In this document: positions 1 through 64,000 of the stretch, one piece after another
Layout of the letters: every line of letters begins with the position of its first letter
How positions within the stretch are numbered: position 1 is the first letter of the stretch
Assembly: GCA_035529075.1 (NCBI GenBank)
Contig: DATKXK010000005.1
Span: 68,981 to 132,980 of the forward strand
DNA length: 64,000 nucleotides
Origin: Acidobacteriota bacterium
GTDB lineage: Bacteria > Zixibacteria > MSB-5A5 > GN15 > FEB-12
Direction of reading: 5' to 3'
Position numbers and translations under genes: made by a program
Notes under the pieces: model-generated
Database searches by the model: none
What the model was told of the DNA's origin: nothing
The model's input: only the letters and a program-made list of their open reading frames with translations

Positions 1-2281
1 TGGCGGGATCCCAGACACCTCCGCCGGTAATGGAGCCGGGGACGTATGTCGTGGAATCGGGGATGGCGTCAAGAACAACCACGTCCTGTGCTATCGCGGG
101 ATTGTCATTGATAACGGTAATCGTATAAGTAAGCGGGTCACCCGGGGAAGCCAGCGTGGCGCTGACGTCTTTGCTGATTCCCATGGTACCGGTGGGTTCA
201 TCGACTACGGTCTCAACCCTGTTGCTGACCCACAACAGGGGGTAGGCGGCGGCCGCGCTCGGTTCATCGAAGCTTGCGACAGCCAGGTTCGAGACTACCG
301 TCGGGAACTTTGTAAACGGCCCGTCAAGAATGACCTTGAAGGACAACTGCACTTCCTTACCTGAATCCGGAGCCGGGATGTTCCATCTGACCAGGTCCTC
401 TCCGGGATCGTAGCTGCCTACCCCGATGATACTGCCGGGAACGTAGCCGGTCGAATCCGGTACGGTGTCAACGACCATGATTGGTCCCTCAATATCCCGG
501 CTGTTGTTTCTTATCGTGAGCGTGTAGAGCAGCGTGTCGCCGCTGAAGGCGGTCGTCTTATCGACTTCCTTTGTTATCGATAATGAGGGCGAGACCTTTA
601 TAATCCCGGAGGTCATGTCCTGCCCGCAGGCATCGACAACCGTCAACTCCACCGTGTAGGTGCCGGTGTCCGTATAGACGTGCGTCGGATGCTGCGCGTC
701 CGAGGTTCCGCCGTCGCCGAAGTCCCACGACCAGGAGTCGATGCCAAGCTCGCTCGTGGAAAGGTCGGTGAAGTCGACCGAGAGCGGGGCAGTGCCGCTG
801 TTGCGTGAGGCGCTGAAAGCGGCGGACGGCCCGCCGTACACGGTGACATATTTCTCCTTGGTGACGCGGAGGGTGTCGTCGCCGTTGACGGCCGCAAGGG
901 CAACGGTGTACTTCCCGGCCGCCTTGTATATATGCTGAACGTCTTGGCCGGAGCCGGCGTTGTCACCGCCGCTGTCGGGATCGCCGAAATCCCAGATCCA
1001 CTCGCTGATCTCACACGGACCGCTGTAAGTCCCGGCAAAGTCGACGGTCAACTCGGCGCATCCCTGCAAGGGCTTGCCGGAAAAGTCCACCGAGCAGATA
1101 TCATAGACGTAGATATACTCGACCTTCTCCTCGGTGTCCTCTCCGCACTCATCACTGACCGTCAGCGTGACTGTGTACCGACCAGCAGCCGTGTAGGTGT
1201 GCGAAGGGTCCTGCACGTCGGACGTGCCGCCGTCGCCGAAATCCCACGACCAGGTGTTGATCTTCAACTCGCTGGTGGAATGATCCTTGAAATCGACGGT
1301 CAGGGGAACAAGCCCGGACCTCGGATCACCGCTGAAGTCAGCCGTCGGGCCGCCAAAGACCGTTATATACTTGGTCTTCGTTTCGGTATCATCACCGCAG
1401 GCGTTGCTGACTTTGAGCGTCACGTCGTAGACACCCGCATCGTTATACGTGTGGGTGGGATGCCGGTCAGTCGAGGTCGTGCCGTCACCGAACTGCCATG
1501 ACCAGGACTCGGCGTGTTGCGACAGGTCGGTGAACTTTACCGCCAGGGGAGCACAGCCCTCGGTAGGATCAGCCTTGAAATCAGCGGTAGGTTCGGGGAG
1601 CACGGTGATGTACTCAGTCTTTTTTTCGGTGTCATCACCGCAGATGTTGGTCACAGTCAGGGTAACGTCGTACGTGCCGGGAGCGGTGTAGGTATGGCTC
1701 GGATTCTGTTCGGTCGAGGAACCGCCGTCGCCGAAAGTCCATGCCCACGTATCGGGATAGGTCGACTGGTCTTCAAAGCTGACCTTGAAGGGGCTGCAGC
1801 CGGTTCGTGACTTGGTCGTAAAGTCGGCCGTGGGGGAGGTCTTGATCTCTACGTAGTGGCTCTTGGTCTCGGAGTCCTGGCCGCCGGGTCCGGTGACCGT
1901 AAGGGTGATGGTATACAGGCCCGGTGACATGTACCAGTGGGTTGGATTCTCCTCGACCGAGTAGTTGGCGGCGCCGCTGGCGGGATCACCGAAGTCCCAT
2001 TGCCACTGGTAGATGTAGCCCTGCGAATAGTCGGTGAAGTGCACCTTGAGCGAATCGCAGCCTTTTCTTGGGCAGGCGCAGAAATCGGCCACCGGCGGCG
2101 GACATGCGGCTATGTCAGTGTCGGGGCTGAAAGTATGAAGCTCTCTGGCAAGGGGGCTGTCACATTCGCCGGAACAGCCGCTTTCGGCTCGTGCCGGCAA
2201 AGCCCAGAAAACCAGTACGCACGTTATCAGCAGGAGCGTTATGGCGACGCGCCCGCAATTGCTGTTATGATATGTTGTCAT
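1..2281 (-). CDS. Secreted PKD-/DUF11-repeat surface protein (N-terminus complete, C-terminus beyond window edge)
   Basis: Absent from the ORF track because it has no stop inside the window. Minus-strand ATG at 2281 has AGGAG ~10 nt upstream and lies 12 nt after the stop of the 2294-4819 gene. It opens MTTYHNSNCGRVAITLLLITCVLVFWALPARA (signal peptide). In that frame the PKD signature W-x-W-D-F-G-D recurs near 720, 985, 1240 (1232-1255 = TWSWDFGD), 1495, 1735 and 1995. Positions 1-640 encode two PGDPLTYTI...IPDSTxYVPGS units typical of DUF11 'conserved repeat' domains. Confidence 0.8.
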   Translation of the reverse strand, partial: MTTYHNSNCGRVAITLLLITCVLVFWALPARAESGCSGECDSPLARELHTFSPDTDIAACPPPVADFCACPRKGCDSLKVHFTDYSQGYIYQWQWDFGDPASGAANYSVEENPTHWYMSPGLYTITLTVTGPGGQDSETKSHYVEIKTSPTADFTTKSRTGCSPFKVSFEDQSTYPDTWAWTFGDGGSSTEQNPSHTYTAPGTYDVTLTVTNICGDDTEKKTEYITVLPEPTADFKADPTEGCAPLAVKFTDLSQHAESWSWQFGDGTTSTDRHPTHTYNDAGVYDVTLKVSNACGDDTETKTKYITVFGGPTADFSGDPRSGLVPLTVDFKDHSTSELKINTWSWDFGDGGTSDVQDPSHTYTAAGRYTVTLTVSDECGEDTEEKVEYIYVYDICSVDFSGKPLQGCAELTVDFAGTYSGPCEISEWIWDFGDPDSGGDNAGSGQDVQHIYKAAGKYTVALAAVNGDDTLRVTKEKYVTVYGGPSAAFSASRNSGTAPLSVDFTDLSTSELGIDSWSWDFGDGGTSDAQHPTHVYTDTGTYTVELTVVDACGQDMTSGIIKVSPSLSITKEVDKTTAFSGDTLLYTLTIRNNSRDIEGPIMVVDTVPDSTGYVPGSIIGVGSYDPGEDLVRWNIPAPDSGKEVQLSFKVILDGPFTKFPTVVSNLAVASFDEPSAAAAYPLLWVSNRVETVVDEPTGTMGISKDVSATLASPGDPLTYTITVINDNPAIAQDVVVLDAIPDSTTYVPGSITGGGVWDPA
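640..2080 (-). repeat. Tandem coding repeat: six PKD-domain units, ~255-265 bp period
   Basis: The core gtcgccgaa(a/g)tcccac(g/a)(a/c)cca recurs on the plus strand at regular spacing. It translates on the minus strand to the WxWDFGD motif each time. Confidence 0.75.
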
Positions 2282-2293
2282 CACGGCACGCTC

Positions 2294-4819
2294 CTACATC
2301 TTTCCCGTAAAGCGAACGAAGACACCCTGACCGGTATAGTCCCGATCCGGGTGCAGATCGATATCGCTCTGGATTCGTTCATAGCCTACGGAAGCTCGAT
2401 ACCAGTGGTGGCTGTCATAGCCGACCTCCAGTTTCGCAAATGTCTTTTCGTCGTTAAGGGGATCGTTCAGCAGGATGCCCTTGATTGATGCCCTGGCAAA
2501 GAACCCGTTTACTATGGAGGCCGCGCCGCTGACAAGCACTATGTACGACGACGCCGTTACTTGCGCACCCGGCGGGTAGCTGTGCAACTGCCAGCGTCGT
2601 ATCAGTCCCGCCGTAAACTCGTTGAAACGGTCCTTGTTCCAGTTGACCCGCAATCCGAGATCCCAGGTCTTGTCACGTGAATACTCGGGATAATGCCTGG
2701 CCGTCCTGCGGTATTCGCTCTCGCCGTTGAACGACAGGTGATGCGTGTGGAAATAGGTCACCTGCCCGAGAAGGAAGTCGTTGGTGACACGATAATCACC
2801 GGCACGCTGCAACTCGTACCGTCCGACCTTCCCGAGAGCCTTTACCTTCTTTAGCGGCAGGTATTCCAGGGCGAAGGTTTCGGCCCATTCCAACTGCTTC
2901 AGGCCGTCATCCTGCCAGAATGTGACATTGTTGCGGGGAACCGTGTAGCGTTTATACTCGTACGTGGTCAGCGTATTGACGTTGTCGTGAGGCCTGAACT
3001 GCACCGTGAGAAACGACACGTCCTGCCGCTCATCGTAGAGGTCCAGCGCTCGATCCTTGCGCAGAGAGAATCGCTGCGTGACGGCTATATTGGCCCGTTC
3101 ACTCGGTTTGCTGGTGAGGGTCAGGGCCAGTTGGTTGGTGTTGGCGTCGTGGTCTCCGATCTGCAGTTCGTTTCGGAACAGGATCAGCTCATACGCGGCC
3201 TTGTAACCGAACTGCCCGAGCACGGAGACGTCCTCTAGACGCCCGCCCAGGTCAACAATGGCGCGATTCTGATAGTTGTCCTCGTGAACAGCGTTGGCCA
3301 CGTCCTCGTTGTCTCGCCGCTCGAGCCGTAACCCGAATCCGAGTTCGGTCCGCAGGTCGTTGCGATATCCCAGCGTGTAGACCTTTTCATCGCGGAGGCC
3401 GTCGTACGGGTTGAACTGACCGTTGGCCTTGAGACCGCGCGTGTCGGCAAACCCGGCCGTGGCCCGCTGCCGTTCCGTCAGTTGGTAATCACCGCCGATC
3501 TGCAGCCACCGCTGGTTCTTGTTGGGGTCAAGGTCGGCATTGGTGAACGATCTGAACTGATCTTCGATCTTCCGAAAATCGGCGCGGAGTGTCAGATCGT
3601 CGATGACTTCCGTCCTGGCTCCGACGCGGAGCGCCATGAACTGATCGTCGACGCCGGGGTTCTCAGTGCCGGCGACCTCGAAGTAGCCGGTGGTATGATC
3701 TTCCACCTTGAAGGAACCGTCAGCGGCCAGCAGGTCCTCGGGTTCCTCGATTCCCGGCCCGATGGCCCCGTCATCGAGATTGCGATGCAGGTAGCTGCCG
3801 CTCACCTGGACGTCGTCATTCGGCGCGACCCTGGCGCGGCCGCCCATGATGTCGTCGTTGTCACTGCGCAGGTAATCGAACGTGATGACGACGTAGACGG
3901 GATCGGCCGAAGCGGTCTCGCTGGCGACCGGTTGATGAAGCAGGACCCGCCCGCGCAGGTAATCGACGTTATAGTCGATGTCGCGGACGAGAGTTCTCGA
4001 GGAGAGCACGGTCGTTTCGTCGAACCGATCGCGGACCTGGATCTTGACTTCTTCACTGCCTCGCGTGATCGGTGCACGGCTCAGATCGAAGGGTCCGCTG
4101 GTTCCGTTGGCGCGAATACCGATGGCTCCGCCTTCCCGGTACGACTTGCCTTCCAGCTTGCCGCCGACGGCTTCCAGGCCGACGCGGCCGGTGTGCAGGT
4201 CGGTGTAGACGCCGAATACGGATCGCTGATGCAGGGTGAATTGAGCACCCTTGAAGCTTGGACGAAGCGATCCGCCTTCGACGACGCCGTACTCGTCGTT
4301 TTCGAGGCGCATCAACAGCTCAAGGCGTGACGGTTCCTGAGGCTGAGTCAGGAGGCGCGTATCGAGATTTTCCAGTTCCCACTGGCGGTTGGGATCGTAC
4401 ACGCCGCGCCCGGTGAAGCGCCAGCCGTCCCAGAGCGGTTCCCTTGATTCAACCGACATCTTGAGGCGAAATATCGACGGATCGACGGTCTGATACTCAT
4501 CTCCTATCCGGGAATCGACAATTACGGCGCCGTTGACCAGGAAATCTCGGGTCGCGTTGCCGTTGGCCAGCAGCGACAATCGGTAGTTCGTCGAGAAGTC
4601 GGTACTGAGGTTCGGATTGGAACTCTCAAACGCTTCCTTGTTGCCGCTGACGTCAAGAACCTGCATGGTTAACTCACCGAAACCAAGCAGGAATAGATCC
4701 TGACCGTTTTGAGGTGAATACCGCGAGCTTATTATCTTGCCGTCCGACGGCTGAGCCGCCAGAAAGATCAGAAGCACGGCGGTCATCCCCAGTTGAAAAC
4801 ACTTACTTGAGGAGGTCAT
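2294..4819 (-). CDS. Hypothetical large outer-membrane beta-barrel-like protein, co-operonic with the PKD/DUF11 protein
   Basis: 841-aa ORF with an N-terminal hydrophobic signal (MTAVLLIFLAAQPSDG) and no later long hydrophobic helices. Composition is Y/R/D/N/G-rich with alternating polarity. It ends ...GVFVRFTGKM (aromatic residue close to the C-terminus). No family recognised, so the function is inference. Confidence 0.55.
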   Translation of the reverse strand: MTSSSKCFQLGMTAVLLIFLAAQPSDGKIISSRYSPQNGQDLFLLGFGELTMQVLDVSGNKEAFESSNPNLSTDFSTNYRLSLLANGNATRDFLVNGAVIVDSRIGDEYQTVDPSIFRLKMSVESREPLWDGWRFTGRGVYDPNRQWELENLDTRLLTQPQEPSRLELLMRLENDEYGVVEGGSLRPSFKGAQFTLHQRSVFGVYTDLHTGRVGLEAVGGKLEGKSYREGGAIGIRANGTSGPFDLSRAPITRGSEEVKIQVRDRFDETTVLSSRTLVRDIDYNVDYLRGRVLLHQPVASETASADPVYVVITFDYLRSDNDDIMGGRARVAPNDDVQVSGSYLHRNLDDGAIGPGIEEPEDLLAADGSFKVEDHTTGYFEVAGTENPGVDDQFMALRVGARTEVIDDLTLRADFRKIEDQFRSFTNADLDPNKNQRWLQIGGDYQLTERQRATAGFADTRGLKANGQFNPYDGLRDEKVYTLGYRNDLRTELGFGLRLERRDNEDVANAVHEDNYQNRAIVDLGGRLEDVSVLGQFGYKAAYELILFRNELQIGDHDANTNQLALTLTSKPSERANIAVTQRFSLRKDRALDLYDERQDVSFLTVQFRPHDNVNTLTTYEYKRYTVPRNNVTFWQDDGLKQLEWAETFALEYLPLKKVKALGKVGRYELQRAGDYRVTNDFLLGQVTYFHTHHLSFNGESEYRRTARHYPEYSRDKTWDLGLRVNWNKDRFNEFTAGLIRRWQLHSYPPGAQVTASSYIVLVSGAASIVNGFFARASIKGILLNDPLNDEKTFAKLEVGYDSHHWYRASVGYERIQSDIDLHPDRDYTGQGVFVRFTGKM

Positions 4820-5528
4820 AGACGTATGTCCTGCGCTTTAGAAGTGTGATTTGGACTGTGCTGTTTCCGTTCTGCCAGGCATAGCCTGACAAAAGAACGC
4901 TGCATGTATGAAAATACTGATCGTCAAAGGCCGAGATGCCGTTGCGAAAATATACTATATCTATCCTGAAATGTCAATGCTCTAATCCGTTATGAAGGCC
5001 CATCTGACCCGCTCCGGCCGCCCTTTGTATAAAAATCGTACAGCGCAGGGAAGGATCGAAGGTGATGCGCGCCAAGACGGGCATACCGCCGTGGATTCCA
5101 CCCGAAAGAAGGACCGGGAACAACCAATTTGCGGGAAACGGATCGTAATAGGCGTATATACGTTGCGCGTCGCCGAACCAGGTCGGCTTTGGTTGATCTG
5201 CATACCCGGACGTCCCCGATTTACGTAGGTTGCCTTGACGTACACGGTCTGCAACCGGCCGCAACGGGTTCACGGGTTTCCACATAATACAAGGTCAGCG
5301 AACCGCCCCGTACGTTCGCGGTGATCTATGCTCATCAGCGACTTTGTCTTTGCCGTTCGGCGTCGAAAGCAGTATACTTGACACCCGGAAGCGACCTTAC
5401 CGCGTGTAAGGCAAAACCGGGAAAGATATTTGCAGTAAGGATACAACCTAGGTGCGTGAAGGTTCAGCGGCTGGACGGTCCCTCGTTACCCGTCAGCCTG
5501 AATTCGCGCACGTTCGAGGAGGCAGGAC

Positions 5529-7052
5529 ATGACGCCACAGAACATCTATACCGATCTGAAGCATCGTATGAAGGAGATCGCCACTCTTGGGTCCACGGGC
5601 GGCGTTCTATACTGGGACCGGGAGGCTTACCTGCCCCGCGCGGCTGACGAACACCGGGCCGAACAACTTGCCCAGATCAGCCGAATGATGCACGAGTGGA
5701 TGACGGACCCGAAGGTAGGGGAGTGGCTTGCCGCCGTCGAGGGTTCCACGCTGGTCAAGGATGCTCAGTCGGAGGCCGCGGTCAACGTCCGTGAATGGCG
5801 ACGTATGTATGACCGAGAGACCAGGCTTCCGGGCGAATTCGTTCAGGATTTCGCGCGCACGACCTCCAGGGCCACCACGGTGTGGGCGGAGGCGCGCAGA
5901 AAGTCAGATTTCGAACTGTTCCGACTGCACCTCGAGAAAATAATCGACCTGTGTCGCAGGAAAGCCGACTTCATCGGCTACAGCACCGAGAGATACGATG
6001 CGCTCCTGGACGGATTCGAGCCGGGAGCGAAGGCGGCCGATGTCGAAACGGCTTTCAAGGGACTTCGCACCGACCTCGTCGAGTTGGTAGGTAAGATCTC
6101 GGACGCTGACAGGAAGCCGGACATCGGCATTCTGAAACGGCCGTATGACGTCGCCAGGCAGAAGGTTTTCGCCGAGTCCATGGCCGCGGCGTTGGGATAT
6201 GACTTCGCGGCCGGTCGCGTCGATGAAGCGGTGCATCCGTCGTGCAATCCCCTCGGGCCACGCGATACGCGGATTCTCACCCGGTATTATCCGGAGGACG
6301 TCGCCGAGGGCATCACCGGTATCGTCCATGAAGCCGGTCATGCGCTGTACGACATGAGCCGGACTGACAAGGAGCATTGGGGGACGCCGTTAGATGAGAC
6401 GGCGTCGCTCGGCATCCACGAGTCTCAGTCCCGGATGTGGGAGAACATCGTCGGCCGTTCGCGGGAGTTCTGGGAATACTTCTTCCCGCAGTTGCAGCGT
6501 TTGTTCCGCGACGAGACGGCGGGCGTTACGCTGGATGAGTTCTACGGTGCAATGAACTGGGTGTCCCCGTCGTATATTCGCGTAGAGGCCGACGAGGCGA
6601 CCTACAATCTTCACATTATGCTCCGTTTCGAGCTGGAGCGGGCCATCATCGCCGGTGACGTCGAAGTATCAGACGTTCCCGGTGAGTGGAACAGCCGCTT
6701 CAAGAACTATCTCGGCATCGAGGTCGACAGGGATGCCAACGGGTGTCTTCAGGATATTCACTGGTCCCACGGGGCCTTCGGTTACTTCGCGACGTATGCG
6801 TTGGGGAACCTGTATGCGGCCCAGTTCTGGAGCCAGGCGCAGAAGGATCTGCCCGGGTTACCGGAGGATTTCTCGCAGGGTAAATACGCCCGGTTGCTCG
6901 GCTGGCTGCGCGAGAATGTCCACAGCCAGGGGTCCAGGTACCCCGCGGCTGACCTGTGCCGGCGCATTACCGGGGAACCGTTGTCTCACCGACCCCTGCT
7001 TGACTACCTGTACGCCAAGTACGCGGACATTTACGGTATCAGCAGGGGCTGA
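5529..7052 (+). CDS. Carboxypeptidase Taq-type metallopeptidase (MEROPS M32)
   Basis: HEAGHALYD (HExxH), HESQSRMWEN, IRVEADEATYNLHIMLRFELE, DIHWSHGAFGYFATYALGN; length 507 aa; GAGGAGG Shine-Dalgarno before the ATG. Confidence 0.93.
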   Translation: MTPQNIYTDLKHRMKEIATLGSTGGVLYWDREAYLPRAADEHRAEQLAQISRMMHEWMTDPKVGEWLAAVEGSTLVKDAQSEAAVNVREWRRMYDRETRLPGEFVQDFARTTSRATTVWAEARRKSDFELFRLHLEKIIDLCRRKADFIGYSTERYDALLDGFEPGAKAADVETAFKGLRTDLVELVGKISDADRKPDIGILKRPYDVARQKVFAESMAAALGYDFAAGRVDEAVHPSCNPLGPRDTRILTRYYPEDVAEGITGIVHEAGHALYDMSRTDKEHWGTPLDETASLGIHESQSRMWENIVGRSREFWEYFFPQLQRLFRDETAGVTLDEFYGAMNWVSPSYIRVEADEATYNLHIMLRFELERAIIAGDVEVSDVPGEWNSRFKNYLGIEVDRDANGCLQDIHWSHGAFGYFATYALGNLYAAQFWSQAQKDLPGLPEDFSQGKYARLLGWLRENVHSQGSRYPAADLCRRITGEPLSHRPLLDYLYAKYADIYGISRG

Positions 7053-7146
7053 GGCTGAACCGGCCCGCGGAGCAATCCGGGAACCTCCCCGAGCATCCGC
7101 GTATTCAGCCACGGGGCAAGCGGCAACCCGAACGCGCACGGCTGCT

Positions 7147-9315
7147 CTATTCGGGCTGCGGTGCGCTGATATCCACGCCGAGCCTGTCAAAGAGAAACGC
7201 ATACACGTCCACCCAGAGCGCAATATCTTCGCTCAGCGAACTGCCGATCCCGTGCCCGCGGCCGGAGGTCGCTCTCAGGAGAGCCAGACTGGTCGGGCTG
7301 GCCGCCTGCATTCTTGCCACCATCTTGCGCGAGTGGTAGGGGTAGACCCGGCCGTCGTTCTCATCGGCAGTGAAAAGAACGTCGGGGTAGCGCGTGTTGT
7401 CGACCACGTTGTGATACGGTGAATACGCGTACAGCGCCTTGAACTGCTCCAAAACCTTCACGGTCCCGTATTCAGTCACGTTAAACGCGCCGTTGGGGTC
7501 CAACTCCACTCGCAGCATATCAAGAACGCCCCTCTGGCAGACGACCGCCCGAAAGAGTTCCGGATGCTGCGTCATGGTGGCGGCGACCAGGAGTCCGCCG
7601 TTGCTTCCTCCCCTGATGGCCAGCCTGGACGGACTGGTGTAGCCGGCGTCGATCAGGTAGCGGGCGCAGGCGGCAAAATCATCGAAAACGTTCTGCTTGT
7701 TGACCAGGTTGCCGGCAAGGTGCCAGTCCTCCCCGAACTCACCTCCACCGCGCAGGTTGGCCACGACGTATACGCCTCCATGGTTCAGCCACAGACTGAG
7801 CTGGCGATCGTACCACGGTGACTGGCTGGAACCGTAGCCCCCATAGCCATACAGGATCGTCGGGTTCACCCCGTTGAGCGTCACGTCCTTGCGTAGCATG
7901 ATGTTGATGGGGACACGCGTACCGTCTTTGGAGGTGACAAACTCACGCACGACTTCAATATCGCCAAAGTCGGCCGGCGAAGTAACAAAGAGCGCCGTCC
8001 GCACCAGTCTGTTCTCCGAAAGATCGTACGTATAGCAGGCGTCCGGTTCCACGTAACTCTGGTTTCTGAAAAGGACCTGGTTGCCGCCCAGGGAGACCAT
8101 GTCTCTTACCGATGAAACCGGAAGAATCGGAATCACCTTCTGAAAAACGCCCGATCGGTCCAGCACGCGGATCTGCGACGGACCGCCCACTATGTCTCTG
8201 ATGAATATGGCTTCGCCAGTGAGCAGGAAATCGCTGATGACGACGTCACTTTCCGCCACCACGGTTGTGGCCGCGGAAAGGTTCGTGTACCCGGCGGGCA
8301 AGCGAAGGATTTTCCCCCAGGGGGCATTCTTGTGTGACAACAAGTACAGGGAGTTGTCATGACCGAACTTTGCGTCCGGAATCATATCCGAATGTTCGGT
8401 GACCTGTTTCCATCGCCCGGCCGGGCCGCGCAGGTAGTGAGCGTACTCGCCGCCGTCGCCGTTGGCGACCCGGGCCAGCACGTAGGTGTTGTCCGGTGAC
8501 GTCTCGAATTGTATCTCGGCGATGGCCGGGAATTCCCTGCCGATCTCGTACGTATCATCCTCGGTCGAAGTGCCGAGTTTGTGAAAATATACTTGCTGGT
8601 AGAAGCGGAGCTCTTCCGGGGGGCGCTCGCCCGGGCGTGGGTAACGGCTGTAATAGAAACCCGAACCATCGGCCAGCCACGCGACGTCACCTCCGGCGGT
8701 GGGGCCGTTGACGCGGGGGACGACGTCCGGCAGCGGCTTTCCCGTGGCGACTTCAAACACGTGGACGTCGCCGTCTTCCGTGCCTCCCCTGGAGAGAGAT
8801 ACGGCTACGAGTTTCGCATCGGGAGAGACGACATAGAAGTCGATGGAGGTCAGGCCGCTGGTATCCAGCGCGTTGGGATCCAGGACAAGCCGCTCTGAGG
8901 CAAGGTCATGCGGTGATTCCATCGTCACAAGCATCGGCTGGTCTTTGGCGGGGTCTTCCTTGAGTACAAACAGGTGACCTGCCCGATACTGAAACCAATA
9001 GTACTCCGGCGAGGCCTCGCGGTACAGTTGCTGCAACCGGCCGGCGATAGCTTCGCGGACCGGGATGTCGCCCAGGAAGCTGCGTGCATAACCGTCCTGT
9101 GCCTCGGTCCATTGCTTCACCTCCGGATCAGTACCGTCTTCCAGCCACCTGTAATTGTCGACGACCTGCACGCCGTGATAGGTGTCCGTAACGGGTCTGA
9201 CGGCCGTGGTGGGAACGTCGGCGGGTCCGGCACCGCAGCCGGCCAGGGTCAGGCAGATTATCGGGATTGCCAGAAGGGAAAGCGACGTCGAAGTCGGTTT
9301 TTGGAGGCTACTCAT
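7147..9315 (-). CDS. Prolyl oligopeptidase (S9A) family serine peptidase, lipoprotein
   Basis: N-terminal lipobox LTLAGC. DNYRWLED motif at the start of the propeller domain. Catalytic-domain motifs GGSNGGLL (nucleophile Ser), ADENDGRV and GHG. Confidence 0.92.
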   Translation of the reverse strand: MSSLQKPTSTSLSLLAIPIICLTLAGCGAGPADVPTTAVRPVTDTYHGVQVVDNYRWLEDGTDPEVKQWTEAQDGYARSFLGDIPVREAIAGRLQQLYREASPEYYWFQYRAGHLFVLKEDPAKDQPMLVTMESPHDLASERLVLDPNALDTSGLTSIDFYVVSPDAKLVAVSLSRGGTEDGDVHVFEVATGKPLPDVVPRVNGPTAGGDVAWLADGSGFYYSRYPRPGERPPEELRFYQQVYFHKLGTSTEDDTYEIGREFPAIAEIQFETSPDNTYVLARVANGDGGEYAHYLRGPAGRWKQVTEHSDMIPDAKFGHDNSLYLLSHKNAPWGKILRLPAGYTNLSAATTVVAESDVVISDFLLTGEAIFIRDIVGGPSQIRVLDRSGVFQKVIPILPVSSVRDMVSLGGNQVLFRNQSYVEPDACYTYDLSENRLVRTALFVTSPADFGDIEVVREFVTSKDGTRVPINIMLRKDVTLNGVNPTILYGYGGYGSSQSPWYDRQLSLWLNHGGVYVVANLRGGGEFGEDWHLAGNLVNKQNVFDDFAACARYLIDAGYTSPSRLAIRGGSNGGLLVAATMTQHPELFRAVVCQRGVLDMLRVELDPNGAFNVTEYGTVKVLEQFKALYAYSPYHNVVDNTRYPDVLFTADENDGRVYPYHSRKMVARMQAASPTSLALLRATSGRGHGIGSSLSEDIALWVDVYAFLFDRLGVDISAPQPE

Positions 9316-9526
9316 GGTACTGGTTCCTTCATTTGAATGTCCGTGTCATCCCGTAGCGATGGGAGGCACCGTGCCGCGTAGTTTTCGATTCCAACATGCT
9401 CGTCACCAAAAGTACGCTTCCAGCCTCGGTTGCGCAATCGAAACCCGGGCCAATTGCACGTAAATGCCGAGGGCAGTGGTTGCGTTGCAGAATCGGCAGG
9501 GCAGGAACTTCTCGCGCTTCTGCCGC

Positions 9527-11269
9527 TTAGCGGAGCCATTTCGAGAAGGTGTCGGACTTGATACCTGTCTGAATCGCAAGTTTTTCGTCCAGGTTTGCCA
9601 GGAGTCCGGCCCAACCGTCGACCCCGATCCTCCGGGCCGAAAGCAGGATATACTCAGTCCCGTTCCCGTCGCGAAGCAGCTCGAAATCTCTGAGTGTCAT
9701 TTCGGACGCCTCCGTGCCCTCCCGGACATCGAACAACCACGTAATAAAGACACGCCAGCCTGACCGATCATCGTAACCGCTGGTTCCCACTCCCCGGTAA
9801 TCGGGAACGACCACGCTGAGCGGTATGAGCGCGCACCTGTCGGCATCCAGCCGGAGCGTGTCCGGAACCGCCCCCCGGTGATAGGCATACAGGAGGATCA
9901 ACGACGATTCGACGACCCGTTCCCTGCCAAAGCAATAGCGAAGATGCTGCATCTGTTTGTATTCGCACACGACCGTGCAATCATCGTCCGCGATGGCAGC
10001 CAACTGCGAGGCCGCCGCATACGAGGGTCCCCGAGATCGAGTCTGGGGGAGCACTGAGTAAGCGATGTTGATCACGAAGGCGATAAGCAATGCCCCGGCC
10101 GTGGCCGCAAGCAGCACCCTGCGCAGCCATGACCGACCGACGTGGCCGGACAGGTCCTTCAGAGTCATGGAGGTCAGCATCAGCAGAGGCGGCAGCGTCA
10201 TGACGAAAAACTCGCTCCTGCCGGGCAGCCACCACAGGAAGAAGAAGTAGTAGGACAGAAGCCAGGCTATCAGCGAAATCCGAAACCCCCGGTACGTGCG
10301 TACGCGCCAGACCCGGCCGACCGCATGTACCACCACTCCTGCAAGCAAAAGCCCGAAGACGGCAATCGCGGCGAGAACCGGCCATGAGGATCCGGGGGGA
10401 ACATACACGACACTTCGCAACTGGCTTTTCAACAACAGAGCGACTCCGGCGGGGCTGAAATGGGCCGTTGTTCCCCACGCGGGATTGGGATGATCGGTAT
10501 AGGCGAGGCAGAAACGGAAGAAGCCTTCGACCGTCGCCTGAGACGCGGCGCTTGTGTACGCCAGAACGTACACGATCAGGACGAGAACCCCTGACAGGCA
10601 CAACACCGCTGTCGTTTTCCCGATCTTCCGCGTGGCGTCGCCGTTCAGCAGGGCCGCGGCAAGGGGGAGGGCGAAGATCACGTTTGATTGGTGGTAGAGC
10701 ACGGCCAACGCATAGAGCACGGACAGTGACAGGAGCCTGGTGGCGGACCACCGTCGCCCGTATCCGCTCACGAGCAGAAGAGCGGCAAGAGACAGACAGG
10801 CCGTGGCGGGCACGTAGACCTCCGCCTGTGTCGAGCCGCTCCACACGCCGATGCTGGCAAAGAACACAATGGCAGCGGTTAGAGCACGAGCCCGGGAAGA
10901 AAGGATGACTCTGAGAGTATGATACAGTGCCACGATGGCCACGGCGGCCCAGAGAATGTTGTGCAACTGGCCGACAAAGACGGCGTCAAATGACAAGTTG
11001 AACTGCAGCGCCGTAAGGTAGAGGCCGCGTACCACCGGCGAGAAGAGAACGTGATGCGGGTGAAAAAGCGCTTTGCCGGTCCTGATCGCATAGGCATAGG
11101 ACAGATAATCCCCCGACTGCTGGGCAGAACGAAAAACCAGGTACAGGGCGCAGGTCAGCAGGACAAGCAGGCTGCTGATGCACCAATCGCTTCTGGCGGA
11201 ACTAAACCGTGGAATGAATCTCGTGAAACCCATGGTATGGCGGCCCGGCGTGGACGCCGGCATCCCCAA
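9527..11269 (-). CDS. Polytopic membrane protein with soluble C-terminal domain (possibly GT-C type glycosyltransferase)
   Basis: 580-aa ORF with about 12 hydrophobic segments over the first ~420 aa and a ~150-aa hydrophilic tail. The first loop (DYLSYAYAIRTGKALFHPHH) recalls ArnT/PMT-like enzymes but no diagnostic motif is verified. Start could be 11269 or the internal Met at 11233. Confidence 0.55.
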   Translation of the reverse strand: MGMPASTPGRHTMGFTRFIPRFSSARSDWCISSLLVLLTCALYLVFRSAQQSGDYLSYAYAIRTGKALFHPHHVLFSPVVRGLYLTALQFNLSFDAVFVGQLHNILWAAVAIVALYHTLRVILSSRARALTAAIVFFASIGVWSGSTQAEVYVPATACLSLAALLLVSGYGRRWSATRLLSLSVLYALAVLYHQSNVIFALPLAAALLNGDATRKIGKTTAVLCLSGVLVLIVYVLAYTSAASQATVEGFFRFCLAYTDHPNPAWGTTAHFSPAGVALLLKSQLRSVVYVPPGSSWPVLAAIAVFGLLLAGVVVHAVGRVWRVRTYRGFRISLIAWLLSYYFFFLWWLPGRSEFFVMTLPPLLMLTSMTLKDLSGHVGRSWLRRVLLAATAGALLIAFVINIAYSVLPQTRSRGPSYAAASQLAAIADDDCTVVCEYKQMQHLRYCFGRERVVESSLILLYAYHRGAVPDTLRLDADRCALIPLSVVVPDYRGVGTSGYDDRSGWRVFITWLFDVREGTEASEMTLRDFELLRDGNGTEYILLSARRIGVDGWAGLLANLDEKLAIQTGIKSDTFSKWLR

Positions 11270-11732
11270 ATGCTGCGGTCCGCAGTTTCGAACCCGGACC
11301 GTCGCCTATGTTTCTGGTTCTGCTGAACGTAATACCGGCTGTCAGGCGCCGCAACCGGTTTTGAGCGATATCCCGGGCCGGGCCGCGCTGATCGGCGGGG
11401 GACAAATCACAGGCCGCCTCTGCAATCGCTTCCGGCACAGGATCACGTTTCCGAGGTCTTTTGCGTTGCGCCCTGTCGATGAACCGCCACGGCGAAATGG
11501 GTGTCCGTATTCGTACGGTAGGTTTTCATGAGAGAATAGTTACACGAAATGGAGGCGGCGGTTTCAACATTGTCAGGGATTTCTGCGTCAGAGTATGGAA
11601 GAACTGATCCGGCGTGGACGGTATGGGCAACTTTTCGCCGACGTGTCCGTAAGGTAGAACGCGGCTTTGAACGGCGACCTGAGGTAGGACGTCGCCGTCA
11701 AGACCAGAACACTACATGAGGAAGCGGAAGTT

Positions 11733-14051
11733 ATGACATCAAGATTAACGCACCGTCACTGGCTGCCGGCGTGTCTGTTGATGCTGGCGGTCTGCCATTT
11801 TCTGTCACGGCCGGCCATGGCCGGCGATACGTTTACGCCGGTGTACCACCCGACCCTGGACGTGTCAAAGGCAGCCGGTGAGATCAAGATCGACGGCAAG
11901 CTCGGCGATCCCGGCTGGCGCAACGCCGCCCGGGCGGCCAATTTCGCGGAACACCGCCCCGGCGACCAGACCGAACCCCCGGTTCAGACGGTGGCGTACA
12001 TGACGTACGACGACGAGAACCTGTACGTCTCGTTCGTCTGCTATGATGATCCGAGGGCGGTCCGTGCGTCGTTGTCTGAAAGAGAACGAGTGGGCAACGA
12101 CGATAATATCTGTCTGTGCCTGGACACGTACGGTGACGCGGCCTGGGCATATACGCTGAACGTCAATCCTTACGGCGTGCAGGCCGATGCGCTCTGGTCA
12201 CCCGACAACGGGGAGGACGGTCGCTTCGACCTGGTCTGGGAATCGGCGGGCCTGATCACCGATTCCGGTTACCAGGTTGAGATGGCCGTGCCGTTTGCGT
12301 CTCTACGTTTTCCCAGCGTGGAGCAGCAGGTGTGGAGAGTTGATTTCTGGCGCAACCACCCCCGGGAAGCCAGCAGGGCATACTCGTGGGCGGCATATGA
12401 TCGCAATGAGGCCTGCTGGCCGTGCAAGTGGGGGACGGTTACGGGGATCGAGGGGGTACAGGCCGGCAGAGGAGTAGAGATAATGCCGTCGGCGATCGGC
12501 TACCAGTACGGCGCCCTTAACGGCGACGGTATCCCGGCGAAACCGTATGAGTTTGCTGACGACGACGCCAAGGGAGAAATGTCGCTCGGAGGCAAGTACG
12601 CCGTTTCGTCCGACGTAACCGTTGAGGCGACCTATAACCCGGATTTCAGCCAGGTCGAAGCCGATGCCGGTCAGATAAGCGTCAACACCACTTTTGCCCT
12701 GTTCTACCCCGAGAGAAGGCCGTTTTTCCAGGAGGGCAGTGACCTGTTTAGAACCGTCTTCAACTCGTTCTATACGCGCACGGTCAATGATCCGCAGTTT
12801 GCGGCCAAGGTGACTGCGCGCACCGGTCGCAGCGGGCTGGGCTATCTGATCGCACGGGATGAGAACAGCCCGATTACACTGCCTTTCGAGGAACGGAGTG
12901 TCTACCTCCTGACCGGTCGGAGCACGACGAGCGTGTTTCGACTCCGTCAGACAATCGGCAGCGGTTCTCAACTGGGATTGATAGCCACGGACAGGCGATT
13001 TGACGGCGGCGGTTCCGGTTCGGTCATCAGCCACGACGGTCTGCTGCGTTTTACACCGAGTCTCAGTCTCTCGTATCAGGCGGTACTCGCCCACACGAAG
13101 GAGGCCAATGACTCTACCATTGTTCCCTCCTGGCTCAGAAGTACTGTGTTCTGGGACGATCACACGGCGGATTTCGACGGCGAGTCGTACTGGGGTCATG
13201 GCGGCGTCGGCGTGCTGAGGTGGCAAACGCGGACCTGGAATGCCGCCGTCAACTACTGGGAGGTAAGTCCCACTTACCGCGCCGATAACGGATACGACCC
13301 CAAGAATAACCGGCGCGACCTCACGGTTACTACCGGGTACAGGTATCGTCCGGAAAGTGACCTGTTCGACATGGTGAACCCCTGGGTTGACGCAGGCACC
13401 GTCTGGAACTGGAACGGGAGGAAGAAGGACGAGTTCGTCGCGCTGAACCTGTTTACTCAACTGAGAGTGGCTCAGGCCTCTTCTTTCACTCAATACATAA
13501 GGCGCGCCGAGAACCTGGGCGGCATTCAGTTTGACAACATCTGGAATGTTCATCAGGAGGGCAATGTCAGGCTCGGCGATCAGCTGGCCATTGGTTTGGA
13601 TGGGGGCTACGGGCATACCATAGCGCGGAGATTCCGGAGGATGGGCAAGACAATCAACCTGGGCGTCCAGGCGGACATCAAGCCGTATGACCGGATCCTG
13701 GTTGAGCAGTGGGCGCAGTATGCTACCGCCGACGAGATGGATTCGGGCGTGGAACTTTATAGGCAGTTTATCTACCGCAACCGCTTCGGTTATCAATTAC
13801 TGCGCCAGCTCTCGCTCCGGCTGGTTGTCGAGTACGAGAACTACAGGGAACTGGGGTCTGATAAAAGTGATCGCTGGAGCGTGGATCCGCTGCTGACCTA
13901 CCGCATAAACCCGTTCTCAATCTTCTACATCGGGTCGACTTACAATTACGAGACGAGATCGGAAATGGATAGTTACGGAATCAGCACCGCGTCCAACAGG
14001 CTGACTTCAAGACAGTTCTTCATGAAGCTTCAGTACCTGTTCCAGATATAG
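11733..14051 (+). CDS. CBM9-like / DUF5916 family exported protein
   Basis: Signal peptide (LPACLLMLAVCHFLSRPAMA). N-terminal IDGKLGDPGWRNAA...VAYMTYDDENLYVSFVCYDD pattern typical of CBM9-like domains. A long beta-rich C-terminal part ends ...FFMKLQYLFQI. Confidence 0.65.
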   Translation: MTSRLTHRHWLPACLLMLAVCHFLSRPAMAGDTFTPVYHPTLDVSKAAGEIKIDGKLGDPGWRNAARAANFAEHRPGDQTEPPVQTVAYMTYDDENLYVSFVCYDDPRAVRASLSERERVGNDDNICLCLDTYGDAAWAYTLNVNPYGVQADALWSPDNGEDGRFDLVWESAGLITDSGYQVEMAVPFASLRFPSVEQQVWRVDFWRNHPREASRAYSWAAYDRNEACWPCKWGTVTGIEGVQAGRGVEIMPSAIGYQYGALNGDGIPAKPYEFADDDAKGEMSLGGKYAVSSDVTVEATYNPDFSQVEADAGQISVNTTFALFYPERRPFFQEGSDLFRTVFNSFYTRTVNDPQFAAKVTARTGRSGLGYLIARDENSPITLPFEERSVYLLTGRSTTSVFRLRQTIGSGSQLGLIATDRRFDGGGSGSVISHDGLLRFTPSLSLSYQAVLAHTKEANDSTIVPSWLRSTVFWDDHTADFDGESYWGHGGVGVLRWQTRTWNAAVNYWEVSPTYRADNGYDPKNNRRDLTVTTGYRYRPESDLFDMVNPWVDAGTVWNWNGRKKDEFVALNLFTQLRVAQASSFTQYIRRAENLGGIQFDNIWNVHQEGNVRLGDQLAIGLDGGYGHTIARRFRRMGKTINLGVQADIKPYDRILVEQWAQYATADEMDSGVELYRQFIYRNRFGYQLLRQLSLRLVVEYENYRELGSDKSDRWSVDPLLTYRINPFSIFYIGSTYNYETRSEMDSYGISTASNRLTSRQFFMKLQYLFQI

Positions 14052-14139
14052 CCGGGACCTGCTGCCGGGCGGCCGGTCGGAGACGCCGTCGACTCGGGCG
14101 GCGATCCGCGGTGCCACGGCAGAGATCAATATGCACAAA

Positions 14140-14163
14140 GGAGACTGAGATGCCTCAGTCTCC
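14140..14163 (-). terminator. Perfect 10-bp stem / 4-nt loop hairpin between convergent genes; probable terminator of the RRM gene
   Basis: ggagactgag-atgc-ctcagtctcc. On the minus strand it is followed by TTTGTGCATATT. It lies 50 nt after the rbp stop and 89 nt after the stop of 11733-14051. Confidence 0.55.
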
Positions 14164-14213
14164 TTCGCAATCAAGCGGCTGCCGTAATCGACAGCAGTGG
14201 ATGCGGATACTCT

Positions 14214-14519
14214 TTACCAGTTCCGACGGCGATTGCTGCCGTAACCACCGCCGCGACCGCCGCGGCTGCCTCCCTCGGTTCGTGGGCGCGCCTCATTGAT
14301 GTTCAGCGTGCGTCCATTCAGTTCCTGGCCGTTCAGGCCGTTCATCGCAGCGGTAGCCGCGCTCTGGTCGGACATCTCAACGAAGGCGAACCCTCTTGAC
14401 TCCCCGGTGTACTTGTCCTTGATAATGTTGACGCTCGAGATCTCTCCAAAGGCCTCAAACGCCTGGCGTAACTGCTCTTCTGTCGTGTCGAACGACAGGT
14501 TACCTACGTAGATGTTCAT
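14214..14519 (-). CDS. RRM-type RNA-binding protein with Gly/Arg-rich tail
   Basis: RNP2 IYVGNL and RNP1 RGFAFVEM; C-terminal SRGGRGGGYGSNRRRNW; 101 aa. Confidence 0.93.
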   Translation of the reverse strand: MNIYVGNLSFDTTEEQLRQAFEAFGEISSVNIIKDKYTGESRGFAFVEMSDQSAATAAMNGLNGQELNGRTLNINEARPRTEGGSRGGRGGGYGSNRRRNW

Positions 14520-14701
14520 TCTACACTCCGGTTTTGTTTATCCCTACCTGGAACATCATCCCGCAGGGATCGCGTTCGTCGAGATAAACCTGTTAATGCG
14601 CACTATTGCGCGGCGGTCCCGAGATTCAGCTTTTTGGGGAGATTTGACAGGAATAACAAAGCCTCTACAAAAGCAAATACGGAAACCAATTGTGAACACT
14701 T

Positions 14702-14730
14702 AATATATCGGCCTAAACGGCAAAAGTCCA
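14702..14730 (-). promoter_or_regulatory. Candidate sigma70-like promoter for the RRM gene (would give a ~175-nt leader)
   Basis: Minus strand reads TGGACT-17 nt-TATATT. Motif match only, and promoter consensus for this lineage is unknown. Confidence 0.25.
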
Positions 14731-14885
14731 CACTTCCTGTGAACCAATTTCCCCCCGGCCAAGTTCCGGCCTGCCTGCTTTTTCCGGCCCACCCGGCCGC
14801 TGCGCGCTGGTCCGGGATGGACCGGGCGGCCTGCCGATGGCGGGTTATAACGTTGCCCAGCAGTGAGTTATGGCGACCGCACCGT

Positions 14886-16748
14886 CTAGAAAAGGTTCGC
14901 CAGTTTAAGCTTCAAGTTCTTCTCCTGATCCTGCCGATCAACCACGAACGTATACCTGGTGCCCGGCTTCTCCATGAGCATCCGGCGGACAGCGATAAGG
15001 CCGTCAATGTACTCTGTATCGATCCCATTCACCGATTGCACGATATCCCCCTGGCGAAACCCGGCTTTGGCTGCCGGCGTCCCGTCCGCGACGAACAGGA
15101 CCTCCACGGCGCCGCCCTCGCCGCCGGTGAGCTGCATGCCGGAGCGGTCTTCGGGGAATTCCTGATTGAACTTGTCCCCTTTTTCCAGAATCACCCGCTC
15201 GTTGGCGTAATCGCAGTAGATGACGAAGTTTCTGAAGAGCGTGTTACCGAGGATGCCTATCTGGTCTTGCGTGGAGACCGTGTCGGTGCCGCCATAGGAG
15301 AAGTTGACTATCGGGTTGTCCACCGTGAAGCCGGCCAGCTCGATGCTCTTGCACCTCACGTTCTTGGTTCCGAAGGCGTTCGCGGCGCCACGTCCGATAA
15401 CCTCGACGCCCTTCATCTCCGTGAAACCGTTCCGAAGGGCGTAGGCTCCGTCAATAGATGTGATGGACGCCCCGAGATCAAACAGCCAGATGCCCGAGTG
15501 CATACCGTCCAAAGTGGCCTTGACCCTGAACAAGCCGTCTCTGACGTGCACGTCCAGCTCTTTACCGTCGCCGGCATAAACGAACGTTTCCGGGTCATAG
15601 AACGAAACCAGTTGGGAGGCGTAGTCTATCCCGGTCACGAATCGTGAAAGGAAATCGAAACCCAGAATACCGGCGACATCCATGCCGAGTGCGCGGGTAA
15701 GCTCGGTCAGGTCCACCACCGCGACGGTCTGCTCGTCGAACTCGACCCCCGGCAGGGAGAAGGGTGGCAGGGTGGTGAGTTTCAGGTCGACCGTCCCGCC
15801 GACCCCGCGGCCCTTGAGATCACCCTCCAACTGCAGCCCGAGTTCATCGGCAAAACGCTTGGTGACAACGGACACGGACGCACCGCTGTCAAGAATCCAT
15901 AACCTCACTTTGCAGCCGACCGTGACCGGAACGTACAAGTGGTTTCCCACGAACTGAAAGGGAATATTCTCAGCGCTGTTACCGGTGGCAAACCGGTAGT
16001 CCTTGCCACCTTCCGCCGGCGGCTCAAAAAGTGACGGATCGATCCGGGGGTTCGAGACGTACTTCGTGATGGTGACTTCCTGAGCCTGCCCGGTCTGGTG
16101 CGCGATTTCCCTGGTCCAGAACGCCACCATCAGGCCGTCAATCTCGCGATAGTCTTTGTAGAACACGTCACGGCTGTTCGTGCCCTCAATCGCCACGCTC
16201 TTCTTTAGAAGCAGGTTCTCCGTGTCTATGTGGCTGGTGTAAACGTCTTTGCTGATGCTGTTAGTCACCTTGATAACGTAGCAGTCTTTGTCCTCAACCT
16301 TCTCGACGCCCTCGAACGTCACCGTAAACACGTCGGAACGCGGATCGGCGTGCTCGTACGCGGCCATCCGCCGCTGCACCTCCCTGCGCTTGACGGTGGC
16401 CTCATCGGGATTGGTAATTTTCTGGAGTTTGCCGTTTGAATCCAGCACCCATTGGTACTCTCCGGCGTCGCCCTGGATCTGGGTGAATATCCCCAGATCA
16501 ACCTCGACCCGGGAGCGGTCCGGCAGCTGGGTCCACACTTTGAGTGTTCCCTCAAGGCCCGCCACGGATAAGGTACCTTCCATGTATTCAGTTTGTTCCG
16601 CCTTCAGGCGGTCGAGCCCTCCGTTGGCCTCGAAGTGACGGCCCAGAATCTCATACGGATCGGTAAGGTCGCCCTGTGCGAAGGCGGCCGTGCTGATCAG
16701 TGCCGCCAGCAGGCAGCCTGCAAGTACATGTCGCCGGTTTATCATCAT
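14886..16748 (-). CDS. Exported protein with LolA-like N-domain, two retropepsin-like aspartyl-protease lobes and a C-terminal PDZ domain
   Basis: Signal peptide MMINRRHVLAGCLLAALISTAAFA. LWILDSGASVSVV (DSG) and WLFDLGASITSI (DLG) lobes. PDZ-like GFRQGDIVQSVNGID. Confidence 0.7.
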   Translation of the reverse strand: MMINRRHVLAGCLLAALISTAAFAQGDLTDPYEILGRHFEANGGLDRLKAEQTEYMEGTLSVAGLEGTLKVWTQLPDRSRVEVDLGIFTQIQGDAGEYQWVLDSNGKLQKITNPDEATVKRREVQRRMAAYEHADPRSDVFTVTFEGVEKVEDKDCYVIKVTNSISKDVYTSHIDTENLLLKKSVAIEGTNSRDVFYKDYREIDGLMVAFWTREIAHQTGQAQEVTITKYVSNPRIDPSLFEPPAEGGKDYRFATGNSAENIPFQFVGNHLYVPVTVGCKVRLWILDSGASVSVVTKRFADELGLQLEGDLKGRGVGGTVDLKLTTLPPFSLPGVEFDEQTVAVVDLTELTRALGMDVAGILGFDFLSRFVTGIDYASQLVSFYDPETFVYAGDGKELDVHVRDGLFRVKATLDGMHSGIWLFDLGASITSIDGAYALRNGFTEMKGVEVIGRGAANAFGTKNVRCKSIELAGFTVDNPIVNFSYGGTDTVSTQDQIGILGNTLFRNFVIYCDYANERVILEKGDKFNQEFPEDRSGMQLTGGEGGAVEVLFVADGTPAAKAGFRQGDIVQSVNGIDTEYIDGLIAVRRMLMEKPGTRYTFVVDRQDQEKNLKLKLANLF

Positions 16749-16904
16749 GTTTCTCCTCTCGCTTCTCTGTATAGTTAACGAAGATCGTAGGCGCAGGTTG
16801 CGGTGTTCCTGTCCACCGGGAGCGTTGCTCCTGTCGTGCGGCCATGGCAGCGCAATTGCCGTGGAGACTTTCGCCGCCGTCGGTTACGGCCTTTCCCTGT
16901 GTGC

Positions 16905-17822
16905 TCAGCCCTGGCCGAGGCGCTCTCTGAGCCAGGCAACTTTTTCCGGCGGCCCGGCCAGCCTGCTGTGCCAGTCAGCGCCCAGGTGCTTCGAGGAGAC
17001 GACACATCGGGCAGTGACAACGTCCTGGATGCTGTCGAACGCCTCATCAGCGCCGTACTGCCGTTCAAAGAAGATCGGGTAATTATAGCGGTCGGGCAGT
17101 TCGAGCGTTTCCTCGCGACTGACGCTGTGCAAAACGGCGCCTACAAGCGCGGTCTGGTGCAGGAAGATCCTCTTGTCGCGGGATTCCCGGCACATTTTGA
17201 CCAGGGCCGGGTCCGTGTACAGCCGCTCGAAATCTGCGGGCCACCGGCGGAGAATCCCTCGCTCCGGCCTTACGACCAGTATCCCGGCCTGGAAGTAGGC
17301 CCGGATTTTCTGCTTGTCGGCGGGTGTCACCATGGCAAAGAGCATGTCGTCGCCAAGCGACAATACTTCGTAGATGCGACCCCAGAAATCGTCCGGGGGA
17401 GCCTCGAAAAGCGATCCCGACCGGTTGTGCATCACCGGCCGGTAGGCGAAGCTCACCGATTGAGCCAGGTCGAATTCCTTCGGTTCGGACAGTACGATCG
17501 TATCCTCATCCATCCAGACGAGGACCGCTGCTTGACCTGCCGCGTCAGTCTCTGCCCGGGCCGCCGCGTACACCTTGCCGGCATAGTAAAACCATCGGGC
17601 CTGCTCGGGCGTGTGGCTTGTGTGCACCTCGACGTCGAGGGATCGCAACTGATCGAACAATCCCGTATCCTCGAGGATCACATGGTCCGGGACGTACGAC
17701 CAAACCGGCGAGCCACGAAAGCGGCCCCCGAACTGCCGAAGGCTCTCGGCAAGACGGTACACCTGACGTAATTCATCAATCGATTCGGCGTAGGTCCCAA
17801 AGACTATATTACCGGCCGCCAT
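16905..17822 (-). CDS. Hypothetical protein (possible GT-A-like nucleotide-sugar transferase)
   Basis: 305-aa ORF with protein-like composition. The overlapping plus-strand ORF (16803-17771) is Arg/Pro-rich shadow. WMDEDT could be a DxD motif. No family recognised. Confidence 0.5.
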   Translation of the reverse strand: MAAGNIVFGTYAESIDELRQVYRLAESLRQFGGRFRGSPVWSYVPDHVILEDTGLFDQLRSLDVEVHTSHTPEQARWFYYAGKVYAAARAETDAAGQAAVLVWMDEDTIVLSEPKEFDLAQSVSFAYRPVMHNRSGSLFEAPPDDFWGRIYEVLSLGDDMLFAMVTPADKQKIRAYFQAGILVVRPERGILRRWPADFERLYTDPALVKMCRESRDKRIFLHQTALVGAVLHSVSREETLELPDRYNYPIFFERQYGADEAFDSIQDVVTARCVVSSKHLGADWHSRLAGPPEKVAWLRERLGQG

Positions 17823-17995
17823 TTCAGATCACCCTTCATGTGAATCGGCCGCCCTTACGCAGCCCGGTCGGGGTTTCGGCGAGCGCGACACGCCGTATAG
17901 CCCGAATATAGGTTCTTCCGGGGACAAAACCATCTTGTTTTGCAGGATTGTCTTCTGTGTGTCATGCTGGCTGAGCCGAACCGGGACCGGCAATG

Positions 17996-18022
17996 GAAAA
18001 GCCCGCCATGAACGACGGGCCT
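17996..18022 (-). terminator. Candidate intrinsic terminator of the repeat-lipoprotein gene
   Basis: Minus strand reads GGCCCG-tcgttcatgg-CGGGCT followed by TTTTCC, ~60 nt after the stop at 18081. Confidence 0.45.
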
Positions 18023-18080
18023 TCCAGCAAACTGACCAATATGACAGATCCTGTGCCGATCGTATCTCCGGCCTTGAGTA

Positions 18081-19877
18081 TCACGGGCCGTAATGAAGGA
18101 CTGTCTGATTTGCACCCACCACGAACACGTCGCGATCGGAACTGCTCCAGACGGCGAAAAACCGCGGCTCATTCGTCAAGTCCTGGCTCCAACTCAGGCT
18201 TATAGCCCAGGCCGTGCCGTTGTAGTGAAGGATGGTGCCGTAATAACCTACCGCAAACAGGTCACTTGCCGAACTGCCCCAGACACCGTAAAGCGGGACC
18301 GGGACGAGAATCCCGCTGGTCATGGTAGACCAGGTCGTGCCGTTGTAGTGAATAATAGTGCCGAGATCACCCACCGCATACACATCGCTGGAGGAACTGC
18401 CCCAGATGGCGTAAAGCACGTTCCCGCCACTGTAACTGGTAGCCCAGGTCGTGCCGTTGTAATGTACAATTACGCCTTCTGCGCTTACCGCAAACACATC
18501 ACTTCCGGAACTGCCCCAGATGCCCCTATAGTGTGCAGTCCCGGTGTTCATGATAACCCACTCCGTGCCGTCATAATGATGGATAATGCCCCCGTCGCCC
18601 ACTGCAAACACGTCGCTTGAGGAACTGCCCCAGACGGCGTAAAGCGGCACCGTATTCGGGCTGATCATTTTAGACCAGGTCGTGCCGTTGTAGTGAATAA
18701 TAGTGCCGTCTAAACCCACCGCAAACACATCACTTCCGGAACTGCCCCAGATGCCCCGAAGGGGTACGGTAGTCCCGCTGGTCATGTCAGTCCAGGCCGT
18801 ACCGTTATAATGAGGTATACGGCCCTGGTCGCCCACTGCAAATACGTCGTTTGAGGCACTGCCCCAGATGGCGTGAAGCTGTGGGAGCGGCTCGCCGGTC
18901 AGGCTGATCATGTCGGCCCAGGCCTTACCATCGTAGTGAAAGATTGCGACACCGATACCCACGACAAACACGTCGCTGGAGGAGCTGCCCCAGATGGCGT
19001 GAAGTGGTGCATCGTTCGGGCTGGTCATGGTACCCCAGGTCGTGCCGTCGTAGCGAATAACGGTGCCGTTATCACCCACCGCAAACACATCGTTTGAGGA
19101 ACCGCCCCAGATGCCCTTAAGGTTGTAGTCATTCGCGCTGGTCATGGTAGACCAGGTCGCGCCGTCATAATGAAGGATAGTGGGCCCGTCGCCCACTGCA
19201 AACACGTCGTTTGAGGAACTGCCCCAGATGCCCTTAAGGCTAAAGCTAGTCCCGCTGTTCATGGCAGCCCACTCCGTACCGTCGTAATGGAGAATCTCGC
19301 CCCCGTCGCCCACTGCAAATACGTCGTTTGAGGCACTGCCCCAGATGCCCTTAAGGTTATGGTCAGACTCGTTGATCGAGGTAGCCCAGGTCGCGCCGTT
19401 GTAATGTAGGATTGCGCCTTGATCACCCACCGCAAACACATCACTTCCGGAACTGCCCCAGATGCCCTTAAGGTCGTGGTTATTCGTGCTGGTCATGAAA
19501 CCCCAGGTGGCACCGTCGTAATAAAGAATTGTGCCTCCGCCATCGCCCACCACAAACACGTCGTTTGAGGAACTGCCCCAGACACCGTGAAGCTGCGTCT
19601 GATTCCCGTCGTCCATCGGGCTCCACACCTTGCCGTCATAGTGAAGGATATTGCCACCCGCGGTGACGGCAAACACATCGCTTGAGGAACTGCCCCAGAC
19701 GCCCTCAAACTGGTCACTGTAGCTCATCACGGACCATTTGGAGCTACCCACGGGCTTTGGTCCTGGTGGTTGGGTCGGCGACGACTCGTCATCGCCGCAG
19801 CCGAGGCCGCCCAGCACGAGCGCGGCCAGCACGAATCCGGCCAGAAGCCGGTGAACAACATTTCCTGACATTTTCAA
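18081..19877 (-). CDS. Probable lipoprotein made of 14 tandem ~40-aa repeats (beta-propeller-like)
   Basis: N-terminus LAALVLGGLGCGDD. It is followed by 14 units of consensus G(I/V)WGSSxxDVFAVGdxGtIlHYnGttWxxMxSxxxxxL. Confidence 0.8.
   Translation of the reverse strand: MKMSGNVVHRLLAGFVLAALVLGGLGCGDDESSPTQPPGPKPVGSSKWSVMSYSDQFEGVWGSSSSDVFAVTAGGNILHYDGKVWSPMDDGNQTQLHGVWGSSSNDVFVVGDGGGTILYYDGATWGFMTSTNNHDLKGIWGSSGSDVFAVGDQGAILHYNGATWATSINESDHNLKGIWGSASNDVFAVGDGGEILHYDGTEWAAMNSGTSFSLKGIWGSSSNDVFAVGDGPTILHYDGATWSTMTSANDYNLKGIWGGSSNDVFAVGDNGTVIRYDGTTWGTMTSPNDAPLHAIWGSSSSDVFVVGIGVAIFHYDGKAWADMISLTGEPLPQLHAIWGSASNDVFAVGDQGRIPHYNGTAWTDMTSGTTVPLRGIWGSSGSDVFAVGLDGTIIHYNGTTWSKMISPNTVPLYAVWGSSSSDVFAVGDGGIIHHYDGTEWVIMNTGTAHYRGIWGSSGSDVFAVSAEGVIVHYNGTTWATSYSGGNVLYAIWGSSSSDVYAVGDLGTIIHYNGTTWSTMTSGILVPVPLYGVWGSSASDLFAVGYYGTILHYNGTAWAISLSWSQDLTNEPRFFAVWSSSDRDVFVVGANQTVLHYGP
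18084..19700 (-). repeat. Tandem coding repeat, ~117-123 bp period, 14 copies
   Basis: The plus-strand core ccgcaaacac(a/g)tc(a/g)ct...ctgccccaga(t/c)g recurs throughout and corresponds to the WGSSxxDVFAVG blades. Confidence 0.8.
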
Positions 19878-20145
19878 ATCCTCCTGTCTGCCAGAGTATT
19901 ATTCTGCCTTAAGTATTTCTGTACGGAACGATGGTGTCGTGGACGGCCAACTTTCCTGTGATGCACGCTAATATATTGAGCCGTGGCCTCTTGTTCTGGC
20001 AAATATGCTCAGGACGATCGCTGCCGTCAAGTGAATTCCGTCAGGCTCGGGCTATCCGGCCGGGAAGCGGAATCCTGACATACACCGCCACCGACTGGGT
20101 GCAAACGGGGCAGAGTGTAAGGAATGTACTCCTGTGCCTGCTTTT

Positions 20146-23100
20146 TTATGGCTCGCTCTGCCGGCCGTTCCTGTCGCGCAGGTATCTGATCATCGGTTCC
20201 GCGACCAGCGGGACCACGTCGCGGATCATGTGCGGCATCAGGGTGTCCATCACGCGGGGCATGAGTTCCGGCATCTGCTCTGCCATGTAATCCGGCATAG
20301 GGATGCGGTCCGCTACGCGCTGCAGCATGACCGGCATGACTTTGGGCATCATCATAGGCAGCAGTCGTGGAAACAGCACCGGGAACATTGGTTTCATGAG
20401 CCGGAGAAGGCCCGGCACCCGGCCGGCCAGTTTCATGAAAGGCCCCATCCTAAACGGCATGGCATCAATCAGTTCCGGCCACATAGTGCCCATGAGATCA
20501 GCGAACCCGCGTGGCGTCATGAGCGCGATCATAGCTTCGAATACCGCCCATTGCCGCCGCACTTCCGGGTGCGGATCGGGAAGCTCGAACCCGAGCGCGT
20601 CGCACGCAAAGTGCGCCAGGTCCCTGACCTCGATGGGCATGCGGTTCTTCTCGGCCGACACCCTGAGCTGGAATTCGCAGCACGGGCAGAGAGCCAGGAC
20701 GGTCGAGGCGCCGGCCTCCTGGGCCTCCTCGAGACGGATTCTGCCGACTTCGGCCGCGACCGGCGGCTCTTTGATAAGCGTCAGGACACTGCCGCAGCAG
20801 TGCGCCCGTTCACGGTTATGGCTCATCTCCACGAGTTTGACGTTCGGCACGGCCCTGACGATATCACGCGGCGGCTCGTACACGCCCGAGGCACGACCGA
20901 TGTGGCACGAATCATGCCAGGCGACAGTTATCGGTTGATGATCGTTGTCCGGGAACGAAAACTCGCCGGTCTTCAGCCTGTCCGCCACCAGTTCGGTGTA
21001 GTGGGTAATCTTCAGATCGTAGGCAAGACCCAGCTTCCTTGCCCAGACGGGGTAGACGTGGCGCCACATCATGTCGCAGGCCGGACAGGACGCGACTACC
21101 GTGTCGGCTCCCGCCTGCCTGACGGCCTCGATGTTGTGGCGCATGGTGGCTTCAAAGACGTCCCACTTGCCGGCCACGAGCATCGGCGTGCCGCAACAGT
21201 TCTCCGTCTCGCCCAGGTAAGTGAAGTCGACTCCCGCCGCATCGAGCAACCGCACGGTGCCGATGCCGATATCTTTCTCCACGTAGCTGGCCGTGCAACC
21301 GGCGAAGTAGACAATCCCAGCCTGATGGTCCGGGCCGTGCCGCTTCCGGAGATCATCGGGAAACCAGTCGGTGCGGTTTTTCCGGTAAGCGGCCCAGATG
21401 TCGCCTTCCTTGCGAAGCGCGGCGGCCATCATCTCGAAGGGTGGAAAAGTCATTTTGTTTTCTTCGGCGATCAACTGGCCGCGCATTTTCATCCAGGAAG
21501 GCTCGATAGGCAGGGCGGCCGAGCAACGGAGGTCGCAGAGTTCGCAGGTAGTGCACGCGATGAAGGTGTCGGTCATGAACTGATCCCATTGTTCGCGGCC
21601 TTCCATGTACTCGCGTAACCAGAACCATTTTCCGCGAGGTGACTGGCTTTCCCAGCCTCGACCGTAGTACTGATCGCACTCGGCCACACAATAGCCGCAT
21701 TGCGAACAACCGTACGCGTACCAGGCAATGTCCGCGGGGATGTTCCGTATCGGGCTTGTCGGTTGTTCTCCGACCTGGGTAATCACGTAGTTGCCAAGGG
21801 GCCTCATCAGAGGCTCGAAGAATTCAGCGACCTGCAGGGCCGCACCGACCAGGTGCCCGCCCAGCACTTTGCCGGGGTTCAGGATTTTCCTTGCGTCCGT
21901 CCGCGACTTGAACGCCCGCAGACGTTTGAGCCTCTCACGGCCCAGCACCTCGGGGGCCTTGCCGCCGAAGTACAGGCCGGTCGAGTAGGGACGCCCGCCG
22001 TGACGCTCGGCGATTTTCATGATCGTCATGACCAGGGTGAAAACGAAATTGTACTTAAACGAGCGTTGATCGCTGGGAATGAACCCGAGTATGACCACCT
22101 CCGGCTGCCCGTCGCGGCCCTCCCGAATGACGACACCCTCCTTGATGATCGGCTGGTCGACCTTTCGTTCAATCTCGGTCATGACGTCGCCGAGCGATGA
22201 CAGGGGAATCACGAACTCCGACGGCACCAGGCTCGGTCCGAGTCGCTTGACGACCATGAGCTTGGACCGGTGGTTCCATTCGTGGTTGGCGATTCTGTCA
22301 CTGAGTATCTCCGCCTCGCCCGGTGCCGGCATGGATCGAAGCTTCTCCCGCACCGACCGGCCCTCTCCGGCCCGGCAGGCCAGTGTCAGGATGTACGCCG
22401 CCGGCAAAAGGACGCGCTCTTCGACCGGATGACCGTTATGCTGCAGCAGCGGAGCCCGGTTCTTTAGTTCCGCCATGCGAGGGTTGATGAAGACCAGTGA
22501 CCAGATCGGGAGTTTTTCAGCCGCTATGGACTGGATCAATCGTTGCAGACCGTGCGCGTCGGGGCAGCCGACGGCCATAACATCCAGTGCCTCCAGCGGC
22601 TGCACACGGAAGGTCAGTTGGCTTATGAGGCCGGTGACGCCCTCGGCGTCGGCAATGAGGTCAAGATCATCACCGGCGAATTGAGCAATCGTGCCGTCAC
22701 CAAGGACGACGCGCGCACTGAGAACGTTCTGCCGAAACCACCCGGCTTCATATGAACCGATACCGGCGCCACCCTGGGCGAGCCAGCCGCCGACGGTCGA
22801 CCCCGGATAGCTGGTGGGATACAGGCGAAGGGTCAGGTTCTTCTTTGCCAGGGCGCGATCGATTTTTTCCCAGACGACCCCGGCCTCGACGGTGGCCGTC
22901 AGGTTTTCCGGATCAATGGCAATCACCCGGTCCAGGCGGTGAAAGTCGACCACGACTCCGTTACGGACCGGCAGGACGCCGCCGTATCCGGAGGAGGCTT
23001 TGCCACGCGGGGTTATCGCCACACCACGGCCGGCCGCCCACTGAACCAGCTCGAGAAGCTCCTGCTCCGACTCCGGCTGGACCACGCAGTCCGGCACGGT

Positions 23101-23271
23101 GTCGCCGACCAGCGGTCTTACCAGGCTGGGAATCGCGGCGATGTCATGGCTGTAAAGCTTCCTCTCCGTGCGTCTGAAAGCGGCCCGACTGCCGAATCGT
23201 CCGGTAAGCCAGGCACGGTCTTTTGTGGTCATACGGCTCACGATGTCTGTTCCTGCCTTCCTCGATTGCAC
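20146..23271 (-). CDS. FAD-linked oxidase fused to Fe-S/CCG (GlcF/HdrD-like) domains, YdiJ-like, with a Met-rich C-terminal extension
   Basis: FAD_binding_4-like N-terminus (ITPRGKASSGYGG, STVGGWLAQGGAGIGS). Ferredoxin-type CSQCGYCVAEC and CTTCELCDLRC. Two CCG-type Cys-rich domains (ENCCGTP, HCCGS). The last ~137 aa are Met/Pro-rich. Confidence 0.88.
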   Translation of the reverse strand: MQSRKAGTDIVSRMTTKDRAWLTGRFGSRAAFRRTERKLYSHDIAAIPSLVRPLVGDTVPDCVVQPESEQELLELVQWAAGRGVAITPRGKASSGYGGVLPVRNGVVVDFHRLDRVIAIDPENLTATVEAGVVWEKIDRALAKKNLTLRLYPTSYPGSTVGGWLAQGGAGIGSYEAGWFRQNVLSARVVLGDGTIAQFAGDDLDLIADAEGVTGLISQLTFRVQPLEALDVMAVGCPDAHGLQRLIQSIAAEKLPIWSLVFINPRMAELKNRAPLLQHNGHPVEERVLLPAAYILTLACRAGEGRSVREKLRSMPAPGEAEILSDRIANHEWNHRSKLMVVKRLGPSLVPSEFVIPLSSLGDVMTEIERKVDQPIIKEGVVIREGRDGQPEVVILGFIPSDQRSFKYNFVFTLVMTIMKIAERHGGRPYSTGLYFGGKAPEVLGRERLKRLRAFKSRTDARKILNPGKVLGGHLVGAALQVAEFFEPLMRPLGNYVITQVGEQPTSPIRNIPADIAWYAYGCSQCGYCVAECDQYYGRGWESQSPRGKWFWLREYMEGREQWDQFMTDTFIACTTCELCDLRCSAALPIEPSWMKMRGQLIAEENKMTFPPFEMMAAALRKEGDIWAAYRKNRTDWFPDDLRKRHGPDHQAGIVYFAGCTASYVEKDIGIGTVRLLDAAGVDFTYLGETENCCGTPMLVAGKWDVFEATMRHNIEAVRQAGADTVVASCPACDMMWRHVYPVWARKLGLAYDLKITHYTELVADRLKTGEFSFPDNDHQPITVAWHDSCHIGRASGVYEPPRDIVRAVPNVKLVEMSHNRERAHCCGSVLTLIKEPPVAAEVGRIRLEEAQEAGASTVLALCPCCEFQLRVSAEKNRMPIEVRDLAHFACDALGFELPDPHPEVRRQWAVFEAMIALMTPRGFADLMGTMWPELIDAMPFRMGPFMKLAGRVPGLLRLMKPMFPVLFPRLLPMMMPKVMPVMLQRVADRIPMPDYMAEQMPELMPRVMDTLMPHMIRDVVPLVAEPMIRYLRDRNGRQSEP

Positions 23272-23473
23272 GCCGTCGGGCTGTCCATGTCAGACAACAT
23301 ACGGAATTACCGGCGATAGTGTCAACTAACCATCCTCGAATCCCTGCCTGAAGAACACAATCACGGAAGATGACAGTCCCATCCGGATCAGGGATTCCGG
23401 CCTTGCGACGAAACAACTTTGGGCTTAGCTTCACGTATCCAGGAAGGAAACGGGAGAAGCCGGGAGGGTTACG

Positions 23474-24550
23474 ATGAACAGGGCGACGACGATAAGGACA
23501 CTCATCTCAGCCGTTGTAGCGCTCGGTATTACGACAGCAGGCGTTTGCGGGCAGGATTCGTCACTTCAGAGGATTGACCAGTATCTCGAGGAAAAGCAGC
23601 AGTCAGATGATTTTTCGGGCAACGTCCTGATCGCGAAGGGCGGGGAGGTCATGTATGTCAGGTCGTTCGGCCTGGCCGACAGAGACCATGGTGTTGCCAA
23701 CAAACCGGAAACCAGGTTCAACGTCGGCTCCATAGGCAAACTGTTTACATCGATCGCCATACTCCAACTGGCCCAGGCCGGCAGCCTCGAACTGACTGAT
23801 CCCATCGGCAAGTACCTGCCGGAGTTTCCCGAAGACAAGAAGGCAATCACCATCCACCAGCTCCTGCTGCACACGTCCGGTCTGTCCAGTTACATGACGA
23901 ATTCCGATTATTCGGAAAGGAAACAGACGTATCGTTCGATAGACGACGTTCTGGTCCTGGTCAGAGACGAGGTTCTCCTGTTTGCGCCGGGGGAAGGGAA
24001 TGAGTATTCCAATTCCGGTTACATCGTCCTCGGGGCGATCATCGAACGAGTGTCCGGCCGGGAGTATAGTGCGTACGTGCACGAAAACGTATGGCAGCCG
24101 GCGGGGATGTCGAATACGGGCCTGTATTACAGAGAAGATGTCGTCCCGAACAGAGCTACCGGCTACATCAGGGTCGATTCCGGTACCGTGATCAGCAACG
24201 TCTTTGAGGAACCGCCCGCGTTTTCGGACGGCGGGGCGTACAGCACGGTTGGGGACATGTTGAGGTTCGTCCTGGCGTTGCAGGACGATACGCTCCTGAA
24301 CGAGGAATTCCGTAAACTCTGGCTTACGCCTCAAGTCGGTCCCATGACTTACGGGCCCGCAACCGCTTCTGCCGAGAGAAGTTTCAGCGGTAAAGCAGTC
24401 TGGGGCGGCATGGGCGGTGCGCCCGGAGTCAGTGCCGCTCTGCATCACGTAACAGGCGATGAGTATACGATCATTGTGCTGTCCAACCAGGACATGGTGG
24501 CTTTGAGAATGCCGATAGATATCGAAGCAATCCTGTATGGAAAACGATAG
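23474..24550 (+). CDS. Serine hydrolase, class C beta-lactamase/PBP-like family
   Basis: Signal peptide. S-x-x-K in FNVGSIGKLFTS, Y-x-N in EYSNSGY, LLLHTSGL. Confidence 0.9.
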   Translation: MNRATTIRTLISAVVALGITTAGVCGQDSSLQRIDQYLEEKQQSDDFSGNVLIAKGGEVMYVRSFGLADRDHGVANKPETRFNVGSIGKLFTSIAILQLAQAGSLELTDPIGKYLPEFPEDKKAITIHQLLLHTSGLSSYMTNSDYSERKQTYRSIDDVLVLVRDEVLLFAPGEGNEYSNSGYIVLGAIIERVSGREYSAYVHENVWQPAGMSNTGLYYREDVVPNRATGYIRVDSGTVISNVFEEPPAFSDGGAYSTVGDMLRFVLALQDDTLLNEEFRKLWLTPQVGPMTYGPATASAERSFSGKAVWGGMGGAPGVSAALHHVTGDEYTIIVLSNQDMVALRMPIDIEAILYGKR

Positions 24551-24576
24551 GCGGACATACTCACAGGTGCTCCATC

Positions 24577-25305
24577 ATGAAGCAGACATATGACGGCGTC
24601 ATCCGGACACTCAGGCGGGAAATCGCACGGCATGACAAGCCGGAGAACAGACTGGACTACCAGCGCTTCTTCAAGGAACCGCTGGACGAACCGACGGGTC
24701 TCAAGATCCCGGTTCTCAGGAAGATCTCCAGCCAGTGCTTCAAGGAACTGAAAGGCGCTCCGGCAAAGGACGTCCTGGCGTGTTGTGACGACCTGCTGGC
24801 CTCCGACGAACGGTACATGAGGTTCTTCGCGTTCGAGTGGGCTTTGAAGCTCAGAAACCAGTACAGGCCGCAGGATTTCACACGTTTTGAATCCTGGCTG
24901 AAACGATACGTGAATAACTGGGGGACGTGCGACCACTTTTGCTGCGGCCCAGTGGGGCACCTTGTGTTCCAGTTCCCGGAACTGGCCTCAAAGACGTATC
25001 GCTGGGCGCGGTCGCGGGACCGGTGGCGGCGTCGGGCCGCGGCGGTGAGCCTCATCGTGCCCGTGCGGAAGCGTCTGCTGCTGGACGAAGTTTTCCGGAC
25101 TGCGGATGCGCTGCTGATCGACCGGGACGACATGGTGCAGAAGGGATACGGCTGGATGCTCAAGGAGGCCAGCAACGTCTTTCCGGACGAGATTTTCGCG
25201 TACGTGATGAAACACCGCAGCCGGATGCCGAGAACGGCGCTGCGGTACGCCATTGAGAAACTGCCGCCCGCGAAACGAAAACAGGCCATGAAGAAAGATT
25301 TCTAA
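24577..25305 (+). CDS. DNA alkylation repair protein (AlkD/HEAT-repeat-like family)
   Basis: YQRFFKEP, GLKIPVLRKI, NNWGTCDHF, WARSRDRWRRRAAAV, KGYGWMLKEAS. Confidence 0.8.
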   Translation: MKQTYDGVIRTLRREIARHDKPENRLDYQRFFKEPLDEPTGLKIPVLRKISSQCFKELKGAPAKDVLACCDDLLASDERYMRFFAFEWALKLRNQYRPQDFTRFESWLKRYVNNWGTCDHFCCGPVGHLVFQFPELASKTYRWARSRDRWRRRAAAVSLIVPVRKRLLLDEVFRTADALLIDRDDMVQKGYGWMLKEASNVFPDEIFAYVMKHRSRMPRTALRYAIEKLPPAKRKQAMKKDF

Positions 25306-25345
25306 GTTCTCGCCCGGTGGCTCTTCCGCGCGTGTATCAGGCGGC

Positions 25346-26182
25346 TTGACTGAATATATGAATGAATCCTGGTTCCGAATCGGCGATGAGTATTTGTATT
25401 TCAGGCATAATACTCTGCGTCCGAAGAGACGGTCCCTGTTATTCGTGCACGGGTTGGGCGATTCGACGCTGAGCTTTCAGGACGTCTTCAGAGACAAACG
25501 ATTTGACGATTTCAATCTCGTTGTCCCGGATCTCATCGGTTACGGCAGGAGTTCGGGCGCCGGGAGCCTGCAGGGGTACAGCTATGATTCTCACGTGGCC
25601 CGGCTCTGGAAACTGATTGGCGAGACGGGCCTGAGTGAGCTGACCGTCATCGGTCACTCCATGGGGGGCGATCTGACCACTCTCCTGTGTGCATCGGACA
25701 CGGACGGGATTATAAGGAAATACGTCAGCGTTGAGGGTGACCTGACCCAGCACGACCTGACTATCTCCCGGGCGGCGGTAAGCGCGGACAGGCGGGGGAA
25801 ATTCAGAGACTGGTATGACGGGGATTTCCGGGAGAGAATGGTCTATGAGTCCCTTGGCCGTAATCGCTCAGGCCGGGTGTATTACGCGTCGCTGGCTTTC
25901 TGCCGCCCCGAGGCTTTTCTGGAGAACGCCCGGGAGCTTGTCAGGCGGAATACGTCGCTGCCGGGGAAATACAAGAGCGAGATCGGTGAAATCTACCGTT
26001 CTCTCGGCCTGCCCAGGGTCTTCTGCTACGGGACTGAGAGTCTCTCCCCCCGGACGCTCTCGTTCCTGAAGGAAAACGGTCTGGATGTCAGGGCTTTCGA
26101 GGGGGTAGGTCACTGCCCCATGACCGACAGCGCGGCCGAGTTCTACGAGTTCCTGCATCATTTCGTGACAGGCGGGGATTAG
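25346..26182 (+). CDS. Alpha/beta-fold hydrolase
   Basis: LLFVHGLGDS and nucleophile elbow GHSMGG; C-terminal GVGHCPM. The track start is TTG at 25346; the ATG at 25358 is an equally plausible start. Confidence 0.85.
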   Translation: MTEYMNESWFRIGDEYLYFRHNTLRPKRRSLLFVHGLGDSTLSFQDVFRDKRFDDFNLVVPDLIGYGRSSGAGSLQGYSYDSHVARLWKLIGETGLSELTVIGHSMGGDLTTLLCASDTDGIIRKYVSVEGDLTQHDLTISRAAVSADRRGKFRDWYDGDFRERMVYESLGRNRSGRVYYASLAFCRPEAFLENARELVRRNTSLPGKYKSEIGEIYRSLGLPRVFCYGTESLSPRTLSFLKENGLDVRAFEGVGHCPMTDSAAEFYEFLHHFVTGGD

Positions 26183-26418
26183 CAACAACTTGACCGGGGG
26201 GCTGCCAGGAAACAACGGGCAATCTGGCGGTTGAAAAACGTCTTTTTCGAACCGGTCCGTCGATTGCCGCACTCCAGGACAACCTTTTGGCCGCAGTTTC
26301 GTAGACAGTAAAGACCCGTTAGACTACTGAGATTCGTTATTGAATGCTGTATGCAGAGTCCCCCAACCTCGCCGCGAGAACTCCCGGATACAGATCAATG
26401 CACACAGGAGGCTATAGC

Positions 26419-27711
26419 ATGCGACCGATTCTGATCGCAGTCTGTTGGCTGCTGTTTCTGTCGTCCGCCGCCGTTTCGGCCGACTGGCAGATTACAAGGC
26501 TGGACAACGACCTGAAAGTAATGATCCTGGAGAACCACCAGGTTCCCCAGGTGAACATCTCGACCACGATCCAGGTGGGTGCCAAGAACGAGCGGGATTA
26601 TTTCGGCGGTGCCACGCATCTGCTGGAGCATCTCATTCTCTTTCGAGGTACCGAGGAAATGACCGGCGAAGAGGTCGGCGACGCAATGAAAAGGCACGGG
26701 GCCTATTTCAACGGTTATACGTCGTCGGACTGGACCAATTTCGTGATTTCTCTTCCCAGGGAGCACCTTGATTTCGCCCTGAATATCCACGCCGACATGC
26801 TCTTCCGGTCTGATTTCCCGGAGGCTGAGATAGACAAGGAACGTCAGGCCGTCCTCGAGGAGATAAACATATCCGAGGATAAACCTGTCAGCAAGGCGTA
26901 TCGGTCGTCGCTGAAGGCGCTTTACGGTGACCACCCCTACGGCAAGAGCGTGCTGGGAACGAAGGAGAGAGTGCGCAACATCCCGCGTGACTCGGTTTAC
27001 GCGTACTACAAGCGCTACTACGCTCCCAACAACATGACCATGGTCATTGTGGGCGACGTAGACGCCGAGCAGGCGCTCGAGCTGGTCCGGCAATACTTTG
27101 GCGGTTTCCCGAAAGGCTGGGCGACGCGAGACAACTACACCCCCCCGCCGGAGCGGGACAGGGTGACTGAAATCGAGATTACGAAGGACGTCAGCCAGGC
27201 ATACCTGATGATGTCGACCATCGGCCCGATGGCGGACAGTCCTGATCAGTACTCCCTGGGCATCCTGGGCACGCTTCTGGGTAACGGCGAGTCCAGCAGA
27301 CTGTGGAAAAGGCTCAAGGACGAGAAGGGCCTGGTCTATTCCATCGGTTTCTCGTTCTACACGTCCAAGTATGAAGGATCCATGTTTACTCTGGCCACGC
27401 TCGACCCGGCGAACATTGCCGCCGTTGAAACGGCCGTCAACGACGTGTTGGACGACGTTATAGCGAACGGTTTCACGCCCACCGAGTTGCGCAAGGCCAA
27501 GAACAAGATCAAGACCAGCCACTACGCTTCTCTGGAACGGGGGCTTGACCTTGCCGACAAGTACTCGGAGTACGATTCGTTCATCGGTTACCAGTTCGTG
27601 GAAAACTACCCTGACAACATCGAGAACGTCACGCTGGCCCAGTTAAACGCGGCGGCCCGCAAGTACCTCAACACCGACTCATACGTCAAGACTACGGTGG
27701 TGCCCAAATGA
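26419..27711 (+). CDS. M16 (pitrilysin/insulinase) family zinc peptidase, catalytic subunit
   Basis: Inverted zinc motif HxxEH in GATHLLEHLILF. Signal peptide MRPILIAVCWLLFLSSAAVSA. AGGAGG lies 6 nt before the ATG at 26419, so the track's upstream extension to 26344 is probably not translated. Confidence 0.9.
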   Translation: MRPILIAVCWLLFLSSAAVSADWQITRLDNDLKVMILENHQVPQVNISTTIQVGAKNERDYFGGATHLLEHLILFRGTEEMTGEEVGDAMKRHGAYFNGYTSSDWTNFVISLPREHLDFALNIHADMLFRSDFPEAEIDKERQAVLEEINISEDKPVSKAYRSSLKALYGDHPYGKSVLGTKERVRNIPRDSVYAYYKRYYAPNNMTMVIVGDVDAEQALELVRQYFGGFPKGWATRDNYTPPPERDRVTEIEITKDVSQAYLMMSTIGPMADSPDQYSLGILGTLLGNGESSRLWKRLKDEKGLVYSIGFSFYTSKYEGSMFTLATLDPANIAAVETAVNDVLDDVIANGFTPTELRKAKNKIKTSHYASLERGLDLADKYSEYDSFIGYQFVENYPDNIENVTLAQLNAAARKYLNTDSYVKTTVVPK

Positions 27712-29030
27712 AAAAGGTAACGTGCTTTCGAGGGACTATTCTTCTGGTCACGGCGCTGGCCCTGTCCGGGTGCCAAGGTGGCGGCCGCCGGATCAGCGTC
27801 GGGCCGGACGGTTACGGAAAGGCACGGTTGCCGAACGGGCTTACCGTGCTGGTCAACCATGACGAGACGACGTCGCTGACAGCGGCACGGATTCTCATCG
27901 GCGGCGGGGTCCTGACCGAAACTTCCGATAACAACGGCATCACCAACCTGATGACGAAGATGCTGCTCAAGGGTAATGACAGTATGAGCGCCGCCGACAT
28001 AACCGAGCGGCTCGAGTTTCTCGGGGCCAGCGTGTCCGCCAGTTGCTTCAGAGATTACAGCGCCATCTCGTTTACCTCACTTACCGAGAATTTCGACGAG
28101 GTGCTGGGGATTATAGCCCGGTCGGTCGCATCGCCGACCTTTCCGGAGGAAGAGCTGGTCAAGCTGAAGAAGGAGATCGAGGGAGATATCAAAGCGTCCG
28201 ACGACAGCCAGGCGCAGGCATCAAGCAAGCTGTTCTGGAGGACCGCATACGGTGACCAGGGTTACGGCCTTCCCACCCTGGGAACCCTGGAGTCGATAAC
28301 CGGGATTACGGCTGGCGACATACGGCAGCACTACCGGAAGTACGTAGGAGCCGAGAACGTGGTCTTTTCCGTGGCCACCGACCTGCCGGTTGAACGGCTC
28401 GGTGCCCTCATTCGCGACCGGTTTGAGGGACTGAGAGCGGGGGCAGATCGAATACCTGCCCCGGAATTAACGCTCGGGGCCGAGCAAACCGGCTTTGTCC
28501 CGTTTGATCGTAACCAGTCGTACATCTTCATGGGCGTGGTCCTGGATCATCTCGAGCCGATCGAGCTGCCCTATGTCATCCTGCTCAACGAGATAATGGG
28601 CAACAACGTTGGGTCGCGGCTGTGGTACCTGCGGCAGAAGGAGAAGCTGGCCTATGCGGTTTACACGCAATACACCGCCGACAGATACGGCGCCGTTTTT
28701 CGTGCGGCCATCGGCACCGACACCGCCAAAGTGCAGCAGGCCCTTAGTTCACTGGACCGCGAGTGGTTGAAACTCGTGGCGGACGGGGTTACTCCGGAGG
28801 AGCTGGCCGACGCCAAGGTCAACATGAAAAACAACCTGATCTACTCCATCGATCGCAAAAGCGTCAGGGCGAACACAATGGCGTACTACGAGTATGTCGG
28901 GTACAACCATCGGTTCGTGCTTGACCTGATCGGGATGGCTGACGGCGTCGCTCTTGATGACCTCAACGGCTTCGTCGGAGAGAGATTCACCGATGACAAG
29001 CGATTTGTCTCCGTAGTCGGGAAAAGGTAG
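27708..29030 (+). CDS. M16 family peptidase-like partner subunit (no HxxEH)
   Basis: ATGA start/stop overlap with the previous gene. Lipobox LALSGC. M16 fold pattern (GxxNLMTKMLLKG) but the zinc motif is absent. Confidence 0.85.
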   Translation: MKKVTCFRGTILLVTALALSGCQGGGRRISVGPDGYGKARLPNGLTVLVNHDETTSLTAARILIGGGVLTETSDNNGITNLMTKMLLKGNDSMSAADITERLEFLGASVSASCFRDYSAISFTSLTENFDEVLGIIARSVASPTFPEEELVKLKKEIEGDIKASDDSQAQASSKLFWRTAYGDQGYGLPTLGTLESITGITAGDIRQHYRKYVGAENVVFSVATDLPVERLGALIRDRFEGLRAGADRIPAPELTLGAEQTGFVPFDRNQSYIFMGVVLDHLEPIELPYVILLNEIMGNNVGSRLWYLRQKEKLAYAVYTQYTADRYGAVFRAAIGTDTAKVQQALSSLDREWLKLVADGVTPEELADAKVNMKNNLIYSIDRKSVRANTMAYYEYVGYNHRFVLDLIGMADGVALDDLNGFVGERFTDDKRFVSVVGKR

Positions 29031-29051
29031 CCGGAGACAAGTGCCGTTTTA

Positions 29052-29105
29052 GGCAGCCCCGGTCGGTTCCCGGAACCGCCCGGGGCTGCCCCGGGGCTTT
29101 TTCTT
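29052..29105 (+). terminator. Intrinsic terminator after the M16 pair
   Basis: ggcagccccggtcggttcc-c-ggaaccgcccggggctgcc (19-bp arms, one mismatch), then ccggggcTTTTTcTTc. Confidence 0.6.
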
Positions 29106-29221
29106 CAAAACACACGAGCCTGCCCGTGTTCCACGGGCTATATTACCGGCGGAGTTCAAATAAGGCCGGTCTTGCCTGCGGTGGGCGGCTGGCCGTAGCC
29201 GGGACCGAGTGCCTGCACGGT

Positions 29222-30115
29222 ATGGCTTATCAGAAAGCGCTTCCGAATTACCTGAAGATTCTGGCCGGAGAAGTCGGGCCGAGGTTCAAATCCCTGGACC
29301 TCAGCGAACGCGTGACGGAAGCTTTCACGATTCTCAAGGATTGTGAGCTCTGCTCCCGACGGTGCCGGGTCGACCGCACGTCCGGCGAACTGGGGTACTG
29401 TGAGGCGGGCGACACTGCAGCCGTGTCGTCATGCTTTGATCACCTCGGGGAAGAGCCTTTCCTTGTCCCTTCGTTCACTATTTTCTTCAAATCCTGCACG
29501 TTTGCGTGCCTGTTCTGCCAGAATTGGGAGATATCGCAGGTCGGGCAAACCGGCGCGGATTACTATGTGACGGAGTCGGAACTGGCCGCGGCCATCGATG
29601 GGCACAGTTACTGCCGGAATGTGAACTTCGTCGGCGGCGAACCGACACCGTGGCTGCCATTCATTCTCAAGACTCTCCAGTACGTGAAGTCCGATATCCC
29701 GGTGGTGTGGAATTCCAATTTCTACATGTCCGGAAAATCCATGGAGTTGCTCCGGGGAGTTGTGGATGTCTACTTGTCTGATCTCAAGTACGGCAACGAC
29801 CGCTGCGCCGCGAGACTGTCCGATGTGCCGGACTACTCCAGGGTGGTGCGGGAGAACCACCTGAAGGCCGGGCAGGATGCGGAACTGGTTATCCGTCACC
29901 TCGTGCTGCCCGGCCATGTGGACTGCTGCACCAGGCCGGTGCTGCAGTTCATTGCCGAGAACATGGGTGATCGGGTCGTTGTGAACCTGATGGACCAGTA
30001 CCGGCCCTGTTACAAGGCTCACCAGGTTTCCGGTCTTGACCGGAGAATCACGGCCGAGGAGTTTGAAAGCTGCGTGGACCAAGCCACTCGCCTCGGCCTG
30101 AACTTCATAACGTAG
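29222..30115 (+). CDS. Radical SAM protein, PflX-like (pyruvate formate-lyase activase homologue family)
   Basis: CxxxCxxC in SCTFACLFCQNWEIS; upstream CELCSRRCRVDR..GYC; RHLVLPGH. ATG at 29222 (MAYQKALPNYL) is preferred over the GTG at 29126 used by the track. Confidence 0.85.
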   Translation: MAYQKALPNYLKILAGEVGPRFKSLDLSERVTEAFTILKDCELCSRRCRVDRTSGELGYCEAGDTAAVSSCFDHLGEEPFLVPSFTIFFKSCTFACLFCQNWEISQVGQTGADYYVTESELAAAIDGHSYCRNVNFVGGEPTPWLPFILKTLQYVKSDIPVVWNSNFYMSGKSMELLRGVVDVYLSDLKYGNDRCAARLSDVPDYSRVVRENHLKAGQDAELVIRHLVLPGHVDCCTRPVLQFIAENMGDRVVVNLMDQYRPCYKAHQVSGLDRRITAEEFESCVDQATRLGLNFIT

Positions 30116-30138
30116 AGTGTGGCCGTTGAGGCGGAGAT

Positions 30139-30297
30139 GTGATCTTGGGTGTCGCCGAGACAGAATGTCAGTGCTGCGGTAAAGCCGGTGGCCTGATATC
30201 TGAATCTCTGGGTGTCTGCGTGGACTGTATCCGGGCACACTATGATCGGGCCGGGCCGTACGTCCGGGAGGCTCACCCGCGATCCCGGCGGGATTAA
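30139..30297 (+). CDS. Possible 52-aa Cys-rich (zinc-ribbon-like) peptide or gene remnant
   Basis: GTG start with GAGGCGGAG upstream. Translation VILGVAETECQCCGKAGGLISESLGVCVDCIRAHYDRAGPYVREAHPRSRRD carries CxCC...CxxC. Too short for the ORF track and coding status is uncertain. Confidence 0.3.
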   Translation: MILGVAETECQCCGKAGGLISESLGVCVDCIRAHYDRAGPYVREAHPRSRRD

Positions 30298-30371
30298 AAG
30301 CCGGGAAGATAAAGGCCGCACACTGGTATTCCAGGTGCCGACGACACGCGACAGAAAAGGAGAGCGGAGCT

Positions 30372-30845
30372 ATGATCACGGCCAAAGCAGCTATGGTTTT
30401 AATCGTCATTCTGGTGGCCGGGTGCGCCGTGCCGGGCAGTGAAGGGGAAAAGGTCGATGCCCAGGGGGTAGCCGGAACCGTCTGGTTCCGGCCGGATTAT
30501 GACCACAGCGACGTGTGGCTCGTCAATAATCCACCCGACACCACCCCGCGTCCGTTGCCCGAGACCAGCGTCTACTTGCTGAAATATCCCGGTACCGGCC
30601 CGAGCCGGGATGATATCCTGGCCGTCACTCTTACCGACAGCCTGGGGCGTTACGAACTCAGGACCTCCCCGGGGACTTATTATCTGGCAGTGGAGGCTCC
30701 CGTTGTCAATGCGCCGGTTCTCCGGCTTCCTCAAACGGACACTCTCAGGCCGGGTTTGCGAATCAACGATCTCAGAATCGTTGAAATTCTCCCCGGTAGA
30801 ATTGCCGGGCAGAACTTTGAGATCGGCGAGATAGTCCCCCAGTAG
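30372..30845 (+). CDS. Small lipoprotein with carboxypeptidase-regulatory-like beta-sandwich pattern
   Basis: Lipobox ILVAGC; GRYELRTSPGTYYL motif; GGAG before the ATG. Confidence 0.6.
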   Translation: MITAKAAMVLIVILVAGCAVPGSEGEKVDAQGVAGTVWFRPDYDHSDVWLVNNPPDTTPRPLPETSVYLLKYPGTGPSRDDILAVTLTDSLGRYELRTSPGTYYLAVEAPVVNAPVLRLPQTDTLRPGLRINDLRIVEILPGRIAGQNFEIGEIVPQ

Positions 30846-30955
30846 ACGGCGGCTCAGCCTGTTCCAACGGAACCAGTCCGGAATCTTATTGCGAACGACG
30901 GCCGCTCACCGCTATTATCCGAAAAACGGTTACATGAAGTTCAGGTGGTAATCCC

Positions 30956-32128
30956 ATGAGGAAGTTCGCACAGAACATTACCTGGCTGTTGCTGCCGTTG
31001 TTTGCAGCCTCAGCCGGCTCCGTGTGTCATGCTCGCGACGGCGCTGGATTGGTTCACGCCGCCGCCGGGCCTGTCAGTTCCCCTGACTATTCGAGATCGG
31101 CAGATTCGCTCAATGACGGCCCCCATGTGTTCTGGCAGTCGGATACGTCGGCGATCGTGTTTTACCTCTGCAACGACGAGGTCACGCGCCAAACGTACCG
31201 GGTTTCCGATACGCTGCGGTTCTTCGGGTTCTGTCGGGATACCGCCGTTCAGTACGTGATACCTGCGGCGCCGGCCGTTCCCGGGCCGCACGTTTTTACC
31301 GGGGTTCCCAAGATCTTCGCCGTCTCCGACATAGAGGGTGATTACGAACACCTTGTTGACATCTTCACAAAGGGCGGCGTGATCGATGACAGTGGCCGCT
31401 GGGCCTGGGGACGCGGGCATCTCGTCGTGCTTGGTGACGTCTTTGACCGGGGTGACTACGTTACCGAGTGCCTCTGGCTGATTCGCAGGCTCGAAACGGA
31501 GGCCGGGCAGAGCGGCGGCGCCGTTCACTTCGTACTGGGCAATCACGAGTTGATGATCCTGCGGGGCGACGAGAGGTACGTTCGTGATAAGTACCTTGAC
31601 GGGATTGTCCGGGCCACGAGGATCAAACACGAGGACCTTTACGGTCCGGACATGGAACTGGGAAGGTGGCTGCGCTCGAAGCACTCTGCCGTTAAAATCA
31701 ACGACGTCGTTTTTGTCCACGGCGGGATTTCTCCGGCCGTGATCGAGCGTGGACTCAGCCTGGCTGATATCAACGAAACGGTTCGCTCCGGCCTTGACCT
31801 GCGCTCGTCGCAGGTGGCGTTCAATGATGCCGTCGGGTTCCTCTTCGGAGGCGAGGGTCCCCTGTGGTATCGCGGTTACCACTATGAGATGGAAGACTCA
31901 TATCCAATGGCCTCCGAAAGCCAGATCGACAGCCTGTTGAGCTATTACGGCGCCCGGGCCGTGGTGGTCGGCCATACGCACGTCGACCAGGTGTCGGGGC
32001 TTCGTGGAAATCGGGTCATGGCGATTGACATTCCGGTCGATGAGTTAGGCACGTTGCAGGCGCTGCTGTGGGAAGGGGACCGGTTCTTTCGCGTAACCGG
32101 GACGGGAGAATTGCAGCCGCTGGACTGA
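30956..32128 (+). CDS. PPP-family-like metallophosphoesterase, exported
   Basis: Signal peptide. Motifs VSDIEGDYEHL, LGDVFDRGD (GDxxDRG), GNHE, VHGG, GHTH. Confidence 0.85.
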   Translation: MRKFAQNITWLLLPLFAASAGSVCHARDGAGLVHAAAGPVSSPDYSRSADSLNDGPHVFWQSDTSAIVFYLCNDEVTRQTYRVSDTLRFFGFCRDTAVQYVIPAAPAVPGPHVFTGVPKIFAVSDIEGDYEHLVDIFTKGGVIDDSGRWAWGRGHLVVLGDVFDRGDYVTECLWLIRRLETEAGQSGGAVHFVLGNHELMILRGDERYVRDKYLDGIVRATRIKHEDLYGPDMELGRWLRSKHSAVKINDVVFVHGGISPAVIERGLSLADINETVRSGLDLRSSQVAFNDAVGFLFGGEGPLWYRGYHYEMEDSYPMASESQIDSLLSYYGARAVVVGHTHVDQVSGLRGNRVMAIDIPVDELGTLQALLWEGDRFFRVTGTGELQPLD

Positions 32129-32169
32129 GTGACGGGCCGGTCCGTTCAGTAGACGGCGTGGGAGGTTCT

Positions 32170-33351
32170 ATGTTGCAGTGTGATCCTGCTCTTCTTGTCT
32201 GGCTGTCTTCGTCAATCCTTCTTCTGGCCGCCGCGGGTTCATCTTCGGGCAGCGCCCGGCGGCGCAAACGGGCGCGGGATCTCGGCATTGAAGTGGGAGA
32301 GCTGACACCAGGTGCGGCGAACGCAATTACCGACGTTCCGGGCGTCAGGGTCGGCCACAAGACGGTTGTCAGCGGGGCCGCTATCCGCACCGGCGTTACC
32401 GCCGTTCTGCCGCATGACGGTAACCTGTATCAGGAAAAGGTCCCCGCCGCCGTCTGCGTGGGCAACGGTTTCGGCAAGCTGGCCGGGTACACCCAGGTCG
32501 AGGAGCTGGGGAATATCGAAACGCCCATCCTGCTTACCAATACTATGAGCGTCGGCACCGTCGTTACCGCCGTGGTCAACTACACTCTCAGCCGGCCGGG
32601 CAACGAGGAGATCAGAAGTGTGAACGCCGTGGTGGGCGAGACAAACGACGTGTATCTCAATGACATTCGTTCGGCGCGTGTCACGGAGAGGGACGTCGTC
32701 GACGCCATCGAGGCTGCTCAGCCGGGTCCGGTCGGGGAAGGCAGTATCGGGGCCGGGACAGGCACCACGGCTTTCGGTTTCAAGAGCGGTATTGGGACCG
32801 CGTCAAGGCTCGTACCGGCGGCAGAGGGACGCCGCTACGTGCTGGGGGTACTTGCCCAGACAAACTTCGGCGGCCGGCTTGAGATCAACGGGGTACCGGT
32901 CGGACGTGAACTTGGTCGTCCCGGGCTGAGCGGCGATGCGGAGAAGGGGATCGACGGCTCCTGCATGCTGGTGGTTGCCACTGATGCGCCGCTGTGCAGC
33001 AGAAACCTCAAACGGATAGCCCGGCGGGCTTTCTGCGGCCTGGCCCGAACCGGATCGTACCTGGGCAACGGTTCCGGTGATTACGCCGTCTGCTTCTCCA
33101 CGGCATATCGAATACCGAACAACACCAGGCAGCCGTATGCCCTGCCGCCGTTGCTTCCGAACGACGCCATGACGCCTTTCTTTCAGGCGGTCATAGAGGC
33201 AACCGAGGAATCGGTGTATAATTCCCTGTTTGCGGCAACCGCCGTAAAGGGATTCAAAGGGCGGGTAAGCGAACCCTTGCCCGTCGACGAAGTAGTGCGG
33301 ATTTGCAGAAAATACCGTCGGCTCGGCTCGCCGGACGGGTCGTCCGAATAG
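32170..33351 (+). CDS. P1/S58 family peptidase (DmpA / L-aminopeptidase-like)
   Basis: ITDVPGVRVGH, TGVTAVLP, NAVVGETND, GAGTGT, GIGTASR, TNFGG. ATG at 32170 has GGAGG upstream, so the track's extension to 32068 overlaps the previous gene and is rejected. Confidence 0.88.
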   Translation: MLQCDPALLVWLSSSILLLAAAGSSSGSARRRKRARDLGIEVGELTPGAANAITDVPGVRVGHKTVVSGAAIRTGVTAVLPHDGNLYQEKVPAAVCVGNGFGKLAGYTQVEELGNIETPILLTNTMSVGTVVTAVVNYTLSRPGNEEIRSVNAVVGETNDVYLNDIRSARVTERDVVDAIEAAQPGPVGEGSIGAGTGTTAFGFKSGIGTASRLVPAAEGRRYVLGVLAQTNFGGRLEINGVPVGRELGRPGLSGDAEKGIDGSCMLVVATDAPLCSRNLKRIARRAFCGLARTGSYLGNGSGDYAVCFSTAYRIPNNTRQPYALPPLLPNDAMTPFFQAVIEATEESVYNSLFAATAVKGFKGRVSEPLPVDEVVRICRKYRRLGSPDGSSE

Positions 33352-33394
33352 CTGCCGCGGGGCGGCGTGCGGACCGCGGACTCACCGTTATTCG

Positions 33395-34789
33395 CTACAG
33401 GGGATGTTCCGGATGCGTGTCCGGCGGGTCCGAGTGCGCCACCCGCATCGGTTGCAATCGCCCGTAGGTGAGCGACCGCCAGAGCCATTCGGCGGGGCCG
33501 AAGCGGAACCGTTTCAGCCAGATCGGACTCAGCCAGAGTTGCACCAGCCACACGCCCAGGACGAACGCCCACAGGCCGAAACGGTCGATCCTTCCGAACA
33601 ACCCAAGACCGTACCCGTAGAAGATGGTCGTGCAGATAAGGGTTTGTGCCAGGTAGTTGGTCAGGGCCGTCCGGCCGACCGCCGCCAGGCGCCAGGTCAG
33701 ACCTTCAAGAAAACCGAACTGGCAGACCAGCATTATGACCCCCGTGTGCCCGAGAGCCACCAGAACGCTCCCGGTATAGCTGTAGTGATTGCCGCTCGTG
33801 AGTCGGTAGACAATGTCGAAACCGTGCGCGATGAGTGAGCCCGCACCGTAGCCGGACAGCGGCAGCCCGATTCCGTAACCCGTGATGATCATCAGCAGGT
33901 AGTACCGCGGCGACCGCATGCCGGACAGCACGCCCAGCTTCATCAGTCCCATTCCCAGCAGCATCAGGCCGGCCGTTCGCCAAAAAACCATGAAGACAAA
34001 TCCCTGCGTCTGCATCATTAGCGTATGCGGTATGCGCCAGGCAAGCACCTGTGAGTAGCTGCCTCGGCGTGCGGCTGTCTCTTCGGCGAGCACGGCTGCC
34101 GGGGGCTCGAACATTGAGCGCATTTGCTCCCAGGCGTTCATCACCGCCCGTTGCTGGGCCGACAGGTCCTCGCCGCGTGCCTGCGCCTCCTGCGCCGCCA
34201 CCGCGTTTTCTCGCAGCATTCCGTTGATCGTGCCCGCTCCCGTCCGGATCAGCATACCCAGGACCAGCAGAATGACTCCGAGTATGATCAGGAGCCGGGC
34301 CGACCGCCGCCGCAACGGATACAGCAGAAGGCCGCACAGCGCGTACGAGAAGAGGACGTCGCCGAACCAGAGCAGGTAGGCGTGGGCCAGGCCGATCAGC
34401 AGGAGCCACAGGATTCGGCGGTAGTAGATCCCGCACAGGGGTCTTCCCGACGCCTCGGCCCGACCGGACATGAGTATCAGGCCGCCTCCGAACAGCATGG
34501 AGAAGATGGCCATCATCTTTTCCAGGAAGAAGATCGTATCAACCTTCCAGGCGAACAGGTTAAGGCCGGTGAAGCCGCCCGCAACGGTGGGGTTGAATAT
34601 GACGGAATTCGGTAAGGCGAACAGTTCGATGTTGATGACCAGGATGCCGAGCAGGGCGACTCCGCGAAGGACGTCGATCGCCGCGATACGCTCCGACGAC
34701 GAGACGGGTCCGAGGCGGCTCATCCTCTCAGGCTCGACGGCGGGCCTGTCGTCTTCATGTCCCGTGCCAACCGGGCCAGCATCCGGCAT
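33395..34789 (-). CDS. DUF418 (YeiB-like) membrane protein
   Basis: RIAAIDVLRGVALLGILVINI, FSMLFGGG, GRTALTNYLAQTLI, FGPAEWLWRSLTYG. TAATG stop/start overlap with the upstream gene. Confidence 0.88.
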   Translation of the reverse strand: MPDAGPVGTGHEDDRPAVEPERMSRLGPVSSSERIAAIDVLRGVALLGILVINIELFALPNSVIFNPTVAGGFTGLNLFAWKVDTIFFLEKMMAIFSMLFGGGLILMSGRAEASGRPLCGIYYRRILWLLLIGLAHAYLLWFGDVLFSYALCGLLLYPLRRRSARLLIILGVILLVLGMLIRTGAGTINGMLRENAVAAQEAQARGEDLSAQQRAVMNAWEQMRSMFEPPAAVLAEETAARRGSYSQVLAWRIPHTLMMQTQGFVFMVFWRTAGLMLLGMGLMKLGVLSGMRSPRYYLLMIITGYGIGLPLSGYGAGSLIAHGFDIVYRLTSGNHYSYTGSVLVALGHTGVIMLVCQFGFLEGLTWRLAAVGRTALTNYLAQTLICTTIFYGYGLGLFGRIDRFGLWAFVLGVWLVQLWLSPIWLKRFRFGPAEWLWRSLTYGRLQPMRVAHSDPPDTHPEHPL

Positions 34790-36204
34790 TATTGGATCCC
34801 CGCGGTCGGCTCGCCAACCGTATCTACGGATGACTGCCCTGGTTCGAACTGATCGATGAGTTCGAAGTTGACGTCGTACACTTTGACAATCAATCTTTCA
34901 CCGATCATCGATAATTTACAGAAATGGTATTTACTGACAAAAAGCTGGCTGCAGGGGTGTTGCCTGGCCTGTCCGCGAAGCGGCGCGCCCCCTCCGCCCG
35001 TCACAATGTAGTACCTTCCGCCGCAGAACGAGCGCTCGTAATCGTGATCGTGACCGGTGAACGCGATATCCACCCCGTACCGCTCAAACAACGGGACCAG
35101 TGTCTGGCGCAGCCCCAGCTCGTCCTCGACGTGCGTGCCGGTGCTGTATGGGGGATAGTGAAACACCGTGATGATGAACCTGATCGAGTCGGGAACGCCG
35201 GCCAGGTCGGCCTCGAGCCAGCGGTACTGCGGCGACGCCGCGTCGATGGCGACGCACGAGTTGAGAACGATGAAGTGAGTGTTGTTTCTCTCCACCGAGT
35301 ACCATTGCTCGTTGTTCGGGAGGTCGAAGTTGTCGAAGTACAGTGGTGCCTGGTGCTCGTGATTTCCGAGTGCGGGGTAAAACTTGGCGACCGACACGAG
35401 ATCGGACACGATACTGTTGAAGGTCACCCATTCAGCAGCGGAATTGCCGTCGTCGACCAGATCGCCGACGTGGAACACCGTGCTCGGATTAAGCGGCAGC
35501 ATCAGGTTCACGATTTGCCGGTGTACGTCATCATTGGTCCGTGTGTCACCATATACGATTATACAGCGGACAAGTTTCACCGCTACGGTAAGCGAATCGG
35601 CCAGTGACCCGTCGCTCGCGATGACCACAAAACTCGTGTCCGTCGACCCGTCGAGAGGGGTGCCGAAAATACTGTCCGCGTCGGCGGCCAGCCAGGTCGG
35701 ATAGTCCACAAATGATATCGTGATAACCGAGTCATCCGAATCAAATGCTACGCCCTGGTATCGGAAGTAGACTCCTCCGGCGGCCTCAACTGCGCCGGGC
35801 GAAAGGATTCGGGGTCGCCCCCCGGCCGCGATTACCGTCAGCGTCACGACAAGCGTGTCGGTGGCTGCGCCGTCGGAGACGATGACCACAAAACAGGTGT
35901 CAGTGGCGGTCTCACCGGGCGTGCCGCAGAGGCTGTCGGAGTCGGCGCTCAGCCATGACGGGTAGTTCTCGTACGTGATGATTGCGTCCGGGCCGTCGGG
36001 ATCGGTAAATGCCGGCTCAAAACAGAACCTTTCGCTAACCACAGCAAGGACGAAGTCACCGGAAGTGATATGCGGCGGCGCATTGGTCGGCTCCATGGGA
36101 GTATCGGAGCAGGACACGGTCACGATCAGGAGAAAGGCGGTCAGGTACGGAAAGAAGCCCCTGCCGTCGTAGCGGGGTTCGATGGGTTCTTGTCGCTCGG
36201 CCAT
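34789..36204 (-). CDS. Purple-acid-phosphatase-like metallophosphoesterase with two N-terminal Ig-like domains
   Basis: YGDTRTN, GDLVDDG, GNHE, FHYPPYS, GHDHDYER. The unit ...YENYPSWLSADSDSLCGTP / ...FVDYPTWLAADADSIFGTP is duplicated. Confidence 0.85.
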   Translation of the reverse strand: MAERQEPIEPRYDGRGFFPYLTAFLLIVTVSCSDTPMEPTNAPPHITSGDFVLAVVSERFCFEPAFTDPDGPDAIITYENYPSWLSADSDSLCGTPGETATDTCFVVIVSDGAATDTLVVTLTVIAAGGRPRILSPGAVEAAGGVYFRYQGVAFDSDDSVITISFVDYPTWLAADADSIFGTPLDGSTDTSFVVIASDGSLADSLTVAVKLVRCIIVYGDTRTNDDVHRQIVNLMLPLNPSTVFHVGDLVDDGNSAAEWVTFNSIVSDLVSVAKFYPALGNHEHQAPLYFDNFDLPNNEQWYSVERNNTHFIVLNSCVAIDAASPQYRWLEADLAGVPDSIRFIITVFHYPPYSTGTHVEDELGLRQTLVPLFERYGVDIAFTGHDHDYERSFCGGRYYIVTGGGGAPLRGQARQHPCSQLFVSKYHFCKLSMIGERLIVKVYDVNFELIDQFEPGQSSVDTVGEPTAGIQ

Positions 36205-36431
36205 GCCTGTTCTCGCGGGTCATAATTCGCGGACCGGGTGACGTGCCTTCCCGGTCATCCCTACATTGTAGTATAGCCTGATCGTACCGTTTTATCAAGC
36301 TGTCCGCGGCCCGTCCGGTGGCGGGGCGATCGGCAGCGGAAGGCACGCTGCGACCGATAAGCAATCGCCCCCGCCGCACGTGCGACGGGAGCGATCATAA
36401 TCCCCCCGGTACAGGTGCCGCTGAGTCGGTT

Positions 36432-36686
36432 TTACTTCAGCAGCACCATCTTCTTCGTCTGGACAAAATCTCCCGCCTCGAGCCGGTAAAGGTAGACGCC
36501 GCTGGCGACATGGCTCGCGTCCCACGCAACGGTGTGAACGCCCGCCTCGAGCCGTCCGTCGACAAGGGTCGCTACCTGCTGCCCGAGCGTGTTGTAGACC
36601 CGTAACCTGACCTCGCTCGCAACGGGAAGGCCGAACGAAACGTTGGTGGTCGGGTTGAACGGGTTGGGGTGGTTCTGTTCCAGCGC
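36432..36686 (-). other. T9SS-type (Por secretion) C-terminal sorting domain of the metalloprotease
   Basis: 84-aa tail ALEQNHPNPFNPTTNVSFGLP...VYNTLGQQVATLVDG...ASGVYLYRLEAGDFVQTKKMVLLK matches the canonical type A CTD pattern. Confidence 0.8.
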
Positions 36687-39308
36687 GAACGTCGTCGGCA
36701 GTTGCCGATCTTCGCCCGCGCCGGACGGGTGAAGGGTAAGGTCGTAATTGTTGGTGTCCACCACCACCACTTCCGTCAGTGTGAAATCACCCCTGACGCG
36801 GATGACCTCGTAACTGCCGGCCGGCACGCGACGTGACCCTTTGCGGTCAAAGAGGCCGACCGTGACCGTTTCCTCAGACCGCCACACTGCCATCGCTACC
36901 CCGTCCTCGATCAGGTTGACCGGCGCTGCATCGGAGTTCCCCACCAGTTCGAGCTGTAGGGCGCGCAGGTTATACGGCGTACTGAGCGAGACAGTGGTCA
37001 CGCCGTCGTTGAAACTGAGACTGATCTCCACATCGGCCGCCAGCCGCTCGGCCGCCGGCTTCGGGTACATACCGCCGCAGTTGGCACATGGTTCAGGGCC
37101 GCTCGAGTACAGGTAATCGATCAGGTAACACAGATCGCTGACGTTGACCTTGGTGTCACAGTTGACGTCTCCGGAAATCCACGGCACGGGCGCCGGACCG
37201 CCGGAGTAAAGGTAGTCGTGCAGGTACTGCTCGTCCATCGAATCGACAAAACCGCTGTAGTCGACGTCGCCGCAGATGCCCTCGACGATGACCTCCTGGG
37301 TTTCGACGTTTTGACCCCACGGGTAGTGAGCCGTGCAAGTGATGTAGTATGTGCCCCAGTCAGTGTAAGCGTGTACGGGAGCTAACGAAGTATCGGCCGG
37401 AGTGCCATCTCCGAAATCCCACACCAGGAAGTCCCAGGGGTACGTGTCAAGGACTTGCCAGGTCACCGGATCAAGGTTCACATGTGCCGGGTAGTGTGTG
37501 CCATACTGATCTACGCATAGTATGTCCCCGTCCTTCATGAACACTAACGTGGCGTGCGGGCCGAGCCAGTGATCAGCATAAGCGCTGCAGATTGTTCCCG
37601 CGTTTGGCGTGCTGTCTGACAAATCGCCGTTGTCATCATCGGCCAGAAGGAGTGACCGCACCGCCTGTGCCGGTGTTGATATGTCATACGCACTCGAGTA
37701 GAAAACGAGGCTGTCGGTATAGCCGGAACCAAGTGCGGATCGAATCTGCCACCACGAGCCGGACTGCGTACCGCCCAGTTTGTGGTGGTCCGTTTGCACT
37801 CCGCACCAGTTCGGCACGTAGTAGCTATAGTCAAAAACAGGGGTAGTGTTCCGCAGATCAGAAGCGAAATAGTCGGCTTGCCCTTCGTTCCACCAGGTGG
37901 GTAGCGAGCCAAAACGCAAAAGGATGCTGTGATATGCGACCTGATGAGCCATCTCATGGTAGATGACATAGGTGTTGTACCCGCTGTAGGTGTCAATTCC
38001 TATTTCACCGGGAACAAAGTAGCCGGCCCAGCCACCGGTGAGATGTGCTTTTACGGCTACTCTTTCAAAGGCAAGGTCCTCTCCCAGCCAGTCGGCGTAC
38101 CAGGTGTGCATCTTTTTGAGGTGGTAGGCTATGTTCAGGTCTTTATAGTACTCCGGGTGGTCCAGCAGAAGCTGCGTCTCAGTCCAGTCAAAATCGAGAG
38201 TAAAGGAAAGGCTATCCACTATGTTAAATGTATCGGAAACGGCAAACGGTCGGACAAAGTTACCACTGCCGTCGTCCACGAGCGTTAGGCACACGTCATT
38301 GCCCATAAAGTACTTGAAATAGTACTCGTCAACGCCGACTTTACTGGTATAGTGGTAGTAGCCTGTATCATTCGAGAACAACTCCCCCGTCTCCGTAAAC
38401 GAGCCCCCCAGACTGCCGAGTGCCGCTAGAGGAGGTACGCCTGGTGTGCCTGGTTCGTATCCGACCCGATAGGAAGCGGCTGCAAAAGAACCGAACGTGA
38501 ATGGATCAGACTCGTCCATTTCCTTCCACGCACCGGATATATGACCATCAATGTCACCGTTGAATCGCAGAAGTACATCCTGCTGCTTCACTATCTCGCC
38601 CGATCCTGCATCCACGTAGGCCAAATGTGCCCCGATCGGCTCACCCGTGTTGACCAGAAACCGGTATGTCAGATGTACTTTTCCGTCCGCGGCTTCGGTA
38701 TAGGCAATGTCTTCAAACTGCACACGCTCCGGCCGGTATGAACGGAACTCGCTCTCAATTGCCTGTGTTGCTTGGTCTCTTGTCCACAGTATGTGAGGCT
38801 GCACAACGCTGAGGTCGAGCAACTCGACGGTTAGGAAGCTGAGCCTGCCCCGTGCATCAAGCACGCAGTGGATGCCGGCGTTTTCGCCGCAATATCCGTC
38901 CCTCGTCTGGGAAAAGTCTACCCGGGTCAGTTCCCCGAAACTGATAACGGTCGGCTCGTTGAGGTTCCAGCGTTCAAAGTCAATAAAGCTCGAGACCAGT
39001 GTTTGTACGGCGTTTCCTCTATCCGATGAATCACCTGTGAGTTCGATGGGCTTTCCGGTTGCCGTAAAGGAAATGTGCCGAGATGGATTTCTCTTGACGG
39101 TCCACCCGTCCAGGCCTCTCTCGAGCGCCTTCTCAAGCTCGCATTGAATTTCTCCACGGTACTCGGTTAGACCCGGTGAGATCAGCCCCATGGCCTCGGG
39201 CTCGCCGGTTGAAGCGGACTGGTCGGCCGGGTAATAGGCAGACACCTGAGCGCAAAGAAGACCCAGGACAATCAGCATTGCCAACAGTGTTCGATGTGTT
39301 TGTGACAT
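36432..39308 (-). CDS. Secreted HExxH zinc metalloprotease with PKD domain, dockerin-like pair and T9SS C-terminal sorting domain
   Basis: Signal peptide. VIYHEMAHQVAYH (HExxH), WDFGDGTPADTS (PKD), GDVDYSGFVD...GDVNCDTKVNVSDLCYLIDYLYS (dockerin-like). C-terminus is LEQNHPNPFNP...GVYLYRLEAGDFVQTKKMVLLK. Confidence 0.85.
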   Translation of the reverse strand: MSQTHRTLLAMLIVLGLLCAQVSAYYPADQSASTGEPEAMGLISPGLTEYRGEIQCELEKALERGLDGWTVKRNPSRHISFTATGKPIELTGDSSDRGNAVQTLVSSFIDFERWNLNEPTVISFGELTRVDFSQTRDGYCGENAGIHCVLDARGRLSFLTVELLDLSVVQPHILWTRDQATQAIESEFRSYRPERVQFEDIAYTEAADGKVHLTYRFLVNTGEPIGAHLAYVDAGSGEIVKQQDVLLRFNGDIDGHISGAWKEMDESDPFTFGSFAAASYRVGYEPGTPGVPPLAALGSLGGSFTETGELFSNDTGYYHYTSKVGVDEYYFKYFMGNDVCLTLVDDGSGNFVRPFAVSDTFNIVDSLSFTLDFDWTETQLLLDHPEYYKDLNIAYHLKKMHTWYADWLGEDLAFERVAVKAHLTGGWAGYFVPGEIGIDTYSGYNTYVIYHEMAHQVAYHSILLRFGSLPTWWNEGQADYFASDLRNTTPVFDYSYYVPNWCGVQTDHHKLGGTQSGSWWQIRSALGSGYTDSLVFYSSAYDISTPAQAVRSLLLADDDNGDLSDSTPNAGTICSAYADHWLGPHATLVFMKDGDILCVDQYGTHYPAHVNLDPVTWQVLDTYPWDFLVWDFGDGTPADTSLAPVHAYTDWGTYYITCTAHYPWGQNVETQEVIVEGICGDVDYSGFVDSMDEQYLHDYLYSGGPAPVPWISGDVNCDTKVNVSDLCYLIDYLYSSGPEPCANCGGMYPKPAAERLAADVEISLSFNDGVTTVSLSTPYNLRALQLELVGNSDAAPVNLIEDGVAMAVWRSEETVTVGLFDRKGSRRVPAGSYEVIRVRGDFTLTEVVVVDTNNYDLTLHPSGAGEDRQLPTTFALEQNHPNPFNPTTNVSFGLPVASEVRLRVYNTLGQQVATLVDGRLEAGVHTVAWDASHVASGVYLYRLEAGDFVQTKKMVLLK

Positions 39309-39488
39309 AATGCCTCCCTTGGGCCTGCCGCCGCCGCATCATGAATGCCAGAAACAGCAAAGCCCGTGTGTACGCAGACCCTTCTTGTGTTACTTACCGC
39401 GCGGTAGTTAGCCACACTCTTTATTTGGCGGGAGCCGGTATTCTTACAGCACCCCTGAGAGGTAATTCCGTTTTGCGGCCCGTGATGA

Positions 39489-39518
39489 TTGACAAACCTG
39501 TACGTTGAGCACTATTTT
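39489..39518 (+). promoter_or_regulatory. Candidate promoter of the ECF sigma operon
   Basis: TTGACA-18 nt-TATTTT, ending 8 nt before the ATG at 39527 (nearly leaderless). Motif match only. Confidence 0.25.
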
Positions 39519-39526
39519 AGCGGCAG

Positions 39527-40090
39527 ATGTCTCAGCCCGCTGACAGCCGGCGCACCCTGGATGAACTCCTCGACAAGGCGAGACAGGGCGACAAATCCGC
39601 GGAAGACCAATTACTTCGATACCTGCGTGTTAGATTCGTTCTGCTTGCCAAAAGAAGAATAGGGGAGGAGTACGCGGAGGATCTGGCCCAGGAGGCCTGC
39701 GTCACCGTCTTGCAGAAGTACCGGGACGTGCCGCCTGCGGGCGCGTTTGAGCCCTGGGCATATGGCGTGCTGCGAAACAAGATAGGCAACTATCTGCAAA
39801 GCAGCGCCGTGCGAAGGGAAACGGACCTCCGCAACGGACGGATGAACGGCCTCGTCGGCCGGCCGTCGGTCGCCTCCGACCCGGTCCTGAAGCTCAGGCT
39901 TCTGGATTGTATCAGAAAGATCGTGAAGCAGCACCCGCGGTACGCGAGAGTTCTCAACCTCGTTTACCAGGGCTACAGCACCACGGAGATTTGCCGCCGG
40001 CTGAAGGTCAGCCCCGGCCACTGCTATGTTCTGCTGAACCGGGGTCGAAAGATGCTGAGCAAATGCCTGGAAGCAGAGGGGAACAAATGA
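39527..40090 (+). CDS. ECF-type RNA polymerase sigma-70 family factor
   Basis: Region 2-like DLAQEACVTVLQKY..PWAYGVLRNK. Region 4 HTH GYSTTEICRRLKVSPGHCYVLLNRGRKML. 187 aa. Confidence 0.9.
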   Translation: MSQPADSRRTLDELLDKARQGDKSAEDQLLRYLRVRFVLLAKRRIGEEYAEDLAQEACVTVLQKYRDVPPAGAFEPWAYGVLRNKIGNYLQSSAVRRETDLRNGRMNGLVGRPSVASDPVLKLRLLDCIRKIVKQHPRYARVLNLVYQGYSTTEICRRLKVSPGHCYVLLNRGRKMLSKCLEAEGNK

Positions 40091-40776
40091 CTGCTGATAA
40101 GTGCACAGATCCTGAGGCCGGAGCCCTTGTGCATGCATGGGAACTGGGCGCGCTGCCGGACGAGGATGCGGAACGCTTTGAAATCCACCTGCTGCGCTGT
40201 CCGAGCTGCTTCGCAACGGTACAAAGATTCGAACGGCAGGCGACGCTGCTGCGCGAGGACGCCGATATACGCAGCCAGGTTCAGAGCGCCGTCGTCGGAG
40301 AAACGGGGCAGGCATCCGTTGCCCGTAGGCTCCGGGACTACCTGTGGCCCGGCACGCCGCTGGTGTTCAGGCCGGCGCTGGCGCTGGTGGTAATCATGCT
40401 GCTGATCTACCCGGCCTACCGCGGGATACAGCGTCTGGCCGGCGGCGACATCGAGGAAGTCCAGATGATCCACCTCTTCCCGTCGCGCGCCGCTTCGGAT
40501 GCCGTGTTCCGGGCGGGTCCGGGCACGGACGGTGTCATTTCGTTCGTCTTTCGCGGTGCCGTCCCGGGCCAGAGCTACCGGGTGACAGTGGCAATGGAAG
40601 ACGGTGCGGTCCTGTGGCGGGACAACTCGTATGCCTCTTTCGATGAATATGAGACCGGTCGGTTGCTGCTGCCTGCTTCCCTCATGCAGCCGGGGCGATA
40701 CGAAGTGCGAATAACCGATCCGGACGGCTCGCCGCCGGCCAACGAGCAGACATACACGTTCACAATAGAGCCGTGA
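40087..40776 (+). CDS. zf-HC2 anti-sigma factor, single-pass, with ~120-aa extracytoplasmic domain
   Basis: ATGA overlap with the sigma stop. MTADKCTDPEAGALVHAWELGALPDEDAERFEIHLLRCPSCF (H-x3-C-x2-C). TM segment LVFRPALALVVIMLLIYPAY. The track ORF start at 39907 overlaps sigma and is rejected. Confidence 0.8.
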   Translation: MTADKCTDPEAGALVHAWELGALPDEDAERFEIHLLRCPSCFATVQRFERQATLLREDADIRSQVQSAVVGETGQASVARRLRDYLWPGTPLVFRPALALVVIMLLIYPAYRGIQRLAGGDIEEVQMIHLFPSRAASDAVFRAGPGTDGVISFVFRGAVPGQSYRVTVAMEDGAVLWRDNSYASFDEYETGRLLLPASLMQPGRYEVRITDPDGSPPANEQTYTFTIEP

Positions 40777-40840
40777 CCACGAGGGCACAGAGCGGCTGGT
40801 AATCATCACGCACTACGCCGACGGTAGATGGAAAGGCATC

Positions 40841-43800
40841 ATGGCAATGAAAATTATTCCGAGCCTGCTGCTGTCGGCCGTTGCCTGGCTTTGCGTAGGC
40901 GACCTGCCAACGGCGCAGGAGTCATCCGACGGCAACCTGAAGGCGGCCGAGGCAGGCCGACTTCTCGTCCGGGCTGACTCGCTCAAGGAAAACCGACAAC
41001 TCGATTCCGCCCTTGTCGTGTATCAGTCGGCCGTTGCACAGGCGAGGGAGGCCGGGGCGGAGAATGACTCGACCGTCGTTCAATGTCTGGACGGTCTGGC
41101 GAGCTGCTATTATAAACTGTCGGAATACGAGAGGTGCGATTCGCTGTATCGCCAAGCCTGCTCGATTCGGGTGGTCGTTTTCGGACCGTCCAGCCTCGAA
41201 GTCGCTCGTTCCCTTTTCGACGTGGGCGAGGTTGAGGCAGTACTGGGGCGGTATGAAGAGTCAGTCTCCCTGTTAAACCAGTCTCTGGAACTTCAGGAAC
41301 TTCACCTGGGCCCGTCCCACATCGAACTCGAACCGTGCCTCCGGGAACTCGGCAACGCGCTTTCGATGCTTGGCCGCCTGCCGGAGGCGGAAACGGCGCT
41401 TAAGCGGGCTATTGCCATCGTGGAACAGACAAGGGGGCCTGACGATGTGGCGGTTGTTTCGAATCTTAACTACCTCGGCAACCTCTACGTCAAGCAGTCT
41501 CGTTTTGTCGAAGCAGAACCACTCTTCAAGCGAGCGATCACGCTGGTGGAGAAACAATTGGGCCGTGACCACCCGAAACTGTCCACGGTCCGTTTTTATC
41601 TCGCCGACCTGTACATGTCGCAGCATCGCGATAATGAAGCGGAGCCGCTGCTCAAACAGGCCCTGGCTGTTCAGGAGAGAACGTACGGGCCGGAGGATGA
41701 CCAGGTGGCGCCGTATCTGGCCAGCCTGGCGGTCGTCTACTGGAGGCAGGGACGGTTTGAGGAAGCGGTGCCGCACATGAAACGTGCCCAGCGAATATTC
41801 GAGAGCGTGTATGGTCCCGACCATCCCGTCGTGGCCAGCGTGCTGAACAACCTCGGTACTATTCTGATCGGTCAGGGCAACCTTGCCGAGGCCGAGCGCA
41901 GCTTCGAACGTGCCTTGGAGATTTGGAGCAAAGTGGCTCACGACGTTGCCCGGCGAATTACGACCCTGCACAATCTTGCGGTCGTGTATTTCATGCAGGA
42001 CAAGTACGATCAGGCGGAAGACCTGTGGGCGCAGGTCCTCGCTCACCGCACGGAACTCCTGGGGGCCGATCATCCGGAGGTCGGCATGGTCCGGCTCAGC
42101 CTGGGACGGCTGTTTGAGGAACAGGGCCGGTACGAGGACGCCGAGCGCGAGTTCGGGCAAGCCCGGACGATCTTTGCCGAGCAATGGGGACCCGGCAGCC
42201 TGGGCGTCTCGGCATGCCTGCACGGTCTGAGCGACGTTTATGCGGCCACCGGCCGGTACGCTCAGGCCGAAGAATTCACGGCCGACGCGTTGTCGCTGGA
42301 GAGTAAGGAACTCCGCACCGGTCACCCCTCGCTCAATCGTGGGTTGCATCTGATGGCGGTGATTCATGGATCCCTGGGAGAGTACGAGTCGAGCCGTGCG
42401 AACATGTGCGAATTGCTTGACGCCAGGCACCGCTTTATCGCCCATGTTTTCTCGTACGCCTCGGAAGAGCAAAAGCTCAGATACGTCGATCAGCAGCCGC
42501 TTGTCGATGAGGTGATGCTTTCGCTGGCTCTCATCGATGGTTCCGAAGAGACCCGATCCGCCGCGCTTGAAATGCTGGTGAAAGGCAAAGGTGTCATCAT
42601 TGATGCCATGTCCGCCGAAAATGCGATCATTTCCTGTAAGCCGGGCAGCGAACTGGGGCAGACGGCAGAGCAGTATTCGTTTCTGTGCAAGATGATATCC
42701 ACGCTGGCCATGTCCGGACGCGAGAGTATGGTGTCGCAGCAGACGGCGGACCGGCTGAAGACTCTGTCTCAGGCCAGGGATTCGATCGAAGCGGAGCTCA
42801 GTTTGAGCTGTCTTGAATTCAAGGACGAACTGGACCGGGGTAATTTCTCGCTGCAGAACGTACTCGAGGCGCTGCCCCCGGGCAGCGTCTACCTGGACTA
42901 TGCGCGATTTCGCCCGGTTGACTTCTCGAAGGTCGGCTCATATCAACAAAAACTGGGATCGTCCCGCTATCTCGCCTTTACGCTCGATCACGACGGCCAT
43001 AGCACCCTGCACGACCTCGGCGATGCGAACCAGATCGACAGCTTGGTCAGGAGTTGCCGCCGGCTGATCTACAATGCAGGGGCCGAGTTGCATTCGCCGC
43101 TGGCGGACGTCGCCGAAGAACGGCTTCGAGAAGTCACCGACCGGCTGTATGAAAGGTTGTTTCTCCCGCTGGTCGAGGAGCTCGGTGGCAGGGAAAGCCT
43201 TTTTGTCTCGACTGACGGCCTGCTTACTCTTCTGCCCTTCGAAATCCTGTCGTGTCCGGACCGGTCGTTTCTGATAGAGAACTACCGAATATGCTATCTT
43301 TCGTCAGGACGGGATATCCTTCGATTCGTGGAAGGTCCGGTGTTGGCCGGTGAGGCCGCTGTTTTTGCCGACCCGGATTTTGATAACGCCGGTGTCTCCG
43401 CCGCCAACGTCGCCGAGGTGACGCAGTTCGGCTCGGATTCGGTGTCGGGCACGCAATGGTATGCCGCGCGCGCAGGCGACTGCCCGGCTGTCGGCTTTGA
43501 CCGTCTGGCCCGAAGCCGCTCCGAGGCGGCGTCGATTGTCGGCATCCTCAGGCAAGCGGGGAAGGTGAGGGTCGGCGAATACTACGGTACCGAGGCTCTG
43601 GAAGATGTCTTGAAATCCATGGCTGCTCCGCCGCGCGTTCTGCATCTGGCGACGCACGGCTTTTTTTGCCCGATGTCGGACACGTCCGAATCTCTCGTTG
43701 CCGGCAACCCGTTGCTTCGGTGCGGCCTGGCCTTCGCCGGAGCCAATAGGGCCGGCTTTCCTGCCGGGGACAACGCTCCGGGGGCGGAAGACGGTATCCT

Positions 43801-44149
43801 GACCGGCCTGGAGGCCGCCGGCCTTGATCTGGTCGGAACGGAACTGGTGACCCTGGCCGCGTGCGAAACGGGCCTGGGCGAACTGGTGGATGGAGAGGGC
43901 GTCTTCGGTCTGCGCCGGGCTTTCCAGCGTGCCGGGGCGCAGACTATCGTGATGAGCCTGTGGAAAGTCCCCGATCAGGAAACAGCCGAATTGATGGACG
44001 GTTTCTACCGACGGTGGTGCGGCGGGGCATCAAAGCTGGATGCGCTCCGCGAGTCAGCTCTTGACGTCCTTAACCGGTCACGGACCGAACGAGGACGCAG
44101 TCATCCGTTGCTCTGGGGCGGATTTATCCTGGCCGGCAACCCGTACTGA
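40841..44149 (+). CDS. Exported TPR-repeat / CHAT-domain (caspase-fold) protease
   Basis: N-terminal signal-like MAMKIIPSLLLSAVAWLCVGDLPTAQE. About 10 TPR_12-type units (LNNLGxxYxxQGRYxEAEPLxxRAL). CHAT His/Cys dyad in LHLATHGFF and LAACETGLG. Confidence 0.9.
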   Translation: MAMKIIPSLLLSAVAWLCVGDLPTAQESSDGNLKAAEAGRLLVRADSLKENRQLDSALVVYQSAVAQAREAGAENDSTVVQCLDGLASCYYKLSEYERCDSLYRQACSIRVVVFGPSSLEVARSLFDVGEVEAVLGRYEESVSLLNQSLELQELHLGPSHIELEPCLRELGNALSMLGRLPEAETALKRAIAIVEQTRGPDDVAVVSNLNYLGNLYVKQSRFVEAEPLFKRAITLVEKQLGRDHPKLSTVRFYLADLYMSQHRDNEAEPLLKQALAVQERTYGPEDDQVAPYLASLAVVYWRQGRFEEAVPHMKRAQRIFESVYGPDHPVVASVLNNLGTILIGQGNLAEAERSFERALEIWSKVAHDVARRITTLHNLAVVYFMQDKYDQAEDLWAQVLAHRTELLGADHPEVGMVRLSLGRLFEEQGRYEDAEREFGQARTIFAEQWGPGSLGVSACLHGLSDVYAATGRYAQAEEFTADALSLESKELRTGHPSLNRGLHLMAVIHGSLGEYESSRANMCELLDARHRFIAHVFSYASEEQKLRYVDQQPLVDEVMLSLALIDGSEETRSAALEMLVKGKGVIIDAMSAENAIISCKPGSELGQTAEQYSFLCKMISTLAMSGRESMVSQQTADRLKTLSQARDSIEAELSLSCLEFKDELDRGNFSLQNVLEALPPGSVYLDYARFRPVDFSKVGSYQQKLGSSRYLAFTLDHDGHSTLHDLGDANQIDSLVRSCRRLIYNAGAELHSPLADVAEERLREVTDRLYERLFLPLVEELGGRESLFVSTDGLLTLLPFEILSCPDRSFLIENYRICYLSSGRDILRFVEGPVLAGEAAVFADPDFDNAGVSAANVAEVTQFGSDSVSGTQWYAARAGDCPAVGFDRLARSRSEAASIVGILRQAGKVRVGEYYGTEALEDVLKSMAAPPRVLHLATHGFFCPMSDTSESLVAGNPLLRCGLAFAGANRAGFPAGDNAPGAEDGILTGLEAAGLDLVGTELVTLAACETGLGELVDGEGVFGLRRAFQRAGAQTIVMSLWKVPDQETAELMDGFYRRWCGGASKLDALRESALDVLNRSRTERGRSHPLLWGGFILAGNPY

Positions 44150-44315
44150 GATCGGCACTTTCGGGCCGGATGGTTGCAGAGATGTGCCGTGACAGGCCGG
44201 ACTTCGCCTGAGGACTTTCGGGTTCGCCGGGGGCGCATCAAGTGGAAGGCGGTGCACCGGGAGCCGCCGGCAGGCCTTCAAACTGCGGGGTCATCCTCTC
44301 GACAAACCCGTCGGA
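43988..44315. repeat. Direct repeat copy A (~325 bp): CHAT 3' end + spacer + diverged apbE 3' fragment
   Basis: 43988-44248 matches 47088-47348 with 2 mismatches (44021, 44143). 44249-44315 matches 47349-47415 at only ~80%. The offset is exactly 3100 bp. Confidence 0.92.
44238..44315 (-). pseudogene. Remnant of an apbE 3' end (last ~25 codons)
   Basis: Minus strand reads (S)DGFVERMTPQFEGLPAAPGAPPST*, compared with the intact apbE end PDGFVERMTPQFESLLAAPAVPSST*. There is no upstream coding continuation. Confidence 0.75.
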
Positions 44316-44325
44316 AGAGTTCGTT

Positions 44326-44559
44326 TTATTTCAGCAGCACTGTTTTCTGTGTCTGAGCGAAATCCCCGGCCTCGAGCCGGTAGAGGTGTACGAACCCACT
44401 GGCGTTGTGTTCGGGCTTATTCTTCGGTACTGGTGAGCCGTTCAGACTGTGCGACATTCCAAAGAAGCGGCCGGGCCCCGATGCCTGCAAACCCGCCTGC
44501 AATAATCGGGCTCTTCGTGAATATCCAGCCAGCCAGAGTTGCCAGCGCAACCGGCGCCT
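44326..44559 (-). pseudogene. Degenerate T9SS sorting-domain remnant, in frame with and directly downstream of the Kelch/TolB gene stop
   Basis: The last residues ...NASGFVHLYRLEAGDFAQTQKTVLLK* parallel the CTD end of the 36432 gene (ASGVYLYRLEAGDFVQTKKMVLLK*). The upstream two-thirds of a CTD is not recognisable. It shares the frame of 44560-46860, separated by the TAG at 44560-44562. Confidence 0.45.
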
Positions 44560-46860
44560 CTACGGAATTCTGCTGCCTTTCGCAGCAGGCGGCACAAGTG
44601 ATCGCCACGCCGGAAATTCGTCATGGGCGCTGTTGTTGGTCAACTTCCGCCGGTTAGTGCCGTCCACGTTCATTATGTAGATTTCCCCGTCGCCGTCCTG
44701 CCACGATGCAAATACGATCTGCTTGCCGTCGGCAGACCAATCCGGGCAGTTCTCGCCGGCATAAGTGGTCGACAGTTTCTGCAGGCCGCTGCCGTCGGCA
44801 TTGATGATATAGATCCCCCGGAAACCTGCATGATCGGAACCAAAGACAATACGGGTGCCATCCGGCGACCAGTCCGGTTCGAAGCAGACGATATCCATCA
44901 ACTTATGCTCATCGCTGCCATCGGCATCCATTATGAAGGTGCCTTCATTGTCGTTGATGCGGGAGAAGACAATCTGACTACCGTCTGGTGACCATGCGGG
45001 AAAATCCTCGGAGCTGGAAGGGGTATCGGTCAGACGCTGCAGATTGGAGCCGTCTGCATGAATGACATAAATCTCGCCCTGGCCGTCGCGCCATGATGCG
45101 AACACTATGTGCACGCCATCGGGCGACCACTGAGGCCAGAAATCCATAGCGGTATGGGATGTCAGTTGTTGCACGCTGCTGCCGTCGGCATTCATGACGT
45201 AGATATCGGGGTTCCCGCCTCGGGTCGACACGAAGGCAATCCGTGAACCGTCGGGCGACCAGCTCGGCCCGGCGTCGTAGGCCGGATCGTCCGTCAGACG
45301 GCGTACGTGGCTGCCGTCGATCTTCATGAGGTAGATGTCCCCTGCACCGTCCCGTTCTGACGTGAAGGCAATCGTTGAGTCAACTGCGACCGGGCACGGC
45401 GGCAGCGGCTCATAGGTGATAAACAGATACTTGATCATCCGCGTCAGGTCCGAGATATCGACCACGCCGTCGGGCTCTGCCTCCGGGCCGATGTCGGCCT
45501 CGGCCAGGCAACAGATCGGTTGGCGAGAGATGAACAGGAAATCAATGAGGTTGGTCAGATCGCTGACATCGACTGTCTGATCGCTGTATTCGCACTCGCC
45601 CAGTAGCATGACATTGCCTATCGTGCCCTCACAGCAGCAGGCATCGCCGACATTATCGCTGTCGCCGTCCTCCTGAAGCGGGTTGTATACGAAGGGGCAG
45701 TTGTCGACGTCGGCACACAGACCGTCCCCGTCGACGTCGTTGTACGGATCCAGCGGGCAGTCGTCGCAGTCGTTGCCGATCCCATCACCGTCTGTATCCA
45801 CCTGGGCCGGGTTGTAAAGTACAGAACAGTTGTCAACCGGGCACGTGTTCTCGGCGTGACCGGGATCGCCGTAACCGTCGAGATCACCATCCGTACAGGA
45901 TCCGACCACAAAACCCTCGTTGGCATCGCTGGCCCCGGCTCCCGTCTGATAGGCACCGGCCACTACGAAGATCGTGTCTCCGATGACTGCCGCGTTGGTT
46001 CCGTGGCGCGGCGTGAGCATGGGCGTCAGCGGCTCCCAGGTATCGGTGCCGGGATCATACAACTCTACTTCCTCGTAGATGTCCGGAATCTCCCCGCCAA
46101 ACGTATACAGCTTTCCGCCAAGGGCCGCCGTCGAAAACGCGCTGCGCGGCGTCAGCATGTCTGCCAGTGTGTACCAGGTATCGCTGGCCGGCGAGTATGC
46201 TTCAGTCACCGGGACCAGCTCGAGAGACTCTCCCCAGTAGCCGATTCTCCCGCCCACTACGTAGATCAGGGAATCGATTACCGCTACTCCCGGGTGGTGA
46301 CGGGCCGTAGGCATGCTCGTGCCCGGAGACCAGCTATCCATCTGCGGATCATACACCTCGACCGAAGCCAGATCATCACCGTAGGTGTTGTTGCCGCCGA
46401 ATACGTAGATAAGACCATCGTAGGCCACAGCGCTGTGTTCACCCCGAGCCGTGGCCAGGGGGGCTCGAGGCGCCCAGCTATCGGTCGATGGCTCATAAGC
46501 CCAGACGGTGCTCGTAGCGATCCACGGCAGGCCGGCATTGCTGTAGCCACCGATCGCGTAAAGTACCCCGTCCACCACGGCCGTGGCACAGTGATGGCGG
46601 GCCTCGGGCAGCAGGGCCGCTGTCGACCAGGTATTGGCGGCTGGATCATACACATAGACACTGCCACTCACGACCAGGCTGGGGGTATACCCGCCCACAA
46701 CGTAGATGCGCCCGTCGAGCACGGCCGGCAGAACCTCCTGTCTGGCTTCCGGCAGCTCAGGACGTTCGAACCAGTAACCGGGCCCCTGGCCATAGGCAAA
46801 CCCGGCTAAGACATTCAACGCTATCAGGATGACGAGACAGACACGGGAACGGCGTTTCAT
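44560..46860 (-). CDS. Secreted mosaic protein: 6 Kelch repeats + TSP3-type Ca-binding repeats + dockerin-like pair + TolB-like (PD40) beta-propeller
   Basis: Signal peptide MKRRSRVCLVILIALNVLAGFAYG (ATG at 46860 preferred over 46917). Six units of PxARxxxxxAVxDGxIYVxGG. DTDGDGIGNDCDDCPLDPYNDVDGDGLCADVDNCP. DVSDLTNLIDFLF / DISDLTRMIKYLF. Repeated IAFxSxRDGxxDIYVMNADGSxxxxLT. Confidence 0.85.
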   Translation of the reverse strand: MKRRSRVCLVILIALNVLAGFAYGQGPGYWFERPELPEARQEVLPAVLDGRIYVVGGYTPSLVVSGSVYVYDPAANTWSTAALLPEARHHCATAVVDGVLYAIGGYSNAGLPWIATSTVWAYEPSTDSWAPRAPLATARGEHSAVAYDGLIYVFGGNNTYGDDLASVEVYDPQMDSWSPGTSMPTARHHPGVAVIDSLIYVVGGRIGYWGESLELVPVTEAYSPASDTWYTLADMLTPRSAFSTAALGGKLYTFGGEIPDIYEEVELYDPGTDTWEPLTPMLTPRHGTNAAVIGDTIFVVAGAYQTGAGASDANEGFVVGSCTDGDLDGYGDPGHAENTCPVDNCSVLYNPAQVDTDGDGIGNDCDDCPLDPYNDVDGDGLCADVDNCPFVYNPLQEDGDSDNVGDACCCEGTIGNVMLLGECEYSDQTVDVSDLTNLIDFLFISRQPICCLAEADIGPEAEPDGVVDISDLTRMIKYLFITYEPLPPCPVAVDSTIAFTSERDGAGDIYLMKIDGSHVRRLTDDPAYDAGPSWSPDGSRIAFVSTRGGNPDIYVMNADGSSVQQLTSHTAMDFWPQWSPDGVHIVFASWRDGQGEIYVIHADGSNLQRLTDTPSSSEDFPAWSPDGSQIVFSRINDNEGTFIMDADGSDEHKLMDIVCFEPDWSPDGTRIVFGSDHAGFRGIYIINADGSGLQKLSTTYAGENCPDWSADGKQIVFASWQDGDGEIYIMNVDGTNRRKLTNNSAHDEFPAWRSLVPPAAKGSRIP

Positions 46861-47087
46861 GACAATATCTCTTGAGTTAAAGGTCAAACCAGACGACCTC
46901 GCAAAGGACGACGGCAAAACTGGTATTTAATAGACGAATACCAACCGACATTGTTCAGCTATTCCAGCTGCAGCGTGCCTGTCCTGTAACTGCCGCTGCC
47001 TGCCCTAAAATGCTCCTTTTAGCCTTACTCTCTTACGAGCAGGATGAACTTCCCGGGCCCTTCTCTGCGCCCATCAGTTACTGCACT

Positions 47088-47249
47088 GAATTGATGGACG
47101 GTTTCTACCGACGGTGGTGCAGCGGGGCATCAAAGCTGGATGCGCTCCGCGAGTCAGCTCTTGACGTCCTTAACCGGTCACGGACCGAACGAGGACGCAG
47201 TCATCCGTTGCTCTGGGGCGGATTTATCCTGGCCGGCAACCCATACTGA
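47088..47249 (+). pseudogene. Orphan copy of the last 53 codons of the TPR-CHAT gene
   Basis: ELMDGFYRRWCSGASKLDALRESALDVLNRSRTERGRSHPLLWGGFILAGNPY* differs at one residue from the end of 40841-44149. The track ORF 47010-47249 merely adds unrelated upstream codons. Confidence 0.8.
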
Positions 47250-47415
47250 GATCGGCACTTTCGGGCCGGATGGTTGCAGAGATGTGCCGTGACAGGCCGG
47301 ACTTCGCCTGAGGACTTTCGGGTTCGCCGGGGGCGCATCAAGTGGAAGACGGCACAGCCGGAGCCGCAAGCAGGCTTTCAAACTGCGGGGTCATCCTTTC
47401 GACAAAGCCGTCCGG
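47088..47415. repeat. Direct repeat copy B (~325 bp): truncated CHAT 3' end + spacer + genuine apbE 3' end
   Basis: See copy A. Identical block structure, shifted by 3100 bp. Confidence 0.92.
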
Positions 47416-48414
47416 AGTTCTCACAACGAGTAACGCCGCCAGACCTTTGCCGAGCGCCAGCGCATAGCCGTCCGCCGGGCCCAGGATATTGATCGCCGTC
47501 GCCATCGCATCGGCGTACCAGCAGGAATCATGGATCACCGTCACCGAGGCCAGGCGGTGCCTTATCGGCTGTCCTGTCCTGGGATCGATGAGGTGTGAAT
47601 AGCGGACGCCGCCTGTCTCGAAGTAGTTTCGATAGTCTCCGGACGTTGCCATGGCGCAATTGACAAGAGACGCGACTTTCTGCACACCCGAATCCCCGTC
47701 GGGAGTCTCTATGCCGATCTGCCACACCTGATCCCTGTCGTTGCGACCCCGCGCTTTCATCTCCCCGCCGATCTCGACGAGATAGTCGGACAGGCCTGCC
47801 GAGTCAAGGTACCGGGCGATTTCGTCAACGCCGTAGCCCTTGGCGATTGCCGCCAGATCACAGTAGACCCCCGCGTTGTCCTTTTTCAAGGCAGGCGGAT
47901 CCAGCCGGACGGCGATCCTGGCGTACCCGGTGCGCGCCATGGCCCGGGTGATTTCTTCGGGTGTCGGTAGCCTGCGATCGGTCGTCGGGGGACCGAATCC
48001 CCAGAGGTTCACCAGCGGGCCAACCGTAATATCAAACGTACCACCCGTTTCCCGACTTACCCCCAGAGACTGTTCGATGATGCGTGCCGTGGCGGCCGAC
48101 ACGAGGAACCAGTCGGTTTTCTTCCGGTAGTTGAACCGCGAAATCTCCGAACTCTTCAGGTAGCAGGACATCTGAGCGTTGACGGCCTGCAACAGGCTGT
48201 CGATGCCCCGCCTGGCCAGTTCGATCTGCTCATGCGCAAGGTCGGCTGCGTGGCTGATTTTGACACTGTATACGGTCCCCATGGTTTCGCCGCGGATGAC
48301 AACCGGTCCGGCAGGGGCCGGGTTGTCCGAGCAGCCGGCAAGAAGCCCGGCGGCAACCAGCCATCCGGTCAGCCGCCGCCGCGCCCGGTCGGGATTCATC
48401 GCTCTGAACTTCAT
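47338..48414 (-). CDS. apbE: FAD:protein FMN transferase (flavin transferase ApbE), lipoprotein
   Basis: Lipobox LLAGC. GTFDITVGPLVNLWGFG, DLAAIAKGYGVD, AMATSGDYRNYF, YSHLIDPRTGQP. Confidence 0.92.
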   Translation of the reverse strand: MKFRAMNPDRARRRLTGWLVAAGLLAGCSDNPAPAGPVVIRGETMGTVYSVKISHAADLAHEQIELARRGIDSLLQAVNAQMSCYLKSSEISRFNYRKKTDWFLVSAATARIIEQSLGVSRETGGTFDITVGPLVNLWGFGPPTTDRRLPTPEEITRAMARTGYARIAVRLDPPALKKDNAGVYCDLAAIAKGYGVDEIARYLDSAGLSDYLVEIGGEMKARGRNDRDQVWQIGIETPDGDSGVQKVASLVNCAMATSGDYRNYFETGGVRYSHLIDPRTGQPIRHRLASVTVIHDSCWYADAMATAINILGPADGYALALGKGLAALLVVRTPDGFVERMTPQFESLLAAPAVPSST

Positions 48415-48548
48415 TATATCATTATAGTGGATCCTCTTCGGCCAGGCCAGTCGGCAGTGCCCGACATTCCGTTTTTCTTGAGCCGGGTAGGTCAGTCCCG
48501 GTGAGCCGGGCGGCCGTGATGACTGCCGGAGCTTGTGAAAAATATCTC

Positions 48549-48577
48549 TTGCGGCCGGATCATGATATTTTTATACT
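48549..48577 (+). promoter_or_regulatory. Candidate promoter of the cytochrome/Rnf operon (would give a ~175-nt structured leader)
   Basis: TTGCGG-17 nt-TATACT. Downstream lies the hairpin cggtgcc-cgtc-ggcaccg at ~48589-48606. Motif match only. Confidence 0.3.
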
Positions 48578-48753
48578 TTACGGGTGTCCGGTGCCCGTCG
48601 GCACCGCGCAGAATAAACCCTGCCGAGGGAGCAGGTCAGAGCGCTTGCTGAAAGTCGGTCGCATGAGTACCTGGTCGCCGGTCCGGTAGGTTTGAGTCAT
48701 GGGGACGCGAGGTACCGCCCGGTCTTGCTCGACCGTAGAAAAGAGGATGTAAC

Positions 48754-49227
48754 ATGCCGGAGAAGAAGAAAGATCAAGCGGACAGTTGGGAGGGCATGTT
48801 CTGGAAACCGCACAAGTATAATGAGCGGATCAACCTGAAATCCGGTTCGTATCTCCGTACCTTCTGCCCTCGCTGCGACGAAGAACTGACTGAAGGTAAC
48901 GTGATCCGGCTTGAGGTGATTAACCTCAACGATGAATCGGGGTGGATTGAGCTGAGCACGTACCTGAACGTTTTTGAGCGGAAGACCGATATCAAGCTGC
49001 CTGAGGATCAAGAAGTCAAGGATCTCCGTTGCCGTCACTGTCACCGTTCATTGGTCGTGGAGGGCCGGCGCTGTGGAACCTGCAATTCCCACGCGGCCGG
49101 CATTGTGGTCGGCGTCTCCAACACCAAGGTGCCTTTCCTGATTTGCACGCGCATAGGTTGTCACTGGCACGCTATTCTGCCCGATGACGAAGACCAGATA
49201 ATTCTCGATGACAGCCGTGAATGGTAA
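48754..49227 (+). CDS. Cytoplasmic 8-Cys (double zinc-ribbon-like) protein of unknown function, first gene of the Rnf-type operon
   Basis: 157 aa with no signal peptide. Cys pairs CPRC, CRHC, CGTC, CTRIGC. Its stop lies 1 nt before the cytochrome start. Confidence 0.6.
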   Translation: MPEKKKDQADSWEGMFWKPHKYNERINLKSGSYLRTFCPRCDEELTEGNVIRLEVINLNDESGWIELSTYLNVFERKTDIKLPEDQEVKDLRCRHCHRSLVVEGRRCGTCNSHAAGIVVGVSNTKVPFLICTRIGCHWHAILPDDEDQIILDDSREW

Positions 49228-49228
49228 T

Positions 49229-49840
49229 ATGCAGGCGCACAGAAAACCCACTTTCCTGATAATTCTTACCGTCGTGGCCGCCGTTGCGGCCGTGGGCGGC
49301 TACTGGGTGGGAGAGGAATCCTCGGACACCAGCCGATTCTTCCTGAGTAGCTCCGGCGGCGACGTGGTGTTCGAGCACGGGGCGCATACGGAAATGGCCG
49401 CGGGGTGTGAAAGCTGCCACCATGATCTCCTGCTGGCCGATTCACGGCAGCCGTGCAGCACTTGTCACGGCGACGACGTTGCGGCGGAGGATTTCGATCA
49501 TGATGACCTCAAGACCATCTCGGCGCACAGTTGCGAGACATGCCACGAGGTCAACGACCAGGCCGAGGCAGGGTCATGTCGCAGTTGCCACCCGTCGGCT
49601 CAGGACGCGGAACCGCAAACGGTGGCCTGCGGGCAGTGCCACGACGGCTACTCGGCCGATTTGATGACCCACGACGAGATGCAGGAAATCGAGGGGCACG
49701 CGTGCGAAGGGTGCCACGTCATTGAGGCGGTCAGTACCGTGTACCACCGTCAGTGTGAGGGCTGTCACCTTGCCGAAAGCCCCGAGAAGTTTGCCACCGA
49801 AACCGGAGAAAGCCAGTGTCAATCGTGTCACCTGAGGTGA
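49229..49840 (+). CDS. Membrane-anchored/exported octahaem c-type cytochrome
   Basis: N-terminal MQAHRKPTFLIILTVVAAVAAVGGYWV. Eight CxxCH motifs in ~150 aa: CESCH, CSTCH, CETCH, CRSCH, CGQCH, CEGCH, CEGCH, CQSCH. ATG at 49229 is preferred to the track start at 49208, which overlaps the previous gene. Confidence 0.88.
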   Translation: MQAHRKPTFLIILTVVAAVAAVGGYWVGEESSDTSRFFLSSSGGDVVFEHGAHTEMAAGCESCHHDLLLADSRQPCSTCHGDDVAAEDFDHDDLKTISAHSCETCHEVNDQAEAGSCRSCHPSAQDAEPQTVACGQCHDGYSADLMTHDEMQEIEGHACEGCHVIEAVSTVYHRQCEGCHLAESPEKFATETGESQCQSCHLR

Positions 49841-49856
49841 ATTTCAGCTTGCGGGT

Positions 49857-51167
49857 TTGCCCATGAATTCCATACGGACACTTTTCAGGACCCTTGGCCA
49901 CATCGGGGATTGCGCCTCACATGAGGAGAAGATTTCCGCAATCGCCGACCCGCCGTACGTCTGCATCCCGCTGGAGTATCCGGGCCAGATCCTGTACAAG
50001 CCCCTGGTGCAGGCGGGTGATACGGTGCGCAGGAACCAGATCATCGGCCGGTCCGGGCAGGGTAATTGTGTCCACGCGTCGGTAAGCGGAACAGTGAAGG
50101 AGATCAGGCCCGTCTGGACTGCGCGAAGCTACAACGTGCCCTCGGTCGTGATTGAGCGAAACGGCGGCGCCCCGCTGTCGGTGGGCGAAGTCTTTGAGCA
50201 GTACGGCGTGCGGTTTGCCTCGGCGTCCCGGATACAGAAAATGAAGGCCCTGGGGGTTGTCTCGCCGTGGACTCTGCCGGGCAAGTTCCACCGTGAAGAG
50301 GAGGTGGAGGAGTTCCCCGAGGTCAGACAGATCATTATCAAGGGAAAAAACGAAGAACCCAGTATTTTCACGTTCGAACTGCTGCTTGAGCAGGAATCTG
50401 AGAAAGTGACTCGGGGGATTCAGCAACTGACCAGCATCGCCCCCAATGCTCTGATCTGGCTGACCGTGCCGAGGCGCCTGGCTGCCTGGGCGCGTGAGAC
50501 TTTCGGCGACTCCGTCAAAGTTGCGCCCCTTGGGGACGGTTACAAGGACCGTCTGGAGCGGCTGCTTGTCCCGCGCCTGACCGGGATCACGATAGCCAAC
50601 ACCGCCCCGTACCGGCAGGAAGGGATTGCCGTCATATCGGTCGAGTACCTCCTGGCCATGGTCGACGCGCTTGAAGGCCGCAGCCCGTTCACGCACAAGC
50701 ACCTGACTGTCGCCGGGCATAACGTCTCCAGACCCGTTACGGTCAAGTTCCCTATAGGCACACCCATCCGAACACTCCTGGAGAGCCAGCAGCTTCACGA
50801 CAAGTCGTTCGCACGCCTGCTGGTCGGGGGGCCGATGAAGGGAATCGCGCAGTTTAGTGACGAAACTCCCCTCACCAAGTCCTGTCACGGTCTTTACGTG
50901 ATATCAGCGGATCAATTGCCGCTGGAGGTGAACCTTACGTGCATAAACTGCGGCCGGTGTACGCGGGCGTGCCCGCTTAACCTGCAGGTGCACCTGATCG
51001 GCCGCTACGTCGAATATAACCTGCTGCTTGAGGCCAGGGGATTTCACCCGGAAGCCTGCAATGAGTGCGGGTTGTGCGCCTATGTCTGTCCGGCTCACAG
51101 GCCGCTGGTACAACTTATCACTATGTGTAATCAGTACGATGAGCACGCCGATGGTCAGAACGTATGA
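49857..51167 (+). CDS. rnfC: RnfC-like subunit retaining two [4Fe-4S] motifs but lacking the Gly-rich NADH/FMN-binding motifs
   Basis: RnfC_N pattern (VCIPLEYPGQILYKPLVQAGDTVRRNQIIG..VHASVSGTVKEI), LLVGGPMKG, CINCGRCTRACP and CNECGLCAYVCP. Where RsxC/RnfC has G(L/V)GGAGFPT and INxAECEPY, this protein has VVSPWTLPGKF and IKGKNEEPS. Confidence 0.82.
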   Translation: MPMNSIRTLFRTLGHIGDCASHEEKISAIADPPYVCIPLEYPGQILYKPLVQAGDTVRRNQIIGRSGQGNCVHASVSGTVKEIRPVWTARSYNVPSVVIERNGGAPLSVGEVFEQYGVRFASASRIQKMKALGVVSPWTLPGKFHREEEVEEFPEVRQIIIKGKNEEPSIFTFELLLEQESEKVTRGIQQLTSIAPNALIWLTVPRRLAAWARETFGDSVKVAPLGDGYKDRLERLLVPRLTGITIANTAPYRQEGIAVISVEYLLAMVDALEGRSPFTHKHLTVAGHNVSRPVTVKFPIGTPIRTLLESQQLHDKSFARLLVGGPMKGIAQFSDETPLTKSCHGLYVISADQLPLEVNLTCINCGRCTRACPLNLQVHLIGRYVEYNLLLEARGFHPEACNECGLCAYVCPAHRPLVQLITMCNQYDEHADGQNV

Positions 51168-52125
51168 GAAACTGAACGTAGCTTCCAGCCCTCACTGGCG
51201 GGATGGAAGCGCCCTGGATTTGACTTACAAGCTGTGGCTGCTGGCCCTGGCGCCGGCCATGATCGTGAGCCTGCTGATGTTCGGTTGGCAGGCGTTACGG
51301 GTTCTCGGCCTGGCCGTGGCCTGTTCCGTATTCCTGGATGCGCTCGTCAACCGGATAAAGCCCTCCAAGGACTTTACGACCAATTGGAGCAGCGTTACGT
51401 TCGGCGTGATCCTCGCCCTGATGATGCCGTATGACGCCGCCTGGTGGCTGATTCTGGTGGGTTGCCTGATCATGATTGTGGTGGGCAAAAAGCTTTTCGG
51501 CGGCGTGGGAGCGTACCCCGTGCACCCGGTCCTGCTCAGTCTGGCCATGCTGCATGTATCCTGGCCGCACCGCTTCGACTTCACCGCTTCCATGGTTTCA
51601 CTGGATCTCGGTGTCAAGATGGTCGAGCCGATGCGTCTCGTCAAAACGCTGGGCGCGGGCGCCGAGGCTGCATATCGCTGGCAGGATCTCCTGCTGGGCA
51701 AACAGGTGGCCGGCATCGGTAGCGGGCTCGTCCTGTACCTGCTTATAGGCGGCCTGCTCCTGATTCTTTTCCGCCAGATTCCGTGGCACATCCCGGTCGC
51801 CTTTATTGTCGGTAACCTGGTGATGGGGGAGGTTCTGCACCTGGCGGATCCGGTTCAGTTCGCCACACCGCTCTTCTACCTTCTGTCCGGCGGCACTGTT
51901 TTCGCCGCTTTTTTCCTGGCGACGGAGTACACGACTTCGCCCGTGAACCCGGTTCCGATGTTGTTATACGGGTTCCTGGGTGGGGCTTTGCTGATAGTAA
52001 TTCGCGCGTTTTCGAACTACACTGACGGCGTGGTGTTTACGATCCTGCTGATCAACCTGTGCAATCCGCTTCTCGATCGCATCACGCCCAGGGTATACGG
52101 CATAGAGGCGGCTCAGCATGCGTGA
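51139..52125 (+). CDS. rnfD: RnfD/NqrB-family membrane subunit (divergent at the FMN-attachment site)
   Basis: VASSPHW near the N-terminus, KKLFGGVGAYPVHPVLLSLAML, YLLSGGTVFAAFFLATE, NYTDGVVFTILLINLCNPLLD. ATG at 51139 is chosen; the track start at 51028 lies deep inside rnfC. Confidence 0.86.
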   Translation: MSTPMVRTYEKLNVASSPHWRDGSALDLTYKLWLLALAPAMIVSLLMFGWQALRVLGLAVACSVFLDALVNRIKPSKDFTTNWSSVTFGVILALMMPYDAAWWLILVGCLIMIVVGKKLFGGVGAYPVHPVLLSLAMLHVSWPHRFDFTASMVSLDLGVKMVEPMRLVKTLGAGAEAAYRWQDLLLGKQVAGIGSGLVLYLLIGGLLLILFRQIPWHIPVAFIVGNLVMGEVLHLADPVQFATPLFYLLSGGTVFAAFFLATEYTTSPVNPVPMLLYGFLGGALLIVIRAFSNYTDGVVFTILLINLCNPLLDRITPRVYGIEAAQHA

Positions 52126-52717
52126 AGTAATCAGGCTAGTCGTGGTGCTCACCGTCATCTGCGGTGTCTCGGCGGGTGCTCTGACGCTTGTGCGGCAGTC
52201 ACTGGGTTCTCGCATTGAGCAGCAGAGCGATTTTTATGTTCGCGGCCCGGCGCTGGAGCGCCTGTTCGGCCAACCATCGGCGGAGCTGCTTGACAAGAAG
52301 GTCAGCTTTACCTCCGACGGGCGCACGTATCCGGTTTTTTATACGCGTGACGGCGAGCAGATCACAGGGCTGGCCGTCGAGGCACCCGGCCCGGGAGGGT
52401 ACGGCGGCGATGTCGTCGTCATGATTGGTGTGGACCTGCGTGCCGGGCAGATGGTAGGTATGGAGATAATCCAGCATAATGAGACGCCCGGCGTCGGCTC
52501 GCAGGTGGAAAGGCCGGCCTTCCGCAAACAGTGGAGCGGCCTGTCCGTCTCCGAGCCCGTGCAGCTGACTGCGCAAGGGGGCAAGATTGACGCCATCAGC
52601 GGTGCCACGTACTCATCGAAGGCGGTGATCAACGGAACGAACGCCATTGTCGAATTGCTGGGCCGTCACCGTGACGAGATTATGGCTTCAATACGGACGA
52701 AAGAGGGTCAATCGTAG
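52118..52717 (+). CDS. rnfG: RnfG subunit (periplasmic FMN_bind domain)
   Basis: N-terminal anchor VVVLTVICGVSAGAL. HNETPGVG. Flavinylation motif DAISGATYSSKAV (SGAT at 52598-52609). Confidence 0.9.
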   Translation: MREVIRLVVVLTVICGVSAGALTLVRQSLGSRIEQQSDFYVRGPALERLFGQPSAELLDKKVSFTSDGRTYPVFYTRDGEQITGLAVEAPGPGGYGGDVVVMIGVDLRAGQMVGMEIIQHNETPGVGSQVERPAFRKQWSGLSVSEPVQLTAQGGKIDAISGATYSSKAVINGTNAIVELLGRHRDEIMASIRTKEGQS

Positions 52718-52746
52718 ACTGCCCTGACGGGGTGTGAGAAGCGAAT

Positions 52747-53358
52747 ATGAGTTTACGGAAGGTACTGTTTCACGGGTTCTGGAAAGACCTGCCGCCGTTT
52801 CGTCTGGTCCTGGGTCTGTGCCCGTCTCTGGCCGTGACTTCATCGGCCGAGAACGGTCTGGGTATGGGACTGGCGGCGACGTTCGTGCTCGTCTTTTCCA
52901 ATCTGTTTATCTCCGTGCTGCGCAAAATGATCCCGGACAAGGTACGCATTGCCAGTTACATCGTGGTTATCGCCACCCTGACTGTTCTCGTGGAGATGGC
53001 GATGAAGGCGTACTTCTTCCCGCTTTCGCAGCAGTTGGGAATTTACATTCCCCTGATCGTCGTTAACTGCATTATTCTCGGCCGGGCGGAAGCGTACGCC
53101 TCGAAGAACCCGCCTCACCTCTCGATTGTTGATGGCATCAGCATCGGGTTGGGTTTCACGATTTCGCTGACGGTGGTCGGATCGATCCGTGAGATTCTGG
53201 GTGCCGGGCAGTGGTTTGGCACGTACGTTCTCTGGGACAGCTACGAGCCGTTTGAGTTCATGATCAAGGCCCCGGGTGCCTTTATCTGCCTGGGCGTGCT
53301 GTTGGGTCTGATGAACGCATACAGCCGCATGCGCGGTGAAACCTTCATACAGTCGTAG
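52747..53358 (+). CDS. rnfE: RnfE subunit
   Basis: LVLGLCPSLAVT, GLGMGLAATFVL, LGIYIPLIVVNCIILGRAEAYA. Confidence 0.9.
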   Translation: MSLRKVLFHGFWKDLPPFRLVLGLCPSLAVTSSAENGLGMGLAATFVLVFSNLFISVLRKMIPDKVRIASYIVVIATLTVLVEMAMKAYFFPLSQQLGIYIPLIVVNCIILGRAEAYASKNPPHLSIVDGISIGLGFTISLTVVGSIREILGAGQWFGTYVLWDSYEPFEFMIKAPGAFICLGVLLGLMNAYSRMRGETFIQS

Positions 53359-53367
53359 GAGGTACTG

Positions 53368-53943
53368 ATGGACCTGTTGTTGCTCGCGATCAGTGCGATC
53401 TTTGTGAACAATATCCTCCTGGCCCAGTACCTCGGCAACTGCCCCTTCTGCGGCGTCTCCAAGAAGCTGAACACGTCCATCGGGATGGGGGTGGCGGTGA
53501 TCTTTGTGGTGGCGCTGGCCTCGGTGTTCACGTGGCTGGTTTACTACTACGTTTTGAAACCGTACGATATGGAGTTCATCCAAACCCTCGTCTTCATTCT
53601 GATTATCGCGTCGCTCGTTCAGTTTGTGGAGATCTTTCTTAAGAAGCAGAGTAAGGCGCTGTACAACGCGTTGGGGATCTACCTGCCGCTGATCACGACG
53701 AACTGCGCCGTCATGGGCATCGCACTGCTTAATATCAAGCACGAATTCAACTTCATCGAGATGGTGATATTCTCAGTTGCCAGTTCCGCAGGTTTTGCCC
53801 TGGCGATCATACTGTTCGCCGGGCTGCGGGAGCGGCTGCTGGTCTCACCGGTCCCTCGGGCCATGCAGGGGACAGCCGTGGCGCTTCTGACGGCCGGTAT
53901 CATGTCGCTGGCGTTCTTGGGCTTTTACGGTATGGTTCAGTGA
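53368..53943 (+). CDS. rnfA: RnfA subunit
   Basis: NNILLAQYLGNCPFCGVS, LGIYLPLITTNCAVMG, GFALAIILFAGLRERL. Confidence 0.9.
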   Translation: MDLLLLAISAIFVNNILLAQYLGNCPFCGVSKKLNTSIGMGVAVIFVVALASVFTWLVYYYVLKPYDMEFIQTLVFILIIASLVQFVEIFLKKQSKALYNALGIYLPLITTNCAVMGIALLNIKHEFNFIEMVIFSVASSAGFALAIILFAGLRERLLVSPVPRAMQGTAVALLTAGIMSLAFLGFYGMVQ

Positions 53944-53958
53944 GATAGAAAGTAGGGT

Positions 53959-56058
53959 ATGGGCATGCTGGAGTCAGTTGTACTCCTTGCGGGAATTGGA
54001 TTTGTAGCGGCGATTGGTCTGGGCATTGCCGGGATAATCTTCTACGTCAAGGAAGATCCTCGCATAAAGGGCGTTCAGAACATCCTCCCCGGCGCCAACT
54101 GCGGAGGTTGCGGGTTTGCGGGTTGCGCGGCTTGCGCCGAGGCCATTGTCAGGGGGGAAGCTGAGGCAAACGCCTGCGTCGTGGGCCAGACGGAGGTCGC
54201 CACGGAAGTCGCGGATTATCTTGGTCTGTCTCCGGTCGACTCGGAACCGCAGGTGGCCAATCCCGACTGCCAGGGCGGGCTCCGCGCCTCCAGAAAGTAC
54301 GACTACCTGGGCTTCGACGACTGCCGGGCCGCCATGTTGTACTACCACGGGCCGGTGGCGTGTGAGCATGGCTGCATGGGCTTCGGAACCTGCATCAAGG
54401 CGTGCAAGTTCAACGCCATTATGATGGGCGAGAACAACCTGCCACGGTTCAATCCGGAACTGTGCGTGGGCTGCGGCCAGTGCGTGGCGGCCTGCCCCAA
54501 GGGCATCATCTCACTCATCTCCGCCAAGGCCAAGATCCTGCACTGGAATCAGTACACCGAGTGCCTGTCTCCCTGCCGACAGAAGTGCCCGGCTCAGGTC
54601 AACATCCCGAAGTATATCCAGCATATCAGACGCGGTGAATACGCTCAGGCCCTGCTGACAATCAAGGAAAGCAACCCTATGCCGTTAAGCATCGGGCGGG
54701 TCTGCCCCGAACCGTGCGCCCTGGCCTGCCGGCGTACCATCAATGACGAACCCGTGGCTATCAACTACCTCAAGCGGTTTGTCGCCGACTGGGAGATGCA
54801 CTCCGGCCGTCGTCTCCGCATTCCCGTGGCGGCCGGCACGGGCAAGAAGGTGGCCGTGATCGGGGGCGGCCCGGGCGGTCTCTCGGCCGCGTTCTATCTC
54901 AAGCGCCTCGGCCATGAGGTGACAATCTTCGAAAAAAAGCCCCAACTCGGAGGCATGTTGCGTTACGGCATTCCCGAGTACCGGCTGCCCAAGAAGATTC
55001 TCGACTGGGAGATCGAAGGTATCCTCCAGTTGGGAATCACCGCCACTGCCAACGTGGAGTTCGGCAAGGACTTCACGATTGATTTCCTGCGCGCCGAGGG
55101 GTATGACGCCGTTTTCATCGCGGTCGGGGCCTGGAACGAGTCTGAACTGAAGGTCGAGGGCCGCGATCTGAAGGGTGTGGTCGGCGGCATCGGGTTTCTC
55201 GAGCGGTTCCACACCGGTGAAGAGGTTGAGATCGGCAATCACGTGGTTGTGATAGGCGGTGGCAATACGGCTATTGACGCTGCGCGCAGTTCCCTGCGGC
55301 TGGGTGCACAGACCGTCACCATCGTGTATCGCCGGTCGAGGGACGAAATGCCCGCCAATCCTGCCGAGATCATTGCCGCTGAAGAAGAGAACATTCAGTT
55401 CCAGTTCCTGAGTGCTCCCAACCGTGTGCTTGGTGAGGACGGCCGGGTAGCGGGCCTGGAAGTCCTGAAAATGCGCCTGGGCGAGCCCGATCCCAGCGGC
55501 CGGCGAAGGCCCGTCCCGATTGAGGGGTCAGAAGAAGTTGTCCAGTGCGATATGATCGTCGAGGCCGTCGGCCAGTACCCGGATCTGGACTGCCTCAAGC
55601 AAGCGGGATCGCCCAGTCTCCAGGTCACCAAGTGGAACACGATTGACGCGCAGGAAGCGACCCTGCAGACGGACGTTCCCTACATCTTTACCGGCGGTGA
55701 CTGCTTCACCGGTCCGGGTCTCGTGGTGGAGGCCATAGGCGCCGGGCGCTATGCCGCGCGTTCCATCCACTACTACATGATGGATGACGAGATTCGGCCG
55801 ATTCGGGATCGTCAGCGCGAGATCATTCCGGACTCGCTGCACAAGTCAATTATCGGTGTTGCAGCCTTGCCCCGCGTCCATGAACCGATAGTCACACTTG
55901 AAGACCGGCTGGGAACATTCAAGGAGGTGGAGGGGACCATCGACGAGGAGGATGCCCGGTACGAAGCCACGCGGTGCCTGAACTGCGGCATCTTTTGTTA
56001 CGATCACGACCAGGAGGTCGAGCGACTGGCCCAACTGGAGGCGGCCGAAACGACTTAG
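53959..56058 (+). CDS. rnfB: RnfB fused to a GltD-like (glutamate synthase small-subunit-type) NAD(P)H/FAD oxidoreductase module
   Basis: Residues 1-190 are the TM anchor, LPGANCGGCGFAGCAACAEAI (RnfB-type cluster), CEHGCMGFGTCIKAC and CVGCGQCVAACP. Residues ~195-640 carry SPCRQKCPAQVNIPKYI...GRVCPEPCALACRR, KKVAVIGGGPGGLSAAFYL..EKKPQLGGMLRYGIPEYRLPK, VVVIGGGNTAIDAARS and IFTGGDC. 699 aa, against ~190-330 aa for ordinary RnfB. Confidence 0.88.
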   Translation: MGMLESVVLLAGIGFVAAIGLGIAGIIFYVKEDPRIKGVQNILPGANCGGCGFAGCAACAEAIVRGEAEANACVVGQTEVATEVADYLGLSPVDSEPQVANPDCQGGLRASRKYDYLGFDDCRAAMLYYHGPVACEHGCMGFGTCIKACKFNAIMMGENNLPRFNPELCVGCGQCVAACPKGIISLISAKAKILHWNQYTECLSPCRQKCPAQVNIPKYIQHIRRGEYAQALLTIKESNPMPLSIGRVCPEPCALACRRTINDEPVAINYLKRFVADWEMHSGRRLRIPVAAGTGKKVAVIGGGPGGLSAAFYLKRLGHEVTIFEKKPQLGGMLRYGIPEYRLPKKILDWEIEGILQLGITATANVEFGKDFTIDFLRAEGYDAVFIAVGAWNESELKVEGRDLKGVVGGIGFLERFHTGEEVEIGNHVVVIGGGNTAIDAARSSLRLGAQTVTIVYRRSRDEMPANPAEIIAAEEENIQFQFLSAPNRVLGEDGRVAGLEVLKMRLGEPDPSGRRRPVPIEGSEEVVQCDMIVEAVGQYPDLDCLKQAGSPSLQVTKWNTIDAQEATLQTDVPYIFTGGDCFTGPGLVVEAIGAGRYAARSIHYYMMDDEIRPIRDRQREIIPDSLHKSIIGVAALPRVHEPIVTLEDRLGTFKEVEGTIDEEDARYEATRCLNCGIFCYDHDQEVERLAQLEAAETT

Positions 56059-56099
56059 CGGTGCGACCGGCTCCCCGCCTGACCTGATTTCACTGACGG

Positions 56100-56133
56100 C
56101 GGCCGGTCCTTTCGGGCTGGCCGTTTGTGTGTT
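56100..56133 (+). terminator. Intrinsic terminator closing the Rnf-type operon
   Basis: cggccggtcc-tttc-gggctggccg (10-bp stem including 2 G-U pairs) followed by TTTGTGTGTT, 42 nt after the rnfB stop. Confidence 0.6.
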
Positions 56134-56149
56134 ATATCTCCCAAAATAG

Positions 56150-56164
56150 TTGCCAAAGTGGCAA
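56150..56164. promoter_or_regulatory. Perfect palindrome TTGCCA-aag-TGGCAA upstream of the SDR gene (possible operator)
   Basis: 6+3+6 inverted repeat, 82 nt upstream of the ATG at 56246. No binding protein can be assigned. Confidence 0.3.
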
Positions 56165-56245
56165 ACAATCGCCCATTATAAGGCGGTGCCGGCGCGCGAC
56201 TGACCGTCAGGCAGCCAGTCGCTTGAACATCAGCCGGATCGAAAT

Positions 56246-57940
56246 ATGGATACGAATCTACCCGGGATCATAGTTACGGGCGCGTCCGGTTTCATCGGGC
56301 GGCACTTTCTGGAGGCGGTGGCCGGTAAATTCCGTCTCTTCTGCCTGGCGCGCCGTTCGCAAAAGGAAGCGGGTATTCCCAGGGATGACAACATCCGCTG
56401 GACCCAGGTCGACATCGCCAAATGGGACACTCTCAGAGAGGTCGTGCAATGCGTGAAGACCAACGGGGGTGCGGATTTCGTCCTGCACCTGGCCGGCTAC
56501 TATGACTTCAGCAACGCCGACAACCCGGAATACGAACGGACCAACGTCAACGGCACGCGCAACGTCCTGAAGCTGGCAAAACAGATCGGCACGCGCCGTT
56601 TCATCTTCGCCAGTTCCCTGGCGGCCTGTACGTTTCCGCGTGACGGCGGGGTGGTCAACGAAGAGAGTGCGCCAGACGCCACTTTTCCGTATGCGTCCAG
56701 CAAACGGCTGGGCGAAGAGATGATGCAGGAGTACTCCGAGTGGTTTCCGTGCACGACCGTCCGTTTGGCCGCAATCTACAGCGACTGGTGCGAGTATCCT
56801 CCGGTATACGTGTTTCTCGGTACCTGGCTGTCCGGCCGCTGGAATTCGCGCATCCTCGGCGGCCGGGGAATGTCCGCCGTGACGTATCTTCACATCCAGG
56901 ACCTGATCAGGTTCTTTCTAAAGATAATCGACCAGACCGATCGCTTGCCGCGGATGTGCACCCTGGTGGCAAGCCCGAACGGATTCACGACTCATCACGA
57001 GCTTTTCAAAACGGCCACGCGGTATTTCTACGGCCGGGACATCCGGCCGATTCGCATGCCTAAGGTCCTGGCCACGCCGGGCATGGTCTTGCGCCATGCC
57101 ATAGGGAAGCTCTTCGGCAGGCCGCCGTTCGAGCGCCTGTGGATGGTGGCGTACATTGACAAGAAACTGAACGTCGACGCCTCAGGAACGCACGCCGACC
57201 TCGGCTGGCAGCCGACCGCCCGGCACGGCATTCTCCGGCGCCTGCTGTTCCTGATGGAAAACATGAAGAATCACCCCGACGGCTGGCATTTGCGGAACGA
57301 AGCCGTGCTGCGGCGGGTGACCGAGCGGCCGAATCTCACCATTTACGAACTGCTTATCGAGTCCCGCGAGGCGCTCATTGATGAAATGCTCAAGTTCATC
57401 CTGGCCCCCGCCAACGCCGGGCGGCTCAACCGCTACCAGAGGATGGATAAGGACCTGCTCAAGTGGTACGTCACCCTCGTGTACCAGCTGGTGGCTACGG
57501 TCGTGCGAACCCGCGACCGGACGCTGATGCGCAATTACGCCGAGGTCATAGCGTATCGCCGGTTCGTGGAAGGATTCGAGGTTCGCGAGGTTTGTGACTT
57601 TCTCATGTCTATAGGTGACATGATGCGTGAGGCACTGGAGCCACGGTCCGAGCTCAGGGACATGCCGCAACGGGTGTACGACCACATCACCATGACTTTC
57701 CAATTGGCGGTGGACGAGATCGAGGACTCTTACGAGTTCCTGGCTGCCCAGACACCTGAATACCTGCAGCGGCTCAGGGAAGTGCCGTTACCGACACACA
57801 GCGGCGATCTCGAGCGCATTGTCCATCAACTGGAGGACATCTGCCAGGACATGTTCGAGGACCGGCTGAGCACGGAGGCCCGCAAGCTCCGGGGCGCGCC
57901 CCTCTCCCGCAGTGACACCCCGCATTATCATGATCTGTAG
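56246..57940 (+). CDS. NAD-dependent epimerase/dehydratase (extended SDR) fused to a ~230-aa helical C-terminal domain of unknown function
   Basis: IIVTGASGFIGRHF (GxxGxxG), YASSK (YxxxK). Residues ~330-564 are helical and not SDR-like. Confidence 0.8.
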   Translation: MDTNLPGIIVTGASGFIGRHFLEAVAGKFRLFCLARRSQKEAGIPRDDNIRWTQVDIAKWDTLREVVQCVKTNGGADFVLHLAGYYDFSNADNPEYERTNVNGTRNVLKLAKQIGTRRFIFASSLAACTFPRDGGVVNEESAPDATFPYASSKRLGEEMMQEYSEWFPCTTVRLAAIYSDWCEYPPVYVFLGTWLSGRWNSRILGGRGMSAVTYLHIQDLIRFFLKIIDQTDRLPRMCTLVASPNGFTTHHELFKTATRYFYGRDIRPIRMPKVLATPGMVLRHAIGKLFGRPPFERLWMVAYIDKKLNVDASGTHADLGWQPTARHGILRRLLFLMENMKNHPDGWHLRNEAVLRRVTERPNLTIYELLIESREALIDEMLKFILAPANAGRLNRYQRMDKDLLKWYVTLVYQLVATVVRTRDRTLMRNYAEVIAYRRFVEGFEVREVCDFLMSIGDMMREALEPRSELRDMPQRVYDHITMTFQLAVDEIEDSYEFLAAQTPEYLQRLREVPLPTHSGDLERIVHQLEDICQDMFEDRLSTEARKLRGAPLSRSDTPHYHDL

Positions 57941-57946
57941 GGTCGC

Positions 57947-58162
57947 GTGGTGCCGACTTTCCGCGCGCGGCCGTTCTACTGCCTGCCTCTTCGGGAGGCG
58001 CTCGATCAGCTGCGGGAGGATGACCTTCAACGCGTGATAACGCCCGAGGGCAGCGAGGGAGTGAGCATCCCGCTCTGGCGTTCATATTGGTTCGACATCC
58101 GGCACGACTTCGAACACGGCGGGCAGATTTTCCAGATTAAGAACGAGTACCTGAGGAGATGA
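57947..58162 (+). CDS. Small hypothetical protein (DinB-like C-terminal His motif?)
   Basis: 71-aa GTG-start ORF wedged 6 nt after the SDR stop and 1 nt before the next ATG. HDFEHGGQI resembles the end of DinB-fold proteins. Coding status uncertain. Confidence 0.35.
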   Translation: MVPTFRARPFYCLPLREALDQLREDDLQRVITPEGSEGVSIPLWRSYWFDIRHDFEHGGQIFQIKNEYLRR

Positions 58163-58163
58163 C

Positions 58164-58706
58164 ATGGCACTTAAGGCAGAAGACTCCGTGTTGGTGGTTA
58201 TCGATGTCCAGGGCAGGCTGGCCACCCTGATGCATCGGAAAGAAGAATTCTTCGAGAACCTCGTGAAAATGATCAGGGGAGCGCAGGTCCTGGGGATCCC
58301 GATTCTCTGGAACGAGCAACTCCCGGACAAGCTGGGTTCGACCATTCCGGAAATCCGGGACGTGCTGGCCGGCCAGGCACCGTTGATCAAGAGCACGTTC
58401 AGCTGCTGCGGCAGCGATGATTTCGCACGGCAACTGGGGTCGCTAAACCGCAACCAGGTCCTGCTCGTCGGCATGGAGACACACGTCTGCGTGTATCAGA
58501 CGGCTCGCGACCTTCTGGCCAAAGGATACGAGGTTCATCTGGTGGCCGACTGCGTTTCCTCGCGCACTCCGGAGAACAAGAAGATCGGTATAGACGCGAT
58601 CAAGGACTGCGGCGCCGGGATCACGAGCCTGGAGATGGCCCTTTTCGAGATGCTGCACGTGGCCGAAGGAGACGAGTTCAAACGGATCATTGAAATCGTC
58701 AAGTAG
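58164..58706 (+). CDS. Isochorismatase-family cysteine hydrolase
   Basis: VLVVIDVQ, QVLLVGMETHVCVYQTARDL (catalytic Cys context), 180 aa. Confidence 0.88.
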   Translation: MALKAEDSVLVVIDVQGRLATLMHRKEEFFENLVKMIRGAQVLGIPILWNEQLPDKLGSTIPEIRDVLAGQAPLIKSTFSCCGSDDFARQLGSLNRNQVLLVGMETHVCVYQTARDLLAKGYEVHLVADCVSSRTPENKKIGIDAIKDCGAGITSLEMALFEMLHVAEGDEFKRIIEIVK

Positions 58707-58755
58707 CCCAGTTCCCGAATCGCCGTCAACGCGCGGCGCGGCCCGCCCGGCGCCG

Positions 58756-59625
58756 TTATTCAGGCGTCGCGCGCGGCAGGCCATACGCCTGACTGATAAA
58801 TCGAAGCAACTCTTTCTCGATTCGTTCGTCGACGGCGGCATTCCGTTCAATTGCAAGGTTGTAGGCGTTGACGCGGTTGCCGTTGTAGTATCTCCGGAAC
58901 AGGAAGAGGAATGCCGAGAAGGCCGAGACGTACCTCTCGTTGACGGCATAGTAGCCGGTCAGGTAACCCAGGGCGCCGTTGAGCAGCGCGGCATTCAGGC
59001 CGTCGCCCCAGGCCCCGCAGTAGATTTGCCCCGCCCCCGGAAGCAGCGTGGAGAACAGCATGGCGGTAGCAGGTGATTTGTAGCCGCCCGGCGATGCTCT
59101 GACGAGAGTCGATTCGATGGCGGCCGGCATACCGATATTGCTCTCGGGCAGCGAGCGGCAAGCGCTGAGAGCGGTGGCCCAGTCGTGGCGCAGAATCGCG
59201 GTCACCAACCGCAGCATCATGGCACGACCTGTCGCGTCTTCATAGCGTGAGAAACGCAGGACCTGCTCCATATCCCGTCCGGCCGCAGGATAGTCACGAA
59301 ACATCACGTGGACAACCGCCCGATCGAGTCTCCGCTGATCCAGCAGGCTGTCGGTCGCGGCGAGAAAGACGGCCGTATCCATAGCCGCAATCGCGCGATC
59401 GTGGTCGTCCAGATAGGCGTAGCAGAGGCCGATCCTGGCGTAAGATTCATCGAGAGACGGGTAATGCGGGTTGAAGAAGGCGTGTCTCGTGTATTCGGTT
59501 ATGGCGGCGTCGTAAGACTCCCTTGACATGAGGGAATCGGCCAGTGCCAGTATAGGGTCAGCAGCCCCGGCCGGAACGTGAAGGCCGACAAGCAGGACGG
59601 CGATCTTAAGGCAGGGTGATCTCAA
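58756..59625 (-). CDS. Exported TPR-like protein with C-terminal SxLLPGAGQxYCG membrane motif (paralogue of 59606-60505)
   Basis: The track ORF (to 59940) overlaps the upstream gene. A TTG at 59625 would give MRSPCLKIAVLLVGLHVPAGA (signal-like). The C-terminus has FSTLLPGAGQIYCGAWGDGLNAALLNGALGYLTGYY. Confidence 0.55.
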   Translation of the reverse strand: MRSPCLKIAVLLVGLHVPAGAADPILALADSLMSRESYDAAITEYTRHAFFNPHYPSLDESYARIGLCYAYLDDHDRAIAAMDTAVFLAATDSLLDQRRLDRAVVHVMFRDYPAAGRDMEQVLRFSRYEDATGRAMMLRLVTAILRHDWATALSACRSLPESNIGMPAAIESTLVRASPGGYKSPATAMLFSTLLPGAGQIYCGAWGDGLNAALLNGALGYLTGYYAVNERYVSAFSAFLFLFRRYYNGNRVNAYNLAIERNAAVDERIEKELLRFISQAYGLPRATPE

Positions 59626-60505
59626 CTTGCAGGCCTCGCAGGAAATCCTCGTGACTCCGGCGGTTGTACAGTTCCGCTGCGACCACGGAACCATAGACGT
59701 TGCCAAGGTAGAAACTCGTTCCGAGCACGCCGAAGATCCAGCCCCGGGTGGATCCGGATCCATCCTCGTGGAATCCGTCATAGGCCTGCCATGCCGTAAG
59801 CCCGACGAGCAGCAGTGAGTAGAAACCGTCGGCGGTGTGACCGCAGTACTTCTTGCCTGCTCCCGGCAAAAGGGCGGAATAGACTCCCGCCTGCAGTTTG
59901 CTTTTGGACGGCAACGACTGCGCCAGTATTGCCTTTTCACAAAGTTCGGCGATCATGGCCGCACGTCCGTCGGGGTTATAGTCAGGCAGCGACGTCTCTG
60001 CTTCCGCGAGCGGGCAGACGGTCCGGCGAGCCATCTCGAAATCACCCAGATAGAGATAGTCCGTGCCGGTGACGATGGCCGCAAGCCCGGCGTTGGCTAC
60101 GCCCCGATGGCCGGCCAGCGCCAGCGACCGCTCGTACTCACCGAGGTGAAACGCGACCACCGCCTGAAACAGGGGAACCTCGGCCGCAAACGGCGACCGG
60201 GGGTATTCTGCCGCAAGGGCGTCCAGAAGCCGCCGGCAGTGCCCGTAATCCCCGCCGAGGAATACGGCCTTGACCATGCGGTAGTATGTCGAGTCGGAAC
60301 TGCCCGGTGCGGTAAGCGAGAAGAGGTAACGCTGGTATTCGCCCGCCGCCCGAAGGTAGTCGCCGCGTTCGTACAGGTAATCCGCGAATCTTAACAGATT
60401 CTCCGAATTGAAATAATCGACCGGGCCGGTGCCTGCGGGCTCGGGAGCTTGAGAAAAGCACAGGGCGGGCCACAACAGTATGAAGCATGCAACAAGTCTA
60501 TTCAT
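59606..60505 (-). CDS. Exported TPR-like protein with C-terminal SxLLPGAGxxYCG membrane motif
   Basis: Signal peptide MNRLVACFILLWPALCFSQA. TPR-like YLYERGDYLRAAGEYQRYL. YSALLPGAGKKYCGHTADGFYSLLLVGLTAWQAY. Confidence 0.6.
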   Translation of the reverse strand: MNRLVACFILLWPALCFSQAPEPAGTGPVDYFNSENLLRFADYLYERGDYLRAAGEYQRYLFSLTAPGSSDSTYYRMVKAVFLGGDYGHCRRLLDALAAEYPRSPFAAEVPLFQAVVAFHLGEYERSLALAGHRGVANAGLAAIVTGTDYLYLGDFEMARRTVCPLAEAETSLPDYNPDGRAAMIAELCEKAILAQSLPSKSKLQAGVYSALLPGAGKKYCGHTADGFYSLLLVGLTAWQAYDGFHEDGSGSTRGWIFGVLGTSFYLGNVYGSVVAAELYNRRSHEDFLRGLQVEITLP

Positions 60506-60950
60506 CAGCTTCCGGACGGATATACCTGTAGACCGGGTCGTACAGCCTGTCAGATACAGTGCCGTTTGTGATCAGTGCCGGGTAATGCCGTTGGTTGACG
60601 CATCGGTGACAGCGGCTCAGACGGTCGGCGCCCAGCAGGATGCCCTTGAGCAACCCCCCCCTTCGTATTGCCTCTGCGGCAAACCTGGAGCACGAGGGAG
60701 TGAACCGGCATGACGGAACGTCCTGGGATGACACCGCGACCTGATACAGCCTTATCAGCCCGGTGCCGAAGATCTGCAGTTCCGACGTTTTCGTGAGCCC
60801 GGGGGACTCGTGCCTGGCAGCGGAGGCGTCCTGCCCGGCCCGGGAACTGAGTATGGTTTCAAGATCCCCTGCAATCGGCCTGGAAACCGCGCCCGCATTC
60901 CCCCACATGAAACCCAGGACGGCCAGGGTTACGACAAGCACTCTCCGCAT
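60498..60950 (-). CDS. yidD: YidD-like (membrane protein insertion efficiency factor family) protein with signal peptide and long extensions
   Basis: LIRLYQVAVSSQDVPSCRFTPSCSRFAAEAIRRGGLLKGILLGADRLSRCH matches the YidD core. 150 aa against ~80 aa typical. N-terminal MRRVLVVTLAVLGFMWGNAGA. 8-nt overlap with the downstream gene. Confidence 0.78.
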   Translation of the reverse strand: MRRVLVVTLAVLGFMWGNAGAVSRPIAGDLETILSSRAGQDASAARHESPGLTKTSELQIFGTGLIRLYQVAVSSQDVPSCRFTPSCSRFAAEAIRRGGLLKGILLGADRLSRCHRCVNQRHYPALITNGTVSDRLYDPVYRYIRPEADE

Positions 60951-61029
60951 GGAGAGAAACTACCTGATGCCGTCTCTGAGGTCAAGGGATGAGCTGTGGC
61001 CGGCACGCCCTGCAGAGCAGGCGGTCTGG

Positions 61030-62148
61030 CTACCAGCAGCCGCCGCCGGCGCAACCGCCGCCGCCGCCGCCACAGCCGGCCTTTTCCTTTCGCTCGATCT
61101 TGCGCGTTATGGCCATCATCATCCCGATCTGCTGCGAGTTACTTCCCGATTCCTTGAAGGCATCGGTGAACGCAATCGAGTATTTCAGCTCCAGGGAAAA
61201 GCGGAAGTCGTACGATTGAAACGCGTATACGCCGCCAGCCAGGTGAAGGGCCATGGCCTGATCACTCTTGACGTAGGGATCGGAGCCGCTAGGGTACGTG
61301 GTTCCTTCGATGTTCTCTTCCATGATGAAGTGCATCCCGACGCCGCCGCCGACGAAAGGTGAAAAGTCGGCCTCACGATTGAAGACATAACGCAGGCCCA
61401 TGTCCCAGGTCAGCATCTGAATCGTCCTTTTGTCTATGGCAATACCCCAGACGGTCGTATCCGGCTCGGCGGTTCCGAAGGACCATCCGAAGGAGTTGTC
61501 GACCACGTACTTGCCCGCTTCATAGCGAATAATCCAGGCAAAAGAAAACAGGTTGCCCACGTTGGAGTATGAGTCGCCAAAGGGAATGCCGAAACCGAAG
61601 GCACCACCGGAGGTGATATAGGCTTTCCTGCGCATGGGTTCCCTGGCCTCCTGCTCGGTGACCGCGAAACGCGTGGCCTCAGACTCTATCTGCCTGCGTT
61701 GCGCCACGGCCTCGGCAAGCTTGCGGAGGGTTACTTCCAGGTCGTCAAGGGAACCGGCCGAGAAGCGGTCGTCGAAGACGACCTCCTTTCTGACAACGCT
61801 GACGAGCTTCACTTCGGCGGTTATCTTCTGGCCCAGCTTGGTCAGCGAGCCGATTATGGCGTTTTCCGCCCCCGTTTTGTACCCGTAGTCGGCCGCACAG
61901 GCGACCTCGTGGCACGTGAAGTCGGTTATTCCTTCCTCGGCCAGGGCTGCCTCCATCTCTCCCTTTTGGATTACGGAGAACTTCCCGGTAGCGGCGAGTT
62001 CATTTCTGAAGATGTGAGTGGCGGCCTGAATCGTCTGTGCGTCAATGCCTATGCCGGCAAAGTCGAATACGACCGCCCGTTCTTGGGCTGTGCCTGTTCC
62101 GATCAGGACTAACCAGAATAAACACAAACAGATGCTCCTATGAAGCAT
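61030..62148 (-). CDS. Exported two-domain protein: CsgG/LpoB-like N-domain + small beta-barrel-like C-domain, ending in a Cys/Gly tail
   Basis: ATG at 62148 with GGGAGGA upstream gives MLHRSICLCLFWLVLIGTGTAQ. ERAVVFDFAGIG...GKFSVIQKGEMEAAL...AENAIIGSLTKLGQKITAEVKLV. Aromatic-rich strand pattern. C-terminus is KAGCGGGGGGCAGGGCW. Confidence 0.6.
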   Translation of the reverse strand: MLHRSICLCLFWLVLIGTGTAQERAVVFDFAGIGIDAQTIQAATHIFRNELAATGKFSVIQKGEMEAALAEEGITDFTCHEVACAADYGYKTGAENAIIGSLTKLGQKITAEVKLVSVVRKEVVFDDRFSAGSLDDLEVTLRKLAEAVAQRRQIESEATRFAVTEQEAREPMRRKAYITSGGAFGFGIPFGDSYSNVGNLFSFAWIIRYEAGKYVVDNSFGWSFGTAEPDTTVWGIAIDKRTIQMLTWDMGLRYVFNREADFSPFVGGGVGMHFIMEENIEGTTYPSGSDPYVKSDQAMALHLAGGVYAFQSYDFRFSLELKYSIAFTDAFKESGSNSQQIGMMMAITRKIERKEKAGCGGGGGGCAGGGCW

Positions 62149-62423
62149 GCATTCCTCCCGCGCTGCAGTGGATTGTGAGTTATCTGAGCCCATTGGTAAT
62201 CAGTTCTGGTGGGCAAGTCAATCTATTTTATTCGGGTTAATTGTGTCTCGAATGGCAGTCCGGATCCGCTTTCGGTTGCCCTGCAATATATTGGCAAGGG
62301 CGATATAAAGTAGTTGCAGTCGGCGCGATCAGGTATATAGTTTCCGAAAGTCGCCAGTATTCAACGTTTCGGTCAGGTTAGCAGCGTGTTGTCTATGACA
62401 GGATATTAAAGGAGGTGTGTGTT

Positions 62424-63476
62424 ATGCTGGAAAAGATCGCTAAACTGCTCGGAAGCGACGCGGATAACCTTCTCAAGCATACGTGCAAAACGGTATCGAG
62501 GGATAAGCTCCACCTGCCCGGTCCCGACTACGTGGAGAGGGTAGTCTACAACTCGGATCGCTCAGTGCCGGTTCTGAGAAACTTGCAGGCCTTGTTTGAC
62601 CACGGCAAGCTGGCGGGCACCGGATACCTTTCGGTCCTGCCGGTAGACCAGGGGATAGAACACAGCGCCGGAGCGAGTTTTGCCCCGAATCCGGACTGTT
62701 TCGATCCCGAGAACATTGTCAAACTGGCCATTGAGGGAGGCTGCAACGCCGTTGCCTCCACGCTCGGGGTCCTCGGTTCCGTGGCCAGGAAGTATGCCCA
62801 TCGAATCCCGTTCATCGTCAAGGCTAATCACAATGAACTTTTGACGTACCCCAACAAGTACGATCAGATCCTGTTTGCATCGGTTGACCAGGCGTGCGAC
62901 TTGGGAGCGGTTGCCATCGGCGCGACCATTTACTACGGCTCACCCGAGAGCAGCAGGCAGATTCAGGAAGTGGCTGATCTCTTCCATTATGCGCACAGCA
63001 GGGGTCTGGTGACGGTACTCTGGGCGTACCTGAGAAACCCGGCCTTCAAGACGGAACAGGCGGACTACCATGTTTCGGCAGACCTGACCGGGCAGGCCAA
63101 CTACCTTGCCGCCACGATTGAAGCCGACATCATAAAACAGAAGCAGCCGGAGAATAACGGCGGATTCAAGGCGCTGAAGTTCGGTAAGACTCACGAGGCG
63201 GTCTACAGCAAGCTGACCTCCGATCACCCCATCGACCTTACCCGTTACCAGCTGGTCAACAGTTTCATGGGTAGAGCGGGTCTCATCAATTCCGGCGGTG
63301 CCTCCGGCAAGGACGACCTTGCCCAGGCGGTCAGAACGGCCGTGATCAACAAGCGGGCCGGGGGCATGGGCATGATAAGCGGAAGGAAGGCGTTCCAGAA
63401 GCTCACAAAAGATGGCGTGGAACTTCTAAGTGCCATCCAGGACGTCTATCTCTGCAAGGAGGTAACTGTCGCCTGA
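62424..63476 (+). CDS. fbaB: Class I fructose-bisphosphate aldolase (DhnA/FbaB type)
   Basis: Collinear by eye with E. coli FbaB along its whole length: [115 protein letters not shown] lies 8 nt before the ATG at 62424. Confidence 0.95.
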
Positions 63477-63477
63477 T

Positions 63478-63606
63478 CGTCGGGAGATTGTCGCTCAGAC
63501 CACCTCGGATAACCGCGCCGTGATCTCCGTGTTCGAGAAGCGCGGATTCACGATCACCTACGGCGGCAGCGATTCAACCGTGGACGTCGTCAAGGAGCTG
63601 ACCTGA
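63478..63606 (+). pseudogene. Startless 43-codon fragment resembling the C-terminus of a GNAT acetyltransferase
   Basis: RREIVAQTTSDNRAVISVFEKRGFTITYGGSDSTVDVVKELT*. The frame opens only 12 nt upstream (after a TAA) and has no ATG/GTG/TTG. The N..A(V/M)I.(V/L).EK.GF pattern is GNAT-like. Confidence 0.3.
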
Positions 63607-63649
63607 CTCGCCGGAGACAGGCCGCGGGTCGCGTCACTGGCCGTTCGCG

Positions 63650-64000
63650 CTAAGCCCGCGCTGCCTTCGGTCTGTAGATGGCCGCAATGATAAGCCCGGC
63701 CAGGATCATCTCGACCGGGTAACCGATCACCAGGCCCGCGGCCAGCTTGCCCGTCATCGGGTACACCGCGTAATGGGCCAGCGTAGACGATACCCCGAAC
63801 GTGATGCCGATTAACAGTCCGAACCGAAAACCTTCGGCCAGACCCCGGTTCTCGCGACCCTTGATGAAGATGTAGCAAAAGCCGAACGACAGCAAAAACT
63901 CACTGATCAGCACCCAGAGGAAAAACTCGCCGCCCATGGTGGTACGGAGAAGGTGCGCAATGTCCTGGTAATACCCCTCGAGCACGACTGCATGAAGCAG
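63650..64000 (-). CDS. Small multi-pass membrane protein (5' end possibly beyond window)
   Basis: Three hydrophobic segments: FFLWVLISEFLLSFGFCYIF, FRFGLLIGITFGVSSTLAHYAV, LVIGYPVEMILAGLIIAAIY. The frame stays open to the window edge. No family recognised. Confidence 0.5.
   Translation of the reverse strand: MLHAVVLEGYYQDIAHLLRTTMGGEFFLWVLISEFLLSFGFCYIFIKGRENRGLAEGFRFGLLIGITFGVSSTLAHYAVYPMTGKLAAGLVIGYPVEMILAGLIIAAIYRPKAARA

Follow-up and report, generated by a model that had tools for sequence, protein, structure and literature searches.

DdvA of Myxococcus xanthus is a fused protein in which a ZAS domain is joined through a transmembrane helix to a TPR-CHAT region in the periplasm (PMC11506125). 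Loss of its periplasmic domain exposes DdvA to RseP, and its authors proposed that the CHAT domain mediates site-1 cleavage; mutants of the catalytic dyad behaved like wild type, and autoproteolysis was not seen (PMC11506125). DdvA is the only studied case of an anti-sigma factor under the control of a periplasmic CHAT domain. The decisive step is hard to isolate there because a single polypeptide, in an obligate dimer, serves as both enzyme and substrate. In canonical regulated intramembrane proteolysis (RseA/DegS/RseP and RsiW/PrsW/RasP), the anti-sigma factor is also a single-pass protein, and removal of its external domain is the trigger (PMC11506125). A third described system, the type III-E Craspase, joins the TPR-CHAT protein Csx29 to Csx30 and CASP-sigma/RpoE (PMC10028731). 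Our literature searches for CHAT with a sigma factor and a signal peptide, or for CHAT with Zixibacteria, found nothing, and the main text of the 2021 ECF reclassification does not mention CHAT.

We analysed a trio of genes in a 64-kb stretch of DNA, referred to as a whole as the window. The ORF list placed them as follows:

39527-40090, plus strand: ECF sigma gene, 187 aa
40087-40776, plus strand: zf-HC2 anti-sigma gene, 229 aa
40841-44149, plus strand: TPR-CHAT gene, 1102 aa

These ORFs bear out the layout given in the initial annotation, with three consecutive plus-strand genes, an ATGA overlap of sigma and anti-sigma (40087-40090) and a gap of 64 nt between the anti-sigma gene and the CHAT start. 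Terminator-like sites were sought in this gap and none was seen. The best explanation is that sigma, anti-sigma and CHAT form a three-component ECF signalling operon.

The three genes have been conserved as a unit, and their arrangement is more than chance. In every one of the 15 distinct loci that were informative, the sigma and anti-sigma genes lie next to one to three TPR-CHAT genes; these loci come from Zixibacteria, Glassbacteria and related metagenome genomes, and their flanking genes are unrelated. The genes were co-directional in 14 of these loci and convergent in L016. Across loci the components have diverged to ~50% identity, and anti-sigma and TPR-CHAT are separate ORFs in all related loci. 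In the reciprocal test from the CHAT side, all three chosen homologues were preceded by the same sigma and anti-sigma families, which answers from both directions the question, raised earlier, of whether the trio is syntenic in other genomes. The one locus without a CHAT gene, L018, was left out of the informative set because a run of N lies inside its anti-sigma gene. In L008, a remnant of the anti-sigma C-terminal domain lies between the two CHAT genes, pointing to block duplication of the anti-sigma/CHAT pair. A scan of genome contigs with the single anti-sigma protein gave no match, and an alignment-based scan gave matches; the contigs in the metagenome scan were mostly too short for synteny.

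The 3' end of the CHAT gene is part of a direct repeat:

43988..44315, plus strand: direct repeat copy 1, ~300-325 nt, comprising the last 54 codons of the CHAT gene and its 3' flank
47088..47415, plus strand: direct repeat copy 2, 97% identical to copy 1 and overlapping the 3' end of the ApbE gene

Copy 2 holds a remnant of the CHAT C-terminus (ORF 47010-47249, Pfam CHAT profile positions 239-289, E=1e-7), and the same repeat structure occurs in three independent assemblies. The neighbours of the trio in the window comprise T9SS cargo, peptidases, Rnf and ApbE.

Next, we considered the products of the trio. The sigma protein matches Pfam Sigma70_r2 (aa 40-92), Sigma70_r4_2 (aa 137-177) and Sigma70_ECF, and it scored 59.9 bits against NCBIfam TIGR02937 (cutoff 42.9), with all specific NCBIfam ECF models far below cutoff. 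From these profile matches we classify it as an ECF (group 4) sigma factor, and the profile of its family matched the sigma gene in every related locus. In the anti-sigma protein, Pfam zf-HC2 matched aa 13-41 (E=1.8e-6), and in the AlphaFold2 model three helices at the N-terminus are followed by a long helix (92-119) and a beta-sandwich of eight strands (125-228). In this model the helix at ~92-119 is the predicted transmembrane segment, which would place the beta-sandwich outside the cytoplasm. The zinc finger, the single transmembrane helix and the ~120-aa external domain of the initial annotation are all recognizable here, the external domain measuring ~105-115 aa by the helix and sandwich boundaries. 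Among 162 family members, conservation of the zinc ligands is 99% for H34, C38 and C41 and 96% for C6. With its H-x3-C-x2-C motif and fourth ligand, the protein is by sequence an ordinary single-pass class-I zinc (ZAS) anti-sigma factor. The sole significant match in a PDB profile search was RslA (3hug, E=0.0014). Sequence searches of the PDB with the sigma factor and with the ZAS domain retrieved no DdvS/DdvA chain. The anti-sigma family is unannotated and large, with roughly 660 members and 319 clusters at 50% identity (E<=1e-30). Distant relatives are annotated only as 'hypothetical protein'.

The 1102-aa protein consists of signal-like residues 1-27, a TPR array up to ~530 (eight TPR_12 stretches in Pfam), a helical linker and a CHAT domain at 765-1100 (E=8e-65). 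Its N-terminus, MAMKIIPSLLLSAVAWLCVGDLPTAQ, has one Lys followed by a 16-aa hydrophobic core. Judged from hydropathy and by eye, essentially all operon-linked CHAT proteins begin with such a sequence after start-codon correction, so that the feature noted initially for one protein extends across the clade. This N-terminus would put the CHAT protein in the same compartment as the C-terminal domain of the anti-sigma factor. The caspase-type His and Cys of the initial annotation, His939 (HLATHG) and Cys1008 (AACETG), proved invariant in 91 aligned homologues. The AF2 model (pLDDT 86, pTM 0.82) had separase, DdvA (8rot) and Csx29 as its top Foldseek matches, all at 10-13% identity. The array, the CHAT domain and the dyad identify the protein as a predicted TPR-CHAT caspase-fold protease of the separase/Csx29/DdvA class; both its export and its proteolytic activity are presumed. 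The TPR part is variable in length and 23-36% identical between family members, compared with 43-66% for the C-terminal 600 aa. The variable array is sensor-like. When searched against PDB sequences, the full-length query was swamped by kinesin-light-chain TPR matches, and a profile of the C-terminal 600 aa had a sole match, DdvA (8rot_B, E=0.33), over 83 residues around the catalytic Cys.

To relate the anti-sigma factor to the CHAT protein, we used partial Mantel tests on 14 loci, without phylogenetic correction. With sigma controlled, the periplasmic domain of the anti-sigma co-varied with the C-terminal 600 aa of the CHAT protein (r=0.59, p=2e-4), whereas its cytoplasmic domain did not in the same test (r=0.14, p=0.20). 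The positive control, sigma versus the cytoplasmic domain of the anti-sigma, gave a partial r of 0.67. Together with the translational coupling through ATGA, this last value indirectly suggests that the anti-sigma binds and inhibits its cognate sigma. The periplasmic link between anti-sigma and CHAT suggested by the initial annotation thus gained support, in that the external domain and not the cytoplasmic one tracks the CHAT module. Lineage-specific rates of periplasmic proteins could also be a source of the correlation.

The conservation of the trio in many uncultured bacteria points to a circuit in which the protease acts outside the cytoplasm to govern when the sigma factor is freed. We tentatively favour a reading in which the exported TPR-CHAT protease acts on or with the periplasmic domain of the anti-sigma, as a split analogue of DdvS/DdvA. 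The sigma factor would be held at the membrane by the single-pass zinc anti-sigma, whose beta-sandwich would sit in the periplasm directly on the membrane, and the third gene product would be a Sec-exported TPR-CHAT cysteine protease working on or with this domain. The CHAT domain would be turned on by a signal in the periplasm, most probably a protein that binds to the variable TPR array; the protease would then clip the external domain of the anti-sigma in a site-1 cleavage in trans. An RseP-type site-2 protease and cytoplasmic proteases would clear the remaining anti-sigma, and the free sigma would transcribe its targets, its own operon included, from the distal bipartite promoter described below. 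By analogy with DdvA, a site-1 role for the CHAT protein is plausible; the cleavage itself and the involvement of a site-2 protease are presumed. Some features speak against this reading. The modelled linker from the transmembrane helix to the folded beta-sandwich is only ~5 residues, in place of the long flexible juxtamembrane segment of the usual site-1 type, so a site-1 cut would have to hit a loop of the folded domain. A periplasmic catalytic cysteine could, moreover, be oxidized. The sequence EYETGR (aa 187-192), a separase-like ExxR motif, was considered as a cleavage site in the anti-sigma and rejected as a family feature because only F185, D186 and G191 are conserved among the 162 members.

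The sequences that may regulate the operon are these:

39424..39447, plus strand: distal bipartite motif TTTGG-N13-TCTTAC (family consensus TRTTTG-N14-TMTTACAG)
39489..39518, plus strand: proximal sigma-70-type promoter TTGACA-18-TATTTT, from a consensus scan
39629..39655, minus strand: antisense copy of the bipartite motif, degenerate in sequence and located within the sigma ORF at codons V-R-F...A-K-R

A search for an ECF target promoter upstream of 39527 had been proposed with the initial annotation, and the distal motif is the candidate it yielded. It is the sole match within the 64-kb window (0.12 expected) and the sole PWM match there above 12 bits. Scoring with leave-one-out PWMs placed the motif in 12 of 18 loci (the window, L001, L003, L007, L008, L013-L017 and L019, with L004 at 10 bits only), at 77-240 nt before the sigma start. 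The motif may be a promoter that the ECF sigma itself recognizes, which would amount to autoregulation. The proximal promoter ends 8 nt before the sigma ATG, so that the sigma mRNA probably has little or no leader, and a TTGACA-N17-TATAAT-like pair is visible at the same place in 11 other loci. On the minus strand, 13 of 18 loci have a motif match that scores 11-25 bits and ends 99 nt downstream of the sigma start; the copy in the window reads GTT AGA and falls under the PWM threshold. The Arg codon in this antisense motif is AGA in 17 of 17 loci, where AGA accounts for 9-47% of the Arg codons of those genes. We rejected the inverted motif pair as an invertible-promoter repeat, because the half-site spacer is not shared within a locus, and as an RNA stem, because compensatory changes are absent (for example, in L001, L003 and L007, TATTAC upstream versus TCTTAC internally).

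Co-transcription would be expected just as well if the CHAT protein were an output of the sigma factor. The anti-sigma would then sense the signal alone or via other factors, and the sigma would raise expression of the exported protease. The CHAT gene is the last in the operon, the only candidate sigma-dependent motif copy in the window would drive the trio, the tandem CHAT paralogues (1-3) with divergent TPR arrays resemble a diversified effector set, and the short juxtamembrane linker speaks against a classical site-1 cut. Conceivable targets of such an enzyme are other periplasmic or foreign proteins, in quality control, defence or bacterial-caspase-like self-destruction. However, this alternative leaves unexplained why the periplasmic and not the cytoplasmic anti-sigma domain tracks CHAT divergence, and why the same three parts are fused in DdvA. 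The strong sigma-70-type promoter also drives the operon, indicating that CHAT expression would not depend on the ECF sigma alone. We consider the output reading unlikely.

A second alternative, which we hold to be quite unlikely, is that the CHAT protein is a periplasmic partner of the anti-sigma without being the protease that cuts it, and that signal binding dissociates the pair. The beta-sandwich might tether or inhibit the CHAT protease, as in securin/separase or chagasin-type Ig-like inhibitors; conversely, TPR-CHAT might protect the anti-sigma against a different site-1 protease, in the way that RseB protects RseA. Co-variation specific to the shared compartment fits a partner, as does the form of the external domain, a compact beta-sandwich of the Ig-like kind on whose surface several positions are highly conserved (R134, F185, D186, G203 and Y205, with R134 at 99% among the 162 members). 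The DdvA periplasmic domain, furthermore, blocks RseP sterically (PMC11506125). The fold matches of the external domain include the Ig-like cysteine-protease inhibitor EhICP2, but these matches are weak (E=3e-4, TM 0.44-0.49) and generic for Ig-like domains, with phage baseplate, PAD and macroglobulin domains scoring similarly. The invariant catalytic dyad also implies that proteolysis matters to the system.

The initial annotation had asked whether the trio might be a CRISPR-independent equivalent of the Craspase RpoE module. If it were a type III-E accessory module that had degenerated or moved and lacks the CRISPR effector, it would share the logic of Csx29, Csx30 and CASP-sigma, a TPR-CHAT protein with an ECF-type sigma (PMC10028731), and Csx29 is among the structural matches (TM 0.45-0.57). 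However, at 12-13% identity Csx29 is no closer than separase or DdvA, the CHAT protein here is predicted to be exported whereas Csx29 is cytoplasmic, and the anti-sigma is a predicted transmembrane ZAS protein whose profile retrieved no Csx30 chain from the PDB at E<=1. The window contains no CRISPR-like array and no Rfam match, its 38 scanned ORFs no cas domain, and PADLOC returned no match beyond a generic TPR model and no CBASS; no known defence proteins were found in it, nor any cas genes, gRAMP/Cas7-11 or CRISPR array among the called neighbours in 15 related loci. The absence of gRAMP/Cas7-11, cas genes and a CRISPR array from the window, remarked on at the outset, therefore stands, and the reading as a Craspase remnant is very improbable and close to refuted. 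Least credible of all is that the trio is adjacent by chance or mere inheritance with no functional link: TPR-CHAT proteins abound (of 8000 candidates, 1045 are homologues at E<=1e-10) and P0104, an exported but more distant member, stands without a sigma or anti-sigma gene beside it, but adjacency holds in 15 of 15 loci despite the divergence and unrelated flanks, the CHAT-side test gave 3 of 3, and the genes are tightly spaced with co-varying components.

Returning to the favoured reading of a protease acting on or with the anti-sigma, a bolder form of it would make the trio a widespread, undescribed class of ECF pathway in uncultured Zixibacteria-like bacteria, with an origin independent of the fused DdvA. 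An operon-encoded periplasmic caspase-fold site-1 protease would sense the signal and cut a beta-sandwich anti-sigma in trans, and, as a second layer of regulation, the sigma would have two convergent copies of its own promoter motif, one placed in its ORF through fixed synonymous codons. We regard this form as possible but doubtful. Because the putative enzyme and substrate are separate products, the pair can be purified and assayed directly for binding and cleavage, alongside a three-plasmid reporter. The link between an ECF sigma and a predicted exported caspase-fold protease is no longer confined to Myxococcota but includes a large family that has no annotation and counts hundreds of clusters at 50% identity, and the candidate promoter motif for the anti-sigma/CHAT family would make its regulon readable in complete genomes.

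How does the trio compare with known systems? Like Craspase, it links a TPR-CHAT protease to an ECF-type sigma and an inhibitor, with proteolysis proposed to lift the inhibition. Craspase, however, is cytoplasmic and RNA-activated through Cas7-11, with the soluble inhibitor Csx30, whereas the protease of the trio is predicted to be exported and the inhibitor, which has no similarity to Csx30, is a ZAS anti-sigma in the membrane. The anti-sigma of the trio is built like those of canonical regulated intramembrane proteolysis, spanning the membrane once between a sigma-binding domain in the cytoplasm and a domain outside it. The site-1 proteases known there are serine or metalloproteases, in contrast to the predicted caspase-fold cysteine protease of the trio; they are not known to be encoded in the sigma operon, whereas the candidate protease of the trio is. 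Separase gave the best Foldseek matches (E ~1e-14) and is likewise organized, with helical repeats leading into a caspase-like domain that holds a His/Cys dyad, but identity is 10-12% and separase is eukaryotic. It acts in the nucleus and cytoplasm and is regulated by securin and phosphorylation.

DdvS/DdvA, overlooked in the initial annotation, fits better than the Craspase chosen there. The two systems share the ECF sigma, the zinc anti-sigma domain at the N-terminus and a single transmembrane helix; on the periplasmic side, a TPR array precedes a CHAT domain with a His/Cys dyad (predicted for the trio). The proposed logic is also the same, with CHAT as site-1 protease followed by RseP. The initial idea of a protease controlling a sigma antagonist has a precedent in DdvA as a published hypothesis (PMC11506125), whereas a kinship to Craspase is not supported. 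The differences from DdvA are equally clear. The TPR-CHAT protein of the trio is a separate polypeptide with its own signal-like sequence, and its anti-sigma stops at aa 229 and carries a small beta-sandwich that DdvA lacks. Any cleavage would thus occur in trans between two proteins and not as autoproteolysis within a dimer. Sequence similarity is marginal (E=0.33 over 83 residues), and the fold match of DdvA to the CHAT model (E=5e-13, 13% identity) is no better than that of separase. DdvS/DdvA belongs to Myxococcota and controls an adjacent CBASS/CRISPR-Cas island, whereas the trio is found in Zixibacteria-like uncultured bacteria, in a window without such matches. The fused form is known from Myxococcus and the split form is not. 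Collectively, DdvS/DdvA and not Craspase is the closest known system, and the trio is its split, at most very distantly related analogue.

Three consecutive plus-strand reading frames, proposed in the initial annotation as an ECF sigma factor, a zf-HC2 anti-sigma factor and a TPR-CHAT protease, were found in the same positions:

39527-40090, plus strand: ECF sigma factor, 187 aa (Pfam Sigma70_r2, Sigma70_r4_2 and Sigma70_ECF)
40087-40776, plus strand: anti-sigma factor, 229 aa (Pfam zf-HC2, aa 13-41)
40841-44149, plus strand: TPR-CHAT protein, 1102 aa (Pfam, eight TPR_12 stretches and a C-terminal CHAT domain, aa 765-1100, E=8e-65)

The sigma stop and anti-sigma start overlap in the ATGA at 40087-40090, the anti-sigma stop (40776) and the CHAT start (40841) are 64 nt apart, and no terminator-like site was found between the genes. 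NCBIfam assigned the sigma factor to the general ECF superfamily only, with each specific ECF model below its cutoff.

A word-indexed protein search returned 24 close relatives of the anti-sigma factor, each of about 228 aa, and an exhaustive profile search found 319 50%-identity cluster representatives at E<=1e-30 and 663 at E<=1e-10; nearly all of the best 150 matches listed were full-length (about 220-240 aa). Relatives that carry a name are called 'hypothetical' or 'zf-HC2 domain-containing' and come from MAGs labelled Zixibacteria, Glassbacteria, Ignavibacteriales and Acidobacteriota. When all ORFs around such relatives were scored with family profiles, we found that sigma, anti-sigma and TPR-CHAT genes were adjacent in all 15 distinct loci with enough downstream DNA. 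The CHAT gene, present in one to three tandem copies, is convergent in L016 and co-directional in the remaining loci, and the genes flanking the trio vary from locus to locus. All eight downstream proteins run through Pfam were TPR-CHAT proteins whose CHAT domain reaches the C-terminus. L018, a seeming exception, has a run of N inside its anti-sigma gene and is uninformative. From the CHAT side, three homologues (45-48% identity), selected solely for their long contigs, were all preceded by the same sigma and anti-sigma families. The more distant exported TPR-CHAT homologue P0104 (34% identity) had no such neighbours, which together with this reverse test indicates that the association is a trait of a clade and not of all exported TPR-CHAT proteins. 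The trio is a real, conserved and unannotated module. Upstream of P0104 (L034 1-8817) lie a second large TPR protein and a protein of 1355 aa that no Pfam model matches.

The AlphaFold2 model of the CHAT protein, from a 91-homologue alignment, was confident (pLDDT 86, pTM 0.82) and comprised an N-terminal helix (2-17), a disordered stretch (21-27), a long TPR solenoid, a helical linker and an alpha/beta domain bearing the dyad. Foldseek placed human separase at the top (E ~1e-14), followed by DdvA (8rot_A, E=5e-13) and the Csx29/Craspase TPR-CHAT fold (TM 0.45-0.57 on target), with 10-13% identity throughout. The reported caspase-type dyad is indeed retained, as His939 and Cys1008 are invariant across 91 sequences; the HLATHG and (S/A)ACE(T/S)G motifs are invariant among 11 operon-linked members. 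The signal-like start was also recovered, as a putative signal sequence that combines a basic residue with a hydrophobic core 12-20 residues long and in many cases closes with an A-x-A-like end. Of 108 CHAT proteins from the database and the loci, 77 passed on hydropathy, the failures being truncations, mis-called starts or distant relatives. With start codons corrected, clear signal-like sequences were also seen in L002, L008a, L012, L013, L014, L016 and L017, and a weak one in L004. Neither a lipobox nor a T9SS C-terminal domain was found in the CHAT proteins. The TPR parts share 23-36% identity and are more variable in length, compared with 43-66% for the C-terminal 600 aa, a pattern compatible with a conserved catalytic part joined to a variable part that binds ligands. 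In L001 (8752-16687), L007 (8753-16041) and L008 (8925-16127), a single sigma/anti-sigma pair is followed by two or three TPR-CHAT paralogues in tandem.

The anti-sigma factor model starts with three helices, which are followed by a transmembrane helix (92-119) and then an eight-strand beta-sandwich (125-228; pLDDT >90), with only about 5 residues between the membrane helix and the folded external domain. Across 162 family members, the zinc ligands C6, H34, C38 and C41 are 96-99% conserved, R134 in the external domain 99%, and L130, F153, Y164, F185, D186, G203, Y205, Y223 and F225 85-98%. The sole significant PDB match of the anti-sigma profile was RslA, a zinc-binding (ZAS) anti-sigma factor. 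The external-domain fold is generic Ig-like, with weak matches to phage baseplate domains, PAD Ig-like domains, a macroglobulin domain and the Ig-like cysteine-protease inhibitor EhICP2. The periplasmic beta-sandwich occurs outside the anti-sigma factor too, since a short ORF just upstream of sigma in L013 (5073-5354, minus strand; identical to L028 4073-4354, minus strand) matches anti-sigma profile positions 111-180 (E=1e-11). In L008 (identical to L026), an 87-aa fragment of the anti-sigma C-terminal domain (12759-13019) lies between the two CHAT genes, as would follow from joint duplication of the anti-sigma/CHAT pair.

Coupling of the parts was examined from their pairwise divergence in 14 loci by partial Mantel tests with permutation p values. 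The anti-sigma periplasmic domain co-varied with the CHAT C-terminal 600 aa (raw r 0.75; partial 0.59 controlled for sigma; p=2e-4), and the cytoplasmic domain did so far less (raw r 0.50; partial 0.14 controlled for sigma; p=0.20). As a positive control, sigma versus the anti-sigma cytoplasmic domain gave raw r 0.76 and partial 0.67 controlled for CHAT (p=2e-4); sigma versus the CHAT C-terminal 600 aa gave raw r 0.56. This pattern is as expected if the two periplasmic parts interact, and we count it as support, not proof, since few loci enter the test and it makes no correction for phylogeny. The L008 fragment and the TPR divergence fit with such coupling.

A near-consensus sigma-70-type promoter (TTGACA-N17-TATAAT) lies 5' of the sigma gene in most loci, with a conserved bipartite motif (TRTTTG-N14-TMTTACAG) upstream of it. 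In the window these are:

39424-39447: bipartite motif
39489-39518, plus strand: sigma-70-type promoter, ending 8 nt before the sigma ATG

The window sigma mRNA from this promoter is probably leaderless, because the -10 element ends so near the ATG and no Shine-Dalgarno sequence precedes it (39489-39527); leaders in other loci are 30-60 nt. The proposed search for an ECF target promoter upstream of 39527 yielded the bipartite motif, the sole match in 64 kb (0.12 expected) and the sole PWM hit >12 bits, which we infer to be a candidate promoter recognised by the ECF sigma factor itself. Elsewhere in the window no second copy was found, so no regulon member can be named beyond the trio operon. 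In 13 of 18 loci, an antisense copy of the bipartite motif (11-25 bits) lies within the sigma gene, with its end 99 nt past the start codon; the window has a degenerate copy below the PWM threshold. Coordinates are:

39629-39655, minus strand: degenerate antisense motif, window
7540-7570, minus strand: antisense motif, L003
7536-7566, minus strand: same, L008
5535-5565, minus strand: same, L012
5539-5569, minus strand: same, L015
4590-4620, minus strand: same, L019
4808-4838, minus strand: same, L021

The sigma codons that the motif overlaps are V-R-F...A-K-R. AGA encodes the Arg in 17 of 17 loci, a codon that accounts for just 9-47% of Arg codons in these genes, and GTA encodes the Val in 13 of 15, which indicates that the DNA sequence itself is under selection. 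Between the two convergent motif copies sits the sigma-70-type promoter; the antisense copy is possibly a brake-type antisense promoter, the promoter of the divergent upstream gene, or one of two operators of an unknown regulator. In 7 of the 15 loci, the divergent gene next to sigma codes for a large secreted protein (in L008 and L009, the first large gene past one or two short ORFs):

36432-39308, minus strand: window
283-1986: L004
5445-7229: L006
2112-5643: L008
527-5353: L009
1283-3619: L019
1658-4543: L021

These proteins carry dockerin, FG-GAP, PKD, FlgD_ig and/or T9SS C-terminal sorting domains, with S8 peptidases in L008 and L009. Their placement may reflect inherited synteny in one sub-lineage or a regulatory link.

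The neighbours of the trio in the window encode a T9SS-type secreted protein, metallophosphoesterases, peptidases, a Kelch/PD40 protein, ApbE and an Rnf complex. The region at 47338-56058 holds ApbE (minus strand), then on the plus strand a multihaem cytochrome c and an Rnf-type complex (RnfC, D, G, E and A-like genes and a fused Fe-S/pyridine-nucleotide oxidoreductase); it is ordinary energy metabolism with no visible tie to the trio. A 598-aa ORF (18081-19877, minus strand), without Pfam or PADLOC match, repeats a 117-nt (39-aa) unit about 12 times in tandem (67% identity; 18203-19582). A direct repeat of about 300-325 nt, its copies 97% identical and exactly 3100 nt apart from start to start, brackets the Kelch/PD40 gene (44560-46917, minus strand):

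43988-44315, plus strand: copy 1, last 54 CHAT codons and 3' flank
47088-47415, plus strand: copy 2, with a CHAT-remnant ORF (47010-47249)

The duplicated stretch takes in the 3' end of the convergent ApbE gene. The repeat is real, since three independent assemblies (L022-L024) show the same structure and a fourth contig (L025) stops about 30 nt into the first copy. It looks like a Kelch segment integrated by homologous recombination, or a relic of a second CHAT gene.

We are considerably more confident that the three proteins form one signalling module than of any specific mechanism. The best-supported reading, held tentatively, is that the exported TPR-CHAT protein would sense a periplasmic ligand and cut the anti-sigma external domain in trans, whereupon intramembrane proteolysis would set the sigma factor free. 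The chief difficulty is that the modelled juxtamembrane linker is very short, so that the cut would have to lie within the folded domain, in one of its loops; residues 131-138, which include the invariant R134, form a speculative candidate loop. That the CHAT protein is instead a regulated output is unlikely. Less likely still, it may be a binding partner, tethered or inhibited by the beta-sandwich or shielding the anti-sigma factor. Chance adjacency is the least credible explanation.

The initial annotation had cast the trio as a CRISPR-independent counterpart of the Craspase RpoE module. In Craspase, too, a TPR-CHAT protease frees an ECF-type sigma factor from inhibition (PMC10028731), but that system is cytoplasmic, RNA-guided and centred on Csx30, to which the anti-sigma profile showed no similarity in the PDB search, and this framing found no support; descent of the locus from a Craspase is likewise very improbable. 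The absence of cas genes and CRISPR arrays from the window was upheld, with no CRISPR-like array, no cas domain among 38 ORFs scanned and no Rfam match; a generic TPR model was the sole PADLOC match. The DdvS/DdvA pair of M. xanthus is a much closer precedent, and a comparison that fits the trio. DdvA is a ZAS anti-sigma factor with a periplasmic TPR-CHAT part of about 900 residues and an intact dyad; it is exposed to RseP once that domain is removed, and its authors proposed that in the site-1 step a signal induces CHAT to cut the linker, although they could not observe cleavage and dyad mutants were silent (PMC11506125, PMC6061681). Such fused proteins are reported in Myxococcota and one Comamonas species only (PMC11506125, PMC6061681). 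The trio family has the same parts in two polypeptides, and its anti-sigma factor bears a beta-sandwich that DdvA lacks. Because the CHAT sequence resembles DdvA only marginally (E=0.33 around the catalytic Cys) and PDB sequence searches with the sigma factor or ZAS domain retrieved no DdvS or DdvA chain, we treat the trio as a split analogue working like DdvA, not as a family member. Its interest is moderate, chiefly because here the CHAT site-1 hypothesis can be tested on two separate proteins. If the two systems are independent, two separate unions of an ECF pair with a periplasmic TPR-CHAT protein would strengthen the functional inference.

Follow-up and report, generated by a model that had tools for sequence, protein, structure and literature searches.

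The convergent junction between a TPR-CHAT gene and apbE is present in duplicate in the window (the whole 64,000-nucleotide stretch of DNA analysed here), with a single Kelch/PD40 gene lodged between the two copies, and this duplicated junction with its insert is a real structure and not an assembly artefact. The locus is a fairly ordinary recombination scar and not a mobile element. It probably arose in two stages: an enzyme-independent duplicative insertion at the convergent junction, then a further recombination that made the step in identity seen along the repeat. The elements of the locus are arranged as follows.

40841 to 44149, plus strand: TPR-CHAT gene, 1102 aa (Pfam TPR_12 2.6e-85, CHAT 8e-65)
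43988 to 44315: repeat copy A, with the last 54 CHAT codons, the 88-bp spacer and a dead apbE tail
43988 to 44248: near-identical block of copy A, with a Gly/Ser difference at 44021 and a synonymous one at 44143
44150 to 44237: the 88-bp spacer in copy A, from the CHAT stop to the dead apbE stop, 88/88 identical to 47250-47337
44238 to 44315, minus strand: dead apbE tail, 25 codons and a stop (SDGFVERMTPQFEGLPAAPGAPPST followed by the stop), from its translation and comparison with apbE
44249 to 44315: diverged block of copy A, 55/67 identical to 47349-47415
44317 to 44322: junction J1, the 6-nt microhomology GAGTTC, common to apbE 47415-47420
44326 to 44559, minus strand: decayed T9SS C-terminal sorting domain, 234 nt or one domain length, from pairwise comparison
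44560 to 46917, minus strand: inserted gene (Pfam Kelch_1 7e-61, PD40 4.5e-51; NCBIfam TolB propeller)
46918 to 47087, minus strand: cassette-native 5' region, the presumed promoter, up to junction J2 (47087/47088), from comparison within the window
47088 to 47415: repeat copy B, with a dead CHAT tail, the 88-bp spacer and the true apbE 3' end
47088 to 47249, plus strand: dead CHAT tail, 54 codons and a stop; two changes, one Gly>Ser, the other synonymous
47338 to 48414, minus strand: apbE (FAD:protein FMN transferase), 358 aa, or 353 aa from the second Met (Pfam ApbE 8e-86)

The sequence-only reading that preceded this work had described a direct repeat at a spacing of 3100 bp, and both a repeat search over the whole window and a base-by-base ungapped comparison recovered it: 43988-44315 and 47088-47415 align over 328 bp without gaps, at a start-to-start spacing of 3100. 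As that reading had it, 43988-44248 and 47088-47348 differ at two positions only, 44021 and 44143 (259/261 identical), and the following 67 bp, which it placed at about 80% identity, were measured at 55/67, or 82% (44249-44315 against 47349-47415). The sharp step that it saw near the apbE stop likewise stood, falling at 44248/44249, three codons from the stop, with mismatches at 2/261 positions on one side and 12/67 on the other (Fisher p=1.5e-7). Its end point for the similarity, 44315/47415, holds for the ungapped comparison but not when a 2-nt indel is admitted, since the apbE homology then runs 6 nt more, to 44322/47420. Beyond the repeat, identity in the flanks on either side falls to the random level of 26-30%, and local alignments seeking an eroded extension across either boundary were no better than shuffles. 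A 33-nt probe from the repeat has two exact matches in the window against none expected in shuffles.

The ends of the open reading frames and their translations agree with the proposal that a convergent CHAT/apbE junction is held in duplicate, with one dead tail per copy. The CHAT ORF (40841-44149), which closes a string of ECF sigma, zf-HC2 anti-sigma and CHAT genes, ends inside copy A, where the true CHAT end is followed by the dead apbE tail; copy B is the mirror image, and within it lies the 3' end of the apbE ORF (47338-48414, minus strand), a gene divergent to a cyt c3/rnf cluster. The dead CHAT tail is contained in an uncalled ORF of 79 aa (47010-47249). In the spacer we found no sigma-70 or terminator consensus, no Rfam match and no tRNA, and its predicted fold was no better than that of shuffles. 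The dead apbE tail shows an uneven pattern of change, with two changes, both synonymous, in its 12 family-conserved codons and eight in the variable last 12, although this pattern is weak (roughly p~0.03, an estimate). It would fit, weakly, two diverged functional alleles better than decay in place, and thus leans toward an exchange of alleles and against an old insertion plus conversion.

Between the copies the sequence-only reading had placed one Kelch/PD40 gene and a decayed sorting tail, an account that is supported by domain matches and by a C-terminal likeness over 25 codons. The product carries a signal peptide, five Kelch repeats, TSP3-like Asp-rich repeats, dockerin-like motifs and five PD40 repeats; the longest ORF has 785 aa, and gene callers give 775 aa (start at 46887) or 766 aa (ATG at 46860). 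Only the last 25 codons of the sorting-domain remnant are recognisable, 20/25 of them identical to the C-terminus of a 958-aa protein encoded at 36432-39308, and a TAG and a scrambled middle stand between the remnant and the Kelch ORF. Pfam and NCBIfam profiles did not detect this remnant, which came to light only when it was aligned pairwise with the sorting-domain gene nearby. The 5' region at 46918-47087 has no similarity elsewhere in the window. In composition the cassette is native, with a GC of 0.60, a GC3 of 0.71 and a tetranucleotide distance at the 82nd percentile of windows of the same size, and its protein belongs to a family typical for related lineages. In the NCBI annotation CHAT, Kelch and ApbE are consecutive proteins, HUV29707-09.

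Such an arrangement could be produced by a chimeric or strain-collapsed contig, or by a separate molecule misthreaded through the shared repeat, and all the data are short-read metagenome assemblies compared as contigs, from samples whose identifiers seem to point to a single project. Nevertheless, we regard an artefact as scarcely credible. Across one copy or both, the window is matched at 100% by at least five contigs that were assembled separately: both copies are crossed at 100% by L081 (ENA, 203 kb), L096 (JGI 3300031565, 266 kb) and L086/L097 (JGI 3300031539, 54 kb), and copy B is crossed by L083 and L084. A further contig (L093) that crosses copy A is a strain variant with two SNPs in 5.9 kb. 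The same structure and sequence thus recur in ENA megahit-style k141 contigs, in JGI contigs from three samples and in an NCBI TPA MAG. The identical runs shared by the two copies measure at most 33, 121 and 105 nt, the longest being shorter than the assembler k of 141, so that every 141-mer holds a copy-specific base or flank, and these copy-specific 141-mers link the CHAT body, 44021G, 44143G, the A-type tail and the cassette unambiguously. In addition, Logan k=31 unitigs, which are unscaffolded, stop exactly 30 nt inside the identical block, which is where theory predicts a break: one of them ends at 47319 (L082), and another (L088) spans 44219-47117, the predicted 2899 bp, and shows both cassette junctions unbranched. 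At the level of contigs, the chimera or strain collapse that had been named as a way to refute the structure did not appear, as independent assemblies cross both copies at 100%.

We considered whether the insert could have been brought in by an enzyme of its own. Pfam searches of 19 of the window's ORFs, together with gene tables for the locus, agree with the earlier remark that no integrase or transposase is visible, with no integrase, transposase, excisionase or phage/ICE gene in the cassette or in about 6 kb on either side. A whole-window repeat search found no inverted repeats pairing the cassette ends, no tRNA was found at the locus, and the cassette has no phage or plasmid match. An insertion sequence or transposon was rejected on the lack of a transposase and of terminal inverted repeats and on the size of the duplication, 328 bp against the 2-15 bp of a target-site duplication.

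The remnant of a site-specific element that once integrated at a gene 3' end, in the manner of e14 or phage 21 in icd, and has since lost its integrase and most of its length, is a reading that we hold to be very unlikely. As described for e14 in PMC13626634, citing Hill et al. 1989 (PMC210168), the element supplies icd of E. coli with a replacement 3' end and leaves icdC as a C-terminal pseudogene. The icd/icdC pattern is found here as well, in that the insert has a complete gene end to one side of it and, to the other, a C-terminal fragment pseudogene whose differences are in part synonymous; apbE has such a replacement 3' end and displaced C-terminal fragment, and CHAT has the mirror image of both. 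Deletion of the insert recombines both gene ends there too; what sets our locus apart from it is the missing integrase, the single cargo gene, the two dead tails and a duplication that continues 250 bp past the stop. Duplication of an att site does not predict those 250 bp, in which the noncoding spacer and the end of the gene facing apbE are 99-100% identical between the copies, and the identity profile is the inverse of a short identical core with a diverged remainder.

The junction on the apbE side, J1, lies 9 nt past the stop codon of the cassette, and 44317 is the point where homology to apbE gives way to homology to the sequence flanking the paralogous sorting-domain gene on its 3' side. 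The microhomology found there favours a putative illegitimate join on the apbE side. This assessment concerns J1 only, as the same assessment at J2 would need the source of the cassette; alignments of the J2 flanks were not above shuffles. Microhomology-mediated insertions, whether illegitimate or by template switch, include MMBIR/FoSTeS-type events and homology-facilitated illegitimate recombination (HFIR). Our locus may resemble them in that a foreign or ectopic segment is joined at a microhomology of a few bases with no element-encoded enzyme, and a template switch back to a place behind where it left off leaves a copy of the target to either side of the insert. It differs in that one junction was assessed and no other locus was found from which the segment could have been copied, the next best match being 65%, although the source may be lost or unsampled. 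HFIR usually deletes recipient DNA and does not duplicate it. For transformation, HFIR is discussed in PMC6382021.

The same topology could be obtained by Campbell-type integration, in which a circle of about 3.1 kb, carrying the cassette and a 328-bp patch homologous to the junction, enters by one RecA-dependent crossover inside the patch. This we regard as possible but rather unlikely. The topology matches exactly, with direct repeats of the patch flanking the insert and both neighbours reconstituted, and the near-identical block of 261 bp is sufficient for RecA. As in Campbell insertion-duplication, of which suicide plasmids are an example, repeats of a chromosomal segment bracket the insert, the flanking genes are restored and recombination between the repeats can remove the insert again. 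Unlike in that system, the locus comes with no known replicon, circle or donor, with a microhomology join, and with a mosaic repeat that is 99.2% identical and then 82%. The difference between the copies would equal that between chromosome and circle wherever the crossover fell, and therefore a single Campbell crossover cannot itself make the step, which would need to have been present already in the patch of the circle or to have come later. Moreover, the collections searched gave no sign of a circle, of a patch-carrying donor or of homology to a replicon or phage, and the microhomology at the cassette/patch join at 44317 means that an illegitimate event would be needed anyway to build the circle.

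Searches for relatives returned neither the ancestral junction nor a source for the cassette. Among 5.8 billion proteins, ApbE matched the same organism at 100% and its next best relative at 58%, and the Kelch protein had a next best match of 65% over its N-terminal 62%; a search of genome contigs with ApbE gave a best identity of 54%. Exact look-ups of the 358-aa ApbE and of the 766-aa NCBI Kelch protein returned no record, and a 35-nt spacer pattern had no match in a metagenome contig collection, which lacks this organism. Clusters at 90% protein identity contained nothing beyond start-codon variants and one strain variant that differs at a single residue and has the same structure. The related genomes with an uninterrupted CHAT/apbE junction that the sequence-only reading had advised looking for did not turn up in the collections searched, where the closest ApbE relative is at 58%, so that we infer the ancestral state from the repeat alone. 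In five ApbE relatives at 51-58% identity the rnf side is kept in three and each has a different downstream side: the three at 56-58% keep the rnf-cyt c3-apbE block with other genes downstream of apbE, and a fourth lacks the rnf block too. CHAT adjoins apbE in none of these five, and thus no ancestral state is readable from them; the apbE 3' end itself is a synteny breakpoint in these neighbourhoods.

The window holds no second copy of the cassette, and the protein and contig collections searched hold no other genomic context for it; recent copying and pasting within the genome is excluded because no source copy occurs in the 5.8 billion proteins. Tandem duplication is the commonest bacterial rearrangement. 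A large one starting at 43988, with the Kelch gene originally beyond apbE and rnf and most of the first copy lost afterwards, would yield the second copy of CHAT tail, spacer and apbE. The unit, though, must span apbE and the conserved rnf block of more than 9 kb and leave a second Kelch copy rightward; neither the window nor the protein database contains such a copy, and we rejected this origin as extremely improbable.

Our preferred account, the enzyme-independent duplicative insertion, would run as follows, and we infer from the present structure its ancestral junction, its order of events and its mechanism. In the ancestor, CHAT and apbE would have converged on the 88-bp spacer. A DNA of 2.77 kb, consisting of one gene for a secreted protein (Kelch/TSP3/dockerin/PD40), the gene's own upstream region and hardly any sequence downstream, would have been joined in there, the apbE-side join being illegitimate and placed in the 6-nt microhomology 9 nt past the cassette stop. 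The 328 bp with both gene ends would have been left on each side of the insert, so that both genes stayed intact and a dead tail of each was stranded across the insert. The two blocks of the repeat would differ in age or origin, one of them having been reset by a second recombination. Either gene conversion or one-ended templated repair may have recently re-copied the CHAT tail and spacer (261 bp, 99.2%), or an exchange with a diverged allele may have replaced the functional apbE tail to within three codons of its stop. The decayed sorting domain beside the diverged 67-bp block would fit an older insertion and a younger 261-bp block. Through its 261-bp near-identical direct repeats, the cassette should be deletable by ordinary homologous recombination with the neighbours unharmed.

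We also considered a more far-reaching possibility, to which we give little credence, namely that the cassette and one junction patch, 3.1 kb together, might form a non-autonomous "homology-patch cassette" that moves into and out of the CHAT/apbE junction by host homologous recombination alone. If so, its own copies of the neighbours' 3' ends would spare both genes, the population could be heterogeneous, on or off, for a surface or secreted protein, and the mosaic patch would testify to an earlier stay in a diverged host. As a still weaker variant, the 79-aa ORF at 47010-47249, or its antisense transcript from apbE read-through, might modulate the CHAT protease.

The locus reveals no new kind of system. 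For annotators, the 54-codon CHAT and 25-codon apbE fragments are to be taken as pseudogene tails. It is also a natural, assembly-validated example of a gene gained between convergent genes with neither damaged and with no mobile-element machinery, and recombination has left its mark on the mosaic repeat at least twice, in separate events. The locus could serve to mark the rates of gene conversion and deletion between short direct repeats in uncultured lineages.

The direct repeat lies exactly where the sequence-only reading had placed it. A repeat search of the window returned a two-copy family with a spacing of 3100, and an ungapped base-by-base comparison found 43988-44248 and 47088-47348 identical at 259 of 261 positions (differences at 44021 and 44143 only) and the adjoining 44249-44315 and 47349-47415 at 55 of 67. 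Directly outside both repeat ends, identity is 26-30%, the random level, and a 33-nt repeat probe has exactly two matches in the window against none expected. The claimed sharp step is borne out, as the drop along the repeat is significant (Fisher p=1.5e-7) and uniform identity was not seen. The spacing of exactly 3100 is the insert length plus one repeat and has no further meaning. The window also contains a separate 172-nt direct repeat towards its left end (616-787 and 1135-1306; 71% identity, spacing 519 nt). The features of the locus are as follows.

39527-40090, plus strand: ECF sigma factor, upstream of the anti-sigma factor and CHAT genes
Between the ECF sigma factor and TPR-CHAT genes: zf-HC2 anti-sigma factor
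40841-44149, plus strand: TPR-CHAT protein, 1102 aa
43988-44315, copy A: the final 54 codons of CHAT, then the 88-bp spacer at 44150-44237, then the minus-strand apbE stop and 25 codons
44316/44317-47087: inserted segment (cassette) of 2.77 kb with one minus-strand gene
47088-47415, copy B: dead CHAT tail, spacer, true apbE end
47338-48414, minus strand: ApbE, 358 aa, true end PDGFVERMTPQFESLLAAPAVPSST*
Past apbE and divergent from it: 157-aa protein, cytochrome c3-like protein, rnf cluster

The minus-strand apbE fragment in copy A reads SDGFVERMTPQFEGLPAAPGAPPST*. The dead CHAT tail in copy B has a Gly>Ser substitution and a single synonymous change, and the spacer is identical (88/88) between the copies. 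An uncalled 79-aa ORF (47010-47249, plus strand, ATG start), divergent from the Kelch gene start, consists of 25 new codons followed in the same reading frame by the dead CHAT tail of 54 codons. This ORF is missing from the JGI/ENA contig gene calls and from the NCBI annotation, and may be either noise or a chimeric gene of recent origin.

A chimeric or strain-collapsed assembly is one alternative, and at contig level the structure stands against it. Several samples and pipelines yielded contigs with the exact locus proteins, and both copies are crossed at 100% identity to the window in ENA ERZ27256827 (k141_3420160, 203 kb, L081), JGI 3300031565 (266 kb, L096) and JGI 3300031539 (54 kb, L086/L097). 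ENA ERZ27256810 holds the locus on two contigs, L083 spanning copy B and L093, from a variant strain (2 SNPs over 5.9 kb), spanning copy A; contig L084 of JGI 3300031673 spans copy B, and the NCBI TPA MAG annotation lists CHAT, Kelch and ApbE consecutively (HUV29707-09). Logan unitigs (k=31) do not resolve repeats, and their breaks match theory for a true repeat: unitig L082 ends at 47319, 30 nt inside the identical block, and the 2899-bp unitig L088 (44219-47117), found in three samples, contains the cassette and the diverged tail, with 30 nt of the block at either end. Moreover, between and around the two mismatches the perfectly matching stretches of the block are 33, 121 and 105 nt long, so that every 141-mer is copy-specific and a k=141 graph is unable to swap the copies. 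The uninterrupted CHAT/apbE junction was seen on no assembled contig; excised forms may exist as a minority. On the contig evidence, the locus is not an assembly artefact; the samples appear from their identifiers to come from one project, and thus represent one population viewed through several assemblers.

At 44317 two independent homologies meet, that of the apbE tail stopping where that of a sorting-gene 3' flank starts: 44317-44404 matches 36423-36507, the 3' flank of a paralogous sorting-domain gene, at 77-79% DNA identity (E=5e-14), and this is a paralogous sorting-domain end conserved past the stop codon. The two T9SS-cargo genes, 7.9 kb apart, match at the 3' end and over the first 9 nt past the stop codon. 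Because the hexamer GAGTTC at 44317-44322 recurs in apbE at 47415-47420, the apbE-side join lies within a 6-nt microhomology, 9 nt past the cassette stop codon; a 2-nt indel follows the hexamer. The other junction (47087/47088) is sharp, and alignments of the outer flanks were no better than shuffles, so eroded longer repeats are not indicated.

The product of the inserted gene has a signal peptide, Kelch and PD40 repeats (five of each), Asp-rich TSP3-like repeats and dockerin-like motifs (Pfam; NCBIfam); its family members carry PF02412 and PF00404, and the cassette is native in composition. The ORF stops at 44560. In its frame, 234 nt (exactly one sorting-domain length) past the stop, come the final 25 codons of a T9SS C-terminal domain; 20 of these 25 are shared with the C-terminus of the 958-aa Por_Secre_tail protein nearby. 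Between ORF and remnant (44326-44562, minus strand) lie just one TAG and a scrambled middle of exactly one domain length, and Pfam and NCBIfam profiles no longer detect a sorting domain beyond the ORF; the earlier description of a decayed sorting tail is therefore right. The protein retains its signal peptide and has lost its T9SS signal. Another ORF in the window (18081-19877, minus strand), lipoprotein-like and 598 aa long, repeats a 39-aa unit about 13 times in tandem (117-nt period; consensus roughly LxGIWGSSxSDVFAVGDxGTILHYDGTxWxxM); it has no Pfam match at E<=1e-5 and is probably a beta-propeller-like repeat protein.

The copies differ at 2 positions in the 250 bp of CHAT tail and noncoding spacer versus 12 in the 67 bp of apbE tail. 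Uniform decay does not produce such a step, nor does a single Campbell crossover, after which every difference between chromosome and circle would persist between the copies no matter where the crossover lay; either a second event or a mosaic donor is therefore needed. In one history that fits, an older insertion would have duplicated the apbE tail, if not more, and gene conversion or one-ended templated repair would have come recently. That later event would be primed in the apbE-tail homology, copy the spacer and CHAT tail, and finish in an illegitimate join at 47087/47088; the sharp left edge, the decayed sorting domain directly beside the diverged block and the 2-nt indel that breaks the frame of the dead tail fit this history. 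Also fitting is a recent 328-bp duplication, after which a diverged allele would have replaced the functional apbE as far as three codons from its stop. The twelve family-conserved codons DGFVERMTPQFE, with just two changes, both synonymous (alignment A4), and the eight changes in the variable last twelve codons point weakly to this swap, the codon pattern arguing against decay at p~0.03, a rough estimate only. The structural interpretation of the sequence-only reading is supported and its observation confirmed; its mechanism is narrowed to a duplicative insertion driven by host recombination, together with a second recombination event, the Campbell crossover alone failing to give the identity step.

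As had been noted, no integrase or transposase is visible: scanning the cassette, the adjacent genes and other large window ORFs revealed neither, and no phage gene. Searches returned no tRNA, no inverted repeats at the cassette ends, no Rfam family, no promoter or terminator consensus in the spacer, whose fold is not unusual, and no phage or plasmid resembling the region. The locus shares its topology with Campbell-type insertion-duplication, the signature at its apbE-side junction resembles that of microhomology-mediated illegitimate recombination or template switching, and, like e14 in E. coli icd/icdC (PMC13626634), it has an intact gene end together with a pseudogene made of a C-terminal fragment. 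Two features set it apart from integrative elements: no recombinase was found, and beyond the stop its repeat continues for 250 bp, reaching the opposite gene. It does not fit a transposon either, and a large tandem duplication is rejected since no second cassette copy was found in the window or among 5.8 billion proteins. We consider it very improbable that this is an excisable, recombination-driven 'homology-patch' cassette or that the dead CHAT tail has a regulatory role.

Among GTDB representative genomes and 5.8 billion proteins, no ApbE relative was closer than 54-58% and no Kelch relative closer than 65% (N-terminal part), and the organism is absent from a second metagenome collection; the lineage is without a close sequenced relative. 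The MAG is labelled 'Acidobacteriota bacterium' at NCBI (HUV29707-HUV29709), and the nearest ApbE/Kelch homologues are in Zixibacteria, Aminicenantes, Calditrichota and KSB1 MAGs, at only 54-65% identity. Conservation of the rnf/cyt c3/apbE arrangement extends to three relatives (56-58% ApbE), each with different genes downstream of apbE, which makes the apbE 3' end a recurrent synteny breakpoint; in two further relatives the rnf block is wholly missing. The block conserved in the three (loci L092, L094 and L095; 47338-58000 here) has apbE divergent from the remaining genes, namely the 157-aa protein (missing in L092), cytochrome c3-like protein, rnfC/D/G/E/A, an RnfB-like fusion (Fe-S/pyridine-nucleotide oxidoreductase, 697 aa) and an epimerase. 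Of the proposed duplicated junction, the CHAT-tail/spacer/apbE-tail block is present in both copies, and its identical contiguous order suggests an ancestral convergent CHAT/apbE junction; that ancestral state was not recovered, CHAT lying beside apbE in none of the relatives examined. Genome scars of this kind are known, and the locus is a well-documented case from an uncultured lineage.

Follow-up and report, generated by a model that had tools for sequence, protein, structure and literature searches.

Within the window, the whole stretch of 64,000 nucleotides that was analysed, lies a locus that very probably encodes an Rnf ion pump of the variant called 'Rnf2' (Desulfobacula toluolica Tol2-type), in which the NAD(P)H site would be on RnfB instead of RnfC. 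The complex most likely functions as an NAD(P)H:cytochrome c oxidoreductase that translocates ions and works reversibly.

Eight closely packed genes occupy the plus strand from 48754 to 56058, and their products are a Zn-ribbon protein, an octahaem c3-type cytochrome, RnfC', RnfD', RnfG, RnfE, RnfA and an RnfB::GltD fusion (Table 1). The original prediction, made from the sequence, described this cluster together with a lipoprotein apbE divergently transcribed 339 bp upstream, and all open reading frames were found intact at its coordinates, as was the length of the gap. [quoted passage not shown] The profile searches that it proposed, run with Pfam and NCBIfam, returned the expected family for every protein, including the Rnf subunits, the cytochrome and ApbE, except the Zn-ribbon protein, which had no Pfam match at the cut-off. 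The six Rnf subunits are complete and ordered C-D-G-E-A-B. Besides RnfC' (below), two proteins had matches under a curated cut-off: ApbE to NF007774 (E = 3e-86, 289.5 bits; cut-off 498) and RnfG to NF045876 (RnfG_DVU2794; E = 3e-51, 173.6 bits; cut-off 205). Public gene calls for this same sequence depart from these frames in start codons alone (RnfC, 434 aa from 49863; RnfD, 324 aa from 51151; RnfB::GltD, 697 aa), which shifts the intergenic gaps by a few nucleotides and leaves the overall picture the same. In the 339-bp region between apbE and the operon, the plus strand showed no sigma-70-like site, and Rfam gave no match.

Table 1. Features of the variant rnf locus (positions in the window)
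Feature	Position	Strand	Evidence
apbE, lipoprotein FAD:protein FMN transferase	47338..48414	-	PF02424 E = 8e-86; lipobox ...LLAGC at N-terminus
Divergent intergenic region, 339 bp, presumed promoters	48415..48753	.	Sequence read
Zn-ribbon protein, 157 aa	48754..49227	+	Cys-rich metal sites; orphan family
Octahaem cytochrome c, membrane-anchored, predicted periplasmic	49229..49840	+	PF02085 E = 4e-10; eight CxxCH
RnfC'	49857..51167	+	TIGR01945 full-length; two 4Fe-4S motifs; FMN/NADH loops absent
RnfD'	51139..52125	+	PF03116 E = 1e-76; Glu at flavinylated-Thr position
RnfG, membrane-anchored periplasmic FMN-binding subunit	52118..52717	+	PF04205 E = 6e-18
RnfE, pump-core membrane subunit	52747..53358	+	NF009070 and TIGR01948, scores above cut-offs
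RnfA, pump-core membrane subunit	53368..53943	+	TIGR01943, 256 bits, above cut-off
RnfB::GltD fusion	53959..56058	+	PF04060, Fer4, PF14691, PF07992; NF009410, 523 bits, above cut-off
Terminator-like hairpin, GC-rich, 12 bp (56098-56125), then TGTGTGTTAT, a weak T-rich tail	56098..56135	+	

RnfC' aligns end to end with TIGR01945 (189 bits, below the cut-off of 246). It had been predicted to keep two 4Fe-4S motifs and to lack the NADH/FMN motifs, and alignment to solved RnfC proteins agrees, recovering none of the latter. RnfC' has GVVSPWTLPGKFH at the site of GIVGMGGATFPTH (7zc6_C, 9eri_C and 8ahx_C) and KGKNEEPS at the position of NAAECEPY; both GxGGAxFP and ECEPY are absent, and Pfam gave no match to Complex1_51K. 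The FMN/NADH loop is missing from all of the related variant loci compared. At one locus (L019) a canonical Rnf lies beside the variant, and the canonical copy retains GLGGASFPTHVK and ECEPYLT. In the family alignment (A1), SPW and both CxxCxxCxxxCP motifs of RnfC' are invariant.

In RnfD', a Glu aligns with the flavinylated Thr of Acetobacterium woodii (Thr156) and Clostridium tetanomorphum, 'vkmvEpm' lying opposite 'vttaTpl' of 9eri_D and 7zc6_D. This substitution, also foreseen, extends across the clade: the Thr is lost throughout, with the exception of one 4-haem subgroup that has Ser or Thr. EP(L/M)RL is a conserved replacement motif, and the A. woodii riboflavin ligands N123 and D249 are replaced by H and E. 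The C/D branch was at first called 'degenerate', a description that does not fit conserved replacements (SPW and EP(L/M)RL) and invariant Fe-S ligands. The invariance of both 4Fe-4S motifs of RnfC' and of the new SPW motif argues against a dead end and for a branch that continues to transfer electrons or to bind a partner.

The pump core retains its cofactor sites. The flavinylation motif of RnfG is intact (DAISGATYS), and the ligands of the AE1 [2Fe-2S] cluster are conserved in both RnfE (C25 and C108, compared with 7zc6_E) and RnfA (C25 and C113, compared with 9eri_A). ApbE is encoded within 10 of 80 related loci.

In the RnfB::GltD fusion, residues 1-195 supply the RnfB membrane anchor and three Fe-S sites, and residues 197-685 a module resembling NfnB and StnC that has two 4Fe-4S sites, an FAD site and an NAD(P)H site. 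Residues 5-192 align to 9eri_B, and the complete GltD-like FAD/NAD(P)H module that had been predicted is borne out by alignment of residues ~199-683 to 9bov_A, 9n5u_A, 8oh5_C (StnC) and 4ylf_B/5jca_L (NfnB). Only residues 7-195 of the 333-aa A. woodii RnfB align; its polyferredoxin end is unmatched, the GltD module being there instead. Ferredoxin docks at this C-terminal end of A. woodii RnfB. Among 142 sequences of the fusion, all cluster Cys are 100% conserved, C104 and C122 are further invariant Cys, and a C-terminal Cx2Cx3C (C673, C676 and C680) is 99% conserved. NADPH enzymes have the same YRRS motif as the module. As the nearest solved relatives of the module are NADPH enzymes, NADPH is probably its substrate more than NADH.

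The cytochrome carries eight CxxCH motifs together with a hydrophobic N-terminal helix, as expected of the co-transcribed, periplasm-facing octahaem protein originally described. Its PDB matches (Hmc 2e84_A, E = 1e-12, and the nine-haem 1duw_A) place it, as a predicted periplasmic protein, in the c3/Hmc/nine-haem family. Eight additional His suggest bis-His ligation of the haems. c3-type cytochromes have low haem potentials. Since bis-His ligation and c3-type behaviour both point to low potentials, electron transfer from NAD(P)H to the cytochrome may have little driving force and flow may run in either direction. The Zn-ribbon protein is predicted to be cytoplasmic, with two Cys-rich metal sites. 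It has invariant C38, C41, C93, C96, C107, C131 and C136 and a C-terminal D-S-x-E-W, and its homologues adjoin the cytochrome gene in ~50 related loci. An AF2 model (pLDDT 69.6) had no fold match in the PDB.

A search of related genomes, also proposed originally, showed that the gene order is repeated in ~70 genomes representing at least eight phyla, so that the operon is far beyond chance. Related loci occur in Zixibacteria, Calditrichota, Krumholzibacteriota, Marinimicrobia, cultured Desulfocapsaceae and others. The RnfB::GltD fusion is found at 56 of 58 related genome loci, and a multihaem cytochrome gene lies upstream of rnfC at 70 of 73, being absent from L067, L072 and L076. By these sequence comparisons, the altered interfaces are stable characters of a large clade rather than signs of decay.

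The best explanation of the locus as a whole, held at roughly even confidence, is an Rnf2-type pump that would pass electrons from NAD(P)H through GltD/RnfB, RnfA/E and RnfG-FMN to the cytochrome. NAD(P)H, probably NADPH, would be oxidised at the FAD of the module fused to RnfB, and electrons would move singly through the two 4Fe-4S clusters of the module and then the RnfB clusters to the membrane-buried [2Fe-2S] between RnfA and RnfE. From there they would reach the periplasmic FMN attached to RnfG by ApbE, and would leave by the co-encoded membrane-anchored cytochrome to periplasmic partners. In A. woodii Rnf, T156 carries FMN-D, which lies between FMN-G and riboflavin, and RnfA/E, not RnfD, does the pumping (PMC11889175); the step at the RnfA/E [2Fe-2S] is coupled there to Na+/H+ translocation. 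With no flavinylation site in RnfD' and no FMN/NADH site in RnfC', the usual return to cytoplasmic NAD+ would be interrupted. In the reverse mode, an ion gradient would drive electrons from cytochrome c to NAD(P)+.

A less favoured though still credible possibility is that the complex remains linked to ferredoxin, with reduced ferredoxin entering at RnfB or at the exposed 4Fe-4S clusters of RnfC'. It would then be an Fd:NAD(P)+ oxidoreductase or, as the Rabus group has suggested, a two-donor (Fd and NAD(P)H) cytochrome c reductase. Ferredoxin input is possible because the RnfB part retains its N-terminal clusters, and the invariant Fe-S ligands of RnfC' and the three loci without a cytochrome gene also favour it. 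However, the fusion has the GltD module where A. woodii RnfB has its polyferredoxin part, the operon has no ferredoxin gene, and a link from RnfG to RnfC' is doubtful without FMN-D.

An NQR-like complex that oxidises NAD(P)H and reduces menaquinone is improbable; in it, RnfB::GltD would act as NqrF, RnfD'/RnfC' would form a quinone site like that of NqrB/NqrA and the cytochrome would serve as an accessory side exit. NQR follows the same logic, in that NqrF replaces RnfB and NqrA is an RnfC homologue with lost NADH function; RnfC' weakly matches the NqrA model NF003761 (E = 9e-11), and the riboflavin-ligand positions of RnfD' hold similar residues. Quinone reduction by NQR proceeds via covalently flavinylated NqrB, however, and the equivalent Thr is lost from RnfD'. 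Furthermore, NqrA has lost its redox cofactors whereas RnfC' retains both 4Fe-4S motifs, and the near-universal cytochrome gene suggests that the cytochrome is the main partner.

Bifurcation or confurcation is very unlikely. An NfnB-like FAD would split NADPH electrons between the RnfB-RnfA/E wire and a branch via the C-terminal Cx2Cx3C, possibly to the RnfC' clusters. The closeness of the module to NfnB-type proteins, the extra Cys triad with invariant C104 and C122, and RnfC' clusters with no obvious partner are all consistent with this. Yet the StnC module is equally close and non-bifurcating, an NfnA-like partner is absent, the RnfB and RnfC clusters are >30 Å apart in A. woodii, and a split is thermodynamically needless if one cytochrome takes both electrons. 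Decay to a non-functional operon, which the loss of canonical cofactor motifs from RnfC and RnfD might suggest, is effectively ruled out by the conservation of replacement motifs across phyla and of gene order in ~70 genomes, by intact reading frames and by the abundance of Rnf2 proteins in Desulfobacteraceae proteomes.

The combination was originally thought to be unrecognised, but the same architecture has been published as Tol2-type or Rnf2, a complex reported by the Rabus group from 2013 onwards (Wöhlbrand 2013, cited in PMC5109826). In published Rnf2, an RnfB of ~700 aa includes an NAD-binding module, the NADH/FMN domain is missing from RnfC, and the cluster encodes a cytochrome c3; electron exit to the cytochrome has been proposed, and the proteins are abundant and constitutive in Desulfobacteraceae (PMC5109826; PMC11887813). 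The variant is thus common and already described, while ordinary Fd:NAD+ activity, raised originally as what such a subtype might have, is hypothetical. The Rnf2 papers cited here, which call the other subunits 'very similar' and are silent on the RnfD site, gave no sign of three features: absence of the RnfD flavinylation site across the clade, conservation of the Zn-ribbon gene, and occurrence outside sulfate reducers.

The window locus and Rnf2 of Desulfobacteraceae share the pyridine-nucleotide oxidoreductase module of RnfB, an RnfC without Complex1_51K, a c3-type cytochrome gene heading the cluster, the order C-D-G-E-A-B and the putative cytochrome-exit function. Identity to the Desulfobacteraceae-type loci is ~30% (RnfC), 38% (RnfD) and 35-54% (RnfB::GltD). 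The lost Thr is Glu in the window clade but Tyr in the Desulfobacteraceae-type clade, and the window locus differs in its 8-haem cytochrome and additional Zn-ribbon gene. The hosts of published Rnf2 are marine sulfate reducers, whereas the window host is a Zixibacteria-like heterotroph. Marine Desulfovibrionaceae have a 'FAD-dependent oxidoreductase' in place of rnfB (PMC11434368), which, from its description alone, is probably a fusion of the RnfB::GltD type.

Canonical Rnf (A. woodii 9eri, C. tetanomorphum 7zc6 and Azotobacter vinelandii 8ahx) has six homologous subunits and shares the RnfA/E [2Fe-2S] ligands, flavinylated RnfG, the anchor and clusters at the N-terminus of RnfB, and an RnfC fold that holds two 4Fe-4S. 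It differs in possessing the RnfC FMN/NADH loops and the RnfD flavinylation Thr, in ending RnfB with polyferredoxin rather than an NADPH/FAD module, and in having neither added cytochrome nor Zn-ribbon protein. Na+-NQR of Vibrio cholerae has the homologous RnfA/E/G/D core, a flavin NAD(P)H dehydrogenase as input on the RnfB side and an RnfC homologue without NADH function. However, its input is FNR-like NqrF and not GltD/NfnB-like, NqrA has no Fe-S clusters, NqrB retains covalent FMN, and its acceptor is ubiquinone, as opposed to what is probably a cytochrome here.

A multihaem c-type cytochrome gene also lies immediately upstream of rnfC in Methanosarcina acetivorans (MmcA) and Desulfovibrio (DhcA, 'CbcC-like'), and the NCBIfam model nearest to the window RnfG is of the DVU2794 type. 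Those cytochromes differ in haem number and family, and M. acetivorans is reported to conserve the known cofactor sites of RnfB, C, D and G. As a precedent for the input proposed here, StnC employs a module of the same type to feed electrons from NADPH into an Fe-S wire without bifurcation (PMC10482914). The StnC, NfnB and GltD modules share both GxGxxG, YRR(S/T) and six cluster Cys with the window module, which aligns over its full length (residues 199-683); here, by contrast, it is fused to membrane-anchored RnfB in an operon without an NfnA or StnAB partner.

The locus belongs to a known Rnf variant that is itself putative in function, and represents it in a host group new to it and in what appears to be a new subclade: Rnf2, the 'Desulfobacula toluolica Tol2-type' Rnf with a large NAD-binding RnfB described by the Rabus group. 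The ORF map of the window contains the nine genes as first described, including eight plus-strand genes (48754-56058) separated by gaps or overlaps of no more than about 30 nt. The proposed operon layout was recovered, with apbE standing 339 bp from the operon's first gene and a hairpin at the 3' end, although the T-rich tail that had been read as a T-tract is weak. Public calls for identical sequence use later starts (RnfC 434 aa, RnfD 324 aa and RnfB::GltD 697 aa), and the picture is the same. Six homologous Rnf subunits (C, D, G, E, A and B) are encoded together, as indicated by Pfam, NCBIfam and PDB matches. An Rfam scan of the whole window, aimed at a riboswitch or leader ahead of the operon, found no element, and a sigma-70 scan gave no site on the plus strand before the first operon gene, which says little for an FCB-type organism.

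Features of the redox operon and its surroundings (window positions)
Feature	Position	Strand	Assignment and remarks
1041-aa fusion	20146-23271	-	FAD_binding_4 (GlcD/LdhD-like), 4Fe-4S dicluster, two CCG (HdrD/GlpC-like)
T9SS protein	36432-39308		T9SS C-terminal sorting domain
TPR-CHAT protein	40841-44149	+	1102 aa; caspase-like
Secreted protein	44560-46917	-	785 aa; Kelch, Asp/Cys-rich, PD40 (TolB-like) propeller repeats; adjoins TPR-CHAT gene
apbE	47338-48414	-	ApbE family (Pfam, NCBIfam); N-terminal lipobox LLAGC
Zn-ribbon protein	48754-49227	+	157 aa; no Pfam/NCBIfam family above cut-off
Cytochrome	49229-49840	+	class III (c3) cytochrome (Pfam, NCBIfam; PF02085); directly upstream of rnfC
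RnfC'	49857-51167	+	RnfC_N and two ferredoxin-type 4Fe-4S motifs, without Complex1_51K domain (Pfam, NCBIfam)
RnfD'	51139-52125	+	NQR2_RnfD_RnfE (Pfam, NCBIfam)
RnfG			FMN_bind; top NCBIfam model RnfG_DVU2794
RnfE, RnfA			Rnf-Nqr membrane subunits; scores exceed curated cut-offs
RnfB::GltD	53959-56058	+	699 aa; last gene; RnfB FeS domain, dicluster ferredoxin, Fer4_20, Pyr_redox_2 (PF14691, PF07992)
Hairpin	56098-56125		12 bp, GC-rich, weak T-rich tail; 3' of last operon gene
Epimerase-like protein	56246-57940	+	564 aa; NAD-dependent epimerase/dehydratase-like, long C-terminal extension; after rnfB::gltD

The original prediction held that RnfC keeps its two 4Fe-4S motifs but has lost those for NADH and FMN, that RnfD has Glu in place of the flavinylated Thr, that RnfB carries a complete GltD-like FAD/NAD(P)H module and that an octahaem cytochrome is co-transcribed. 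All of this is borne out at the level of sequence, the first three points by alignment to solved chains and the last in so far as an octahaem cytochrome is encoded in the operon. RnfC', the variant RnfC of the window, can be aligned over its whole length with the solved RnfC structures 7zc6_C (C. tetanomorphum), 9eri_C (A. woodii) and 8ahx_C (A. vinelandii). Their GIVGMGGATFPTH loop is GVVSPWTLPGKFH in RnfC' and their NAAECEPYLT is KGKNEEPSIF, so that the FMN/NADH motifs GxGGAxFP/ECEPY are replaced by SPWTLPG/NEEPS. A Pfam search of RnfC' gave no match to PF01512 (Complex1_51K), in agreement with the description of RnfC in Rnf2; SLBB scored 21.7 bits against a cut-off of 27, and the TIGR01945 score also lies below its cut-off. 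Both CxxCxxCxxxCP motifs are kept and the family is coherent, SPW and all eight cluster Cys being invariant in its alignment. In RnfD', a Glu sits opposite the Thr of TTATPL in 9eri_D and 7zc6_D, and N123 and D249, which bind riboflavin in A. woodii, correspond to His and Glu. FMN-D is covalently held by T156 in A. woodii RnfD (PMC11889175). Judged by these alignments, the complex has neither the Thr to which FMN-D would be attached nor the motifs that mark the FMN/NADH site of RnfC.

A site for NAD(P)H and FAD is instead predicted on the RnfB side. Residues 5-192 of the fusion align with A. woodii RnfB, and residues ~199-683 align over the complete NADPH/FAD/2x[4Fe-4S] module of 9bov_A, 9n5u_A, StnC (8oh5_C, E=2e-120) and NfnB (4ylf_B, 5jca_L). 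Both GxGxxG motifs are found, and a YRRS motif is shared with the 9bov_A/9n5u_A/StnC/NfnB-type enzymes, which use NADPH according to their names or publications (PMC10482914). Across 142 homologues a C-terminal Cx2Cx3C triad (C673, C676, C680) is 99% conserved, while C104 and C122, outside the standard cluster motifs, are invariant; together these residues could ligate one further Fe-S cluster. Full-length relatives of the fusion number at least thousands in a scored set limited to 8,000 candidates, and those named there come from Zixibacteria (up to 80% identity), Krumholzibacteria, Thermoanaerobaculales, Gemmatimonadales, Marinimicrobia and Calditrichaceae, as well as from cultured Desulforhopalus and Desulfopila.

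By sequence, the pump core and the wiring from RnfB through RnfA/E to RnfG are intact. Pairwise alignments show that all four ligands of the intramembrane [2Fe-2S] cluster (RnfA C25/C113 and RnfE C25/C108 in A. woodii) are conserved, the RnfG flavinylation motif [S/T]GA[S/T] is present as DAISGATYS, and a lipoprotein ApbE is encoded next to the operon. The cytochrome, which has one N-terminal hydrophobic helix, resembles Hmc and nine-haem cytochromes most closely. Since eight further His accompany its eight CxxCH motifs, bis-His haems are suggested, and the protein is predicted to be a periplasmic multihaem cytochrome co-encoded with the Rnf genes. The Zn-ribbon protein has two invariant Cys sites and a conserved C-terminal DSxEW; no signal peptide, membrane helix or fold match was found for it. 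Some of its relatives (the homologues P0265, P0267, P0268 and others) are ~280-295 aa long with two profile matches, and are tandem domain duplications.

Electrons from NAD(P)H, presumably NADPH rather than NADH, would enter at the FAD of the GltD-like module and pass along its Fe-S chain to the RnfA/E [2Fe-2S] cluster. This would be the ion-coupled step, followed by transfer to FMN-G on RnfG and then to the cytochrome haems, and the whole reaction between NAD(P)H and cytochrome would be reversible. There are precedents for the separate parts. In A. woodii Rnf the RnfA/E cluster is tied to ion translocation and RnfD serves electron transfer only (PMC11889175), the homologous module in StnC is a non-bifurcating NADPH input to an Fe-S chain (PMC10482914), and Na+-NQR arose by an analogous swap of input module (PMC12174285, PMC11889175). 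A wider and more tentative proposal, somewhat more doubtful than probable, is that the Rnf2 type forms a distinct class, a quinone-independent Na+/H+-translocating NADPH:cytochrome c oxidoreductase found in at least eight bacterial phyla and well beyond sulfate reducers. In such a class, loss of the RnfD FMN would divert electrons from the RnfG FMN to the dedicated multihaem cytochrome, and the orphan Zn-ribbon protein with the cofactor-stripped, Fe-S-bearing RnfC' would make up a new cytoplasmic module that might, for example, serve as a regulatory cap or provide another entry of ferredoxin type.

The path from NAD(P)H to cytochrome does not explain everything that is conserved. It leaves aside the invariant clusters of RnfC' and its gained, invariant SPW, the role of the Zn-ribbon protein and the possible extra cluster at the triad, C104 and C122 of the fusion. 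These points leave room for three less likely readings of the complex: that it is linked to ferredoxin, that it acts on quinone in the manner of NQR, or that it bifurcates electrons.

The recurrence of the design was followed in a census in which a scan of one genome per species gave 80 loci, whose ORFs were then called and their products classified with phmmer. The RnfB::GltD fusion is present in 56 of the 58 loci with enough downstream sequence, and one of the two others has RnfB and GltD as separate but adjacent genes. A multihaem ORF lies directly upstream of rnfC in 70 of 73 loci (eight haems in 51 loci, six in 6, four in 10 and ten in 2), and the Zn-ribbon gene is found in ~50. Every RnfC adjoining a fusion lacks the Gly loop and every RnfD adjoining a fusion lacks the Thr, Ser or Thr (SGLSPL) being confined to one 4-haem subgroup (L066, L069, L070, L079 and L081). 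The lost Thr is replaced by Glu in the clade of the window (EP(L/M)RL), by Asp in Marinimicrobia and Lentisphaeria, and by Tyr in Desulfobacteraceae-type loci, while the flavinylation motif is kept in 80 of 81 RnfG sequences. The altered interfaces are thus traits of the clade, and a pseudogene or decay reading of the operon is rejected on this conservation.

The same eight-gene order, which the original prediction had proposed to seek in related genomes, does recur, and is exact in the cultured Desulforhopalus sp. IMCC35007 (L001), Desulfopila aestuarii DSM 18488 (L044), Desulfofustis glycolicus DSM 9705 (L040) and Desulfopila sp. IMCC35008 (L022). The design extends over Zixibacteria, Calditrichota, Krumholzibacteriota, Marinimicrobia, Latescibacteria, Lentisphaeria, Desulfocapsaceae and Geopsychrobacteraceae. 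A Krumholzibacteriia contig (L019) carries a canonical Rnf (535-3500, minus strand) with a small RnfB and intact RnfC NADH/FMN motifs (GLGGASFPTHVK and NGAECEPYLT) ~6 kb from the variant operon (8752-16100, plus strand); therefore, canonical and variant Rnf coexist in one genome.

Several loci depart from the common layout. Across the census the Zn-ribbon gene goes together with an acidic residue (Glu or Asp) in place of the RnfD Thr, and no Tyr-, Ser- or Thr-type locus yielded it; in the remoter Glu-type loci (L054:16392, L056:16209 and L061:16390) it lies downstream of rnfB and not at the operon head. One contig (L078 and L080) has two tandem large-RnfB operons (~1-6000 and ~9000-16400), the first without a cytochrome gene and the second with an 8-haem one, and between them a gene for a ~430-aa RnfB-like polyferredoxin. 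In one MAG a 377-aa ORF with 13 CxxCH (L009:3373-4500) precedes the Zn-ribbon/cytochrome/rnf operon. In Desulfofustis sp. PB-SRB1 (L074:10001-16300) rnfC, rnfD, rnfA and rnfB::gltD are split into many short ORFs, which points either to pseudogenisation of the operon or to frameshift errors in a long-read assembly.

The rest of the window encodes peptidases (M32, S9, M16 and S58), the T9SS-sorted and TPR-CHAT proteins and the GlcD-CCG fusion, a content that fits a proteolytic FCB-group heterotroph. The 1041-aa fusion is probably a 2-hydroxyacid dehydrogenase, either associated with the membrane or Fe-S-linked. The epimerase-like gene also follows rnfB::gltD in related Zixibacteria contigs (L002:6970-8634 and L003:4335-4880); as it is located past the terminator hairpin, it probably lies outside the operon. 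RnfC' is 100% identical to a protein (P0121) with the NCBI label 'Acidobacteriota bacterium', but the nearest relatives are from Zixibacteria. The closest homologues of the source MAG are likewise from Zixibacteria, the window encodes a T9SS sorting-domain protein, and the taxonomic label is doubtful.

Desulfobacteraceae oxidise a large share of marine-sediment organic carbon. If NAD(P)H is indeed coupled directly to the periplasmic cytochrome pool and to ion movement, the complex would add to anaerobic respiratory chains a point of entry or exit that has gone unrecognised; it would match complex I or NQR in function while bypassing quinones, and metabolic reconstructions that score such loci as 'Rnf, Fd:NAD+' would be in error. 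As the RnfD flavin site is lost throughout the clade, the electron path is open to a clean and testable prediction, and the predicted NAD(P)H:cytochrome activity is testable in the several cultured strains with the exact eight-gene operon.

Among known systems, canonical Rnf shares with the window its six subunits, the RnfA/E [2Fe-2S] ligands and the RnfG motif with ApbE, whereas both the covalent FMN on the RnfD Thr and the RnfC FMN/NADH site are missing here. In Na+-NQR the input module NqrF is FNR-like, with FAD and 2Fe-2S, in contrast to the GltD-like module of the window; NqrA is cofactor-less and NqrB flavinylated, while RnfC' has Fe-S motifs and RnfD' lacks the Thr. All Nqr NCBIfam models score far under their cut-offs on the window proteins, and membership of NQR, like that of MmcA-type Rnf, was rejected on cofactor sites. 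The GltD-like NADPH module is common to the fusion and the NfnAB/Stn transhydrogenases; the complex is not placed among these, as the NfnA/StnAB partner is absent and no NfnA or HydBC-like gene occurs in the operon or the 64-kb window.

It is Rnf2 that the locus resembles. Its RnfB is ~700 aa with a pyridine-nucleotide oxidoreductase or NAD+-binding module (PMC5109826, PMC11887813), to which the 699-aa fusion with PF14691 and PF07992 corresponds, and the c3-type cytochrome gene of the cluster has its counterpart in the octahaem PF02085 gene. Rnf2 subunits were detected in the D. multivorans proteome, and its authors write that another mode of action 'awaits experimental verification' (PMC5109826). 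Rnf2 is part of the Desulfobacteraceae core genome, its formation being abundant and constitutive; a cytochrome c3 gene is noted in its cluster, and the remaining subunits were termed 'very similar' (PMC11887813); mention of the RnfD site or a Zn-ribbon gene was not found in that paper. In marine Desulfovibrionaceae a 'FAD-dependent oxidoreductase' in the place of rnfB in a cytochrome-rnf operon was read as rnfB loss (PMC11434368); from the paper's description, it is probably a fusion of the RnfB::GltD type. The parts of the 2025 RNF/NQR review (PMC12174285) reached by a term search gave no sign of the variant, the sole 'cytochrome' match concerning M. acetivorans. Literature on RnfB joined to GltD or glutamate synthase, by those names, gave nothing, the relevant papers using 'large RnfB' and 'Rnf2'. 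The original observation is therefore confirmed and its interpretation holds in part: what had been taken for an unrecognised combination is an architecture already published as Rnf2 (PMC5109826, PMC11887813). With identities to Desulfobacteraceae-type MAG loci of ~30% (RnfC), 38% (RnfD) and 35-54% (fusion) and a like architecture, the complex appears to be a distinct subclade of the same kind as the Desulfobacteraceae-type Rnf2. New in comparison with the published description are three points: the RnfD flavin site is lost across the clade, a Zn-ribbon gene is conserved, and the taxonomic range is far wider.
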